This document shows positions 1 to 32,205 of a DNA stretch of 32,205 nt, in pieces (the stretch's first letter is position 1; the number at the start of each line of letters is the position of its first letter). The notes below the pieces were generated by a model. That model had not been told where the DNA came from and did not search any database. It worked only from the letters and a program-made list of their open reading frames with translations. Where the stretch lies: sequence record SRR20825006_2856; one strand, written 5' to 3'. The position numbers were made by a program, and so were the translations under genes.

Positions 1-22
1 ACCGCCAAAGGGTTTAATACTT

Positions 23-44
23 CGTCCCGAAAGCTTTGGGGATG
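23..44. repeat. Near-perfect 22-bp palindrome (CGTCCCGAAAGCTTTGGGGATG); REP-like element or hairpin
   Basis: Symmetry around 33/34: AAAG/CTTT, one G-G mismatch, CCC/GGG, T/A, G/T, C/G. Upstream context is cut by the window edge. Confidence 0.35.
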
Positions 45-111
45 CCTCCAAATTAAAAATTTGATCTCAACAAATACTTTTTAGAGGTCAATCAAGTTTA
101 ATTTAAAAACT

Positions 112-1089
112 ATGAAAGCGATTTATATAACTCAAGCTGGAGGCCCCGAAGTTTTGCAGCTGCAAGATCTGGAGCTTCCTGTACTAGAACTTAATGAGGT
201 GCGTATTGCGGTGAAAGCTTCTGGCGTCAACCGCAGTGATATTCTTACCCGTCAGAATCCTGATGCGTATGGCGGCGATATTCCTAAAGCACAAATACCG
301 GGATTAGAGGTTTCAGGAACGATCACCGCTGTAGGTGCTTCGGTTGAAAATTTTAAAATTGGTGATACCGTATGCGCTTTGGTTGCCGGTGGTGGCTATG
401 CGACGGACATTCACGTTGATGCTCGTTTATGTCTTCCAATACCTAAAGGTTTAAGTTTTGTAGAAGCAGCAGCACTTCCTGAAGTGGTTTTTACAGTTTG
501 GTTTAATGTGTTTCAGCAGGCCAAAGCGGTAAAAGGCGAAGGTTTACTCATTCACGGCGGCACAAGCGGAATTGGAGTTATGGGGTTGCAAATCGCCAAA
601 GCTTTAGGCTTACAAACGTATACCACTGTTGGAACTCACGAGAAAGTTCAGTTTATTGAAAAACACGCCTTGGCTAAGGTGATTAATTATAAGGAAACGG
701 ACTTTGAACAGGCTTTTAGCGAAGAGAAAATCGATGTGATTCTGGATATGGTTGGCGGTGATTACACCCAGAAAAACTTGAATATACTGCAGAAAAATGG
801 TCGGCTTGTATATATCAACGGGATGAAAAGCTTAACGCCTACCATCAATTTATGGACGGTGATGAGCAAACAGCTCTTAATAACCGGAAGCTTATTAAAA
901 CCACAGTCTATTTCCGTCAAGAAACAGATTGCAGAAGAGGTTGCGCAGACAGTTTGGCCACTACTAGCTTCAGGCGAAATTAAACCAGAAGTGTACCGCG
1001 TGTACCCTCTTGAAGAGGCTGCTCAGGCACATCAACTTATGGAAGACAGTGACCACATAGGCAAAATTATTCTCGAATCCCAGCACTAA
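112..1089 (+). CDS. NAD(P)H-quinone oxidoreductase, PIG3/zeta-crystallin-like MDR family
   Basis: GGPEVL N-terminus, GVNRSD, PGLEVSG, GGGYA, LIHGGTSGIG nucleotide-binding motif, C-terminal HIGKIIL. Confidence 0.92.
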   Translation: MKAIYITQAGGPEVLQLQDLELPVLELNEVRIAVKASGVNRSDILTRQNPDAYGGDIPKAQIPGLEVSGTITAVGASVENFKIGDTVCALVAGGGYATDIHVDARLCLPIPKGLSFVEAAALPEVVFTVWFNVFQQAKAVKGEGLLIHGGTSGIGVMGLQIAKALGLQTYTTVGTHEKVQFIEKHALAKVINYKETDFEQAFSEEKIDVILDMVGGDYTQKNLNILQKNGRLVYINGMKSLTPTINLWTVMSKQLLITGSLLKPQSISVKKQIAEEVAQTVWPLLASGEIKPEVYRVYPLEEAAQAHQLMEDSDHIGKIILESQH

Positions 1090-1098
1090 AATATTGCG

Positions 1099-2337
1099 AT
1101 GACCCATACTAACAAACAAACTCATTATGCGATAGATACTTCTAACGCACCCTTGAGTAAACAACAACTTAAAGAATTAAAAGATCAAGCGTGGCTGAAA
1201 GAAGAAGCGGGGGCGTTTGGTTTGGTGTTTTCTAATCATACACTCGACGCTTATTTAGACGAAGAATATCGTCACGGTAATTCCGTACTGACTAAAGATG
1301 GAGACCTTCTAAAAACAAAATCCAGCGGAGAACGTAAACGCTTGTTGCTCGCGTACCAACTTGCGCAGAATCCCGACTTTCTAATATTAGACAATCCTTT
1401 TGATGCTCTTGATATACAACGCGTGGCATCATTAAAAACAGAATTACAAGAATTAGCTAAAAGCACCGTATTGATTCAGCTTTTTCGCAGAAGCGATGAG
1501 GTGCTTCCGTGTTGCACGGTAGGCTTAACGTATCAAGAGGGCCAATTTGTAAAGGTAGATTTAGTCACAGAACAGCATACTTCGGTTTCCATAAATCACG
1601 AACAAAAACTTCCGGAGCCTTTAGAGGCTTTTAAGAATGTACCAGAGGAACTTATATCATTTAAAAATGTTTCAGTTTCCTTTGATGAAAAACCTGTGTT
1701 GAAGGATATCACTTGGACGGTTAAGCGCGGGACCTCATGGCATTTAAAAGGTCCTAACGGAGCGGGTAAAACTACCTTATTGTCTATGGTGACTGGCGAC
1801 AGTACCAAAGGTTATGGCAAAGAATTATACCTTTTTGGAAAGAAAAAAGGAAGCGGAGAGACGGTTTGGGAAATCAAACAGAAAATAGGCTATTTCACTT
1901 CAGCGATGACGGAGCGTTTTGACGGTATGCACGATGTGCAAAGTATGATCATTTCGGGATTGTATGATAGCGTTGGTTTATATCAAAAACCCACAACCTT
2001 AGAACAAGCGCGTGCTGAAGAATGGTTGGCACTTCTTGGACTAAAACAGTTGAGCGGAGCCCGATTCAGAACGTTAAACGAAGTTCAAAAACGACTGATT
2101 TTAATCGCTAGGGCGATAATAAAACATCCACCGCTATTGATCTTAGATGAACCCACTGCCGCACTAAACGAGACCGGAGCGGCTTTGATCGTTTCCTTGA
2201 TCAATAAAATTGCAGCTTCAAGAAAAACTACAATTATATATGTTTCACATAGAGCAGAATACGGTTTAAAAATGGATTTTACCTTTGAGCTTATTAAAAG
2301 TGAGTTTGGTTCAAAAGGAGAGATTTGTACAAGTTGA
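1099..2337 (+). CDS. ModF-like tandem ABC ATP-binding protein (N-terminal ABC domain degenerate)
   Basis: C-terminal domain has Walker A GPNGAGKT, Walker B LLILDEP and VSH. GETVWEIKQKIGY and ISGLYDSVGLYQ resemble ModF. N-terminal half retains only SSGERKR and LILDNP. Confidence 0.85.
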   Translation: MTHTNKQTHYAIDTSNAPLSKQQLKELKDQAWLKEEAGAFGLVFSNHTLDAYLDEEYRHGNSVLTKDGDLLKTKSSGERKRLLLAYQLAQNPDFLILDNPFDALDIQRVASLKTELQELAKSTVLIQLFRRSDEVLPCCTVGLTYQEGQFVKVDLVTEQHTSVSINHEQKLPEPLEAFKNVPEELISFKNVSVSFDEKPVLKDITWTVKRGTSWHLKGPNGAGKTTLLSMVTGDSTKGYGKELYLFGKKKGSGETVWEIKQKIGYFTSAMTERFDGMHDVQSMIISGLYDSVGLYQKPTTLEQARAEEWLALLGLKQLSGARFRTLNEVQKRLILIARAIIKHPPLLILDEPTAALNETGAALIVSLINKIAASRKTTIIYVSHRAEYGLKMDFTFELIKSEFGSKGEICTS

Positions 2338-2347
2338 TTTGTACAAG
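2322..2347. repeat. Tandem 12-bp direct repeat GATTTGTACAAG (2322-2333, 2336-2347), each containing palindrome TTGTACAA
   Basis: Read directly from sequence; straddles the TGA stop of the ABC gene. Confidence 0.7.
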
Positions 2348-2467
2348 AAATAGGTTTTTTATAACTTTTGAATATTATTAAGAGTACTACACGGTCCTGT
2401 ATAGATTAAAAGTATATATTTAAAACCACCATTGCACAAGGATTAGTAGTTTAACGCCCCCCAACTA

Positions 2468-5400
2468 TTGCGTTTGAAATCTAAAATAGAAATTTTAGAA
2501 CAGGATTTTCAGCAACTTAGAAATGAAAATTCAGAGGTATTTGATTGGATAATCGAAAAGCCTATTTCAGGCTTGCTTTATGTCAATTCAGATCAAGGCG
2601 CTTCAGCCTTTTATATCTCATCATCCCTTTGGAACATATTAGGATTTGAATCATCAACGCTAGATGATCAGTCAAAGCTTTGGTCAAAAGTCTTGACTGA
2701 CTCAGGTAAAACGCTCATCGAAAAAGCTTTTAATGATTCTACCGAAGCATTCTATAAAACCATTCAACATTTTACGCTTAACGATGCTTCTGACGCAGGC
2801 CTCGACTTTACTGTAGAAGCCTGGGAACATACAGAACAGTCGGGTAAAAAGCATTTCGTTTTAAAATTTCTTGATCGGCAAATTTCCTTTTCGCAAGAAA
2901 ATATTGATTACTTACAGAAATACAACGAGATCTACGAAGAGACTAATGAGTTGGCTCTGGTAGGCGGTTGGGAGGTAGACCTAACAAATCAGAAAGTTTT
3001 TTGGTCTAGCGTGACCAAAAAAATTCACGAGGTTCCTATGGACTATGAGCCCGATATGGATACGGGAATTAATTTTTATAAAGAGGGCTGGAGCAGAGAG
3101 AAAATTTATAAAGCGTTTTACGATTGTGTAGATAATGGAGGCTCCTTTGATGCTGAATTTATTATGGTCACCACAACCGGAAAAGAAAAATGGGTGCGTA
3201 GTCTGGGAAGAGCCGTTATGCAAAACGGAAAGTGTGTGCGTGTTTATGGAGCTTTTCAAGATATTACTGCTCAGAAACTTCAAGAGGAATCACTACGCAA
3301 GACGGAATTACGATTTACTCAAATTTTTGAAAATTCAGCCATCGGAATCATTTTGGTTAATACCAAAAATGAACTACAGTTGGTAAATACGGTGGCTAAA
3401 AAGATCTTTGGCTTTGAAGATCGTCCTGATACCGAAATACTAAAATACACCTTTAAAGATGTTTTGTTGCCGGAATATCTAAACACGGCTATTGAAAAAC
3501 GAAATCAATTACTGCGTGGCGAAATCGAGCACTATAGTTTTGAGGCAGCCTGTTATAACAGATCTGGGAAAGTAATATGGTGTAATCTTAATTGCTCTTT
3601 GGTCAACGACGGAAGCGTAGATGATGACTTGATCATAACGCAGGTTGAAGATATTACACAACGTAAAAAATTACAAAAGAACGCCCTGCAGAATGCTTCT
3701 AGGTTTAAAAGAGTTTTTGAGAATGCTCCACACGGAATGGTTCTTTTGGATCTCAAGGGTAACCTTAGAAACGTCAACAAAAGTCTTTGTGATATTTTAG
3801 GGTATTCAAAAGAAGAACTATTAGAAAAATCTATTGAAGATTTTACCTATGCAGAAGATCGCGATGAAGTGTTCACGTATTTTTCAAAAATCGTGGCTAA
3901 AGAAATTCCTTCATTTCAGTTAAGTAAACGCTATCTGCATAAGGATGGAGAAGTGAGAGAATGTAATTTAACGATATCAGGCTTGCTGGATGAAAACAGA
4001 GATGTTCGCTCATTCATAGCACATGTGGTAGATGTTACTGAGGAGCAAAAAGCACAACAAGCTTTAGAAGAAAGTTTGCTGGATCATAAGGCTTTACTCA
4101 ATGCAACCAGCCGTGTGATTATTGTGGAAACCGATTTAGATCACAGAATTAAGAGATTTAATAAAGGAGCTGAAAATCTTTTAGGATACACTGAAGATGA
4201 AGTAATTGGTAAGTTATATCCTGAGGTTTTTTATGTGAAGGAAGAAGTGGAAGCCTATGCTAATCAACTGGAAAAAGAGTACGGGGAAAAGGTAGCTATA
4301 GAAGATGTGTTCACATTTAAATTAGGTAAAGGTAAAATCGAATCTAACGAGTGGAACTACATCAAAAAGAATGGCGACAAACTTCCGGTACAACTTATTG
4401 TTACGCCTATAAAAAATGATAAAGGAGAATCTAAAGGTTATCTGAAGATCTCTACAGATATTTCGGCTTTAAAAGCAATGGAAACCTCCTTGCTGCAAGC
4501 TAAAGAGCGCGCAGAGCAGGCTAATCAATTTAAGTCAGAATTTTTAGCAAATATGAGTCACGAAATCCGTACTCCTTTAAATGGAGTTATAGGGTTTACT
4601 GATATTTTAATGCAGTCCAAGCTTGATCAAAATCAGACCAAATATGTAGAGACCATATATTCTTCTGCCGTTTCGCTGCTTGATTTACTTAATGATATTC
4701 TCGATTTTTCAAAGATAGAATCCGGTAAACTTAACTTGAGTGAAGAGCGCGTAAACATTGCAGACCTCTGTGCTCGTTCTGTGGAAATGATCAGGCACCA
4801 GGCGCATCAGAAAAACCTTGAAGTGCTGCTCAATATTTCAACTAAAATTGAAGAATATATCCTTGCCGATGGGTTGCGGTTACGTCAGATACTCATCAAC
4901 TTGTTGAGCAATGCAGTGAAGTTTACGCACAAAGGTGAAATAGAATTAAAAGTTCAAGCGCAGGATATCCCTGATGATCCAAATACTAAACGTTTTACTT
5001 TTTCTTTGCGCGACACCGGTATTGGTATTGCGCCTCAGAACGTAAAAGAGATTTTTGATGCCTTTAATCAAGGGGATGCTTCTACAACCCGCAAGTACGG
5101 GGGAACAGGATTAGGACTGACCATCAGTAATAGACTGCTTGAGTTGATGCACAGTAAGCTTGAAGTTTCTAGTGAATTGGGAAGTGGCACCACATTCTCC
5201 TTTAGTGTTGATTTTGCCATTGAGGCTAAAACAGAACGCGCTGCTTCATATTCTCAAGAGTTGAAGAGAGTTTTGGTGGTAGATGATAATCAAAACAATC
5301 GAGTGATCATCGCCGAATTACTCGCCAGCCGAAAGATAAAAACCATTCAGGCGGCAAACGGAATTGATGCATTAGAAATTTTGCAAAAGGACACTGATTT

Positions 5401-6082
5401 CGACTTGGCGCTCATTGATTACGCTATGCCGTACCTAAATGGTCTTGATTTAATTGAGCATATAAGAACAGATCTAAAGGTAACGCAGGAGCAATTGCCT
5501 ATCGTGTTGCTGCACAGCTCAGAAGAGGATCAAACTATAAATGATCGCTGTAAAAAACTTGGTGTTCATAATAAATTAGTGAAGCCTGTTTTGCGCAAAG
5601 TTCTTTTTGAAACTATGGATAGCCTAGGTTTTAGTAACGATCAGTTTGCTCAAAAAGTCGACTTTGACGCTATTGAAGATTTACAAGACAAGCTTACAAT
5701 AATGGTAGCCGAAGATAATCCTGTAAATAAGTTCTTGACTCGTACGATCTTAAATAAAATAGCTGGGCAAGCAAAATTAATCGAAGTAGAAAATGGCGAG
5801 CAGGCTGTAGCAGCATTTAAAAAGAATCACATTGATATCATCTTGATGGATATTCAAATGCCGATATTAAGTGGTTATGAAGCTACGCAACAAATCAGAG
5901 CGTTGGAGCCTAAAGAAGAGCGCGTACCTATTATAGCGTTAACCGCTCGTGCTTTAAAAGGGGAGCGGGAGCGTTGCTTGTCGTATGGTATGGACGATTA
6001 TATTTCAAAACCATTAATTCTGGAAGATATTAAAGCTGTGATCAATGCGTTTTTAGAACGAAAAAAGATAACTTTAAAATAA
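2468..6082 (+). CDS. Cytoplasmic hybrid sensor histidine kinase: multiple PAS/PAC, HisKA, HATPase, two receiver domains (TTG start)
   Basis: PAS/PAC ends FQDIT, VEDIT, VVDVT, STDIS. H-box FLANMSHEIRTPLNG, N-box NLLSNAVKFT, DTGIG, GGTGLGL. REC1 VVDDN...IDYAMP and REC2 AEDN...MDIQMP...SKP. No obvious TM helix. Confidence 0.93.
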   Translation: MRLKSKIEILEQDFQQLRNENSEVFDWIIEKPISGLLYVNSDQGASAFYISSSLWNILGFESSTLDDQSKLWSKVLTDSGKTLIEKAFNDSTEAFYKTIQHFTLNDASDAGLDFTVEAWEHTEQSGKKHFVLKFLDRQISFSQENIDYLQKYNEIYEETNELALVGGWEVDLTNQKVFWSSVTKKIHEVPMDYEPDMDTGINFYKEGWSREKIYKAFYDCVDNGGSFDAEFIMVTTTGKEKWVRSLGRAVMQNGKCVRVYGAFQDITAQKLQEESLRKTELRFTQIFENSAIGIILVNTKNELQLVNTVAKKIFGFEDRPDTEILKYTFKDVLLPEYLNTAIEKRNQLLRGEIEHYSFEAACYNRSGKVIWCNLNCSLVNDGSVDDDLIITQVEDITQRKKLQKNALQNASRFKRVFENAPHGMVLLDLKGNLRNVNKSLCDILGYSKEELLEKSIEDFTYAEDRDEVFTYFSKIVAKEIPSFQLSKRYLHKDGEVRECNLTISGLLDENRDVRSFIAHVVDVTEEQKAQQALEESLLDHKALLNATSRVIIVETDLDHRIKRFNKGAENLLGYTEDEVIGKLYPEVFYVKEEVEAYANQLEKEYGEKVAIEDVFTFKLGKGKIESNEWNYIKKNGDKLPVQLIVTPIKNDKGESKGYLKISTDISALKAMETSLLQAKERAEQANQFKSEFLANMSHEIRTPLNGVIGFTDILMQSKLDQNQTKYVETIYSSAVSLLDLLNDILDFSKIESGKLNLSEERVNIADLCARSVEMIRHQAHQKNLEVLLNISTKIEEYILADGLRLRQILINLLSNAVKFTHKGEIELKVQAQDIPDDPNTKRFTFSLRDTGIGIAPQNVKEIFDAFNQGDASTTRKYGGTGLGLTISNRLLELMHSKLEVSSELGSGTTFSFSVDFAIEAKTERAASYSQELKRVLVVDDNQNNRVIIAELLASRKIKTIQAANGIDALEILQKDTDFDLALIDYAMPYLNGLDLIEHIRTDLKVTQEQLPIVLLHSSEEDQTINDRCKKLGVHNKLVKPVLRKVLFETMDSLGFSNDQFAQKVDFDAIEDLQDKLTIMVAEDNPVNKFLTRTILNKIAGQAKLIEVENGEQAVAAFKKNHIDIILMDIQMPILSGYEATQQIRALEPKEERVPIIALTARALKGERERCLSYGMDDYISKPLILEDIKAVINAFLERKKITLK

Positions 6083-6104
6083 TGCTTGCAATACCGTTTT
6101 TAAA

Positions 6105-6821
6105 TTGACTGCTGCTCATAAACATATAATTCTTGTTGATGCTGATCTGGAAGCTCAGGTACGATTTAAATCTAATTTTTCTAGTAAAGAAGTAGAGATC
6201 ATTGCCTTTACTTCAGGAATGGGAGCCATTCAATACATCAAGCAAACCGGTGCGCCAGATCTTTTGGTGCTTGAAGAAGCAGCTAAGCCTTTAGGAGCCG
6301 TACAAACATTAAATTATCTCAAGGATCAAATAGCGTTTACAGCTCCGGTGGTGGTTATTGCAGAAAACTTAGAGGAAGATACAATAGCGATTCAAGCACA
6401 AAAAGTGATTACAAAACCATATAAATGTGAAGATATCGCTTTCATCAAAGAGCTTTTAATGCTTAAAGAGTTGGCAGGCGCCGAAGAAGAAAAATACTAT
6501 AAACTCGATTATCTTAAGGAGCTCGCGGAAGGTGATACCGATTTTATTAAAGAAAGTCTCAAGATTTTTATACAAACCGTTCAGCCACAAATTGAAGAAC
6601 TGACGCAAAATCATGCATCAGAAAATTTTAAACAAGTTGGCCAACTGGCGCACGCTGTTAAGCCTTCTTTTGAAATGCTTCAGAATTATAAAGCCGCAAA
6701 AATTTGTGATGATCTCGCACATCACGCCCAGCCGGACGAAATGGAACATCTTGTTCATCAACTTCTGCAAGAACATCAACATATTATAACGAGTCTAAAA
6801 GCAGATTTTTCTGATTTATAG
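6105..6821 (+). CDS. Receiver-like (pseudo-REC) plus Hpt phosphotransfer domain protein (TTG start)
   Basis: N-terminal REC fold pattern (IILVDAD...DLLVLEE...ITKPY). C-terminal LDYLKELAEGD...LAHAVKPSF Hpt-type His motif. Confidence 0.8.
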   Translation: MTAAHKHIILVDADLEAQVRFKSNFSSKEVEIIAFTSGMGAIQYIKQTGAPDLLVLEEAAKPLGAVQTLNYLKDQIAFTAPVVVIAENLEEDTIAIQAQKVITKPYKCEDIAFIKELLMLKELAGAEEEKYYKLDYLKELAEGDTDFIKESLKIFIQTVQPQIEELTQNHASENFKQVGQLAHAVKPSFEMLQNYKAAKICDDLAHHAQPDEMEHLVHQLLQEHQHIITSLKADFSDL

Positions 6822-6853
6822 GAATGCTTCTAAAGCCTTAACAATAAACTCCA

Positions 6854-7222
6854 ATGAAAAAAAATATCCTAGTAGTTGAAGATAATAAGCAGGTTGCTGA
6901 AGCCATTGTACATAGTTTGGAAAAAGCAGGCTACACCGCGAGAGTATGTTCTGATGGAACCGCAGCCATCGAAAATTTAAAGAGCAGCATCTTCCACTTA
7001 GTGATTATCGACCTATTATTACCCTTCACTTCAGGTATGAACGTCATTAAATGGTCAAAAACCGAATTTCCAACCTTACCCATTATCGTATTGTCTTCAA
7101 TTTTAGATGAAAATATAGTAACCCGAACGTATTTAATGGGCGCTTATGATTATATCACCAAGCCATACCACCCTTCACGACTATTACAAAGTGTCGAAAA
7201 AGGGCTAAAGCAAGCAGAATAA
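6854..7222 (+). CDS. Single-domain response regulator (CheY-like)
   Basis: ILVVEDN, IIDLLLP (phospho-Asp), VLSS, GAYDYITKP; 122 aa with no output domain. Confidence 0.92.
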   Translation: MKKNILVVEDNKQVAEAIVHSLEKAGYTARVCSDGTAAIENLKSSIFHLVIIDLLLPFTSGMNVIKWSKTEFPTLPIIVLSSILDENIVTRTYLMGAYDYITKPYHPSRLLQSVEKGLKQAE

Positions 7223-7251
7223 GATTTCTACTTCTATAAGCGTTTATTTTA

Positions 7252-7259
7252 TACCTTTG
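7252..7259 (+). promoter_or_regulatory. Bacteroidota sigma-70 -7 element (TACCTTTG) for the metal-efflux cluster
   Basis: Exact match to TAnnTTTG, 9 nt before ATG 7269. No clean -33 TTTG seen. Confidence 0.65.
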
Positions 7260-7268
7260 CAAATCAAG

Positions 7269-7694
7269 ATGAAGCAGGTAGCAAAACAAATAATGGCAAT
7301 AGTTCTGGCATTCGTGGTCGTTTGTACCACAATGTCGTTTTCTATAAATATGCATTATTGTGGCGAAACTTTAGTTGATTACACGGTGATCAACAAAGCC
7401 AGTTCTTGCGGAATGGATCAGATGGCTAGTTCGCTGAGTAACATTGACTGTGAACAACAAGTCACTCAAAAGTCGTGCTGTCAAGACAAAACTTTTTCTG
7501 CTGCCGGCCAGAACGAATTGAAGCCTAGTTTTAGTTCGTTTTCTTTAGAGCAACAGCTTTTTGTAACCACCTTCTGCTATGCTTATGCGGCGCTCTTGGC
7601 CCCACAAACCACTGCTTCAACAGACTTCTTTGCGTATACCCCTCCTCAGCTCGTCAGGGACATTCAGACCTTAGACGAGGTTTACTTGATTTGA
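7269..7694 (+). CDS. HYC_CC_PP-type small exported/membrane protein; candidate metal-responsive leader ORF
   Basis: Hydrophobic N-terminus, H29-Y30-C31, SCGM, C70-C71, P125-P126 near the C-terminus. ATG 7269 preferred because the TTG at 7257 lies inside the -7 box. Confidence 0.8.
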   Translation: MKQVAKQIMAIVLAFVVVCTTMSFSINMHYCGETLVDYTVINKASSCGMDQMASSLSNIDCEQQVTQKSCCQDKTFSAAGQNELKPSFSSFSLEQQLFVTTFCYAYAALLAPQTTASTDFFAYTPPQLVRDIQTLDEVYLI

Positions 7695-7695
7695 T

Positions 7696-7898
7696 AGGTA
7701 TTGTTTAGACATTCTTCGTCTAAATTTTAAGGTTTTCGCATTCGCGAAAAAACTGCTGTACTTCAGTTTTTAACAAATACATTTTATGGCGTGACCTTAA
7801 AAAGCTATGTATTTAAGGCTATACCGGTAATTTAAAATGTATTTGTTGCGAGTGCCTCACAGGTTTGCCCGGGAATCATTTACGTTCACACAATACCT
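7696..7898 (+). promoter_or_regulatory. Structured intergenic RNA leader of cusA (multi-hairpin, long-range closing helix)
   Basis: Inverted repeats: 7704-7710/7718-7724, 7733-7739/7744-7750, 7748-7755/7764-7771, perfect 15-bp 7772-7786/7833-7847 with inner 7795-7801/7812-7818, and 7696-7704/7890-7898. Confidence 0.6.
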
Positions 7899-7905
7899 CA
7901 TTTTT

Positions 7906-10900
7906 ATGCTCAACAAAAGCATTAAGTTTTTTATCGAAAATAAGCTAGTCGCTTTTTTACTCTTAGCCCTCTTTTTGGGTTGGGGGATCGCCACGGCACC
8001 CTTCAATTGGGATGGTATTTCTGAAATTGCCGGGATTCCGAGAGCTCCGGTTGCGGTGGATGCAATTCCCGATCTTGGTGAAAATCAGCAAATTGTTTTT
8101 ACGAAATGGCAAGGGCGGTCGCCACAGGATATTGAAGATCAAATCACATATCCGTTAACTTCTGCGCTTTTAGGAATTCCCGGAGTAAAAACCATCCGAA
8201 GCTCTTCCATGTTTGGTTTTTCAAGCATCTATCTCATTTTTGAAGAAGACGTTGAATTTTACTGGAGCCGAAGCCGCATTCTTGAAAAGCTCAATTCACT
8301 TCCTGCAAATCTTCTGCCGGAAGGGGTTAATCCGTCTTTGGGGCCTGATGCTACCGGTTTAGGACAAATCTTTTGGTACACTCTTGAAGGGCGCGATGCA
8401 GACGGAAACGTCACTGGCGGCTGGGATTTGCAAGAACTGCGTAGCATTCAGGATTATTATGTGAAATACAGTCTGGCTTCGGCTGGTGGTGTTGCTGAGG
8501 TGGCATCAATAGGAGGATATGTACAGGAATATCAGATTGATGTAAACCCAGAACTGCTAAAACAATACAATATAAGTCTTGATGCACTGGTCAAGGCGGT
8601 CAAGTCAAGTAATGAAGAAATTGGTGCCCAGACCCTAGAGATCAATAAGGCTGAGTATCTGGTGCGGGGTTTGGGTTATATTAAATCTCTTGAAGATATC
8701 GAGAATGCCGTAGTGACCTCAGAAGCTTATACGTCGATCCGTGTAAAAGATGTGGCTCGCGTTCATATGGGGCCGGCACCACGCCGCGGAATTTTAGATA
8801 AAGAAGGTGCTGAGGTGGTAGGCGGAGTAGTAGTAGCGCGCTACGGTGCTAATCCTATGGAGGTCATCACCAATGTAAAGGCACAGATCAAGGAACTTAG
8901 CGCGGGCTTACCCTCAAAAACTTTAGCTGATGGCAGAACCTCTCAGCTTACAATTGTACCGTTTTACGATCGTACCCAGTTAATAGAAGAGACTTTGGGC
9001 ACACTTGATGAAGCCCTCACCATGGAAATCCTGATTACCATTCTTGTGATCGTCGTTATGCTTTTTAACTTAAGGGCTTCCCTATTAATTTCCGGATTAC
9101 TCCCCGTGGCTGTCTTTATGGTCTTTATCGCTATGAAGCTTTTTGAGGTTGATGCAAATATTGTTGCGCTCTCCGGGATCGCTATCGCAATCGGGACGAT
9201 GGTAGATGTAGGCGTAATTCTTACCGAAAATATGATTCGGCACCTTGAAGAGGCTGATAAAAATGACTCAAAACTGTCATACAACACCCTGATCTATAAT
9301 GCCACGGCAGAAGTTTCGGGCGCTATTGTTACCGCTGTGCTCACTACCATTATAAGTTTTATTCCGGTGTTTACATTGATGGGTGCAGAGGGTAAATTGT
9401 TCCGCCCCTTGGCGTTTACTAAAACCGCAGCATTAACCGCGTCACTCATCATCGCACTTTTCTTGATTCCGCCTTTTGCGGCTATAATTTTTAGGAAACG
9501 AAGATTTAAATCAACGACACAAAACATAGTTTGTGCACTTCTAATTCTAATAGGAAGCATCGCAGTGTTTTTCGGTGTTTGGCTGGGGCTTGTATTGATC
9601 GCTTTTGGAATGCTGTACTTTTTACGCAAAACGAAAAAACTTCCGTTTCAAAACCTTAAACATGCTGAGATCATAATCACTGTTTTAGCGATCGTTTTTT
9701 TGTTGGCAACCTATTGGAGGCCTTTAGGCTTCAACCGAAGCATTTTTATAAACCTCGTGTTTGTAACCCTGATTTGCACGTTGTTTTTTGGCCTGTTCTG
9801 GGTTTTACGACGGTTTTATGACCGTATTTTAAGATGGGCATTAGCAAACCGACTCTTGTTTCTTGCCCTACCGGCGACCCTGCTGATCAGTGGCGCGTGG
9901 ATCTATTCAAAAATGGGTAAGGAGTTTATGCCGGCACTCAACGAAGGAACTTTCTTGCTGATGCCTACTTCGCTTCCTCACGCAGGCGTGGAAGAAAATA
10001 AACGCGTGTTGCAACAACTCGATATGGCTGTGGCGAGTATTCCCGAAATAGAAACGGTCGTCGGCAAAGCAGGAAGAGCTGAGTCTGCACTTGACCCCGC
10101 GCCTTTGTCAATGTATGAGAATATTATTCAGTACAAACCAGAATATATGTTGAACGCAGCCGGAAGAAAGCAGCGGTACAAGGTGGATGAGCAAGGTTAT
10201 TTTCTGCTACAAGATGGTAGCAAAGCGTATAATCCCAATATGCAGACCGAAGCGGTTGCACCTGAAATGAGTATGAAATTTCCGGTGACTGCTGAAGATT
10301 TAATAGAAGATGAAGAGGGTGCGTACTATCGCAACTGGCGTCCAGAGATTCAATCTCCTGACGCAATCTGGAAGGAGATTGCGCGCTTAACGCAACTTCC
10401 CGGAGTGACTTCGGCACCAAAACTTCAACCTATAGAAACCCGGTTAGTAATGCTGCAAACAGGGATGCGTGCACCTATGGGAATTAAGATCAAAGGGCAG
10501 AATTTACAGCAGATTGAAGCGTTTGGCTTTCAGCTTGAAAAACATTTAAAACAAGTTGAAGGCGTAAAAGCCGAAGCGGTTTTTGCCGATCGAATCGTAG
10601 GAAAACCCTATTTGCTTATAGATATTAAACGAGACCGGCTTGCGCGTTATGCTATTGCGATTGCAGATGTGCAGCAAGTGCTTGAAGTTGCCGTGGGCGG
10701 AATGCCCATCACTCAAACTGTAGAAGGTCGCGAGCGGTATTCGGTGCGGGTGCGTTATCCTAGAGCGCTTCGGGAACATCCTGAGGATCTTAAAAATACT
10801 TATGTTCCGGTGGCGATGGGAAATCCGGTACCACTCAGTGAATTGGTGGAAATACGCTACGAGCAGGGACCGCAAGTAATTAAAAGTGAAGACACCTTTT

Positions 10901-11643
10901 TAGTGGGGTATGTTTTATTTGATAAGCTAGATGCTTATGCTGAGGTTGATGTGGTAGAACAGGCACAAGCAGTGCTTCAGTCTAAGATAGACTCCGGAGA
11001 GTTGGTGGTTCCGCAGGGCATCAACTATCAATTTACAGGAACGTATGAGAATCAGTTGCGTGCAGAGAAGACCTTGACCATTGTGGTGCCCATGGCATTG
11101 CTCATCATTTTCTTAATTCTTTACTTTCAGTTTAAATCGGTGAGCACTTCATTTATGGTCTTTACCGGGATCGCGGTGGCATTTGCCGGAGGCTTTATAA
11201 TGCTTTGGCTGTATGGTCAAGCGTGGTTTTTGAATTTTGAAATTTTTGGAGCGAATCTAAGAGATTTGTTCCATATGAAAACTATAAACCTGAGCGTTGC
11301 GGTTTGGGTAGGTTTTATTGCGCTCTTTGGGATCGCAACCGATGATGGCGTCGTGATGGCCACCTACTTAACGCAGACTTTTAGTAAAACGAATCCTTCT
11401 GATCGGGAGGGAATTCGGCAAGCTACGCTACGTGCAGCAAACAAGCGCATCAGACCGTGTTTGATGACCACGGTGACCACAATTTTAGCGTTGTTGCCGG
11501 TACTCACGTCAACCGGAAGAGGTAGTGACATTATGATCCCAATGGCGATCCCCATATTTGGCGGGATGATCATTGATGTCACCTCGTACTTTATCGTGCC
11601 GGTGTTGTATAGTTGGAAAAAAGAAATAGCCTTGAACTCATGA
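7906..11643 (+). CDS. cusA: CusA/SilA-family heavy-metal efflux RND permease (Cu(I)/Ag(I) type)
   Basis: VDAIPDLGENQQIV, LGPDATGLG, IAIGTMVD, RIRPCLMT. Mets matching the CusA Cu site in LLMP, PLSMYE and LVMLQTG. ATG 7906 (MLNKSIKF) preferred over 7837, which lies inside a hairpin arm. Confidence 0.92.
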   Translation: MLNKSIKFFIENKLVAFLLLALFLGWGIATAPFNWDGISEIAGIPRAPVAVDAIPDLGENQQIVFTKWQGRSPQDIEDQITYPLTSALLGIPGVKTIRSSSMFGFSSIYLIFEEDVEFYWSRSRILEKLNSLPANLLPEGVNPSLGPDATGLGQIFWYTLEGRDADGNVTGGWDLQELRSIQDYYVKYSLASAGGVAEVASIGGYVQEYQIDVNPELLKQYNISLDALVKAVKSSNEEIGAQTLEINKAEYLVRGLGYIKSLEDIENAVVTSEAYTSIRVKDVARVHMGPAPRRGILDKEGAEVVGGVVVARYGANPMEVITNVKAQIKELSAGLPSKTLADGRTSQLTIVPFYDRTQLIEETLGTLDEALTMEILITILVIVVMLFNLRASLLISGLLPVAVFMVFIAMKLFEVDANIVALSGIAIAIGTMVDVGVILTENMIRHLEEADKNDSKLSYNTLIYNATAEVSGAIVTAVLTTIISFIPVFTLMGAEGKLFRPLAFTKTAALTASLIIALFLIPPFAAIIFRKRRFKSTTQNIVCALLILIGSIAVFFGVWLGLVLIAFGMLYFLRKTKKLPFQNLKHAEIIITVLAIVFLLATYWRPLGFNRSIFINLVFVTLICTLFFGLFWVLRRFYDRILRWALANRLLFLALPATLLISGAWIYSKMGKEFMPALNEGTFLLMPTSLPHAGVEENKRVLQQLDMAVASIPEIETVVGKAGRAESALDPAPLSMYENIIQYKPEYMLNAAGRKQRYKVDEQGYFLLQDGSKAYNPNMQTEAVAPEMSMKFPVTAEDLIEDEEGAYYRNWRPEIQSPDAIWKEIARLTQLPGVTSAPKLQPIETRLVMLQTGMRAPMGIKIKGQNLQQIEAFGFQLEKHLKQVEGVKAEAVFADRIVGKPYLLIDIKRDRLARYAIAIADVQQVLEVAVGGMPITQTVEGRERYSVRVRYPRALREHPEDLKNTYVPVAMGNPVPLSELVEIRYEQGPQVIKSEDTFLVGYVLFDKLDAYAEVDVVEQAQAVLQSKIDSGELVVPQGINYQFTGTYENQLRAEKTLTIVVPMALLIIFLILYFQFKSVSTSFMVFTGIAVAFAGGFIMLWLYGQAWFLNFEIFGANLRDLFHMKTINLSVAVWVGFIALFGIATDDGVVMATYLTQTFSKTNPSDREGIRQATLRAANKRIRPCLMTTVTTILALLPVLTSTGRGSDIMIPMAIPIFGGMIIDVTSYFIVPVLYSWKKEIALNS

Positions 11644-12866
11644 AAAATAAAATAATCATAGCAAGCATAATCCTACTGGGCACAACAGTTGTTGCGAACG
11701 CTCAGGATTTAAGTGCATATATCGCACAAGCAGAAGCTCAAAACCCCACGCTTCAAGCCTATGCATTGCGATATGACTTGGCACAAGAACAGGTAAACGA
11801 AGTGAATAGCTTACCGGATACTGAATTTGGTGTGGGATATTTTGTTGAAACTCCTGAAACCCGAGTAGGAGCTCAGCGCGCGCGCTTTTCGGTTAAGCAA
11901 ATGTTGCCATGGTTTGGTACTATCGCTAAGCGACAGGAATATCAAACTGCTATAGCAGACAATGAATATCTGGAATATGTGATCGCAAAGCGAAAGCTTA
12001 GCCTTGAGGTGGCACAAAGTTATTACCAACTCAATGGCATCCATGCAGAAGAACAAGTAGTGCAGCAAAATCTGGACTTGCTAGACCGTTTTAAAGAACT
12101 TGCGCTAAATGCTGTTGAGGTGGCCGAGGCTTCGGTGGTAGATGTACTCAAGCTAGAAATGCGCCAAAACGAACTCAACGCACAACTTGCCATTCTAGAC
12201 GAACGTAAACACGCTGCAGCCCTTCAGTTTAAAAACATCTTAAACGTGGCTCAGGATACTCCGATACAACTAGTGGATAGTTTGACGATACCGCAATTAG
12301 AAACAAGCGATTCAATCGAAGCCCTTGAAACCAATCCGGAGCTATTGAAATATGATGCGCTGTATAAAAGTATCAACCAGGCCGAACTGCTCAACCAGCA
12401 AGAGTCGGCTCCTAAGTGGGGTGTGGGACTTGATTACATTCCGGTCAGTGAGCGAACAGATCTATTTCCTGCAGATAACGGCAAAGATATCGTGATGCCT
12501 ATGGTATCGGTTTCGGTGCCCATTTTCAATTCAAAATATAAGTCGGTTACCCGTCAAAATGAGCTTCGGCAACAACGCATCACAGCGGAAAAAGAACAGC
12601 GCTTGAAGTATTTAGAAAATCTTTTAGCAGAAGCTAAACAGTATAGAAATGCTGCGCGCATTAACTTTAATGCACAACAACAGAACATTGCTCAAGCCCA
12701 AGATGCTGAAGCTATTTTACTCAAAAGTTATGAGACCGGTACGATTGACTTTAGTGATGTACTTGATATTCAAGAATTGCAATTGAGCTTTCAACGTAAA
12801 CAAATACAGGCTGTTCAAGATTTTTATGAGCAGACTGCTTTAATCAATTATTTAACCAATAACTAA
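11640..12866 (+). CDS. TolC/CusC-family outer-membrane efflux protein
   Basis: Signal peptide ending ANA-Q, helical OEP-like repeats (QMLPWFG, VSVPIF, YETGTIDFSDVLD). ATGA overlap with the cusA stop. Confidence 0.88.
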   Translation: MKNKIIIASIILLGTTVVANAQDLSAYIAQAEAQNPTLQAYALRYDLAQEQVNEVNSLPDTEFGVGYFVETPETRVGAQRARFSVKQMLPWFGTIAKRQEYQTAIADNEYLEYVIAKRKLSLEVAQSYYQLNGIHAEEQVVQQNLDLLDRFKELALNAVEVAEASVVDVLKLEMRQNELNAQLAILDERKHAAALQFKNILNVAQDTPIQLVDSLTIPQLETSDSIEALETNPELLKYDALYKSINQAELLNQQESAPKWGVGLDYIPVSERTDLFPADNGKDIVMPMVSVSVPIFNSKYKSVTRQNELRQQRITAEKEQRLKYLENLLAEAKQYRNAARINFNAQQQNIAQAQDAEAILLKSYETGTIDFSDVLDIQELQLSFQRKQIQAVQDFYEQTALINYLTNN

Positions 12867-12870
12867 AACC

Positions 12871-13476
12871 ATGAAAAAGACCTTAAATTTTATAAGTATA
12901 GCCGTAGTAGCCTTAAGCTTAGTTTCCTGCGGAAATGATAAAAAATCAAGCTCAGAGACAGATGTCAAATTAGAAACCCACGAAGAAAAACCTATGCAAA
13001 TGGAAGAAGTTGATGAAATGGGCGAAAAAAATAAAGCTTCGGAAGAAGCACAGGAGAACAAAATTGACAATGCGCCGCTTGCCTTTGCAGATAACAATTC
13101 CAATGCCGTTTGGGAAGCTTATGCCAAAGTTCAGCAGGCTTTAGTTGCTAGTGATTCAGAAAAAGCAAAACAAGAAGCAGCCCAACTTGCTATGATTTTT
13201 GACGAAAGAAATGCAAAACTCAAGACTTTGGCTGAAGGAATAGCCACGACTGATGAATTGCCGGCACAGCGCAAGGCGTTTGCAGCATTCTCTACGGGAG
13301 CAAAAGCCTATTTTAAAAGTACCATTAAGGCAGGAACACTGTACGTGCAGCATTGCCCGATGGCTTTTGATGGAAAAGGAGCCGACTGGCTAGCTAAAGA
13401 TACCGCAGTGACCAATCCGTATTTTGGAGCTAAAATGCTCAATTGCGGTTCAGTGACGGCAACAATAACTCAGTAA
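12871..13476 (+). CDS. DUF3347-type lipoprotein, putative metal-binding protein
   Basis: Lipobox LVSC, His/Met-rich linker, C-terminal HCPMA...WL...NPYFG.KML.CG. Confidence 0.82.
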   Translation: MKKTLNFISIAVVALSLVSCGNDKKSSSETDVKLETHEEKPMQMEEVDEMGEKNKASEEAQENKIDNAPLAFADNNSNAVWEAYAKVQQALVASDSEKAKQEAAQLAMIFDERNAKLKTLAEGIATTDELPAQRKAFAAFSTGAKAYFKSTIKAGTLYVQHCPMAFDGKGADWLAKDTAVTNPYFGAKMLNCGSVTATITQ

Positions 13477-13485
13477 ACTGGTACT

Positions 13486-14706
13486 ATGACAGACTTTTTA
13501 AAACAATGGGGCGAAGCGGCTTATACCACTGCGGGATTCTTCTGGATGGCGCTGTGGGCATTTGCACTGGGCTACATCATAAGCAGTATGATTCAGATTT
13601 TTGTTACCGAAAAGCGTATGCAAAAAACCATGGGCGGCGACGAGACTAAAGGCGTCTTGCTAGGAACCTTTTTTGGGTTTATCAGCAGTTCGTGCAGTTT
13701 TGCAGCGCTTGCTTCGACAAAATCGTTGTTTAAAAAAGGAGCGAGTTTTGTAGCCAGTATCGCCTTCTTACTGGCTTCAACCAATTTGGTCATCGAACTT
13801 GGGATCATTATTTCCATTTTTTTGGGTTGGCAATTTGTGGTGGGTGAGTATGTAGGTGGCGTGTTACTCATTTTACTCAGTTGGATTTTGATCAGATTGA
13901 TCAATCCTAAAAAGTTGATTGAGAATGCCCGAAAAAATCTAGGCGAGAAAGAGGGCGATACGGATGCAGATTCCAAATCTTGGAAGCAGAAAATGAAATC
14001 TGAAGAAAGTTGGGCAAAAGTGGCCAAACAGTACGGGATGGAATGGAAAATGGTCTGGAAAGACGTGACCGTAGGCTTCACCATCGCGGGTATCGTAGCT
14101 GCTTTTGTGCCTGATGCGTGGTTTCAGACGCTATTTATAGGTTCGGGAGACGGAAATACAGACTTTAGTTTTCTCGAGATTTTAGAACATATTATAGTGG
14201 GGCCGGTCGCTGCATTCATCACTTTTATAGGTTCTATGGGTAACATTCCGCTTGCGGCTTTGCTGTTTGGTAAAGGCGTAAGTTTTGCCGGTGTGATGGC
14301 ATTTATTTTCAGTGATCTGGTGGTGTTTCCTATTTTGAGAATTAACGCTAAGTATTATGGTTGGAAGATGTCTCTATTCATCCTGTTTTTACTGTTCACT
14401 TCCTTAGTGGGCGCATCGCTACTGTTGCATTACGGTTTTGAAGCTTTTCAATTACTTCCTGATCCGAGTCAGGTGAAAGTTCAAGACACTTCTTATTTTA
14501 AACTGAATTATACCTTTTTCTTGAATCTGGCTTTTCTGGCAGGTTCGGGTTACCTCCTCTACCTAGGCTTTTTTAAACATAAAGATATGATGCATATGAA
14601 AGAAATGGCGCCCAAAAGCAAAACCTTAGAGCGCACCTTAAAATATGCAACTTTAGGTTGTTATGTGTGGCTAACCGCAGGTTTATTGATCAAGTTTTTT
14701 AACTAA
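13486..14706 (+). CDS. Predicted permease (DUF318/ArsP-like)
   Basis: Many TM segments, SSCSFAA and FLLASTNL motifs, HKDMMHMKEM near the C-terminus. Confidence 0.78.
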   Translation: MTDFLKQWGEAAYTTAGFFWMALWAFALGYIISSMIQIFVTEKRMQKTMGGDETKGVLLGTFFGFISSSCSFAALASTKSLFKKGASFVASIAFLLASTNLVIELGIIISIFLGWQFVVGEYVGGVLLILLSWILIRLINPKKLIENARKNLGEKEGDTDADSKSWKQKMKSEESWAKVAKQYGMEWKMVWKDVTVGFTIAGIVAAFVPDAWFQTLFIGSGDGNTDFSFLEILEHIIVGPVAAFITFIGSMGNIPLAALLFGKGVSFAGVMAFIFSDLVVFPILRINAKYYGWKMSLFILFLLFTSLVGASLLLHYGFEAFQLLPDPSQVKVQDTSYFKLNYTFFLNLAFLAGSGYLLYLGFFKHKDMMHMKEMAPKSKTLERTLKYATLGCYVWLTAGLLIKFFN

Positions 14707-14747
14707 AGCCAATGACATAGCTATAATCAAATCTTAATATTCAAATA

Positions 14748-15479
14748 ATGACACATACTTATAAAATTACAGGAATGACGTGTGAAGGATGCAGATCTGG
14801 CGTTGAGGCTAAATTGAATGCCGTGCCCGATGTAGATCACGTCGAAGTCGATTTAAATAATGGTGAAGCTCAGATCACGATGCATAAGCATATTGCTACG
14901 GAAACTCTTCAACAAGCCTTACCTTCAAAATATAAGATCTCAGAAACGGGAAATCATGCACAGCCAAAATCAAATGTGTTTATAAATTCAACTGCTGAAA
15001 CATCACAGAGCAAAATTCAGCAACTTAAACCTTTGTTTTTAATTTTTGCTTTCTTGATCGCTGCAGCAGTTTTATTGCATAAAGACACTTGGGACTGGCA
15101 GGCGATGATGCTCGATTTTATGGGATTGTTTTACATCGTATTCAGCTTTTTTAAATTGTTAGACCTTAAAGGTTTCCCGGCGAGCTTTAGCATGTATGAT
15201 CCCTTGGCTAAGGCGATCCCGGTCTACGGTTGGGTGTATCCGTTTATCGAATTGGCACTGGGCCTATGCTTTTTAATGCGGTTTCAGATTACCGTTGCAC
15301 TTATAGTGACCTTAGTCATTTTAGGCATTACCACAATTGGCGTTACACGCACGTTGTTGGACAAAAAAGCGATTACCTGCGCTTGTCTAGGCACTGCTTT
15401 AAAACTGCCTATGACCGAAGCTACTTTTATCGAAAATGCATTAATGATCATAATGGCTCTGGTGATGCTGTTAATTTAA
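14748..15479 (+). CDS. HMA domain fused to MauE/DoxX-like membrane domain
   Basis: GMTCEGC HMA motif at the N-terminus. C-terminal TM bundle with YPFIEL and CACLG. Confidence 0.85.
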   Translation: MTHTYKITGMTCEGCRSGVEAKLNAVPDVDHVEVDLNNGEAQITMHKHIATETLQQALPSKYKISETGNHAQPKSNVFINSTAETSQSKIQQLKPLFLIFAFLIAAAVLLHKDTWDWQAMMLDFMGLFYIVFSFFKLLDLKGFPASFSMYDPLAKAIPVYGWVYPFIELALGLCFLMRFQITVALIVTLVILGITTIGVTRTLLDKKAITCACLGTALKLPMTEATFIENALMIIMALVMLLI

Positions 15480-15489
15480 AACCTACTTT

Positions 15490-17190
15490 ATGAAAAAGAT
15501 TGTAGCATTCAGTTTAACGGCATTGGTTCTTGGTTTGGCGCTTGGGTATCTTCTTTTTAATACATCGGAAGAAGCGAAAGAAGTACCTACGCACGAGCAT
15601 AGTGAGGATACTGCGCTTTGGACCTGCTCTATGCATCCTCAAATCTTGCGAAATGAACCCGGAGATTGTCCCATTTGTGGGATGGATTTGATTCCGGCAC
15701 AACAAGAAAACACTAGTTTAGCAGTCAATCAATTCAGAATGACTGAGCGTGCGATCGCTCTGGCGGATATTCAGACGACCGTTGTGGGCAATTCAGGAGA
15801 AATAACCTCTGAATTGAAATTATCAGGAACCATAGCCATAAATGATGATCAAGTGGCCACGCAGCCGGCACATTTTGACGGTAGAGTAGAGCGTTTGATG
15901 GTAACTTCTGTGGGGCAACAAGTGCGTAGAGGCCAGCAAGTGGCGACTATCTATTCGCCCGAACTGGTCGCTGCACAGCAAGAATTGGTAACCGCGGCAA
16001 AACTTAAAGATAAACAGCCAAAACTCTATGAGGCGGTGCGCAACAAGTTTAAAAACTGGATGATCTCTGATGCACTTTTAGATGAAATTGAAACTACCGG
16101 AAATACGGTGACGCGTTTTCCAATCTATGCGCACGTTGCGGGAGTCGTGCGTGAATTGATGGTAAGCGAAGGTGCGCATATTATGGACGGCAATCCTATA
16201 TTTAAAGTAGCCAATCTGAATACGGTTTGGGCCGAATTTGACGCGTATGAGCATCAGATCAATCAGCTTAAAATTGGTCAGGATTTAGAGATCACTACAA
16301 ATGCTTATCCAGATCAGCGATTTAATGCCAAGATCTCTTACATAGATCCTGTGCTCAATAGTGCGACCCGAACGGTGACGGTACGGGCTACCTTGACGAA
16401 TCCCCAAGAAGTATTAAAACCCGGAATGTTTATTGAAACTAAACTGATGGGAAGCACTTCTGAAGCGAGCACGATCACAGTACCGGCTTCGGCGGTGTTG
16501 TGGACGGGTGATCGCTCGCTGGTATATGTGAAACCTAAAAGTGACCAATCGGTTTTTGAAATGCGAGAAGTTACCTTAGGAACCAAATCTAGAGATTATT
16601 ATGAAGTTCTAAACGGATTGTCGCCCGGCACCGAAATTGTTACCAATGGCACGTTTACCGTTGACGCTGCTGCTCAGCTTAGCGGCAAAAAATCAATGAT
16701 GCATCAAGGTACCGGTTTTGAATTACAAGAAACAGAGTCCAATTTTCTGTTATCTGAAGCATTTCAGAAGGAATTAAATGCGGTGTTGCCATCCTATTTT
16801 GCACTGAAGGATGCTTTTGTAGCATCAGATGAGCAAGAGGTGCAAAAAGCATCAGAAACCTTCAAAGAGAACATCGAAGTCTTAAAAGTAGACGATTCTT
16901 CAACCGAAGTTCAGAGACTACTGGCTACTGTTCTAGAACAAGCGGCGAAAATTTCAAATAGTTCCGCTTTAGCAGAGCAACGCGAAAACTTTATTAATTT
17001 GAATGTGCATTTTACTCCATTGGTACAGAACAGTACAGCGATAAAGCCTTACCTGTTTGTGCAGCGCTGCCCAATGGCCAACAATAGTCAAGGAGCCATT
17101 TGGTTAAGCAATTCTGATGAAATTAAAAATCCGTATTACGGCGAAGCGATGCTCACCTGTGGAAGCACCATTGATACTCTGGGAGATTAA
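15490..17190 (+). CDS. cusB: CusB-family RND periplasmic adaptor with N-terminal heavy-metal-binding domain and C-terminal DUF3347
   Basis: WTCSMHPQI...PGDCPICGMDL, IYSPELVAAQQE, TRTVTVRA, LKPGMF. C-terminal RCPMA...NPYYG.AML.CG. Confidence 0.88.
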   Translation: MKKIVAFSLTALVLGLALGYLLFNTSEEAKEVPTHEHSEDTALWTCSMHPQILRNEPGDCPICGMDLIPAQQENTSLAVNQFRMTERAIALADIQTTVVGNSGEITSELKLSGTIAINDDQVATQPAHFDGRVERLMVTSVGQQVRRGQQVATIYSPELVAAQQELVTAAKLKDKQPKLYEAVRNKFKNWMISDALLDEIETTGNTVTRFPIYAHVAGVVRELMVSEGAHIMDGNPIFKVANLNTVWAEFDAYEHQINQLKIGQDLEITTNAYPDQRFNAKISYIDPVLNSATRTVTVRATLTNPQEVLKPGMFIETKLMGSTSEASTITVPASAVLWTGDRSLVYVKPKSDQSVFEMREVTLGTKSRDYYEVLNGLSPGTEIVTNGTFTVDAAAQLSGKKSMMHQGTGFELQETESNFLLSEAFQKELNAVLPSYFALKDAFVASDEQEVQKASETFKENIEVLKVDDSSTEVQRLLATVLEQAAKISNSSALAEQRENFINLNVHFTPLVQNSTAIKPYLFVQRCPMANNSQGAIWLSNSDEIKNPYYGEAMLTCGSTIDTLGD

Positions 17191-17433
17191 GAACTGAGTT
17201 ATTTCCTTAATAATTATTGAAGTTTTTAGCATTTAATTCCTTCAGAACATATCGTTTAACTTTTTGAATTAGAAATAATTATGTGATCAGAGTTTGGTTT
17301 GGATTTTGTAATAATTTGTAGAGAAGCTTAGGTAAAACGAAATAAGATTGTATTTTAACCGCTTTAGCAAAAAAACAACGTTTTAGAAAATCAAAAATAT
17401 ACAGTTTAGACTGCCCCAACTGCACACAGTACT

Positions 17434-18510
17434 ATGACCACATACAGCGTAATTACCGGAACCGGAATTTATTTACCAAAGAAAAAAGTAAGCAACGATG
17501 ACTTCTTAGATTTTGCTTTTTACGAATCTAACGGAACACCCATTGCAAAAGATAATCGGTATGTGGTAGATAAATTTAAAGAGATCACCACGATTGAAGA
17601 GCGCCGTTATGTAGCCGATGATTTGGTCGCTTCTGATATCGCGTATTTTGCTGCAAAAGATGCGATCAAAGATGCGCAACTTGATCCTGAGACACTGGAT
17701 TATATTATTGTTGCTCATAATTTTGGAGACGTTAAACACGGTTCAAACCGAAGCGATATGGTGCCGGCTCTGGCTGCTAGGGTCAAGCATAAATTAAAAA
17801 TCAAGAATCCGGAGTGTGTGGCTTATGACGTGCCCTTTGGTTGTCCCGGCTGGTTACAAGGGATGATCCAGGCTGATTATTATATTAAATCAGGCGACGC
17901 TAAAAAAATTCTGGTCATTGGAACCGAAACCTTATCTAGGGTTATTGATTTACACGATAGAGACAGTATGATCTATGCTGATGGGGCAGGAGCGACTATT
18001 CTAGAAAGCAGAGAAGCTGATCAGCGCATCGGAATTTTAGCACATAAAACCCGTTCAGACACGTATCGTTATGCCGAAATGCTTACGATGGGATGTTCTT
18101 ATAATATTACCGAAGAAAATAAGCAGGATCTTTATTTAAAAATGAACGGAAGACGTTTATATCAGTATGCGTTAGAAACGGTACCACTTTCTATCAAAGC
18201 TTGTTTAGATAAAGCCGAAGTGCCGATCGAAAAGGTAAAGAAAGTGTTGATACATCAAGCAAACGGCAAAATGGACGATGCGATCATAGACCGACTGTAT
18301 AAACTATACGGATATGAAGAAGCACCAGAAGGCATAATGCCGATGATCATTTCGTGGTTAGGGAATTCTTCTGTAGCCACCGTACCTACCTTACTGGACT
18401 TAATTTTAAAAAATAAAGTGGAAGGCCACAGCATAGAAGCCGGGGACCTAGTAGTTTTTGCTTCGGTAGGAGCGGGAATGAATATTAATGCTGCGGTTTA
18501 CCAATTTTAG
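17434..18510 (+). CDS. fabH: 3-oxoacyl-ACP synthase III (FabH family)
   Basis: Catalytic Cys-His-Asn in FGCPG, HQAN, GNSS. Also ADGAGA and SVGAGM. May be a paralog rather than the primary FabH. Confidence 0.88.
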   Translation: MTTYSVITGTGIYLPKKKVSNDDFLDFAFYESNGTPIAKDNRYVVDKFKEITTIEERRYVADDLVASDIAYFAAKDAIKDAQLDPETLDYIIVAHNFGDVKHGSNRSDMVPALAARVKHKLKIKNPECVAYDVPFGCPGWLQGMIQADYYIKSGDAKKILVIGTETLSRVIDLHDRDSMIYADGAGATILESREADQRIGILAHKTRSDTYRYAEMLTMGCSYNITEENKQDLYLKMNGRRLYQYALETVPLSIKACLDKAEVPIEKVKKVLIHQANGKMDDAIIDRLYKLYGYEEAPEGIMPMIISWLGNSSVATVPTLLDLILKNKVEGHSIEAGDLVVFASVGAGMNINAAVYQF

Positions 18511-18638
18511 AATGTTTTTGTTTGACGGTGTAAGTGCTTGATTGTTATAATTTTGCGCACTTTGTTGAATTTTTAGATTTAATTAATATTATTATTGATA
18601 ATACTTTTCATAATTAAATCTTAAACATTAACATTTAA

Positions 18639-18670
18639 TTGCAAATTTTAGGTTAAAAACCTTACTTTTG
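18639..18670 (+). promoter_or_regulatory. Bacteroidota sigma-70 promoter for the cheBR-bphP operon
   Basis: TTG at 18639-18641, 21-nt spacer, TACTTTTG at 18663-18670 (TAnnTTTG). Confidence 0.65.
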
Positions 18671-18741
18671 AGAGACTAGGCTCACTGTTATTATTATAAG
18701 CAATAATGCTTTTGTGAGTGCTTAACCTCTAAAAAGATTTT

Positions 18742-21700
18742 GTGACTACAAATACAAAAACTAACAAAGCAACTCACGTAATCGTAGGAATAGGAGCAAG
18801 TGCAGGTGGCCTGCAAGCGCTCAATGACTTTTTTGATAATGTTCCTACGGCATCACTATACAGTTATATTGTGGTGCAACACCTTTCTCCAGACCATAAA
18901 AGCTTGATGGCAGAGCTTTTAGGAAAAAATACTAAAATTCCTATAGAGGTTATTGAAGATGAAGGTGAGATTAAAGCCAATTGTATTTATCTGATTCCGC
19001 CCACTAATAATTTGGTGATTAAAGACGGAAAATTCAGACTTTTAGAAAAACCTAAAGATAAATCGCTTAACCTGCCTATAGACCTCTTTTTTGAGTCGCT
19101 CGCTAATCATTCTAAAGAACATTGCGCCGGGATCATTTTAAGCGGAACGGGAAGCGACGGTTCACGCGGAATTAGAGCCATTAAAGAGAAGGGTGGTGTG
19201 GTTATGGTACAACAACCTGAGCAGGCCAAATTTGATGGTATGCCACGTAACGCCATAAAAACAGGTCTTGCAGATTTTATCGTTCCGGTGGAACGTATAA
19301 GTGACGAACTTTCCAATTATTTTGAAGCGCAAAGCAGTATTGACTTTGACGCTGAACTTTACCAATACGATGAGCGTCTTTTAAAAGAGATTTTAAAAGT
19401 GCTTAAAACCAATACCGCACTCGATTTTAGTCTTTACAAACGCCCAACCCTGCTGCGCCGCATTGGTAGACGGGTACGTGTGCTCAAGCTCGATTCACTT
19501 GAAGGTTATTTTGAATATTTGAAGACCAATAAAGAAGAGGTTCAAACGCTATACAAAGAATTTTTGATAGGGGTGACCAAGTTTTTTAGAGATTATAAAG
19601 TTTGGGAGCTTCTGGCAGAAGATATTATTCCTGAAATGGTTGCTTCTAAAGATGATGGCGATGTGATCAAGGTTTGGGATGTAGGGTGTAGCACAGGAGA
19701 GGAGCCGTTTTCTTTGGGGATTTTGTTTTTAGAGGAAATCGAAAAACAAGACAAAGATGTTTCGCTTAAGATCTTTGCAACAGATATTTCTCAAGATCAT
19801 TTAGATATTGCCAGTCGCGGAAGCTATTCAGAAAATGTATTGAGCGATCTTTCTAAGGATCGTCTCAAAAAATATTTTAGAAAGCACGGAGACGATTTTG
19901 TAGTAAAAGATAATTTAAGAAAATGCATTATTTTTTCTAATCACGATATCACTAACGATCCGCCATTTAAAAATATGGATGTGGTGATGTGTCGTAATCT
20001 TTTGATCTATCTTCAAAACGATGTGCAAACTAAAGTCATTCATCTGCTGCATTATGCATTGAAACAAGATGGTATTTTGACTTTAGGCTCCAGCGAATCT
20101 CTGGGTGTGCATAAAGATAATTTTGAGGAAATCAATAGAAAGTGGAATATCTACAGAAATATAGAAAGTTCTGAGCGTTTAAAAACCGAAATATTGAATT
20201 CTACGGCAGAACGTCAAACGTTTAAACGTCACGAAAACGGAATGAAAAACGGAAACGTGCAAAATTACAGCAACACGCAACGCCTGAAAGAAGAGATCAG
20301 TAAGGCGATCATTCAGCAGTATGGGGCTGCAAGTGTGTATATTGATGAGAACTTCCAGATTTTGGAAGCTATGGGCGCATTTAAAAAGTACGCCCAATTA
20401 CCCGAAGAAGGTTTTACAACAAACCTTATTGATATGCTACCGGAAGAACTCGCCGGACCCATTAAAAACACTGTGAATAAAGCCAAAAGAAAGCGCTCAC
20501 AAATCTTGTATAAAGACGTGGAGGTTTATGGGGATGATGAAGAATTACAAACCCGTCTTGATGTTTTAGTTAAGCCTATTAAAAACGGAGTCGCAGAAGG
20601 CGATTTTCATTTTATCATTACGCTCATTGAGCAAGACCGTGAGCACAACAAAGCGATTATCGTTGAGCGCGCTGATATTCACAAATCGTCTCAAGAACGC
20701 ATAAGAGATCTTGAGGAAGAGCTAAAAGAGACACAATACGAGCTGAGTAATGCGCTTGAAGAAGCAGAAACCAGCAACGAAGAATTACAGGCGTCAAATG
20801 AAGAACTTCTAGCGTCTAATGAAGAGCTGCAAAGCACCAATGAAGAATTGCAAAGTGTAAATGAAGAGTTACACACCGTAAATGCTGAGCATATTGAAAA
20901 GATGGAAGATCTGGCGATGCTTAATGCGGATATGGATAATCTTCTTGATAGTACCCGTATTGGTACAGTTTTCTTAGATAAAAATTTAATTATCAGGAAA
21001 TTCACTCCGGCAATCCGGGAGCATTTCCATTTGGTAAAGCAAGATATTGGGCGATCCATTGAGAATTTCGTGGCGAATTTTGGGATTCGTAAACGCAAAA
21101 CTATTGTTGATAATTCTAAAACTGTAATGGAAACCGGTCAGGTTTTTGAAAAGCGTATCAAGAGTAAATCAGGGCGCTATTTTCTACAGCGTATTTCGCC
21201 ATTTCATACCGGTCAGGATAAAATTGATGGGGTGGTCATCACCTTTATTGATATTCATAAGGTCGAACAATCACAGGAGCGTTTACGTAAAAGTGAAGAG
21301 AAATTCAAAGCTTTTTATGAGGATGATCCGGTGATGCACGTTACGATCAATTCGCATACAGGTCTGATCACTGAGTGCAATAAGCTTTTTGTAGAGACTT
21401 TAGGCTTCAAAGAGAAAAATGAAGTTATTGGCAAATCTATCTTTGAGTTTTATCCGAAGCGTACGAAGGTAAAAGCAATTGCTTTGTTAGACGAACTCGA
21501 AAAATCGGGTAGTATCGCTAATGAAGAATTAACGTTGGAGTGTGTTGATGGAGATAAAGTAGATGTGCTGTTTAATGCAGAGTTGATGACCACAACTTCT
21601 GCGAAAGATACCACCCAATGGCGTTGCACGCTGATGGAGATCACAGATCTTAAAAATGCCCAGCAAGAGTTGCAAAAGCAAAAAGAAGACCTAGAACGCA

Positions 21701-22368
21701 TCAATACAGATCTAGAACAATTTGTTTCGATTTGTTCGCATGACCTTCAAGAACCGCTTTCGACTATTAGATTCAGTAGTGATTTTCTTTCGAAGAAATT
21801 CAGTAGTGAATTGAGTGAAAAAGGTAAAGAATATCTAGGTTATATTCATGAAGCTTCCGGGCGTATGGCAGAGCAGATTAAAGCGCTGCTAGAACATAGC
21901 CGCATTGGGGAAGACCTTAAGAAAACTAAAGTAGATGTAGCCGAATTACTCGAGGTGGTAAAATACGATCTCAACCGAAGCATTCGGGAAGCGAACGCAA
22001 CCGTAACCGTGGGTAAAATGCCACAAATGATGGCCTACGAAACCGAATTGCGTTTATTGTTTCAGAATTTGATCAGTAATGCTTTAAAATACCGAAAGAA
22101 AGACACCAACCCAAGTATTCGAATCTCAACGTTCTCTGATGATGAGTACCAGACCTTTGCTATTGCAGATAATGGAATAGGAATTAAAGAAGATGATCTT
22201 GAGGCGATCTTTAAGATTTTTGGACGTGTTCCTACCGAAGAAAAATACGACGGCACCGGTGTAGGTTTAGCGCATTGTAAAAAGATCGTAAAACTGCACG
22301 AAGGTAAAATCTGGGTAGATTCAGAGTTTGGTCAAGGAAGTACGTTCTATTTCAAAATTAAAAAATAA
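18742..22368 (+). CDS. CheB methylesterase-CheR methyltransferase-coiled coil-PAS-histidine kinase fusion (GTG start)
   Basis: CheB triad GASAGG/VQHL/GSDG. CheR VTKFFRD, GCSTGEE, ATDI, CRNLLIY. NEELQS heptads, PAS domains, H-box SHDLQEPL, NLISNALKY, DNGIG, GTGVGL. Confidence 0.93.
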   Translation: MTTNTKTNKATHVIVGIGASAGGLQALNDFFDNVPTASLYSYIVVQHLSPDHKSLMAELLGKNTKIPIEVIEDEGEIKANCIYLIPPTNNLVIKDGKFRLLEKPKDKSLNLPIDLFFESLANHSKEHCAGIILSGTGSDGSRGIRAIKEKGGVVMVQQPEQAKFDGMPRNAIKTGLADFIVPVERISDELSNYFEAQSSIDFDAELYQYDERLLKEILKVLKTNTALDFSLYKRPTLLRRIGRRVRVLKLDSLEGYFEYLKTNKEEVQTLYKEFLIGVTKFFRDYKVWELLAEDIIPEMVASKDDGDVIKVWDVGCSTGEEPFSLGILFLEEIEKQDKDVSLKIFATDISQDHLDIASRGSYSENVLSDLSKDRLKKYFRKHGDDFVVKDNLRKCIIFSNHDITNDPPFKNMDVVMCRNLLIYLQNDVQTKVIHLLHYALKQDGILTLGSSESLGVHKDNFEEINRKWNIYRNIESSERLKTEILNSTAERQTFKRHENGMKNGNVQNYSNTQRLKEEISKAIIQQYGAASVYIDENFQILEAMGAFKKYAQLPEEGFTTNLIDMLPEELAGPIKNTVNKAKRKRSQILYKDVEVYGDDEELQTRLDVLVKPIKNGVAEGDFHFIITLIEQDREHNKAIIVERADIHKSSQERIRDLEEELKETQYELSNALEEAETSNEELQASNEELLASNEELQSTNEELQSVNEELHTVNAEHIEKMEDLAMLNADMDNLLDSTRIGTVFLDKNLIIRKFTPAIREHFHLVKQDIGRSIENFVANFGIRKRKTIVDNSKTVMETGQVFEKRIKSKSGRYFLQRISPFHTGQDKIDGVVITFIDIHKVEQSQERLRKSEEKFKAFYEDDPVMHVTINSHTGLITECNKLFVETLGFKEKNEVIGKSIFEFYPKRTKVKAIALLDELEKSGSIANEELTLECVDGDKVDVLFNAELMTTTSAKDTTQWRCTLMEITDLKNAQQELQKQKEDLERINTDLEQFVSICSHDLQEPLSTIRFSSDFLSKKFSSELSEKGKEYLGYIHEASGRMAEQIKALLEHSRIGEDLKKTKVDVAELLEVVKYDLNRSIREANATVTVGKMPQMMAYETELRLLFQNLISNALKYRKKDTNPSIRISTFSDDEYQTFAIADNGIGIKEDDLEAIFKIFGRVPTEEKYDGTGVGLAHCKKIVKLHEGKIWVDSEFGQGSTFYFKIKK
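20776..20880 (+). repeat. Five imperfect in-frame 21-bp repeats encoding NEELxxx heptads
   Basis: NEELQAS NEELLAS NEELQST NEELQSV NEELHTV, each unit starting AAYGAAGAR. Confidence 0.9.
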
Positions 22369-22370
22369 CT

Positions 22371-24581
22371 ATGGCTCACGGTCCGACGTCACTATATCCC
22401 AAAGAAGTTACTTTAACCAATTGCGACAGAGAACCCATTCACATTTTAGGTAAAATTCAAAATCACGGGTATCTTATTGCTTGTGATGCCTCCTCACATA
22501 TCGTAAATTACTGTAGCGATAATATTGCTCAGATTCTTGGCAAAGGCCCCGAAGCGCTTTTAGGTCAACCTTTAAAAGCGGTTTTTGATGAGGTGCAAAC
22601 GCAGCAGCTTTTAGAGACTAAAGTCGCTGAGAAAGCAACGCCTATACATACGACAATAGATGGTCAACAATATGCGATGTTAGCTCACCTTAATGAAGGC
22701 AATCTCGTCATAGAATTTGAGCCTCTGGAAGTTGATGCCAATGCTTTTGAATACCAAAATCAATTGGCAGAGATCGTAAGTAAACTTAACGGAGCGGGCG
22801 AGGAGCAACGTATGTGCGATGTCACTGCAGATTTAATCAAAGAGTTTTTTGGGTACGACCGGGTGATGATCTATCGGTTTGATGAGAATTGGGACGGAAT
22901 CGTGGTTTCTGAAGCTCGCGAATCGTATTTAGAAAGCTGGTTAGGTTTACGATATCCGGCGTCAGATATTCCGCAGCAAGCGCGTAAATTATTTCTAAAA
23001 CAAGGGGTACGTATCATTGCAGATGTAAAGAGTACGCCGGTAAGCATACAAGCTTTAGGTGGAAAAGAGCAAGAAAACCCTATTGATCTATCATTGAGCG
23101 AAACTAGGGCCTCGTCACCAATTCACATTGAATATTTAGAAAATATGAATGTTGGGGCTTCGCTAACCGCAGCTATAATCTCAAAAGGAACGTTATGGGG
23201 CTTGATCGCTTGCCATCATTACTCACCTAAGTTCGTTGACTTTTATAAGCGCCAATCCTGTAAATTTTTAACACAAATATTTTCTAGTCAGCTGGTGCTA
23301 CTTTCTTCAAATATCCTTTTACAAAAGGTAAATGAAGCCTCAAAAACGCGTAGTCTTTTGATGGAAAAGATCACCAAAAACTGGAATGTTCATAAAGGCC
23401 TGACCAAAGGATCACATACGATGCTTGATCTTACTCAGGCTCACGGTGCGGCTGTTTTTTTAGACGGAAAGCTTAAAAGAGTAGGCATCACTCCTGATAA
23501 AGAACAGATACTAGCACTGATAAACCGTCTAAAACCTCTTGAGCAGGATGAGATAATCACAACACAGTTAACAAAAGACCTTCCGGAATTACAGGATTTA
23601 AAAGCGAAAGCTTCTGGGGTGATGTGTTTGTTTTTATCTAATCTTAAAAAGGATGCGATCCTTTGGTTCAAATCAGAAAAAATAGAGACCGTCAATTGGG
23701 CCGGGAATCCTGATAAACTAAGTACGCTAGATAGCAACGAACGCTTAACACCGCGAAAATCATTCGAAGCCTGGTCAATACAAGAAGAAGGTAAATCGGC
23801 TCCTTGGGAAGATTATGAGATCGTTGCTGCACGAGCGCTAAAGCAGGATATTTCTCAAATAATTCTTGAGAAATATGATGAGATAAAGGGCTTACACAAT
23901 CTACTCCAGATCGCTTATGAAGACCTGGAAACCTTCAGTTATAGTGTAGCGCACGATTTGAGAGCGCCTTTACGCGGGATTGATGGTTTTGCACACATCA
24001 TCAAGGAAGACTATTTTGAGCAGCTTGATGAATTTGGTAAGAGTTCCATTGATACGATCATAGGTTCGGCGACTAAGATGAATCAGTTAATTGATGATAT
24101 TTTAGCGTTCTCGATGGTGTCACAATCTGAGATGAATAAAGATAAATTCTCGATGAACAAGCTCGTTGACGACGTGCTTGGTATTTTGCCTATTTTGCAA
24201 GATTATCCTTCGGTTTCGATTACTGTGGCACCGCAAATGCCTCAAGCCTATGGAGATCGTAAAATGATCGCTCAAGTGCTTCAGAATTTATTGACGAATG
24301 CATTAAAATATACGAGAGCGGTTGAGCAGCCTCAAATAGCCATCGGTTTTAAAGAGCATCAGAATAAAGGATTTTATTTTGTACAGGATAATGGTATTGG
24401 GTTTGATCAAAGCCACGAGAAGCGTATTTTTAGACTCTTTAACCGGTTGGTAGGAGACGAGTACGAAGGCTCAGGAATTGGTCTCACTATTGCTAAGCGC
24501 ATTATAAAAAAACATAAGGGTGCTATAGCGGTGATTAGCAAGCCGGGTGAAGGAAGTACATTTTTATTTAATTTAGGTTAA
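22371..24581 (+). CDS. bphP: Bacteriophytochrome histidine kinase (PAS-GAF-PHY-HK)
   Basis: NCDREPIH with Cys18, DRVMIYRF, YPASDIP, SPIHIEYL, LIACHH, WAG and PRKSF tongue motifs, H-box AHDLRAPL, DNGIG, GSGIGL. Confidence 0.96.
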   Translation: MAHGPTSLYPKEVTLTNCDREPIHILGKIQNHGYLIACDASSHIVNYCSDNIAQILGKGPEALLGQPLKAVFDEVQTQQLLETKVAEKATPIHTTIDGQQYAMLAHLNEGNLVIEFEPLEVDANAFEYQNQLAEIVSKLNGAGEEQRMCDVTADLIKEFFGYDRVMIYRFDENWDGIVVSEARESYLESWLGLRYPASDIPQQARKLFLKQGVRIIADVKSTPVSIQALGGKEQENPIDLSLSETRASSPIHIEYLENMNVGASLTAAIISKGTLWGLIACHHYSPKFVDFYKRQSCKFLTQIFSSQLVLLSSNILLQKVNEASKTRSLLMEKITKNWNVHKGLTKGSHTMLDLTQAHGAAVFLDGKLKRVGITPDKEQILALINRLKPLEQDEIITTQLTKDLPELQDLKAKASGVMCLFLSNLKKDAILWFKSEKIETVNWAGNPDKLSTLDSNERLTPRKSFEAWSIQEEGKSAPWEDYEIVAARALKQDISQIILEKYDEIKGLHNLLQIAYEDLETFSYSVAHDLRAPLRGIDGFAHIIKEDYFEQLDEFGKSSIDTIIGSATKMNQLIDDILAFSMVSQSEMNKDKFSMNKLVDDVLGILPILQDYPSVSITVAPQMPQAYGDRKMIAQVLQNLLTNALKYTRAVEQPQIAIGFKEHQNKGFYFVQDNGIGFDQSHEKRIFRLFNRLVGDEYEGSGIGLTIAKRIIKKHKGAIAVISKPGEGSTFLFNLG

Positions 24582-24591
24582 AATTTAATCC

Positions 24592-25002
24592 GTGGCAGAA
24601 GATTATATTTTATCGATAGAAGACAATAACACTGATATTGCTTTGATGAACAGGATATTTCAGAAGAATATTCCGCATTACGGCATTAAACACATCTCAG
24701 ATGGGCAGGAAGCGGTAGCTTTTTTAGAGTCTGAAGCATTTAGATTGCAGCAGCCAAAATTAGTGTTGCTGGATATCAAAGTACCTCGTTTAAACGGATT
24801 GCAGATTTTAAAAAAATTTAGAAAGATCGAGGCGTATTTAGGGATTCCGGTGGTAATGATGAGTTCGTCAGACCGGAAGGATGAAATAATAAAAGCGTAT
24901 AAATTTGGTGCGAATAGCTTTATTGAAAAACCGCGCACCTATCCCGAATTATCAAAGGCTTTACCGGCCTTGATTAACTATTGGATTGTTTACAATAAAT
25001 AA
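24592..25002 (+). CDS. Phytochrome-associated single-domain response regulator (Rcp1/BphR-like; GTG start)
   Basis: IEDN, LLDIKVP, MSSS, GANSFIEKP, C-terminal YW motif typical of phytochrome receivers; directly follows bphP. Confidence 0.9.
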   Translation: MAEDYILSIEDNNTDIALMNRIFQKNIPHYGIKHISDGQEAVAFLESEAFRLQQPKLVLLDIKVPRLNGLQILKKFRKIEAYLGIPVVMMSSSDRKDEIIKAYKFGANSFIEKPRTYPELSKALPALINYWIVYNK

Positions 25003-25003
25003 T

Positions 25004-25600
25004 ATGATCACAGAAGAATTAAAAATTTTAATGGTTGAGGATAATCCCGCCGATGTGACGCTCCTGAGGCGAGAGATCTTTAAAGTGGCAGAAAATGCTG
25101 AGGTGATTGTATGCAACAACCTAACAGATTTTAGACTGAATCTGGTTAATAATCCGCCAGATCTGATTATATCAGATTACAATCTGCCTACGTGTTCTGG
25201 TTTAGAAATTTTAGAAGTTGCCCAAAGGCTGACCCCGTCGGTAACCTTTTTATTCATCACCGGTACCATTAACGATGAGGAGCTTGCCGCTGATACCATT
25301 CTCAGTGGAGCATCTGGTTATATGCTGAAAAAGAATATCAGCAAATTGCATATTCGCCTGGAGCCTTATCTCAATGCCATATCTAAAAATGGCCCAATGA
25401 TGCATCCGGTGCGTAAAAAAATAGTAGAGAGTAAAAAACTCGTACGCGATATTGAAGTTTTTTTGGAGAATTTTTCTCGTGAAAATATGTCGCATCGCGA
25501 AGGAATGCTCAAAATTCAAGAAGACCTTAAACGCCTAAAATCAGGATATGATTTTAAAACACTTAAAGACCCAAACAGCAACTTTACACCAGAAGACTGA
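25004..25600 (+). CDS. Response regulator with short helical C-terminal tail of unknown function
   Basis: MVEDNPAD, ISDYNLP, FITGT, GYMLK. ATG 25004 lies 1 nt after the previous stop. Confidence 0.85.
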   Translation: MITEELKILMVEDNPADVTLLRREIFKVAENAEVIVCNNLTDFRLNLVNNPPDLIISDYNLPTCSGLEILEVAQRLTPSVTFLFITGTINDEELAADTILSGASGYMLKKNISKLHIRLEPYLNAISKNGPMMHPVRKKIVESKKLVRDIEVFLENFSRENMSHREGMLKIQEDLKRLKSGYDFKTLKDPNSNFTPED

Positions 25601-26114
25601 AGAAGATAATCTTGCAAAATTTATTCTCGATCACAGTATTGACGTTGCTACATACACCCGATTACTTCAACAAAATTACCTGGCTTACGCCCGTATAGAT
25701 CGTATTTTAGAGGCTAATAGCGCTTCTTTAGATGAGAACTTAAAGGTGTACGCTGATGCGGCAAAAAGTAAAGCGCTAGCAAAAGATCTAACCGATCTGG
25801 ACACTGAAATTCCACAGGTTGAGTCAACTGCAGAACAGTTTAGTAGCGCTTATCTTTTAGGTTTGATCTATGTGGTTGAAGGTTCGATGATGGGAGGTTT
25901 GCTTATTAGAAAAAATCTTGAATCTTGTGAGCATCTTAAAGATAAAACAATGCATCATTTCTTCGGAAAATCAGCACCTGAGGTTATGCAACGCTGGAAG
26001 AATTTTACCGGTGCGGTAGAAGAGAAGACGTACTCTGAGCAAGAACATCAAGACGCGGTAGATGGTGCGCACGCAGCATTTATGATCTTTAAAGATTCTT
26101 ACAGCTACGCTTAG
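25548..26114 (+). CDS. bphO: Biliverdin-producing heme oxygenase
   Basis: LKTQTATLH (proximal His), YVVEGSMMGG distal helix, HFFG...W; located in a bacteriophytochrome operon. Confidence 0.9.
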   Translation: MILKHLKTQTATLHQKTEEDNLAKFILDHSIDVATYTRLLQQNYLAYARIDRILEANSASLDENLKVYADAAKSKALAKDLTDLDTEIPQVESTAEQFSSAYLLGLIYVVEGSMMGGLLIRKNLESCEHLKDKTMHHFFGKSAPEVMQRWKNFTGAVEEKTYSEQEHQDAVDGAHAAFMIFKDSYSYA

Positions 26115-27301
26115 ATTTTTTCGCAGTCAAGCATAAGGCTTTTACCATTTTCTAAAGTGGTAAAGAAAATATAGCGATCACCACCGCTTTTAATTTTAAA
26201 CTTTTTCCGTAAATCGGCCACAGAAGCTTTAAAATTACGCGTGGTAATATGCGCTTGTTTTCCTTTAAGCAACTGACTAATAGTCTTTTTTGAATACGGA
26301 ATACTGTCTTTGATTTTAAATCGCCTGCCCGGAAAGTCGATCAATTTTTCTGAAGTATAGAGCTGTGTGTTGGCAGCTAATTTATCTAACTTGTAATGCT
26401 CAGAAATCCAATTAAAGGCTCCCAGCTTAAGCAAAGCTGCATTGGGTTCATAGAGGTAGGTTTGTGGCTCATCAAAGGTGGCTTCAGCAAATTGTAAGGC
26501 GTCGAAATCCAAAGTTACCGGAACATCAAAATCACTCGAGAGATTTACAGCAAAAAGGCTTAAAGCTTTAGTATCATCTTTTTTCGATAGTATCCACAAT
26601 AACTCTTTGACCTCATTTTTAAACGCAATGCTGTGAATTTGTACAACATGTTTCAGTTCACGTAACCCGGCGGTGATATCCAACAACGGACTCGTTTTAA
26701 CCATTAGAATATCGGTTTTATCTAATAGCAAGTCCAGGTATTCAGGGATATTGGGTTCGCAATCCTTCAGCATAAAAACTTTTCCTTTTACCTCATTTCT
26801 ACGCGATGGATCTGTAAAGATCAGATCAAAATGAGAAGAAGTACCTTTTAAAAAGTCAATGCTATTTTGATGGTGCGTTTGTATATTCTTTACGCCTAAT
26901 ACTTCAAAATTATGCTGTGCCAGCGCACTGAGTTCAGGATTCAATTCGCAATGGATTACTTCGTCAAATTGCCGACTGAAAAAATAATCATCAATGCCAA
27001 AGCCACCCGTAAGATCTAAAGCTTTCTTTCCGGAAAATAGACTTGCTTTATACGCTGCAGTTTCTTCTGATGAAGTCTGTTCTAAATTGAGTTTTGGAGG
27101 GTAGAGTATTTCAGGATGCTTAAACCACGTAGGAAGTTTGCCTTCAGCTTTTTGTAATCCAACAAGTTGCTGAGCCAGTTCAGGACTGCTTATGGCCTCA
27201 AAAGGTGAGGAGCTTAATAAAACTTTAGAAACATCTGTTTTATAATGCGCTCTCAGGTATGCTTGAACTTCGGGCTGAAGCAAATTTTTATTAAGGCTCA
27301 T
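26111..27301 (-). CDS. Class I SAM-dependent methyltransferase with C-terminal THUMP-like domain
   Basis: EQTSSE, LDLTGGFGID SAM motif, DPSRR, KTSPLLD, YEPNAALLK, FPGRRF. Confidence 0.85.
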   Translation of the reverse strand: MSLNKNLLQPEVQAYLRAHYKTDVSKVLLSSSPFEAISSPELAQQLVGLQKAEGKLPTWFKHPEILYPPKLNLEQTSSEETAAYKASLFSGKKALDLTGGFGIDDYFFSRQFDEVIHCELNPELSALAQHNFEVLGVKNIQTHHQNSIDFLKGTSSHFDLIFTDPSRRNEVKGKVFMLKDCEPNIPEYLDLLLDKTDILMVKTSPLLDITAGLRELKHVVQIHSIAFKNEVKELLWILSKKDDTKALSLFAVNLSSDFDVPVTLDFDALQFAEATFDEPQTYLYEPNAALLKLGAFNWISEHYKLDKLAANTQLYTSEKLIDFPGRRFKIKDSIPYSKKTISQLLKGKQAHITTRNFKASVADLRKKFKIKSGGDRYIFFTTLENGKSLMLDCEKI

Positions 27302-28394
27302 ACAGGTTTTTAGTAAGCTTTTGTACGATCTTATATTCTGAGAGAAACTCTTTTGCGATTACTTTAATCGCTGTGTAGGCAGGAATGGCAACCACCATCC
27401 CAAAAATACCAAAGATCAAACCTGCAATGACAATCACCAGAAAGATCTCTAAAGGATGTGACTTTACGCTGCTCCCGAAAATTAAAGGCTGATTGATAAA
27501 ATTATCGATCAATTGCGCAATACAGTACCCTATAAACACATAGATCATTTTAGGCAGAATCACCGTTTGAAAGTCGGCAGTAAAATTTCCGCTTATTACA
27601 AGCAGCATCATCACCACGCCGCCAACAACCGGACCAATATAAGGAACCACATTGAGCATTGCGCAAAACAGCGCTATAGCAAAGGCATTAGGTATTTGAA
27701 AGCTAACCAGTAAAATAGCATAGATGGTAAAGAGAATCATCAATTGCAGTAAAATTCCTAAGAAATAGCGCGAAAGCAACTGTTTGGTTTTATGAAAAAC
27801 AATACGGAATCTTTTTTCCTCACCGGTATTGGCAAACACGAGAAAACTGTCTAAGAGCAGGTGACTGTCTTTCAGCAAGAAGAATGAAATGAAGATTACC
27901 GAAAGTAAGCCCACAATTAACGAACTGAAATTACCCAGTATGCTATTGATAAATGTCGGAATCACCGAAATATCAAAATTCTTTATAAAGTCAGATTGTT
28001 TTAAACCTTCTATTAGTGTTACCTGGTCAACACCCATCGCTCGGCTGAATTCAACATTAAGTCGGTTGATGTTGTGTTTTACTTCTTCAAAATTGATTTT
28101 ACTAATATGCTCACTTTGATCAATTAAAATAGGAATAAACAATGCGAGAATCCCCGATATTACAATGAGCACCATAATGAGAGTAGCTATTGCGGCTGCA
28201 ACGGCGCTAAAGCGACACTTGTTTTTTAAGAAATTCACCACCGGTCTTCCTATCAAAGAAATGACCGCAGCAATACAGATAAATACAAGTACTGCCTGAA
28301 TTTTATACAAAAACCATAGTATAAATACAATTCCGGCGATGATCCCCAAGGCTCTGAGAATGCCGTATGCAATGACTTTAGATTTATCTTTCAT
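27291..28394 (-). CDS. AI-2E (PerM/UPF0118) family transporter
   Basis: Multi-TM; NVVPYIGP, QLIDN...QP, HPLEI motifs. Start 28394 preferred (28406 possible). Confidence 0.9.
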   Translation of the reverse strand: MKDKSKVIAYGILRALGIIAGIVFILWFLYKIQAVLVFICIAAVISLIGRPVVNFLKNKCRFSAVAAAIATLIMVLIVISGILALFIPILIDQSEHISKINFEEVKHNINRLNVEFSRAMGVDQVTLIEGLKQSDFIKNFDISVIPTFINSILGNFSSLIVGLLSVIFISFFLLKDSHLLLDSFLVFANTGEEKRFRIVFHKTKQLLSRYFLGILLQLMILFTIYAILLVSFQIPNAFAIALFCAMLNVVPYIGPVVGGVVMMLLVISGNFTADFQTVILPKMIYVFIGYCIAQLIDNFINQPLIFGSSVKSHPLEIFLVIVIAGLIFGIFGMVVAIPAYTAIKVIAKEFLSEYKIVQKLTKNLYEP

Positions 28395-28905
28395 GTTTCG
28401 GGGCATTTAATAATTGGTATGCGGCGATGGCGGCAGCTTGGCTCACGTTCATACTGCTGTTTTTGCCGTGCATCGGGATATAGGTTAAATAGTCTAACTG
28501 CTCTAAAATACGCTGGTCAATTCCGTGCCGTTCATTGCCTAAAACTAAGGCTATTTTTTCAAATGCTTGATGTTTAAATGTTTCCAGCGGAATACTTTGT
28601 GTGGTCAGTTCGAGACCGATACACGAAAAACCTTCATTCTTTAATTGCAAAAGAAGGGTTTCAGCGTCTTCAACGGCGGTGTATGCAATCTGCTTTTCAC
28701 TGGAGCGTGCAGTGCGCTTGAGACGGGTGCTCTCAAAATTAAGACTTGCCTGGCAAAAATAAATATGCTGAATGCCTAAAGCATCTGCAAGCCGAAAAAG
28801 ACTTCCTGCATTTGCCGGACTATTCACGCGATCACAGACCAGTACAAAAGGTAATGGTTGTGGTGCTATTTGCGTCTCTTCGTGATTGAGTTGTTTAGTT
28901 TTCAA
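28384..28905 (-). CDS. TrmH/SpoU family RNA methyltransferase (TTG start)
   Basis: PANAGSLFRLA, LVLGNERHG, IPMHG.NSSMNVS SPOUT motifs. Confidence 0.9.
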   Translation of the reverse strand: MKTKQLNHEETQIAPQPLPFVLVCDRVNSPANAGSLFRLADALGIQHIYFCQASLNFESTRLKRTARSSEKQIAYTAVEDAETLLLQLKNEGFSCIGLELTTQSIPLETFKHQAFEKIALVLGNERHGIDQRILEQLDYLTYIPMHGKNSSMNVSQAAAIAAYQLLNAPKHER

Positions 28906-29548
28906 AGGCGTATTTTATAATATTAGCGCCCATTTTTAAAGCTTTTTCACGAACTTCAGGAGGATCGTTATGAACAGCCGGACTTTCCCAACCATCACCT
29001 AAATCACTTTCTTTTGTGTATAGGATGATCAGGCGTCCTTCTTTAAACAACCCGAATGCCTGAGGTCTTAATCCATCGTGTTCGTGAATTTTGGGTAATC
29101 CCTGTGGAAAAGCAAAAGCACTTGAAAACACAGGGTGGTCTGCCGGCAACTCGATCAATTCTTCCTGCGGATATAATTTTTTAAGTTGAGGTCGCAAGTA
29201 TTCATCTATGCCGTAATTATCGTCTATGTGTAAAAAGCCGCCACTGTTTAAGTAGTCTCTTAAATTGCGTAGCGCATCTTCAGAAAAATAAACATTACCG
29301 TGCCCGGTCATATGCACAAAAGGATATTGCATAATGGCAGGATCTGTGGCTTTAATTGTTGCTATATTAGGGTCAATGGCTGTATGAATAAAAGTATTGC
29401 AAAATTGAGCTAGATTGGGCAACGAGGTAGGATTAGCATACCAGTCGCCGCCGCCTTCGTATTGCAATACCGCTATTTTTTGAGCACAAAGCACATGAGA
29501 TCCTGTGAATAGCAGTGTTAATAAAGAGCAAAGCCAAAGCTTAATCAC
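28895..29548 (-). CDS. DUF4159 domain exported protein (GTG start)
   Basis: Signal peptide, GGGDWY, YPFVHMTGHG, GGFLHIDD, SDLGDGWE, MGANI. Confidence 0.82.
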   Translation of the reverse strand: MIKLWLCSLLTLLFTGSHVLCAQKIAVLQYEGGGDWYANPTSLPNLAQFCNTFIHTAIDPNIATIKATDPAIMQYPFVHMTGHGNVYFSEDALRNLRDYLNSGGFLHIDDNYGIDEYLRPQLKKLYPQEELIELPADHPVFSSAFAFPQGLPKIHEHDGLRPQAFGLFKEGRLIILYTKESDLGDGWESPAVHNDPPEVREKALKMGANIIKYAFEN

Positions 29549-29680
29549 GTAGTTTTAGTTTTTTAAATTGAAAACGAAAATACTTATTTTCTAGCCAACG
29601 CACTATTTTTTAAAATTTCATTAGGGCTTGGTGAGCATAAAAGTTAAAACGATAATAACCCCTTTCAAAAAATAAGGTTT

Positions 29681-30067
29681 ATGAGTGCCTCTAATTCTGA
29701 TTATCTCGCTCAGATCATACCTATTCTTCCAGTAAAAGATGTGCTGGAAGCCTTAGAATTCTACATCAAAAAACTTGGTTTTGAATTGGTTTTTATTGAT
29801 GAAGAACGCCAGCCCCGTTATGCGGGTATTCGGCGCAATAACATCGCGCTGCATCTGCAATGGCACGAAGCTTCAGAATGGGAGCAGGACAAAAACAGAC
29901 CTATGTTGCGCATTCAGGTGCAAGGTATTGAAAGCCTTTACAAGAAGTACCAGCTTATGGGTGTATTTCACAACCATACTTCGCTTGAAGAAAAGCCTTG
30001 GGGTACTTTAGAATTTGCCTTTTACGATCCGTTTAAAAACGGTCTGATCTTTTATGCCGAAGCTTAA
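29681..30067 (+). CDS. VOC/glyoxalase/bleomycin-resistance family protein
   Basis: PILPVKD...FY...LGF and PWGTLEFAFYDPFKN patterns. Confidence 0.85.
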   Translation: MSASNSDYLAQIIPILPVKDVLEALEFYIKKLGFELVFIDEERQPRYAGIRRNNIALHLQWHEASEWEQDKNRPMLRIQVQGIESLYKKYQLMGVFHNHTSLEEKPWGTLEFAFYDPFKNGLIFYAEA

Positions 30068-31281
30068 GCTTTGACGGTTTCTTTTAGAGGAATTTGATTT
30101 TTGATCAAATCATCAAAGGTTTCGCGCTCACGTATAAGATGTGCTTTTCCGTCCAAGAATAATACTTCAGCCGGGCGATATCTTGAGTTGTAATTGCTCG
30201 CCATACTGAAACAATAAGCACCGGCATTACTAAAAGCAAGAATATCACCTTCAGCGATTTCTGCAATTCTTCGGTTTGTCGCAAAAGTATCGGTCTCACA
30301 GATGTACCCTACAACTGAGTAAAAGCGCTCACGGCCTTTTGGGTTGCTGATATTTGTAATCTCGTGGCGGCTTCCGTAGAACATAGGGCGAATGAGATGG
30401 TTAAAACCACTATCTACTTGTGCAAAAACAGTAGAGGTAGTTTGCTTGATCACATTAACCTGAACTAAAAACTTTCCGGCTTCGCTCACAAGGAATTTTC
30501 CGGGCTCGAATACTAAGGTTAGTGACTTGCCATAGTCTTTCTCAAAAGCATTAAAACGCTTACTCAATTTATCACCTAGTTCTTCAATATTGGTTTCAAT
30601 ATCACCTTCTTTATAAGGCACTTTAAAACCGCTACCAAAGTCTAAAAATTCAAGATCCTTAAAATCTTTGGCGGTATCAAAAAGGATCTCTGCAGCGTGA
30701 AGAAATACATCAATATCAAGAATGTCACTACCGGTATGCATATGAATACCGTTGATGTTCATTCCGGTATTTTTTACGATACGCAGTAAATGTGGAATCT
30801 GGTGAATACTGATCCCAAATTTGCTATCAATATGTCCAACAGAAATGTTGGTGTTTCCGCCCGCCATCACGTGCGGATTGATACGTACACAAACCGGAGT
30901 TTTAGGATGCTTGGTCCCAAATTGTTCCAGAATAGAAAGGTTGTCAATATTGATTTGCACCCCCATTTTAGCAACTTCTTCTAGTTCGTCTAAAGAAACG
31001 CCATTAGGAGTAAACATAATTTTTGATGGATCAATACCCGCTGCAAGGGCAAGACGTACTTCTTGAATACTTACCGTATCCATCCCCGCTCCAAAACCGT
31101 GTATCAGTTGAAGCACAGCAAGATTAGACAAAGCCTTCACTGCATAATTGATGCGCAGGTTTTTAACCTTTTTAAAAGCACCGGTAAGACGTTTATATTG
31201 AGATTCAATTTTTTCAGCATCATAAACATAAACGGGACTTCCGTATTCTTTTGCGATCGATAGCAAGTTTTGGTGGGTCAT
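30064..31281 (-). CDS. lysA: Diaminopimelate decarboxylase
   Basis: YAVKA (PLP Lys), SKFG, HMHTGS, EPGKFLV, GYICETD, GAYCFSMASNYN. Confidence 0.96.
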   Translation of the reverse strand: MTHQNLLSIAKEYGSPVYVYDAEKIESQYKRLTGAFKKVKNLRINYAVKALSNLAVLQLIHGFGAGMDTVSIQEVRLALAAGIDPSKIMFTPNGVSLDELEEVAKMGVQINIDNLSILEQFGTKHPKTPVCVRINPHVMAGGNTNISVGHIDSKFGISIHQIPHLLRIVKNTGMNINGIHMHTGSDILDIDVFLHAAEILFDTAKDFKDLEFLDFGSGFKVPYKEGDIETNIEELGDKLSKRFNAFEKDYGKSLTLVFEPGKFLVSEAGKFLVQVNVIKQTTSTVFAQVDSGFNHLIRPMFYGSRHEITNISNPKGRERFYSVVGYICETDTFATNRRIAEIAEGDILAFSNAGAYCFSMASNYNSRYRPAEVLFLDGKAHLIRERETFDDLIKNQIPLKETVKA

Positions 31282-31301
31282 AATCTTAAATTTTCAGCCT
31301 A

Positions 31302-31309
31302 CAAATCTA
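31302..31309 (-). promoter_or_regulatory. -7 promoter element (TAGATTTG on minus strand) for lysA
   Basis: CAAATCTA on the plus strand matches TAnnTTTG, 20 nt upstream of the lysA ATG. Confidence 0.6.
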
Positions 31310-31490
31310 GTATAGATTATTTAGTTACAGGCAGTCTTCACCTAAAAAAATAAGCCTTTCGTCATATTTTAAACGCAATCTGGCCTGTGGTTTTTGATTT
31401 GATCCTACACGGCTTACGCGAAGGTTTTAAAATTGCCTTAGGAATAGATAAATCAGAAGTAAATTGCTAGCAGGGTTTGCGCTAAATACT

Positions 31491-31498
31491 TATTTTTG
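31491..31498 (+). promoter_or_regulatory. -7 promoter element (TATTTTTG) for sucC
   Basis: Matches TAnnTTTG 35 nt upstream of ATG 31534; -33 element not clearly spaced. Confidence 0.55.
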
Positions 31499-31533
31499 CT
31501 CTGCAAATTTCAAATTTATAGAAACGCCTGATT

Positions 31534-32205
31534 ATGAATCTACACGAATATCAAGGAAAAGAAATACTTAGCAGTTTTGGAGTGCGTATACAGCGCGGTA
31601 AAGTAGCAACTACTGCTGCAGAGGCAGTTGAAGCTGCAAAAAAACTTACAGAAGAAACCGGTACCGGTTGGCACGTAATTAAAGCGCAAGTACACGCCGG
31701 AGGTAGAGGAAAAGGCGGTGGAGTAAAGCTGGCTAAAAACCTTCAAGAGGTGGAGCAAATTGCAGGAGAGATCATCGGTATGAATCTGGTAACTCCTCAA
31801 ACTTCAGCCGAAGGTAAAAAAGTACATCAAGTATTAGTTGCTGAAGATGTTTACTATCCTGGAGATAGTGAGCCGGAAGAATATTACATGTCTGTTTTAT
31901 TAAACAGAGCTACCGGTAAGAATATGATTATGTATTCTACCGAAGGAGGAATGGATATCGAAGAAGTTGCTGAAAAAACTCCACATCTTATTTTTACTGA
32001 AGAGATTAATCCTGCAACAGGACTGCTTCCTTTTCAAGCGCGCCGCATCGCTTTCAATTTAGGTCTTAGCGGAACTGCTTTTAAAGAGATGACCAAGTTT
32101 GTTGCTGCACTTTATAAAGCGTATTCAGCATCTGATTCTTCACTTTTTGAGATCAACCCTGTGCTTAAGACCAGCGATGATAAAATTATGGCTGTAGATG
32201 CTAAA
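31534..32205 (+). CDS. sucC: Succinate-CoA ligase (ADP-forming) beta subunit, 3'-truncated by window edge; absent from the ORF track
   Basis: Translated by hand: MNLHEYQGKEIL...VIKAQVHAGGRGKGGGV...STEGGMDIEEV...EINP...AVDAK. Confidence 0.96.
   Translation, partial: MNLHEYQGKEILSSFGVRIQRGKVATTAAEAVEAAKKLTEETGTGWHVIKAQVHAGGRGKGGGVKLAKNLQEVEQIAGEIIGMNLVTPQTSAEGKKVHQVLVAEDVYYPGDSEPEEYYMSVLLNRATGKNMIMYSTEGGMDIEEVAEKTPHLIFTEEINPATGLLPFQARRIAFNLGLSGTAFKEMTKFVAALYKAYSASDSSLFEINPVLKTSDDKIMAVDAK

Follow-up and report, generated by a model that had tools for sequence, protein, structure and literature searches.

Synthesis of a CusA-type metal pump in Bacteroidota probably depends on translation of a small leader gene

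A small leader gene heads a cusA operon

The window, the whole 32,205-nt stretch of DNA analysed here, carries a cusA-type pump gene preceded by a small ORF that a first-pass annotation had proposed as a metal-sensing leader. As described there, the ORF runs from ATG 7269 to TGA 7692-7694 and encodes 141 amino acids. Its product matches the NCBIfam family HYC_CC_PP (NF047658) at 96.5 bits (cut-off 28), with residues 6-141 aligned to profile positions 1-131 of 131; we took HYC, CC and PP as the family-defining motifs from the family name only. The features of the locus are as follows.

7252..7259, plus strand: Bacteroidota -7 promoter box TACCTTTG (TAnnTTTG), found by pattern search
7269..7694, plus strand: leader protein gene, HYC_CC_PP (NF047658), by NCBIfam match; stop TGA 7692-7694
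7284..7343, plus strand: signal-peptide-like or membrane-anchor segment, residues 6-25
7353..7481, plus strand: Cys/His/Met-rich, presumed extracytoplasmic part with H29-Y-C31 (7353-7361), C47-G-M49 and C70-C71 (7476-7481)
7545..7598, plus strand: second hydrophobic or amphipathic helix, residues 93-110, predicted by AF2
7641..7646, plus strand: Pro125-Pro126 codons
7647..7691, plus strand: conserved C-terminal tail of 15 amino acids with G/C-ending codons
7906..11643, plus strand: cusA-type heavy-metal RND pump gene, 1245 amino acids from ATG 7906 (TIGR00914)
11613..17190, plus strand: rest of the operon, by profile matches; gaps of at most 41 nt

The cusA product matches TIGR00914 (CusA/CzcA heavy-metal RND pumps) with 798.5 bits (cut-off 701), and methionines are present at all three positions aligned with the metal site of the E. 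coli CusA chain, which we take to be the Cu(I)/Ag(I) site formed by M573, M623 and M672. We rejected the ATG at 7837 given in the ORF list as the cusA start; alignment with 78 relatives places residue 1 at ATG 7906. With the start set at 7906 by homology, the gap between leader and cusA spans 7695-7905, and the 211-nt linker reported in the first pass is thus borne out. The remaining junctions of the cluster consist of one overlap followed by gaps of 4, 9, 41 and 10 nt, all at or below the 41 nt noted previously, and no CusRS-, CueR- or CsoR-type regulator is encoded in the window, again in agreement with that reading. Downstream of cusA lie genes for an outer-membrane factor, a DUF3347 lipoprotein, an ArsP-type permease, an HMA-MauE fusion and a CusB-type adaptor with HMBD and DUF3347 domains. 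The upstream neighbours encode a PAS-rich hybrid kinase, an Hpt protein and a receiver-only protein.

Applying the position rule for the -7 box (G at -5; PMC6847099), we predict transcription to start at about 7264, giving a 5' leader of about 5 nt. The box of the window begins at 7252, the coordinate at which the first pass had opened its finding. Of 78 loci, 67 have a -7 box in the 120 nt that precede the leader ATG, mostly with its end 5-10 nt from that ATG, and 0 have one inside the linker; this upholds the proposal that the leader is the first gene after the promoter. A sigma-70-type promoter scan of the linker returned no site, with a scanner that does not cover Bacteroidota promoters. 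One RNA-library contig from run X1 starts at 7264, a weak hint only, and a 677-nt metatranscriptome contig spans 7281-7959 and crosses the whole linker, giving weak support since contigs are no proof of a single transcript; the parts of the window that lack RNA-contig cover in runs X1, X2 and X4 are uninformative.

A neighbourhood survey of the kind the first pass had suggested placed cusA directly after the leader, on the same strand, in 78 of the best 80 loci; of the two exceptions, one is cut off and the other has an HMA gene next. Gaps between leader and cusA in these relatives range from 91 to 271 nt (median 114), and nearly all relatives have the expected arrangement of a long structured gap and then a metal-transport gene after the leader. 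Other loci of the leader family precede TonB-dependent receptors, in one HYC_CC_PP subfamily, or a beta-propeller protein. In a sample of 401 Bacteroidota genomes, 116 carry the family, which comprises 3,792 sequence clusters at E<=0.001; a literature search returned no paper with HYC_CC_PP, PF26622 or a czcA RNA motif of flavobacteria.

Conservation of the leader protein

The residues picked out in the first pass lie where it had placed them, with HYC at 29-31, CC at 70-71, PP at 125-126 and fifteen codons between PP and the stop. The N-terminus is export-like, as claimed, residues 1-25 running from a basic start through a hydrophobic core to the small residues SFS (23-25). Residues 6-25 are the most conserved stretch of the family (V16, V17, T21, S23 and F24 are invariant), and AF2 predicts a helix at 2-21 with pLDDT 72-75. 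H29, C31, C47, C70 and C71 are invariant among 84 sequences; AF2 confidence is below 50 across residues 46-70. The second predicted helix, at 93-110, reaches a pLDDT of about 85, with Q95, Q96, F98, F102, Y106 and F110 each at least 90% conserved. For the leader protein as a whole, AF2 gave no confident globular fold (pLDDT 59).

Each proline of the PP motif is at least 90% conserved among the 84 sequences, with four codons used, and exactly 15 residues follow the motif in 144 of 191 members; the spacings from CC to PP and from PP to the end are nearly fixed across the family. PP is replaced by xP in 25 of 216 members, and six xP loci still keep both cusA and the closing helix described below. 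Codons 127-137 have a GC3 of 0.60, compared with 0.27 for codons 1-124. The last two residues, L140 and I141, are nearly invariant and are encoded by 6 and 3 codons, respectively. The entire leader ORF combines amino-acid conservation with synonymous variation up to its last residue and, judged from these comparisons, selection at the amino-acid level acts on the leader protein to its very end. The stop codon is TGA in 78 of 79 cases against a background of 17%. A hairpin can also form inside the coding tail (7650-7655 with 7674-7679); its consensus is weak, with 59-99% of cells paired, and we dropped it from the main claim.

A predicted helix joining the leader stop codon to the cusA start

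The first pass had called the linker structured, and covariation across relatives shows this to hold beyond chance. The minimum-free-energy (MFE) fold of 7692-7908 contains a 9-bp closing helix, P1, around a branched interior.

7696..7704, plus strand: P1 5' strand, starting 2 nt after the stop codon; MFE fold
7705..7889, plus strand: linker RNA interior; MFE fold
7890..7898, plus strand: P1 3' strand, ending 7 nt before the cusA AUG, within the translation initiation region

In the window, the interior combines a hairpin, in which 7705-7710 pairs with 7718-7723, and a large branched domain spanning 7731-7877. This domain contains a perfect 15-bp hairpin formed by 7772-7786 and 7833-7847. Six other Leeuwenhoekiella species, with gaps of 113-122 nt, have an interior shorter by about 95 nt. 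Interiors also vary between clades, including in hairpin number.

A closing helix from stop to start was predicted in 102 of 109 unique family junctions. As controls, we examined dinucleotide shuffles (helix in 253 of 1090, 23%) and other co-directional junctions with gaps of 60-200 nt at the same loci (21 of 88); the helix calls are MFE predictions on AU-rich RNA, for which about a quarter of controls are also positive. The helix starts inside the stop codon in 91 of the 102 and mostly ends 5-7 nt before the downstream AUG. It is kept where the downstream gene encodes a TonB-dependent receptor, and the seven junctions that lack it precede two HMA genes, two CusB genes, one TonB receptor gene, one unknown gene and one cusA.

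Covariation points the same way. Across 57 distinct sequences, in an alignment that was fitted to the model, 88.5% of cells are paired compared with 35-45% when the partner strand is slid, and a MAFFT-only subset gave 89% compared with 32-45%. In the set of 57, compensatory changes were seen for 34 of the 37 pairs modelled, while 0 of 500 shuffles scored as high. Cognate strands pair with a mean energy of -13.9 kcal/mol, compared with -8.2 for distant non-cognate strands, 503 of 4544 non-cognate strand pairs being as good as cognate. Between Bacteroidota families the helix sequences are wholly unrelated, with the helix itself kept, and one member with a UAA stop pairs UAA with UUA.

RNAalifold found no structure in a 70-sequence MAFFT alignment because the interior is too gappy, and a 29-sequence subset and a covariance model were used in its place. 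In 970 kb, 61 of the 62 matches of this model, R1, lie directly after HYC_CC_PP genes. R1, which represents the main clade, missed the linker of the window, those of L001-L008 and 11 other junctions, so the broader claim rests on the helix test, and the window is placed in the RNA class on the grounds of closing helix and context rather than of sequence. With that scope, the comparative evidence identifies the linker as a conserved structured RNA whose closing helix joins the stop-codon region to the AUG region.

Such an RNA might instead act alone, independently of leader translation, as a riboswitch, a binding site for a protein or sRNA, or an RNase III-type processing site. Its several covarying helices and the junction sequence conserved in the main flavobacterial clade would suit this idea, as would a closing duplex of about 20 bp, which may be long enough for a double-strand-specific nuclease. 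We nevertheless consider it improbable. Rfam 15 gave no match at the gathering score for the window and four other loci, nor any at E<=1 for L017 6350-6600. The interior varies in hairpin number and tolerates insertions of about 95 and 160 nt (in the window, L043 and L066), which argues against a conserved pocket. Furthermore, in the 970 kb scanned with R1 the element is found only directly after HYC_CC_PP genes (61 of 62 hits), and its 5' strand starts within the stop codon.

A second alternative is attenuation, in which ribosomes on the leader would control Rho- or hairpin-dependent termination within the linker, instead of or besides opening it. The gap of 91-271 nt is expected to be free of ribosomes, and many loci have a U-rich run after the first inner hairpin. 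However, a terminator scan found no site in the linkers of the window, L017 and L020, and the linkers are AU-rich and highly structured, properties that make an RNA poor for Rho loading. The RNA contig that crosses the entire linker also speaks against termination, if weakly, and attenuation would leave the one universal feature, the helix from stop codon to AUG region, unexplained. Despite the precedent of CruR, which acts across a 162-nt gap as described in PMC9973294 and PMC9426467, we regard attenuation as a poor candidate.

Probable translational coupling and its relation to known leader systems

We modelled the unpaired probability of the cusA initiation region (-18 to +6) for different ribosome positions. 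In the window, the modelled value is 0.46 for free mRNA, 0.40 with a ribosome at PP and 0.74 with a ribosome at the stop codon; across loci, the model gives 0.35 for free mRNA and 0.61 for the stop-codon state. The region is predicted to open in 56 of 70 loci in the stop-codon state but in only 1 of 70 in the PP state. The first pass had proposed that progress of the leader ribosome sets cusA expression. The RNA architecture favours the coupling itself, whereas a pause at PP as the opening event does not survive, PP lying 45 nt before the helix. As the folding models open the initiation region at the stop codon rather than at PP, there is good support for cusA translation being coupled to that of the leader; metal sensing by the nascent leader chain, in the manner of CutF or CruR, is plausible by analogy.

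Taken together, these data suggest that pump synthesis probably depends on translation of the small leader gene, a Bacteroidota version of a known type of control. We propose that leader gene, linker RNA and cusA act together as a single unit of translational control, which would work in four steps, and put the probability of the whole at about 0.5. Transcription would start about 5 nt before the leader ATG and proceed through the linker into cusA. In free mRNA, P1 would then form between the region around the leader stop codon and the bases just ahead of the cusA AUG; ribosomes of Bacteroidota work without Shine-Dalgarno pairing and need an open region, so cusA would be poorly translated while P1 is closed. 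Third, on reaching the stop codon, a ribosome translating the leader would unwind the outer part of P1. Because this terminating ribosome would also adjoin the cusA AUG, initiation on cusA would become possible, by the same ribosome or by a new one. On the evidence of sequence, these three steps by themselves are likely. Fourth, the nascent leader protein would probably set both the number of ribosomes that arrive at the stop codon and their dwell time there; at termination, PP and the 15-residue tail would occupy the exit tunnel and the Cys/His/Met-rich part would be exported. This last step, argued by analogy with copper sensing by CutF and CruR, we hold to be possible, at slightly worse than even odds.

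The main competitor to the fourth step keeps only a constitutive coupling and takes HYC_CC_PP for a stable protein, anchored in the membrane or periplasmic, that binds metal and assists the pump as a chaperone or gate, like CusF or CzcI, rather than for a nascent-chain sensor. An accessory would account for conservation over the full length, including the signal-like segment, four invariant cysteines, one histidine and the second helix, and for the roughly constant size of family members, which are never fused to other domains. Members without PP keep the closing helix, and in the model the helix opens with no need for arrest. Yet the same leader family and helix precede unrelated genes, those for TonB-dependent receptors and a beta-propeller protein, as would be expected of a portable regulator more than of a pump subunit. 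AF2 models neither the Cys-rich part nor the tail with a confident fold, and it is not obvious what role the fixed spacing from PP to stop, the run of G/C-ending codons or the conserved last residues would play once the protein is mature. We judge the accessory reading unlikely.

The proposed control unit resembles the coat-replicase coupling of RNA phage MS2, in which long-range mRNA pairing closes the downstream start and ribosomes translating upstream open it. In both, the downstream start is closed by pairing with an upstream translated region; here, by contrast, the upstream strand starts at the stop codon itself, and the helix sets stop and start a few nucleotides apart across a structured insert.

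Closer in logic is CutF of the Rhodobacter capsulatus cutFOG operon, a DUF2946 protein described as sensing copper by its nascent chain (PMC9973294). CutF and HYC_CC_PP share a length below 150 amino acids and the presence of Cys motifs, and the signal-like or membrane-anchoring N-terminus and the PP near the end of HYC_CC_PP recall the signal and proline motif of CutF (PMC9973294); each heads its operon, for copper detoxification in the case of CutF and for metal transport here. In the accounts of CutF, mRNA structure likewise shields the initiation region of the next gene and the leader ribosome opens it (PMC9973294; bioRxiv 10.1101/2025.02.05.636593). The two differ in that HYC_CC_PP has HYC, C and CC motifs instead of CxxxC (neither CxxxC nor CXXC occurs in the 141-residue leader), and a PP 15 residues before the end instead of a terminal PPP. 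The downstream gene here encodes an RND pump, and the helix runs from stop to start around a branched insert of 70-250 nt, unlike the local stem-loop over the Shine-Dalgarno site in CutF; Bacteroidota are reported not to use such sites (PMC6847099). At E<=1, 0 of 84 HYC_CC_PP members matched Pfam DUF2946 (PF11162); among 81 Bacteroidota genomes sampled for that domain, 3 had it, with 1 scoring above the cut-off.

CruR (Bp2923) of Bordetella pertussis is described as acting through Rho-dependent termination, with copper relieving arrest at a terminal RAPP (PMC9426467). It shares with HYC_CC_PP an upstream ORF with Cys and proline motifs, a place at the head of a copper-related operon and a long intergenic gap, and one HYC_CC_PP subfamily also precedes TonB-dependent receptors. 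The leader here differs in that RAPP is absent and PP internal, and what is conserved is that the initiation region is sequestered.

The idea of a Bacteroidota analogue, put forward in the first pass, proved not to be new. Ozturk et al. 2023 surveyed proteins of <150 amino acids that carry a signal peptide and PP close to the C-terminus and have a same-strand gene downstream; 19% of their 5,334 CutF-like proteins (list D) are from Bacteroidota, and the neighbours include ACR_tran (CusA/CzcA), so that CutF-like Bacteroidota proteins upstream of ACR_tran were already listed (PMC9973294). With exactly 15 residues after it, the non-terminal PP of HYC_CC_PP lies on the border of the published last-15-residue proline filter. 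HYC_CC_PP may be one of the 29 clusters of the survey; the survey text compared here gives intergenic lengths only and describes no conserved stop-to-start helix (PMC9973294).

A wider reading, which we consider rather doubtful, is that HYC_CC_PP and the stop-to-start helix act in Bacteroidota as a portable and phylum-wide switch of the 'sense-while-exporting' type. Metal in the periplasm would be reported by the Cys-rich chain during its synthesis, at a time when its last ~30 residues, the tail of PP plus 15 residues, still occupy the tunnel, and the dwell of the ribosome on a base-paired UGA would decide initiation of the next gene, whether pump or importer. Structure-guided termination-reinitiation across a 100-nt insert would thus replace Shine-Dalgarno-based control.

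Metal regulation in Bacteroidota is poorly understood, and the cusA operon described here has no adjoining classical metal regulator. Our analysis ties HYC_CC_PP, a named but unstudied family, to a concrete RNA mechanism. If confirmed, the mechanism would show translational gene coupling in a phylum without Shine-Dalgarno initiation and extend the CutF/CruR principle to a family unrelated in sequence. It would also provide an annotation rule for the true start of cusA, and would define a new class of cis-regulatory RNA, absent from Rfam.

The leader and cusA as a probable unit

The source of the window is a Leeuwenhoekiella-type flavobacterium. Its nearest locus is that of L. palythoae, where the leader protein shares 96% identity with ours. 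Three elements concern us here:

7269-7694, + strand: leader ORF, ATG 7269 to TGA 7692-7694, 141 aa
7906, + strand: ATG start of cusA, a CusA/CzcA-type RND pump gene (TIGR00914, 798 bits)
7696-7704 with 7890-7898, + strand: closing helix of the linker in the minimum-free-energy (MFE) fold

The leader protein belongs over its full length to NCBIfam NF047658, 'HYC_CC_PP family protein', scoring 96.5 bits where the cut-off is 28. The Pfam version searched contains no family for it, and PF26622 is a precomputed label on its relatives. Residue 1 of CusA was aligned by 78 relatives to ATG 7906, not to the upstream in-frame ATG 7837. Because homology sets the start there, the linker (7695-7905) is 211 nt long, compared with 41 nt or less for the other gaps in the cluster, in agreement with the first-pass annotation. 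From ATG 7837, inside the structured linker, the ORF is longer (1268 aa), and this start may be picked in automatic annotation.

Relatives were sought in one genome per species, yielding 532 encoding stretches, of which the best 80 were fetched. This gene-neighbourhood survey, proposed in the first-pass annotation, placed cusA directly after the leader on the same strand, across a long gap (91-271 nt, median 114), in 78 of the best 80 loci; one exception ends too early and the other continues with an HMA gene. At 67 of the 78 loci the 120 nt upstream of the leader ATG contain the Bacteroidota -7 box TAnnTTTG, in most cases with its end 5-10 nt from the ATG; none of the 78 linkers contains it. 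The box ahead of the leader, together with an opposite-strand upstream neighbour in 37 of the 78 loci, identifies the leader as the first gene of the unit; as far as sequence tells, cusA is without a recognizable promoter of its own. Since the box (7252-7259 in the window) ends so close to the ATG, and the position rule puts its G at -5 (PMC6847099), the mRNA is predicted to be nearly leaderless, with a 5' end only about 0-5 nt before the ATG (near 7264 in the window). This would be unusual in a group for which PMC6847099 gives leaders of more than 10 nt in 87% of predicted transcripts. A 677-nt metatranscriptome-library contig spanning 7281-7959, including the whole linker, lends weak support, and contigs of three runs start at 7264, 7273 and 7281; such contigs cannot prove a transcript or its end.

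The three methionines aligned with the metal site of E. coli CusA are all present in the window's CusA, and HMA and HMBD domains are encoded downstream of cusA, so that a Cu/Ag pump fits. No CusRS-, CueR- or CsoR-type gene was found in the window, bearing out what had been said of the cluster. Unusual operon parts at 12871-17190 comprise a DUF3347 lipoprotein, an HMA domain fused to a MauE-type membrane domain, an ArsP-type permease weakly similar to SO_0444-type Cu/Zn exporters, and a CusB-type adaptor with HMBD and a C-terminal DUF3347. The same-strand genes immediately before the leader (2468-7222) code for a PAS-rich hybrid histidine kinase, an Hpt protein and a receiver-only protein; synteny of the three is confined to some Leeuwenhoekiella (three loci), and they are therefore probably unrelated to the metal operon. 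A further cluster at 18742-26114 encodes a CheB-CheR-PAS-histidine kinase fusion, a bacteriophytochrome kinase, two receiver proteins and a heme oxygenase.

A helix from the leader stop codon to the next start codon

The linker had been described as structured, and comparative folding upheld this. Folded singly, nearly all linkers were branched and shut by one long helix, with its 5' strand at the leader stop codon and its 3' strand ending a few bases before the cusA AUG. For the main clade, 29 sequences aligned by MAFFT gave as consensus this closing helix plus two hairpins, with 89% of cells paired, compared with 32-45% when the partners were slid, and compensatory change in 17 of 37 pairs. 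Run over 970 kb at E<=1, a covariance model built from this alignment gave 62 matches, 61 of them at the junction after a leader gene and one, weak, elsewhere. Among 57 distinct sequences, in an alignment fitted to the covariance model, 88.5% of cells were paired (35-45% when slid) and 34 of 37 pairs showed compensatory change, values that none of 500 shuffles equalled. No Rfam family matched, either at gathering thresholds in the window and four loci or at E<=1 on one linker element.

Because the covariance model missed the window's linker, eight numbered relatives (L001-L008) and 11 other junctions, we used an alignment-independent test, which asks that at least 6 bp of the MFE fold link the 20 nt starting at the stop codon to the 25 nt preceding the AUG. 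It was passed by 102 of 109 unique junctions, other Bacteroidota families included. As controls, dinucleotide shuffles passed in 253 of 1090 cases, and other co-directional junctions in the same loci (60-200 nt gaps) in 21 of 88. In 91 of the 102 the helix starts within the stop codon, and its usual end is 5-7 nt short of the AUG. From one family to another the helix sequences are unrelated, and cognate strands pair at -13.9 kcal/mol as against -8.2 for swapped ones (503 of 4544 swaps were as good). The leader stop is TGA in 78 of 79 loci, whereas TGA makes up 17% of stops in the long ORFs of these loci; in the main clade UGA pairs with UCA upstream of the AUG, and in one member whose stop is UAA the partner is UUA.

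What makes the window's linker longer is its interior, which includes a 15-bp perfect hairpin (7772-7786 with 7833-7847) missing from six other Leeuwenhoekiella species. This hairpin may be a short palindromic insertion. Its arms have look-alikes at 69-83 (1 mismatch) and 18508-18522 (2 mismatches), with 4 matches found and 0.38 expected. In two other loci (L043, L066) the same RNA has a different insertion, about 160 nt long.

Ribosome position and the leader peptide

To represent a ribosome in the folding model, we forced a stretch to be single-stranded. Under this treatment cusA -18 to +6 had a mean unpaired probability of 0.35 when the mRNA was free, 0.34 when a ribosome stood at PP and 0.61 when the stop codon occupied the A site (0.46, 0.40 and 0.74 in the window itself), and opening by more than 0.15 occurred in 56 of 70 loci in the stop state versus 1 of 70 in the PP state. 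Bacteroidota are described as initiating without Shine-Dalgarno pairing, with start-site structure tuning initiation (PMC6847099); together with the opening in the stop state, this makes translational coupling the best-supported mechanism. The closing helix would set the terminating ribosome beside the cusA AUG, and cusA would be initiated only once a ribosome had read the leader to its end. Of the proposal that ribosome progress on the leader sets cusA expression, coupling through the linker is thus well supported. The pause at PP itself fared otherwise: 45 nt upstream, it cannot open the helix in the model and could only gate ribosome numbers at the stop codon. PP is missing from 25 of 216 HYC_CC_PP members, and the helix and cusA are kept at six such loci.

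The whole leader ORF shows amino-acid-level conservation with free synonymous change, P125, P126, L140 and I141 included, which argues that the peptide is made and matters. The motifs lie where they had been read, with HYC at 29-31, CC at 70-71 and PP at 125-126 (7641-7646), followed by 15 codons to the stop. H29, C31, C47, C70 and C71 are invariant among 84 leader sequences, across which the signal-like segment is also unusually conserved. PP stands exactly 15 residues from the end in 144 of 191 members, and 54-55 residues from CC in 148 of 189. An AF2 model based on the family's own alignment (pLDDT 59) has only two confident helices, 2-21 and 93-110, and a coil tail. At termination the last ~30 residues, PP-plus-15 tail included, would occupy the exit tunnel, which is compatible with an arrest-type peptide. 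Across 79 loci, GC3 is 0.60 for codons 127-137 (the 11 codons after PP, in the tail 7647-7691) versus 0.27 in the remaining ORF, and this run of G/C-ending codons may reflect a rare-codon slow-down or an RNA constraint. A 6-bp hairpin is possible in the window's leader tail (7650-7655 with 7674-7679), with weak consensus support.

Relation to CutF and CruR, and breadth of the family

CutF (Rhodobacter) and CruR (Bordetella) are described as exported Cys-containing leader proteins with proline motifs, where stalling controls the next gene, through opening of a stem-loop over the ribosome-binding site for CutF (PMC9973294; bioRxiv 10.1101/2025.02.05.636593) and through Rho-dependent termination for CruR (PMC9426467). 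The leader-linker-cusA unit would resemble CutF in the outline of its working, and by analogy the nascent leader chain may sense metal. The suggested Bacteroidota analogue of CutF and CruR is partly supported; at the sequence level it failed: none of 84 HYC_CC_PP proteins matched Pfam DUF2946 at E<=1, the 141-aa leader protein lacks CxxxC and CXXC motifs, and PP lies inside its chain rather than at the end. DUF2946 itself is nearly absent from sampled Bacteroidota (3 of 81 genomes). Bacteroidota CutF-like proteins upstream of ACR_tran genes were already reported in a 2023 survey (PMC9973294), whose passages compared here with HYC_CC_PP give intergenic lengths only for the CutF-like sets. Our literature search found nothing naming HYC_CC_PP or PF26622, nor a flavobacterial czcA RNA motif.

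In an even draw of 401 Bacteroidota genomes, HYC_CC_PP proteins were found in 116 (in 106 of them above the cut-off) and in 81 of 180 genera, and the family comprises 3,792 50%-identity clusters at E<=0.001. TonB-dependent receptors lie downstream of one subfamily, as BfrG does of CruR, and a beta-propeller protein downstream of another member, both with the same stop-to-start helix; it is missing from some members ahead of small HMA proteins or CusB. The TonB-receptor subfamily (L081-L090, L093, L094, L097; one genus) ends in ...NAPP(L/F)xKLYxQYIFYA, its helix starting at the stop codon. The new element is this family-wide helix linking the leader stop to the start of the next gene, in a phylum without Shine-Dalgarno initiation.

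Follow-up and report, generated by a model that had tools for sequence, protein, structure and literature searches.

A conserved predicted RNA structure between the stop codon of an HYC_CC_PP family gene and the start codon of cusA in Flavobacteriaceae, a candidate element of translational coupling

The 32,205-nt stretch of sequence record SRR20825006_2856 analysed here (the window) carries the heavy-metal efflux gene cusA, which is separated from the gene preceding it by a spacer of 211 nt, the sole long gap of the gene cluster. One nucleotide past the stop codon of the upstream open reading frame (TGA 7692-7694), the sequence AGGTATTGT (7696-7704) is the exact reverse complement of ACAATACCT (7890-7898), which occupies positions -16 to -8 relative to the cusA ATG at 7906; 185 nt lie in between. 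The locus raises the question of whether these two arms close an RNA structure through which translation of the upstream gene controls that of cusA, as an initial annotation had proposed, or whether the repeat is a product of chance, an RNA element of another kind or a signal at the DNA level. The 9-nt exact inverted repeat on which that proposal was built was confirmed from the sequence.

The window was assigned to Leeuwenhoekiella; the best public match of the upstream protein was from L. palythoae DSM 19859 (96%), and the nearest genome (G001) contains the same locus with 95% DNA identity. The upstream reading frame had been labelled a leader, which was wrong: it is a full gene whose 141-aa product belongs to the HYC_CC_PP family (NF047658, E-value 1.6e-27, 96.5 bits against a cut-off of 28). 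The product is a small membrane protein; no Pfam family was matched by it, and no literature naming HYC_CC_PP was found. The C-termini of the HYC homologues uniformly read L/I-I before the stop codon, and an AlphaFold2 model computed with 16 sequences was poor (pLDDT 57.8, pTM 0.22). Among 301 genomes sampled from the phylum, 59 contained the family. CusA is a member of the CusA/CzcA RND family (TIGR00914, 798.5 bits against a cut-off of 701.45), and its gene is followed by those for an outer-membrane efflux protein, a DUF3347 protein, an ArsP permease, an HMA/MauE protein and a CusB-type adaptor; these genes follow one another at distances of at most 41 nt.

The minimum free energy fold of 7690-7920 was closed by the repeat (helix P1) and contained hairpins between the arms, as the initial annotation had described (-55.9 kcal/mol, z = -3.26; one of 200 shuffles folded equally well). 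The seven central pairs of P1 had probabilities of 0.96-0.98 when the window spacer was folded with 30-nt flanks; with longer context the P1 probability dropped to 0.62 (7600-8000), 0.055 (7500-8100) and 0.39 (7269-8300), and forcing P1 in the 7500-8100 fold carried a penalty of 4.0 kcal/mol. Rival partners for both arms lie in coding sequence (7636-7640 and 8014-8019), and such pairings are assumed to be cleared by translating ribosomes. With 100-nt flanks, 1.4 bridge pairs are expected to be retained in the window, compared with six or more in 85 of 88 loci. The window P1 comprises only 9 bp and leaves the stop codon outside the helix in the best fold; according to the folding models it ranks among the weakest helices of the set and depends on the amount of flank that is folded. 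The positions of all features are given in Table 1. The inner hairpin shared within the Leeuwenhoekiella group, helix 3 of alignment A2, had 95.2% of its cells paired, and all five pairs of the start-codon hairpin were possible in 74 of the 88 loci.

Table 1. Features of the HYC-cusA region, in window coordinates
Feature	Position	Strand	Evidence or remark
Bacteroidota -7 promoter box TACCTTTG	7252..7259	+	17 nt before HYC ATG
HYC_CC_PP family gene, 141 aa	7269..7694	+	NF047658 match; stop TGA 7692-7694
P1 5' arm AGGUAUUGU	7696..7704	+	exact inverted repeat and fold
Inner hairpin, 7704-7710 with 7718-7724	7704..7724	+	inverted repeat and fold
Inner hairpin UUUUCGC/GCGAAAA	7733..7750	+	kept in the Leeuwenhoekiella group, with U-G to C-G changes
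Junction motif, window version CUGCUGUACUUC (canonical AAUUUGCUGUAUUC)	7753..7764	+	in and next to the loop of hairpin 7748-7771
15-bp perfect hairpin, 7772-7786 with 7833-7847	7772..7847	+	core of lineage-specific extra stretch
P1 3' arm ACAAUACCU	7890..7898	+	cusA -16 to -8
Unpaired 7-nt linker, P1 to AUG	7899..7905	+	gap 5-7 nt in 65/88 spacers, 6 nt in 48
Small start-codon hairpin, AUGCU 7906-7910 with AGCAU 7918-7922	7906..7922	+	pair probabilities 0.73-0.94
cusA/czcA heavy-metal RND pump gene	7906..11643	+	TIGR00914 match; start by homologues

Taken alone, the window repeat is not far above what chance would give. For comparison, 30 loci (L002, L009-L038) were collected from the nearest genome and from relatives of the same genus and family, and 80 named contigs were taken from a scan with at least 586 relatives; cusA lay directly downstream in 78 of these contigs, and the remaining two stop at the contig edge before cusA. 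The resulting set comprised 108 spacers (88 distinct), all from Flavobacteriaceae. Spacer length was 92-147 nt as a rule and 209-211 nt in the window and L. palythoae. These two share an extra stretch of ~95-115 nt (about 7774-7888 in the window), which by alignment had no counterpart in four other Leeuwenhoekiella spacers; no second copy of it was found in the three genomes searched (G001, G020 and G002), so it is not a repeat there, and the window spacer as a whole had no second copy in G001. The L. palythoae lineage is therefore atypical for this element, and the distance of about 200 nt over which coupling had been postulated applies to the window, but not to the family at large.

In the predicted folds, a closing helix of 9-24 pairs joined the stop region to the bases before the AUG in all 88 distinct spacers. 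Among dinucleotide shuffles of the homologous spacers, which are A/U-rich, 514 of 1760 (29%) reached closure of this kind (nine or more pairs end to end); within 400 kb of G001, where ORFs were called crudely, it was seen in 15 of the 56 ordinary spacers that lie between same-strand genes and measure 80-220 nt (27%). The window observation rises above chance because closure is conserved in each of the 88 distinct homologous spacers. The mean z-score of the folds was -5.4, with 86 of 88 spacers below -2; the spacers come from related genomes and are non-independent samples, so significance is overstated. As to its placement, the helix started at the U of the stop codon in 71 spacers and not more than 7 nt from the stop in all 88, the stop-codon bases were paired in 76, and the HYC stop codon was TGA in 105 of the 108 loci. 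The distance from the helix foot to the AUG was 6 nt in 48 spacers and 5-7 nt in 65.

The arms themselves differ between lineages. The 12 nt following the stop codon fell into 10 sequence clusters of 5' arms, and examples of arm pairs include AGGUAUUGU/ACAAUACCU, AAUGUAUGGU/ACCAUACAUU, UUAAACAGU/ACUGUUUAA, UUAGAUAGU/ACUAUCUAA and UUAAGUAAUUA/UAAUUACUUAA. When each 5' arm was paired with foreign 3' arms (from loci with at least 10 differences over 25 positions of the 5' arm), the energy was -7.81 kcal/mol compared with -12.97 kcal/mol for its own 3' arm, which was the better partner in 88 of 88 cases. Within an alignment of 26 canonical spacers (A5), for which a 35-pair structure was assessed, 90.6% of the cells were paired compared with 34.5-41.9% when the partners were slid; fourteen pairs showed changes on both sides, and the five measures computed were reached by none of 500 shuffles. 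These double changes were mostly located in two inner hairpins. P1 is largely constant in the canonical group, with two-sided change in one of 12 outer-helix pairs and one of five inner-helix pairs, and part of this conservation may serve something besides pairing; in the sequences compared, P1 covariation appears between groups and not inside one. On plain MAFFT alignments of the Leeuwenhoekiella group and of a mixed second group, RNAalifold recovered one helix each, and hand-set structures on these two alignments had moderate support (71.6% and 81.9% of cells paired). The end-to-end pairing and the covariation in homologous linkers that the initial annotation had named as checks were thus both found, and the window repeat can be regarded, on comparative grounds, as one diverged copy of a conserved RNA structure.

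A further 28 loci were examined, drawn partly from outside the family, other classes included, and partly from Flavobacteriaceae with divergent HYC homologs. In 11 of them cusA began 58-106 nt downstream, and 10 of these 11 short spacers were closed by 11-16 pairs of unrelated sequence; 31% of the shuffles of these spacers reached 6 pairs. The helix extended into the start codon in five of the ten closed spacers. At the other 17 loci cusA was 296-1227 nt away or absent from the fetched piece. One to three or more inner hairpins were present, their sequence differing between groups, and the closing helix was the only part shared across families, with no core common to all.

Inverted repeats flanking a segment directly upstream of a gene occur in invertons, and the arms here enclose about 100 bp in such a position; terminator-like hairpins were moreover seen in 16 of 88 spacers. 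An element acting on DNA or on transcription (an invertible promoter, a small mobile repeat, an operator, or a terminator with an internal promoter) was considered on these grounds and can scarcely be credited. The spacers contain no -7 promoter box (0/88), 72 of the 88 are without a terminator-like site, and in the window spacer no intrinsic terminator (G+C-rich hairpin with U tract) was found. A recombinase or repressor site common to all lineages would not be expected to vary as the arms do. The junction motif was found in the sense orientation only in 42 spacers, in antisense only in one and in both in four, and no inversion was seen among the assemblies by the orientation of this motif; an inverton was rejected on the absence of the box and on this 42 to 1 ratio.

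Several strand asymmetries likewise favour an RNA made from the sense strand over an element acting as DNA. The + strand folded better than the - strand in 25 of 28 spacers (-34.0 vs -28.8 kcal/mol), and single A-C mismatches were far rarer than G-U pairs, both in P1 (3 vs 23) and in the inner helices (8 vs 230). The strand evidence stems mostly from the inner helices, because G-U pairs are scarce in P1 (23 of 1292). A covariance model built from A5 (R1) scored 71-128 bits on the sense strand and at most 31 bits on the antisense strand, all strong matches being sense. R1 yielded 43 matches in 42 of 151 Flavobacteriaceae genera (one genome each), and 12 of 12 fetched R1 loci lay exactly between the HYC gene and cusA; a MITE- or REP-like repeat was rejected on these counts. 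The element is single-copy, tied to the HYC-cusA context and not a mobile repeat. R1 did not pick up the window or the Leeuwenhoekiella group at E-values up to 1, and these are joined to the family via gene context and a shared junction and hairpin, not via R1.

The same junction motif is one argument for a sensor RNA, riboswitch-like or protein-binding, in which a junction would bind a metal, a metabolite or a protein and thereby set the stability of P1. A three-way junction with a conserved single-stranded stretch occurs in many spacers (AAUUUGCUGUAUUC in the 26 canonical spacers, a looser form in 46 of 88, all Flavobacteriaceae), and the operon concerns metal efflux. A sensor is nevertheless quite improbable: the inner hairpins vary and only the closing helix is common across families, where a riboswitch would have a conserved core; the sense-strand junction motif was not found in 42 of 88 spacers; a ligand stabilising P1 would turn the efflux pump off; and the link to the stop codon would be left unexplained. 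As to whether the motif had already been described, no Rfam 15 family was matched by the window or by fifteen homologous loci. The scan of window positions 7000-8300 gave two matches with E-values of 2 and 6.4, far below gathering, and that of the fifteen loci one match with an E-value of 0.58, located outside the spacer. The literature searched on flavobacterial RNA motifs and metal efflux and on translational coupling of czcA in Bacteroidetes held nothing on this element. The conserved RNA structure was not found described in Rfam or in the literature searched.

With regard to the mRNA on which such a structure would act, the -7 box TAnnTTTG, absent from the spacers, was seen ahead of the HYC gene in 75 of 88 loci when stretches as long as the spacers were scanned, its distance to the HYC ATG being 13-17 nt in most cases and at most 118 nt; judged by this box, no internal promoter is indicated in the linker. 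In the window, TACCTTTG at 7252-7259 is the only + strand TANNTTTG until 17718 and is likely the only promoter of the operon. For F. johnsoniae, a distance of 4-5 nt from the -7 box to the transcription start and leaders of more than 10 nt for 87% of messages are given in PMC6847099; for F. psychrophilum, 5.5% of messages are leaderless according to PMC9723704. From the box positions and the spacing of 4-5 nt, the leader of the HYC message would therefore be 0-5 nt long (~4-5 nt in the window). The cusA start at 7906 also held: the tblastn match of cusA starts with residue 1, and on an ATG, at each of the 30 loci and of the 78 further ones, an in-frame stop lies upstream of the ATG inside the spacer in 88 of 88 cases, and the alternative in-frame ATG at 7837 sits in the lineage-specific insertion; by these alignments, ATG 7906 is the conserved cusA start. 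None of the three findings that the initial annotation had named as refuting its proposal was thus encountered. One 677-nt RNA-library contig with L. palythoae-type variants spans 7281-7959, a weak hint at co-transcription, as contigs cannot prove a single transcript; in three other RNA libraries (X15, X16 and X17), likewise examined as contigs, no contig crossed the spacer. We infer that both genes are co-transcribed.

An mRNA processing or stability element, that is, an RNase site splitting the HYC and cusA messages or a protective fold, would suit the strongly structured region (z -5.4) and its A/U-rich single-stranded junctions. Contigs of X16 end near 7655-7679, though contig ends are no evidence of transcript ends. 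RNase III needs about 20 bp, and a P1 of 9-24 pairs is mostly short for it; nor does processing account for arms placed exactly at the stop codon and just before the start codon. This explanation is considered highly improbable.

Structure-mediated translational coupling of cusA to the HYC gene, the mechanism proposed in the initial annotation, appears from the sequence comparisons to be the best supported reading, and it is regarded as probable, with moderate confidence. The HYC-cusA spacer would be a conserved cis-acting mRNA structure on a message that a single promoter directly upstream of HYC provides for both genes. P1 would pair the HYC stop-codon region with about -22 to -7 of cusA, with one to three hairpins inside P1 and the AUG in a separate small hairpin, so that the cusA landing site would be masked to free ribosomes. 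A ribosome reaching the HYC stop codon would melt the 5' arm and free the 3' arm; the start codon would then lie a few nucleotides from the helix foot, spatially near the terminating ribosome, and cusA would be initiated either by that ribosome or by a fresh 30S subunit. CusA would accordingly be made only on messages on which HYC had just been made, with coupling across 92-211 nt.

Models of the fold are consistent with this scheme. The mean unpaired probability of -22 to -7 over the 88 spacers was 0.23 in the free state and rose to 0.65 when a terminating ribosome was modelled by forcing the stop codon, the next 10 nt and 30 nt of upstream coding sequence to be unpaired. In the predicted structures the cusA initiation region is paired with upstream sequence, and its partner is placed such that ribosomes translating or terminating there have to unwind it, both of which are expected of coupling. 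Opening by a ribosome at the stop codon would follow from this geometry, the stop codon being part of the predicted helix in 76 of 88 spacers, and masking would probably operate in vivo as well. The modelled unmasking was only partial in the window (0.37 to 0.50); the closed multibranch RNA over the cusA landing site is supported by comparison. In flavobacteria, mRNA structure between -20 and +20 tunes initiation, for which their ribosomes do not rely on Shine-Dalgarno pairing (PMC6847099).

The masked free state would also fit a constitutive damper or insulator that lowers cusA translation or halts ribosomes past termination and in this way keeps the ratio of CusA to HYC low independently of HYC translation, in a role like that proposed for the ribosome termination structure (RTS; PMC7518266), with which it shares a stable structure starting at the stop codon. 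A local hairpin after the stop would suffice for an insulator, whereas here the stop region pairs with the cusA initiation region in every case, and matching changes maintain the pairing; a damper is therefore judged distinctly unlikely.

Closest to coupling by unmasking is a shunt-like hand-over, in which the helix would mainly serve to set the stop codon beside the AUG and the terminating ribosome, which may be a 70S ribosome since the upstream message appears nearly leaderless, would be passed across the folded spacer. Such a hand-over would agree with the stop codon lying in the helix in most spacers, with the fixed gap between helix foot and AUG, and with the position of the -7 box 13-17 nt before the HYC ATG and the leader of 0-5 nt that follows from it. 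A bridge would be needed, as re-initiation normally fails beyond about 20 nt; for E. coli and Haloferax, this limit of termination-reinitiation is given in PMC10666635, and a bridge of the present kind would be an exception to it. On the other side, no bacterial precedent was found in the literature consulted; by the time a ribosome occupies the stop codon, the helix supposed to set the geometry is already melted; and the start codon itself is covered by the helix in other families, which fits masking better. A hand-over is unlikely, and so, to the same degree, is a Bacteroidota "stop-start bridge" in which the terminating ribosome would be handed over a ~100-nt folded spacer to a cusA AUG ~6 nt past the helix foot. 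The damper, the sensor, the processing site and the DNA-level elements all leave the constant pairing of the stop region with the cusA initiation region unexplained.

Translational coupling through this structure, if true, would bear directly on the view, expressed in PMC10666635, that coupling needs gaps of less than about 20 nt, and would provide a natural, testable case over 100-200 nt where initiation is Shine-Dalgarno-independent and structure-dependent. The element would then be an undescribed cis-regulatory mRNA motif controlling a heavy-metal efflux pump, present in a large share of Flavobacteriaceae (R1 alone in 42 of 151 genera) and recurring in other families of Bacteroidota, and the uncharacterised HYC_CC_PP protein would be marked as a probable fixed-ratio partner of CusA. 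Should the hand-over be true instead, it would constitute a bacterial counterpart of ribosome shunting and a general, Shine-Dalgarno-free way of coupling distant cistrons.

Structure-mediated coupling is known from the coat-replicase ("Min Jou") interaction of MS2 and Qbeta and from atpHA and rpmI-rplT of E. coli, in all of which, as proposed here, pairing with a stretch further upstream masks the initiation region of the second cistron until translating ribosomes open it, which makes this cistron dependent on translation of the first. The present element would differ from these systems in that its upstream arm consists of the stop codon and the first untranslated bases and not of internal coding sequence, in that its arms close a dedicated folded spacer of 92-211 nt, and in that the host ribosomes ignore the Shine-Dalgarno sequence and the upstream message appears nearly leaderless. 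The metal riboswitches czcD/NiCo likewise have a P1-closed multi-helix junction beside a metal-efflux gene, whereas here no core is conserved across lineages and P1 is anchored on the stop codon of the upstream gene. In the ribosome shunt of cauliflower mosaic virus 35S RNA, a large closed structure likewise has the end of an open reading frame at its foot, and ribosomes take up translation again just past the other side of that foot; that system is eukaryotic and depends on scanning 40S subunits, whereas persistence of the fold during transfer is only hypothetical here. The RTS, a local structure proposed by Chemla et al. 2020 (PMC7518266) to insulate or control re-initiation, is similar in that stable mRNA folding sets in right behind the stop codon, where the terminating ribosome has its edge, as in the folds predicted here; unlike in the local RTS described there, the stop region pairs with the initiation region of the next gene ~100 nt away, from which coupling would be predicted. 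Termination-reinitiation pairs (Huber et al. 2019; PMC10666635) resemble the HYC-cusA pair in being adjacent same-strand genes, possibly for subunits in a fixed ratio; these pairs overlap or are separated by less than about 20 nt, whereas HYC and cusA are 92-211 nt apart along the message and only ~6 nt apart across the foot of the predicted helix.

At the foot of P1, the predicted closing helix between the stop-codon region of the HYC_CC_PP gene (HYC) and the bases just before the cusA AUG, TGA is the HYC stop in 105 of 108 Flavobacteriaceae spacers, usually in the context UGAU, which is paired with AUCA. TAA and TAG are also used outside Flavobacteriaceae, and with these stops the helix begins a few bases downstream or the pairing differs. 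For each of the two P1 arms, the coding sequence next to the spacer offers a rival partner (see table), and these rivals prevail over P1 in long-context folds; they could represent chance matches or an alternative state of the untranslated mRNA. The nearest genome (G001) carries a second HYC-cusA pair with arms AUUAAACAG/CUGUUUAAU, which are unlike those of the window-type locus, so that two bridge types coexist in one genome.

Between two inner hairpins, the single-stranded junction motif AAUUUGCUGUAUUC is kept in many Flavobacteriaceae spacers, and it was not seen in the loci fetched from other families. The extra stretch was present only in the window and in the L. palythoae ortholog, with no second copy found elsewhere in three Leeuwenhoekiella genomes. 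All five pairs of the hairpin around the cusA start codon are possible in 74 of the 88 distinct Flavobacteriaceae loci. The codon for serine 5 of cusA is AGC almost without exception in the homologous loci; selection to keep the hairpin paired may account for this, or simply conservation of the protein and its codons.

Coordinates of features in and around the HYC-cusA spacer
Feature	Position	Strand	Remarks
Hybrid histidine kinase with PAS domains, 1204 aa	within 2468-7222	same strand	directly upstream, together with the next two
238-aa protein	within 2468-7222	same strand	weak phosphotransfer and receiver-domain protein matches
Stand-alone receiver, 122 aa	within 2468-7222	same strand	
-7 promoter box (TAnnTTTG) to HYC ATG	7252-7269	+	box also in 75/88 homologous loci
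P1-arm rival AUACC	7636-7640		inside HYC
Junction motif CUGCUGUACUUC	7753-7764	+	single-stranded; window version
Canonical junction motif AAUUUGCUGUAUUC	columns 63-77 of A5 (alignment of 26 spacers)		canonical spacers
15-bp perfect hairpin of extra stretch	7772-7786 with 7833-7847		window
Extra stretch, roughly 95-115 nt	about 7774-7888		window
5-bp start-codon hairpin, AUGCU with AGCAU	7906-7922	+	around cusA start codon
P1-arm rival GGUAUU	8014-8019		inside cusA
Second HYC-cusA pair of G001	L002, contig C12, 360-2601		spacer canonical, 142 nt

In several other Bacteroidota families and some divergent Flavobacteriaceae homologs (loci L149-L157, L161, L162 and L139-L142) the HYC homologue does not adjoin cusA; as cusA lies 499-1227 nt off or did not turn up in a stretch of about 1.9 kb, the gene pair and its bridge are not universal. 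The model of the HYC protein (window 7269-7694; pLDDT 57.8) has helices at residues 2-22 and 93-109 and, between them, a Cys/His-rich stretch of low confidence, an arrangement suggestive of a small membrane protein whose loop binds metal. No Pfam family was found for the protein, nor any paper under the name 'HYC_CC_PP'.

In most of the 75 loci with a -7 box, 13-17 nt separate the first base of the box from the ATG of HYC; as F. johnsoniae is reported to have 4-5 nt from box to transcription start (PMC6847099), this implies a predicted HYC leader of 0-5 nt. Leaders of at most 10 nt are reported for 13% or less of F. johnsoniae messages (PMC6847099), and 5.5% of F. psychrophilum messages are reported as leaderless (PMC9723704); such short-leader messages are a rare class in Flavobacterium.

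Follow-up and report, generated by a model that had tools for sequence, protein, structure and literature searches.

The five-gene light-sensing cassette of a marine Leeuwenhoekiella described here opens with a kinase of the MAC1 (methyl-accepting coiled-coil) class, not with an orphan chemotaxis enzyme, followed by genes for a bacteriophytochrome (BphP), two receivers (R1 and R2) and a heme oxygenase (BphO). Its features are collected in Table 1, in positions of the window, that is, the whole stretch of DNA analysed, of 32,205 nucleotides. Our best explanation, which is tentative and falls somewhat short of an even chance, is that the cassette forms a co-transcribed and co-inherited light-signalling unit, in which the phytochrome provides the input to a self-adapting MAC1 kinase.

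Table 1. The cassette, the domains of its first gene and the promoter-like sites upstream of it
Feature	Position	Strand	Basis
Distal promoter-like site, TTG...TAATTTTG, also the top sigma-70-like match	18522..18555	+	Consensus match only, to the Bacteroidota consensus
Proximal promoter-like site, TTG-N21-TACTTTTG	18639..18670	+	Consensus match only, to the Bacteroidota consensus
MAC1-type kinase, 1208 aa: CheB (without receiver domain)-CheR-PAS_A-methylation-type helix-PAS_B-PAS_C-DHp-CA	18742..22368	+	Pfam, AlphaFold model, relatives
MAC1 CheB methylesterase domain; putative triad S20, H47, D139	18784..19311	+	Pfam
MAC1 CheR methyltransferase domain; R283, D348, CRNLLIY motif	19381..20145	+	Pfam
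MAC1 PAS_A, PAS-like fold unseen by Pfam, immediately 5' of the helix	20326..20631	+	Secondary-structure pattern, AlphaFold model
MAC1 92-residue helix, five tandem N-E-E-L-x-[AS]-[ST] heptads	20677..20952	+	AlphaFold model, conservation
MAC1 HisKA + HATPase_c; H1000, H+1 Asp, H+4 Glu, no H+7 Arg, H-2 Cys	21712..22362	+	Pfam, alignment
BphP bacteriophytochrome histidine kinase, 736 aa	22371..24581	+	Pfam, key residues
R1, Rcp1/RcpA-like single-domain receiver, 136 aa, D61	24592..25002	+	Pfam Response_reg, structure matches
R2, LvrB-type receiver, 198 aa, D58, long C-terminal helix, without output domain	25004..25600	+	Pfam Response_reg, NCBIfam/fold match
BphO heme oxygenase, 188 aa	25548..26114	+	Pfam Heme_oxygenase

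The open reading frames follow one another on the + strand as MAC1, bphP, R1, R2 and bphO, with gaps of 2, 10, 1 and -53 nt. These genes, their spacing and their domains had been given in an earlier note on this DNA and are borne out by the reading frames and by Pfam, which finds CheB, CheR_N, CheR, PAS_10, PAS, HisKA and HATPase_c in the first gene, PAS_2, GAF, PHY, HisKA and HATPase_c in bphP, and Response_reg, Response_reg and Heme_oxygenase, respectively, in the last three. The start of R2 is taken as the ATG at 25004, which gives 198 aa; the ORF finder begins the same frame at TTG 24986. The 53-nt overlap of R2 with bphO is due to a tail on R2, the pLDDT of which is below 50, and in L. 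blandensis (locus L137) an R2 of 185 aa is followed, after a gap of +4, by a bphO of equal length.

Upstream, where a single candidate promoter had been proposed, there are instead two promoter-like sites, both called with TTG-N~21-TAnnTTTG, a Bacteroidota promoter consensus. The other Leeuwenhoekiella loci have a -7 box spaced much as in the proximal site and, more widely, 16 of 26 cassette loci have one in the 250 nt upstream, against 6.2 expected from shuffles, these loci not being independent of one another. A generic sigma-70 scan gave no excess (26 matches versus 28.7 in shuffles). Metatranscriptome RNA contigs from four runs span all four gene junctions (MAC1/bphP in X1, X2 and X8; bphP/R1 in X2; R1/R2 and R2/bphO in X1); they were rejected as evidence of co-transcription, since the flanking genes are also covered, the contigs may stem from DNA and a single transcript is not demonstrable from them.

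The MAC1 kinase carries its own methyl-accepting-type helix and, therefore, belongs to the MAC1 class and needs no chemoreceptor. CheB and CheR stand in one chain with the kinase, as does a coiled coil with conserved Glu pairs. The methylation-tuned signal proposed in the earlier note is in this regard likely to be correct, although the note had overlooked that the kinase has a methyl-accepting-type helix of its own. In the CheB domain, S20, H47 and D139, which we take to be the catalytic triad, recur unchanged in 88, 88 and 83, respectively, of the 90 fused relatives; R283 and D348 of CheR are kept in all 90, and the CheR model matches solved CheR (E 2e-20). PAS_A is a candidate docking or sensing domain. 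Every heptad Glu of the helix (E680/E681, E687/E688, E694/E695, E701/E702 and E708/E709) is identical in 85-89 of the 90 relatives, and the NEEL heptads are, on sequence and model, likely sites of methylation in cis. The strict MCP methylation consensus, [ASTG][ASTG]x(2)[EQ][EQ]x(2)[ASTG][ASTG] (PMC6391922), is matched nowhere in MAC1. A variant of it with one spacer residue fits three heptads, at 5 of 6 constrained positions. A search by sequence for solved structures matching PAS_A-helix-PAS_B found none.

CheR and CheB classically act on MCPs. The genome check for MCP, CheA and CheW suggested in the earlier note found none of the three in the nearest genome (G001, 99% complete; no match to MCPsignal, PF00015, CheW, PF01584, or CheA-dimer, PF02895), and the CheA-dimer domain had no match in any of the five genomes tested. 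In other words, the nearest genome lacks the components of a canonical chemosensory pathway.

BphP has the PAS-GAF-PHY photosensory domains with an N-terminal Cys (C18), DIP (D199), H252 and PRxSF (R462), together with a HisKA-CA kinase (H528) in which H+1 is Asp, H+4 Ala and H+7 Arg, and is in all these respects a bacteriophytochrome histidine kinase. BphO is presumably the supplier of its biliverdin. The accessible text of PMC12362586 gives Gln at PASDIP-3, Gly at PRXSF-8, Arg at PRXSF-3 and an HWE kinase as tendencies of bathy phytochromes, the markers not being exclusive; one of the four, the Arg at PRXSF-3, occurs in the window BphP, where PASDIP-3 is Leu, PRXSF-8 is not Gly and the kinase is of the HisKA and not the HWE kind. 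These residues suggest that it is probably prototypical, with a Pr resting state. Its PHY-DHp linker was considered as a methylation substrate and rejected, as [EQ][EQ]xx[ASTG][ASTG] does not occur there in any of 70 BphPs. Among solved structures, R1 best matches phytochrome receivers, RcpA and Rcp1 among them, and it is accessory, present in 6 of 19 cassettes and missing from 13. R2, by comparison, occurs in 19/19 cassettes and with 30/30 BphPs of the window clade; a cryptic phospho-His domain in its tail was rejected, the candidate position varying among H, Q, E and Y.

The adjacency of MAC1 and bphP, for which a synteny search had been proposed, is conserved. Among 401 Flavobacteriaceae genomes, 31 are PHY-bearing, and 19 of these, from 12 genera, have the order MAC1>bphP>(R1)>R2>bphO; a further 5 have an adjacent MAC1 in a different layout, and 4 of the remaining 7 are without any CheB match. 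In 23/26 loci, -4 to +7 nt separate MAC1 from bphP. Moreover, the MAC1 and BphP trees contain the same two subclades, a congruence which, with the adjacency, amounts to co-inheritance. BphPs of the window clade are flanked by MAC1s from two other clades in G250 and G199, and BphP-R1-R2-bphO stands without MAC1 in G208 and G082. The window MAC1 clade occurs with neither bphP nor an R2 ortholog in six genomes (G016, G090, G104, G275, G327 and G014), and with R2, bphP being absent, in G011 and G354; no relaxed conservation of any MAC1 domain was found in these bphP-less genomes, such that a BphP-specific surface is not locatable. Elsewhere, of 8 other Bacteroidota PHY genomes that have a long fused CheB, 2 show the linkage, as does 1 of 10 Pseudomonadota genomes with both PHY and fused CheB, and 14 of 25 phylum-level loci have other kinases near phytochrome genes. 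PHY and CheB occur together in 27 genomes where 5.9 would be expected, an excess which kinship inflates and on which no statistic was based. Three named loci duplicating others were left out of trees and tallies, as were five split or partial loci (L058, L151, L153, L154 and L179) from the BphP tree, where L144 is labelled 'none' because its contig ends within the upstream kinase. Another MAC1 clade has three conserved genes upstream of it, which were dropped, as their N-termini resemble housekeeping genes.

Phytochrome-adjacent MAC1s are scattered across the MAC1 tree, the well-supported branches of which require 8 or more label changes. A single clade of phytochrome-linked MAC1s is rejected by the AU test (p 0.0002), a result which is weak for independent origins in that losses within a clade give the same outcome. 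Phytochromes without an output of their own adjoin MAC1 in G460, G592 and G803. In a metagenome set of 80 loci, drawn with an output-less query and mostly of one clade, of which 15 partial or unclassified loci were left out of the tallies, a CheB/CheR protein lies near output-less phytochromes in 33/52 loci, and in 21/23 of those flanked by 4 kb or more at each end, as against 0/13 (0/4 well-flanked) for phytochromes with their own output. The usual metagenome unit is MAC1-GGDEF-EAL > photosensory module > bphO, with neither kinase nor receiver in the unit, which points to light as an input to MAC1, probably by contact, with methylation serving as adaptation. The window BphP clade does not group with the output-less phytochromes.

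In the preferred explanation, BphO would produce biliverdin, and BphP would sense red/far-red light and, as an ordinary kinase, phosphorylate R2, plus R1 where present. BphP would also control MAC1, most likely through its photosensory module touching the N-terminal CheB-CheR-PAS-helix-PAS part. CheR of MAC1 would add, and CheB remove, methyl groups on the Glu pairs of its own helix; since methylation would thereby reset the output kinase under steady light, MAC1 would report a change of light, not its level. For MAC1, a phosphoryl acceptor other than R1 is probable, perhaps one with its gene elsewhere in the genome. The near-invariant catalytic residues and EE heptads of MAC1, and the constancy of R2 beside BphPs of the clade, support this explanation, as do the conserved gene order with its narrow MAC1-bphP spacing, the matching subclades of the two trees, the MAC1s of other clades beside the same BphP clade, the scatter of phytochrome-adjacent MAC1s over their tree and the output-less phytochromes next to MAC1. 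Against it stand the retention of the window MAC1 clade without bphP in eight genomes (six also without R2), the rarity of linkage in the other Bacteroidota and in Pseudomonadota, the kinases found near phytochromes anyway, the lack of strict MCP consensus matches in MAC1 and the bias of the metagenome set to one clade. Moreover, the window BphP has its own intact kinase and receivers and thus no need of MAC1 as an output, and the separation of its clade from the output-less phytochromes also counts against the explanation. A broader form, which we regard as possible though doubtful, is that MAC1 proteins are soluble phytochrome transducers, bound at their N-terminal part by photosensory modules in a light-dependent manner, adapted by CheR/CheB methylation of the helix and assembled several times with interchangeable outputs (a kinase here, GGDEF-EAL elsewhere). 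Were this so, the Flavobacteriaceae cassette would have one photoreceptor with two outputs, a level-reporting BphP->R2 and a change-reporting MAC1.

There is also a real, if minor, chance that MAC1 and BphP are co-regulated and biochemically parallel, such that MAC1 would self-methylate, sense its own signal by PAS and phosphorylate a receiver encoded elsewhere, bphP-R2-bphO being a standard light module and the operon being kept as both are needed under the same conditions. The window MAC1 clade stands alone, with its DHp surface unchanged, in 6 of 27 genomes, which argues for such independence, as do the MAC1-free BphP-R1-R2-bphO loci and the frequency of kinase genes near phytochromes. The DHp specificity residues of MAC1 are, moreover, unlike those of BphP: H+7 is S/A/G in 33/33 MAC1s versus R in 30/30 BphPs, while MAC1s and BphPs have T and G, respectively, at H+8, and F and G (the latter in 29/30) at H+11. 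The parallel arrangement leaves unexplained, however, why output-less phytochromes, incapable of signalling on their own, should sit beside MAC1 in so many well-flanked loci, and why one MAC1 should be swapped for others beside the same BphP clade.

It is unlikely, though worth weighing, that the two proteins meet at R2, either with BphP phosphorylating R2 and MAC1 acting as a methylation-tuned phosphatase or second kinase, or with R2~P binding MAC1 in place of the receiver domain missing from its CheB. R2 is constant in the cassettes, and stays with MAC1 after bphP loss and with BphP where MAC1 is absent. Related MAC1 kinases of the YxxSHDL[QK]EPL[RN]T type have a co-oriented dedicated single-domain receiver directly downstream in 12/14 cases, and the window MAC1 clade never does. 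The H+4 residue is Glu in 33/33 MAC1s and A/G/S in 30/30 BphPs, the window BphP having Ala, as in kinase-only Agp1. Glu at H+4 is linked to phosphatase activity in the accessible text of PMC8292422; the same text, however, states that H+4 is not the sole determinant and that the H+7 Arg, which MAC1 lacks, is important for receiver binding. The six genomes without any R2 retain the same MAC1 DHp, and the GGDEF-EAL relatives have no receiver in the unit, both of which argue against R2 as the meeting point.

The convergence of both kinases on the Rcp1-like R1, as proposed in the earlier note, is very improbable. It drew on H-boxes (SHDLQEPL and AHDLRAPL) which are indeed present, and the RcpA/Rcp1 matches of R1 speak for it, but the shared HDLxxPL core is generic, the specificity residues of the kinases differ and are unchanged in the cassettes from which R1 is gone, and the pairing is also found in relatives whose unit has neither kinase nor receiver. 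That CheR and CheB of MAC1 work in trans, with chemoreceptors or BphP itself as the substrate, for which their classical action on MCPs would speak, can be practically dismissed, given the missing MCPsignal, CheW and CheA-dimer matches and the motif-free linkers of the BphPs.

MAC proteins were defined by computation, as a possible bridge from two-component to chemotaxis systems. The conserved phytochrome partner may give this class its first usable input signal, one which light can switch in vitro, and named, cultured Leeuwenhoekiella strains make the question of MAC self-methylation and adaptation directly testable. If the coupling is direct, methylation-based adaptation, of which no such description was found in the literature, would be added to phytochrome signalling, and an adapting red-light module would become available for optogenetics; if the two are merely co-regulated, the result reduces to a conserved operon joining parts of two familiar kinds.

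No paper on the MAC1-phytochrome pairing was found in the literature. The MAC1 class was reportedly defined by Wuichet and Zhulin in 2010. It is described in bioRxiv 10.1101/2022.05.07.491037 and PMC6943060, the accessible parts of which make no mention of phytochromes; the latter refers to a MiST3 profile for MAC1, and the former, a 2022 preprint, states in its accessible part that MAC proteins lack experimental characterisation in any respect. Like that class, the window kinase fuses CheB, CheR, a receptor-like coiled coil and a kinase in one chain; it differs in that it belongs to a distinct clade with the H-box FVSICSHDLQEPL[SAG]TI[KR]F, has no dedicated receiver and is fixed at the head of a phytochrome operon. 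With bphP-bphR-bphO operons (Agp1/AtRR1, DrBphP/DrRR, Cph1/Rcp1) the cassette shares a PAS-GAF-PHY-HisKA protein with bilin Cys, DIP and PRxSF, an Rcp1-like receiver and a heme oxygenase; in contrast to them, the receiver that it always has is of LvrB type, a Rec with a helical tail, whereas the Rcp1-like one is optional, and it has a translationally coupled MAC1 gene upstream. There is also a likeness to the Leptospira LvrA-LvrB relay (accessible text of PMC13269768), in that LvrA is the best or second-best NCBIfam match, far below cut-off, of MAC1 and BphP, and the Rec-helix part of LvrB is the top NCBIfam and fold match of R2. Unlike LvrB, a Rec-controlled kinase of Rec-helix-DHp-CA type, R2 consists of Rec and helix only and stops there at 198 aa; it lacks DHp-CA, and its tail has no invariant His. 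Finally, the archaeal sensory rhodopsin-transducer NpSRII/NpHtrII (accessible text of PMC4651059) offers a working analogy only, with no sequence relation claimed: there, too, a photoreceptor acts with a separate protein which is reset by reversible methylation, whereas in the cassette all components are soluble, CheA and CheW are absent, and the methylation enzymes and the output are fused to the methyl-accepting helix.

ORF calling and Pfam annotation bear out the five ORFs, the gaps between them (2, 10, 1 and -53 nt) and the domains that an earlier, sequence-only note had described for the operon, in which a methyl-accepting coiled-coil kinase (MAC1) is followed by a bacteriophytochrome (BphP), an Rcp1-like single-domain receiver (R1), an LvrB-type receiver (R2) and the heme oxygenase bphO. 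Upstream of the operon there are two promoter-like boxes rather than the single candidate promoter claimed, and the R2/bphO overlap on the + strand stems from a tail of R2 that is missing in L. blandensis. Metatranscriptome RNA contigs span the operon junctions, but a single transcript cannot be read from such contigs. Since 14000-30000 of the window is matched over its whole length at 96% by the nearest genome, G001, and the window's BphP shares 97% identity with the one in a named Leeuwenhoekiella palythoae record, the source is a marine Flavobacteriaceae of the genus Leeuwenhoekiella. A second copy, partial and diverged, of the heavy-metal efflux-type cluster listed below lies on C12 of G001.

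Coordinates of other clusters in the window and of two variant loci in sampled genomes
Feature	Location	Strand
Separate phosphorelay cluster	window 2468-7222	+
Multi-PAS hybrid kinase, two receiver domains, 1204 aa	within window 2468-7222	+
Hpt protein, 238 aa, weak receiver-like N-terminal part	within window 2468-7222	+
Single-domain receiver, 122 aa	within window 2468-7222	+
Heavy-metal efflux-type cluster: AcrB/CusA-type pump, outer membrane factor, DUF3347, ArsP permease, HMA-MauE, CusB-like	window 7257-17190	+
MAC1 of G592 stopping after its PAS domains; phytochrome also output-less; lone receiver next	L178:4296-10888	
MAC1 of G250 with in-frame stop between CheR and remainder (446 + 753 aa)	L055:9960-13565	

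By Pfam, the first gene product contains CheB, CheR, PAS_10, PAS and HisKA kinase domains. When residues 9-850 are modelled with AlphaFold, a PAS-like domain also shows at ~529-630, and residues 646-737 form a single unbroken helix of 92 residues; the domain packing of this model is unreliable, given a pLDDT of 78 and a pTM of 0.48. This CheB-CheR-PAS-helix-kinase architecture is that of the MAC1 class, described in a 2022 preprint (bioRxiv 10.1101/2022.05.07.491037) as having CheB and CheR built in and being experimentally uncharacterised at that date, and listed also in MiST3 (PMC6943060). Of 90 fused relatives, 88, 88 and 83 keep S20, H47 and D139, respectively, which form the putative triad of CheB, and CheR R283 and D348 are present in all 90. 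Five tandem NEEL heptads, every Glu of which is conserved in 85-89 of the 90, resemble in sequence the methylation sites of chemoreceptors; the strict consensus, as taken from PMC6391922, has no match in MAC1, and three matches are found at five of its six constrained positions. The genome check for MCP, CheA and CheW that the earlier note had in view gives no match to MCPsignal or CheW domains in G001, and a CheA dimerisation domain in 0 of 5 genomes tested. The simplest methylation substrate is therefore MAC1's own helix, and we infer that its CheR and CheB act upon it. A Cys two residues ahead of the phospho-His (C998, H-2) is kept in 32 of the 33 members of this MAC1 clade, and could be a redox-sensitive site.

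BphP itself has C18, D199, H252 and R462, an H-box with Asp at H+1, Ala at H+4 and Arg at H+7, and a match to solved full-length phytochrome kinases (E 1.8e-121); the sequence markers taken from PMC12362586 favour a prototypical over a bathy phytochrome. The receiver of R2 is followed by long helices, and R2 has neither an output nor an effector domain.

A family sample of 401 genomes contains 31 with a PHY domain and 76 with a CheB domain, from which 100 stretches were annotated, namely every one of the PHY sites and the CheB matches minus one below threshold. The cassette MAC1>bphP>(R1)>R2>bphO is found in 19 of the 31 PHY-bearing genomes, across 12 genera. A further five have MAC1 adjoining a phytochrome in another layout (HWE-type or broken in three), and seven have no MAC1 near the phytochrome, four of them being without any CheB match. 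In a further set of 19 loci, all 10 from Leeuwenhoekiella have the five-gene order, one ending at a contig edge. The adjacency is conserved. MAC1 and bphP are separated by -4 to +7 nt at 23 of 26 loci and by -41 at the remaining three, a value attributed to first-start ORF calling. As the MAC1 (quick IQ-TREE) and BphP (FastTree) trees contain the same two cassette subclades, one with and one without R1, the cassette was inherited as a unit. In G250 and G199, BphP of the cassette clade is flanked by MAC1s of two other clades, and at L057 and L058 (G365, G152) HWE-type phytochrome genes are fragmented beside an intact MAC1.

Further afield, 24 of 401 Bacteroidota genomes have a PHY match; CheB is present in 18 of the 20 new ones searched and in its long fused form in eight, adjoining the phytochrome in two of these (G460, G592), where the phytochrome is output-less (497 and 486 aa). 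Among 251 Pseudomonadota genomes PHY occurs in 33, with a MAC1 helix-PAS match in 10 and adjacency in one, whose output-less phytochrome lies 3' of MAC1 and GGDEF-EAL ORFs and 5' of bphO. A metagenome scan with three output-less phytochromes as queries gave 325 relatives, of which the best 80, a query-biased set largely of one clade, comprise 52 output-less, 13 with output and 15 partial or unclassified. Within these best 80, a CheB/CheR protein is found in the retrieved DNA of 33 of the 52 output-less loci (21 of the 23 whose flanks each reach 4 kb or more) and near 0 of 13 output-bearing phytochromes (0 of 4 when well flanked). A unit of MAC1-GGDEF-EAL > output-less phytochrome > heme oxygenase that encodes neither kinase nor receiver recurs at L185, L192, L196, L198, L208 and others, and is the cleanest system for testing binding. 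Since most output-less units are without kinase or receiver, the element common to all versions is the photosensory module and the N-terminal part of MAC1, not a phosphorelay.

The top-ranked reading, tentatively held, is that light feeds into a self-methylating MAC1, probably through direct contact with the phytochrome. Ranked second, and somewhat unlikely, is that the two are co-regulated but parallel pathways; clustering is by itself common, since another kinase lies within the fetched 20 kb at 14 of 25 phylum-level phytochrome loci. MAC1s adjoining phytochromes are scattered across the MAC1 tree.

Ranked third, it is doubtful that BphP and MAC1 meet at R2. This receiver is in 19/19 cassettes and 30/30 BphP-clade members, and, as the BphP DHp is unchanged in cassettes without R1, is the likely constant partner of BphP; it also remains beside MAC1 in G011 and G354, which have lost bphP, and the MAC1 clade has no dedicated receiver of the kind found with 12 of 14 related kinases. 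However, six genomes retain the MAC1 clade with no R2 ortholog or phytochrome, and no MAC1 domain is visibly relaxed in them. Convergence of both kinases on R1, as the earlier note proposed, falls to fourth and is very improbable, because R1 is in just 6 of 19 cassettes and the residues beyond the shared HDLxxPL core, which determine kinase partner specificity, differ: S/A/G in 33/33 MAC1s vs R in 30/30 BphPs at H+7, T vs G at H+8, and F vs G (29/30 BphPs) at H+11. In DrBphP the H+7 Arg matters for receiver binding, and the H+4 Glu, though not the sole determinant, for phosphatase activity (PMC8292422). At L159 (G738) two full-length phytochrome kinases lie in tandem around one Rcp1-like receiver. 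Trans-methylation by the CheR and CheB of MAC1, ranked last, is scarcely to be expected.

A literature search covering few subscription papers and no supplements, where an operon of this type might appear, did not find the MAC1-phytochrome pairing described. A term search shows CheB, CheR and 'methyl' to be absent from the main text of PMC10813442, a review of phytochrome-interacting proteins, and in the portions covered of PMC3914696 and PMC2890560 phytochromes or a CheB-CheR hybrid are mentioned, unlinked to each other. The pairing, a real and conserved combination of two modules each of which is a known kind of part, makes the uncharacterised MAC1 class testable with light.
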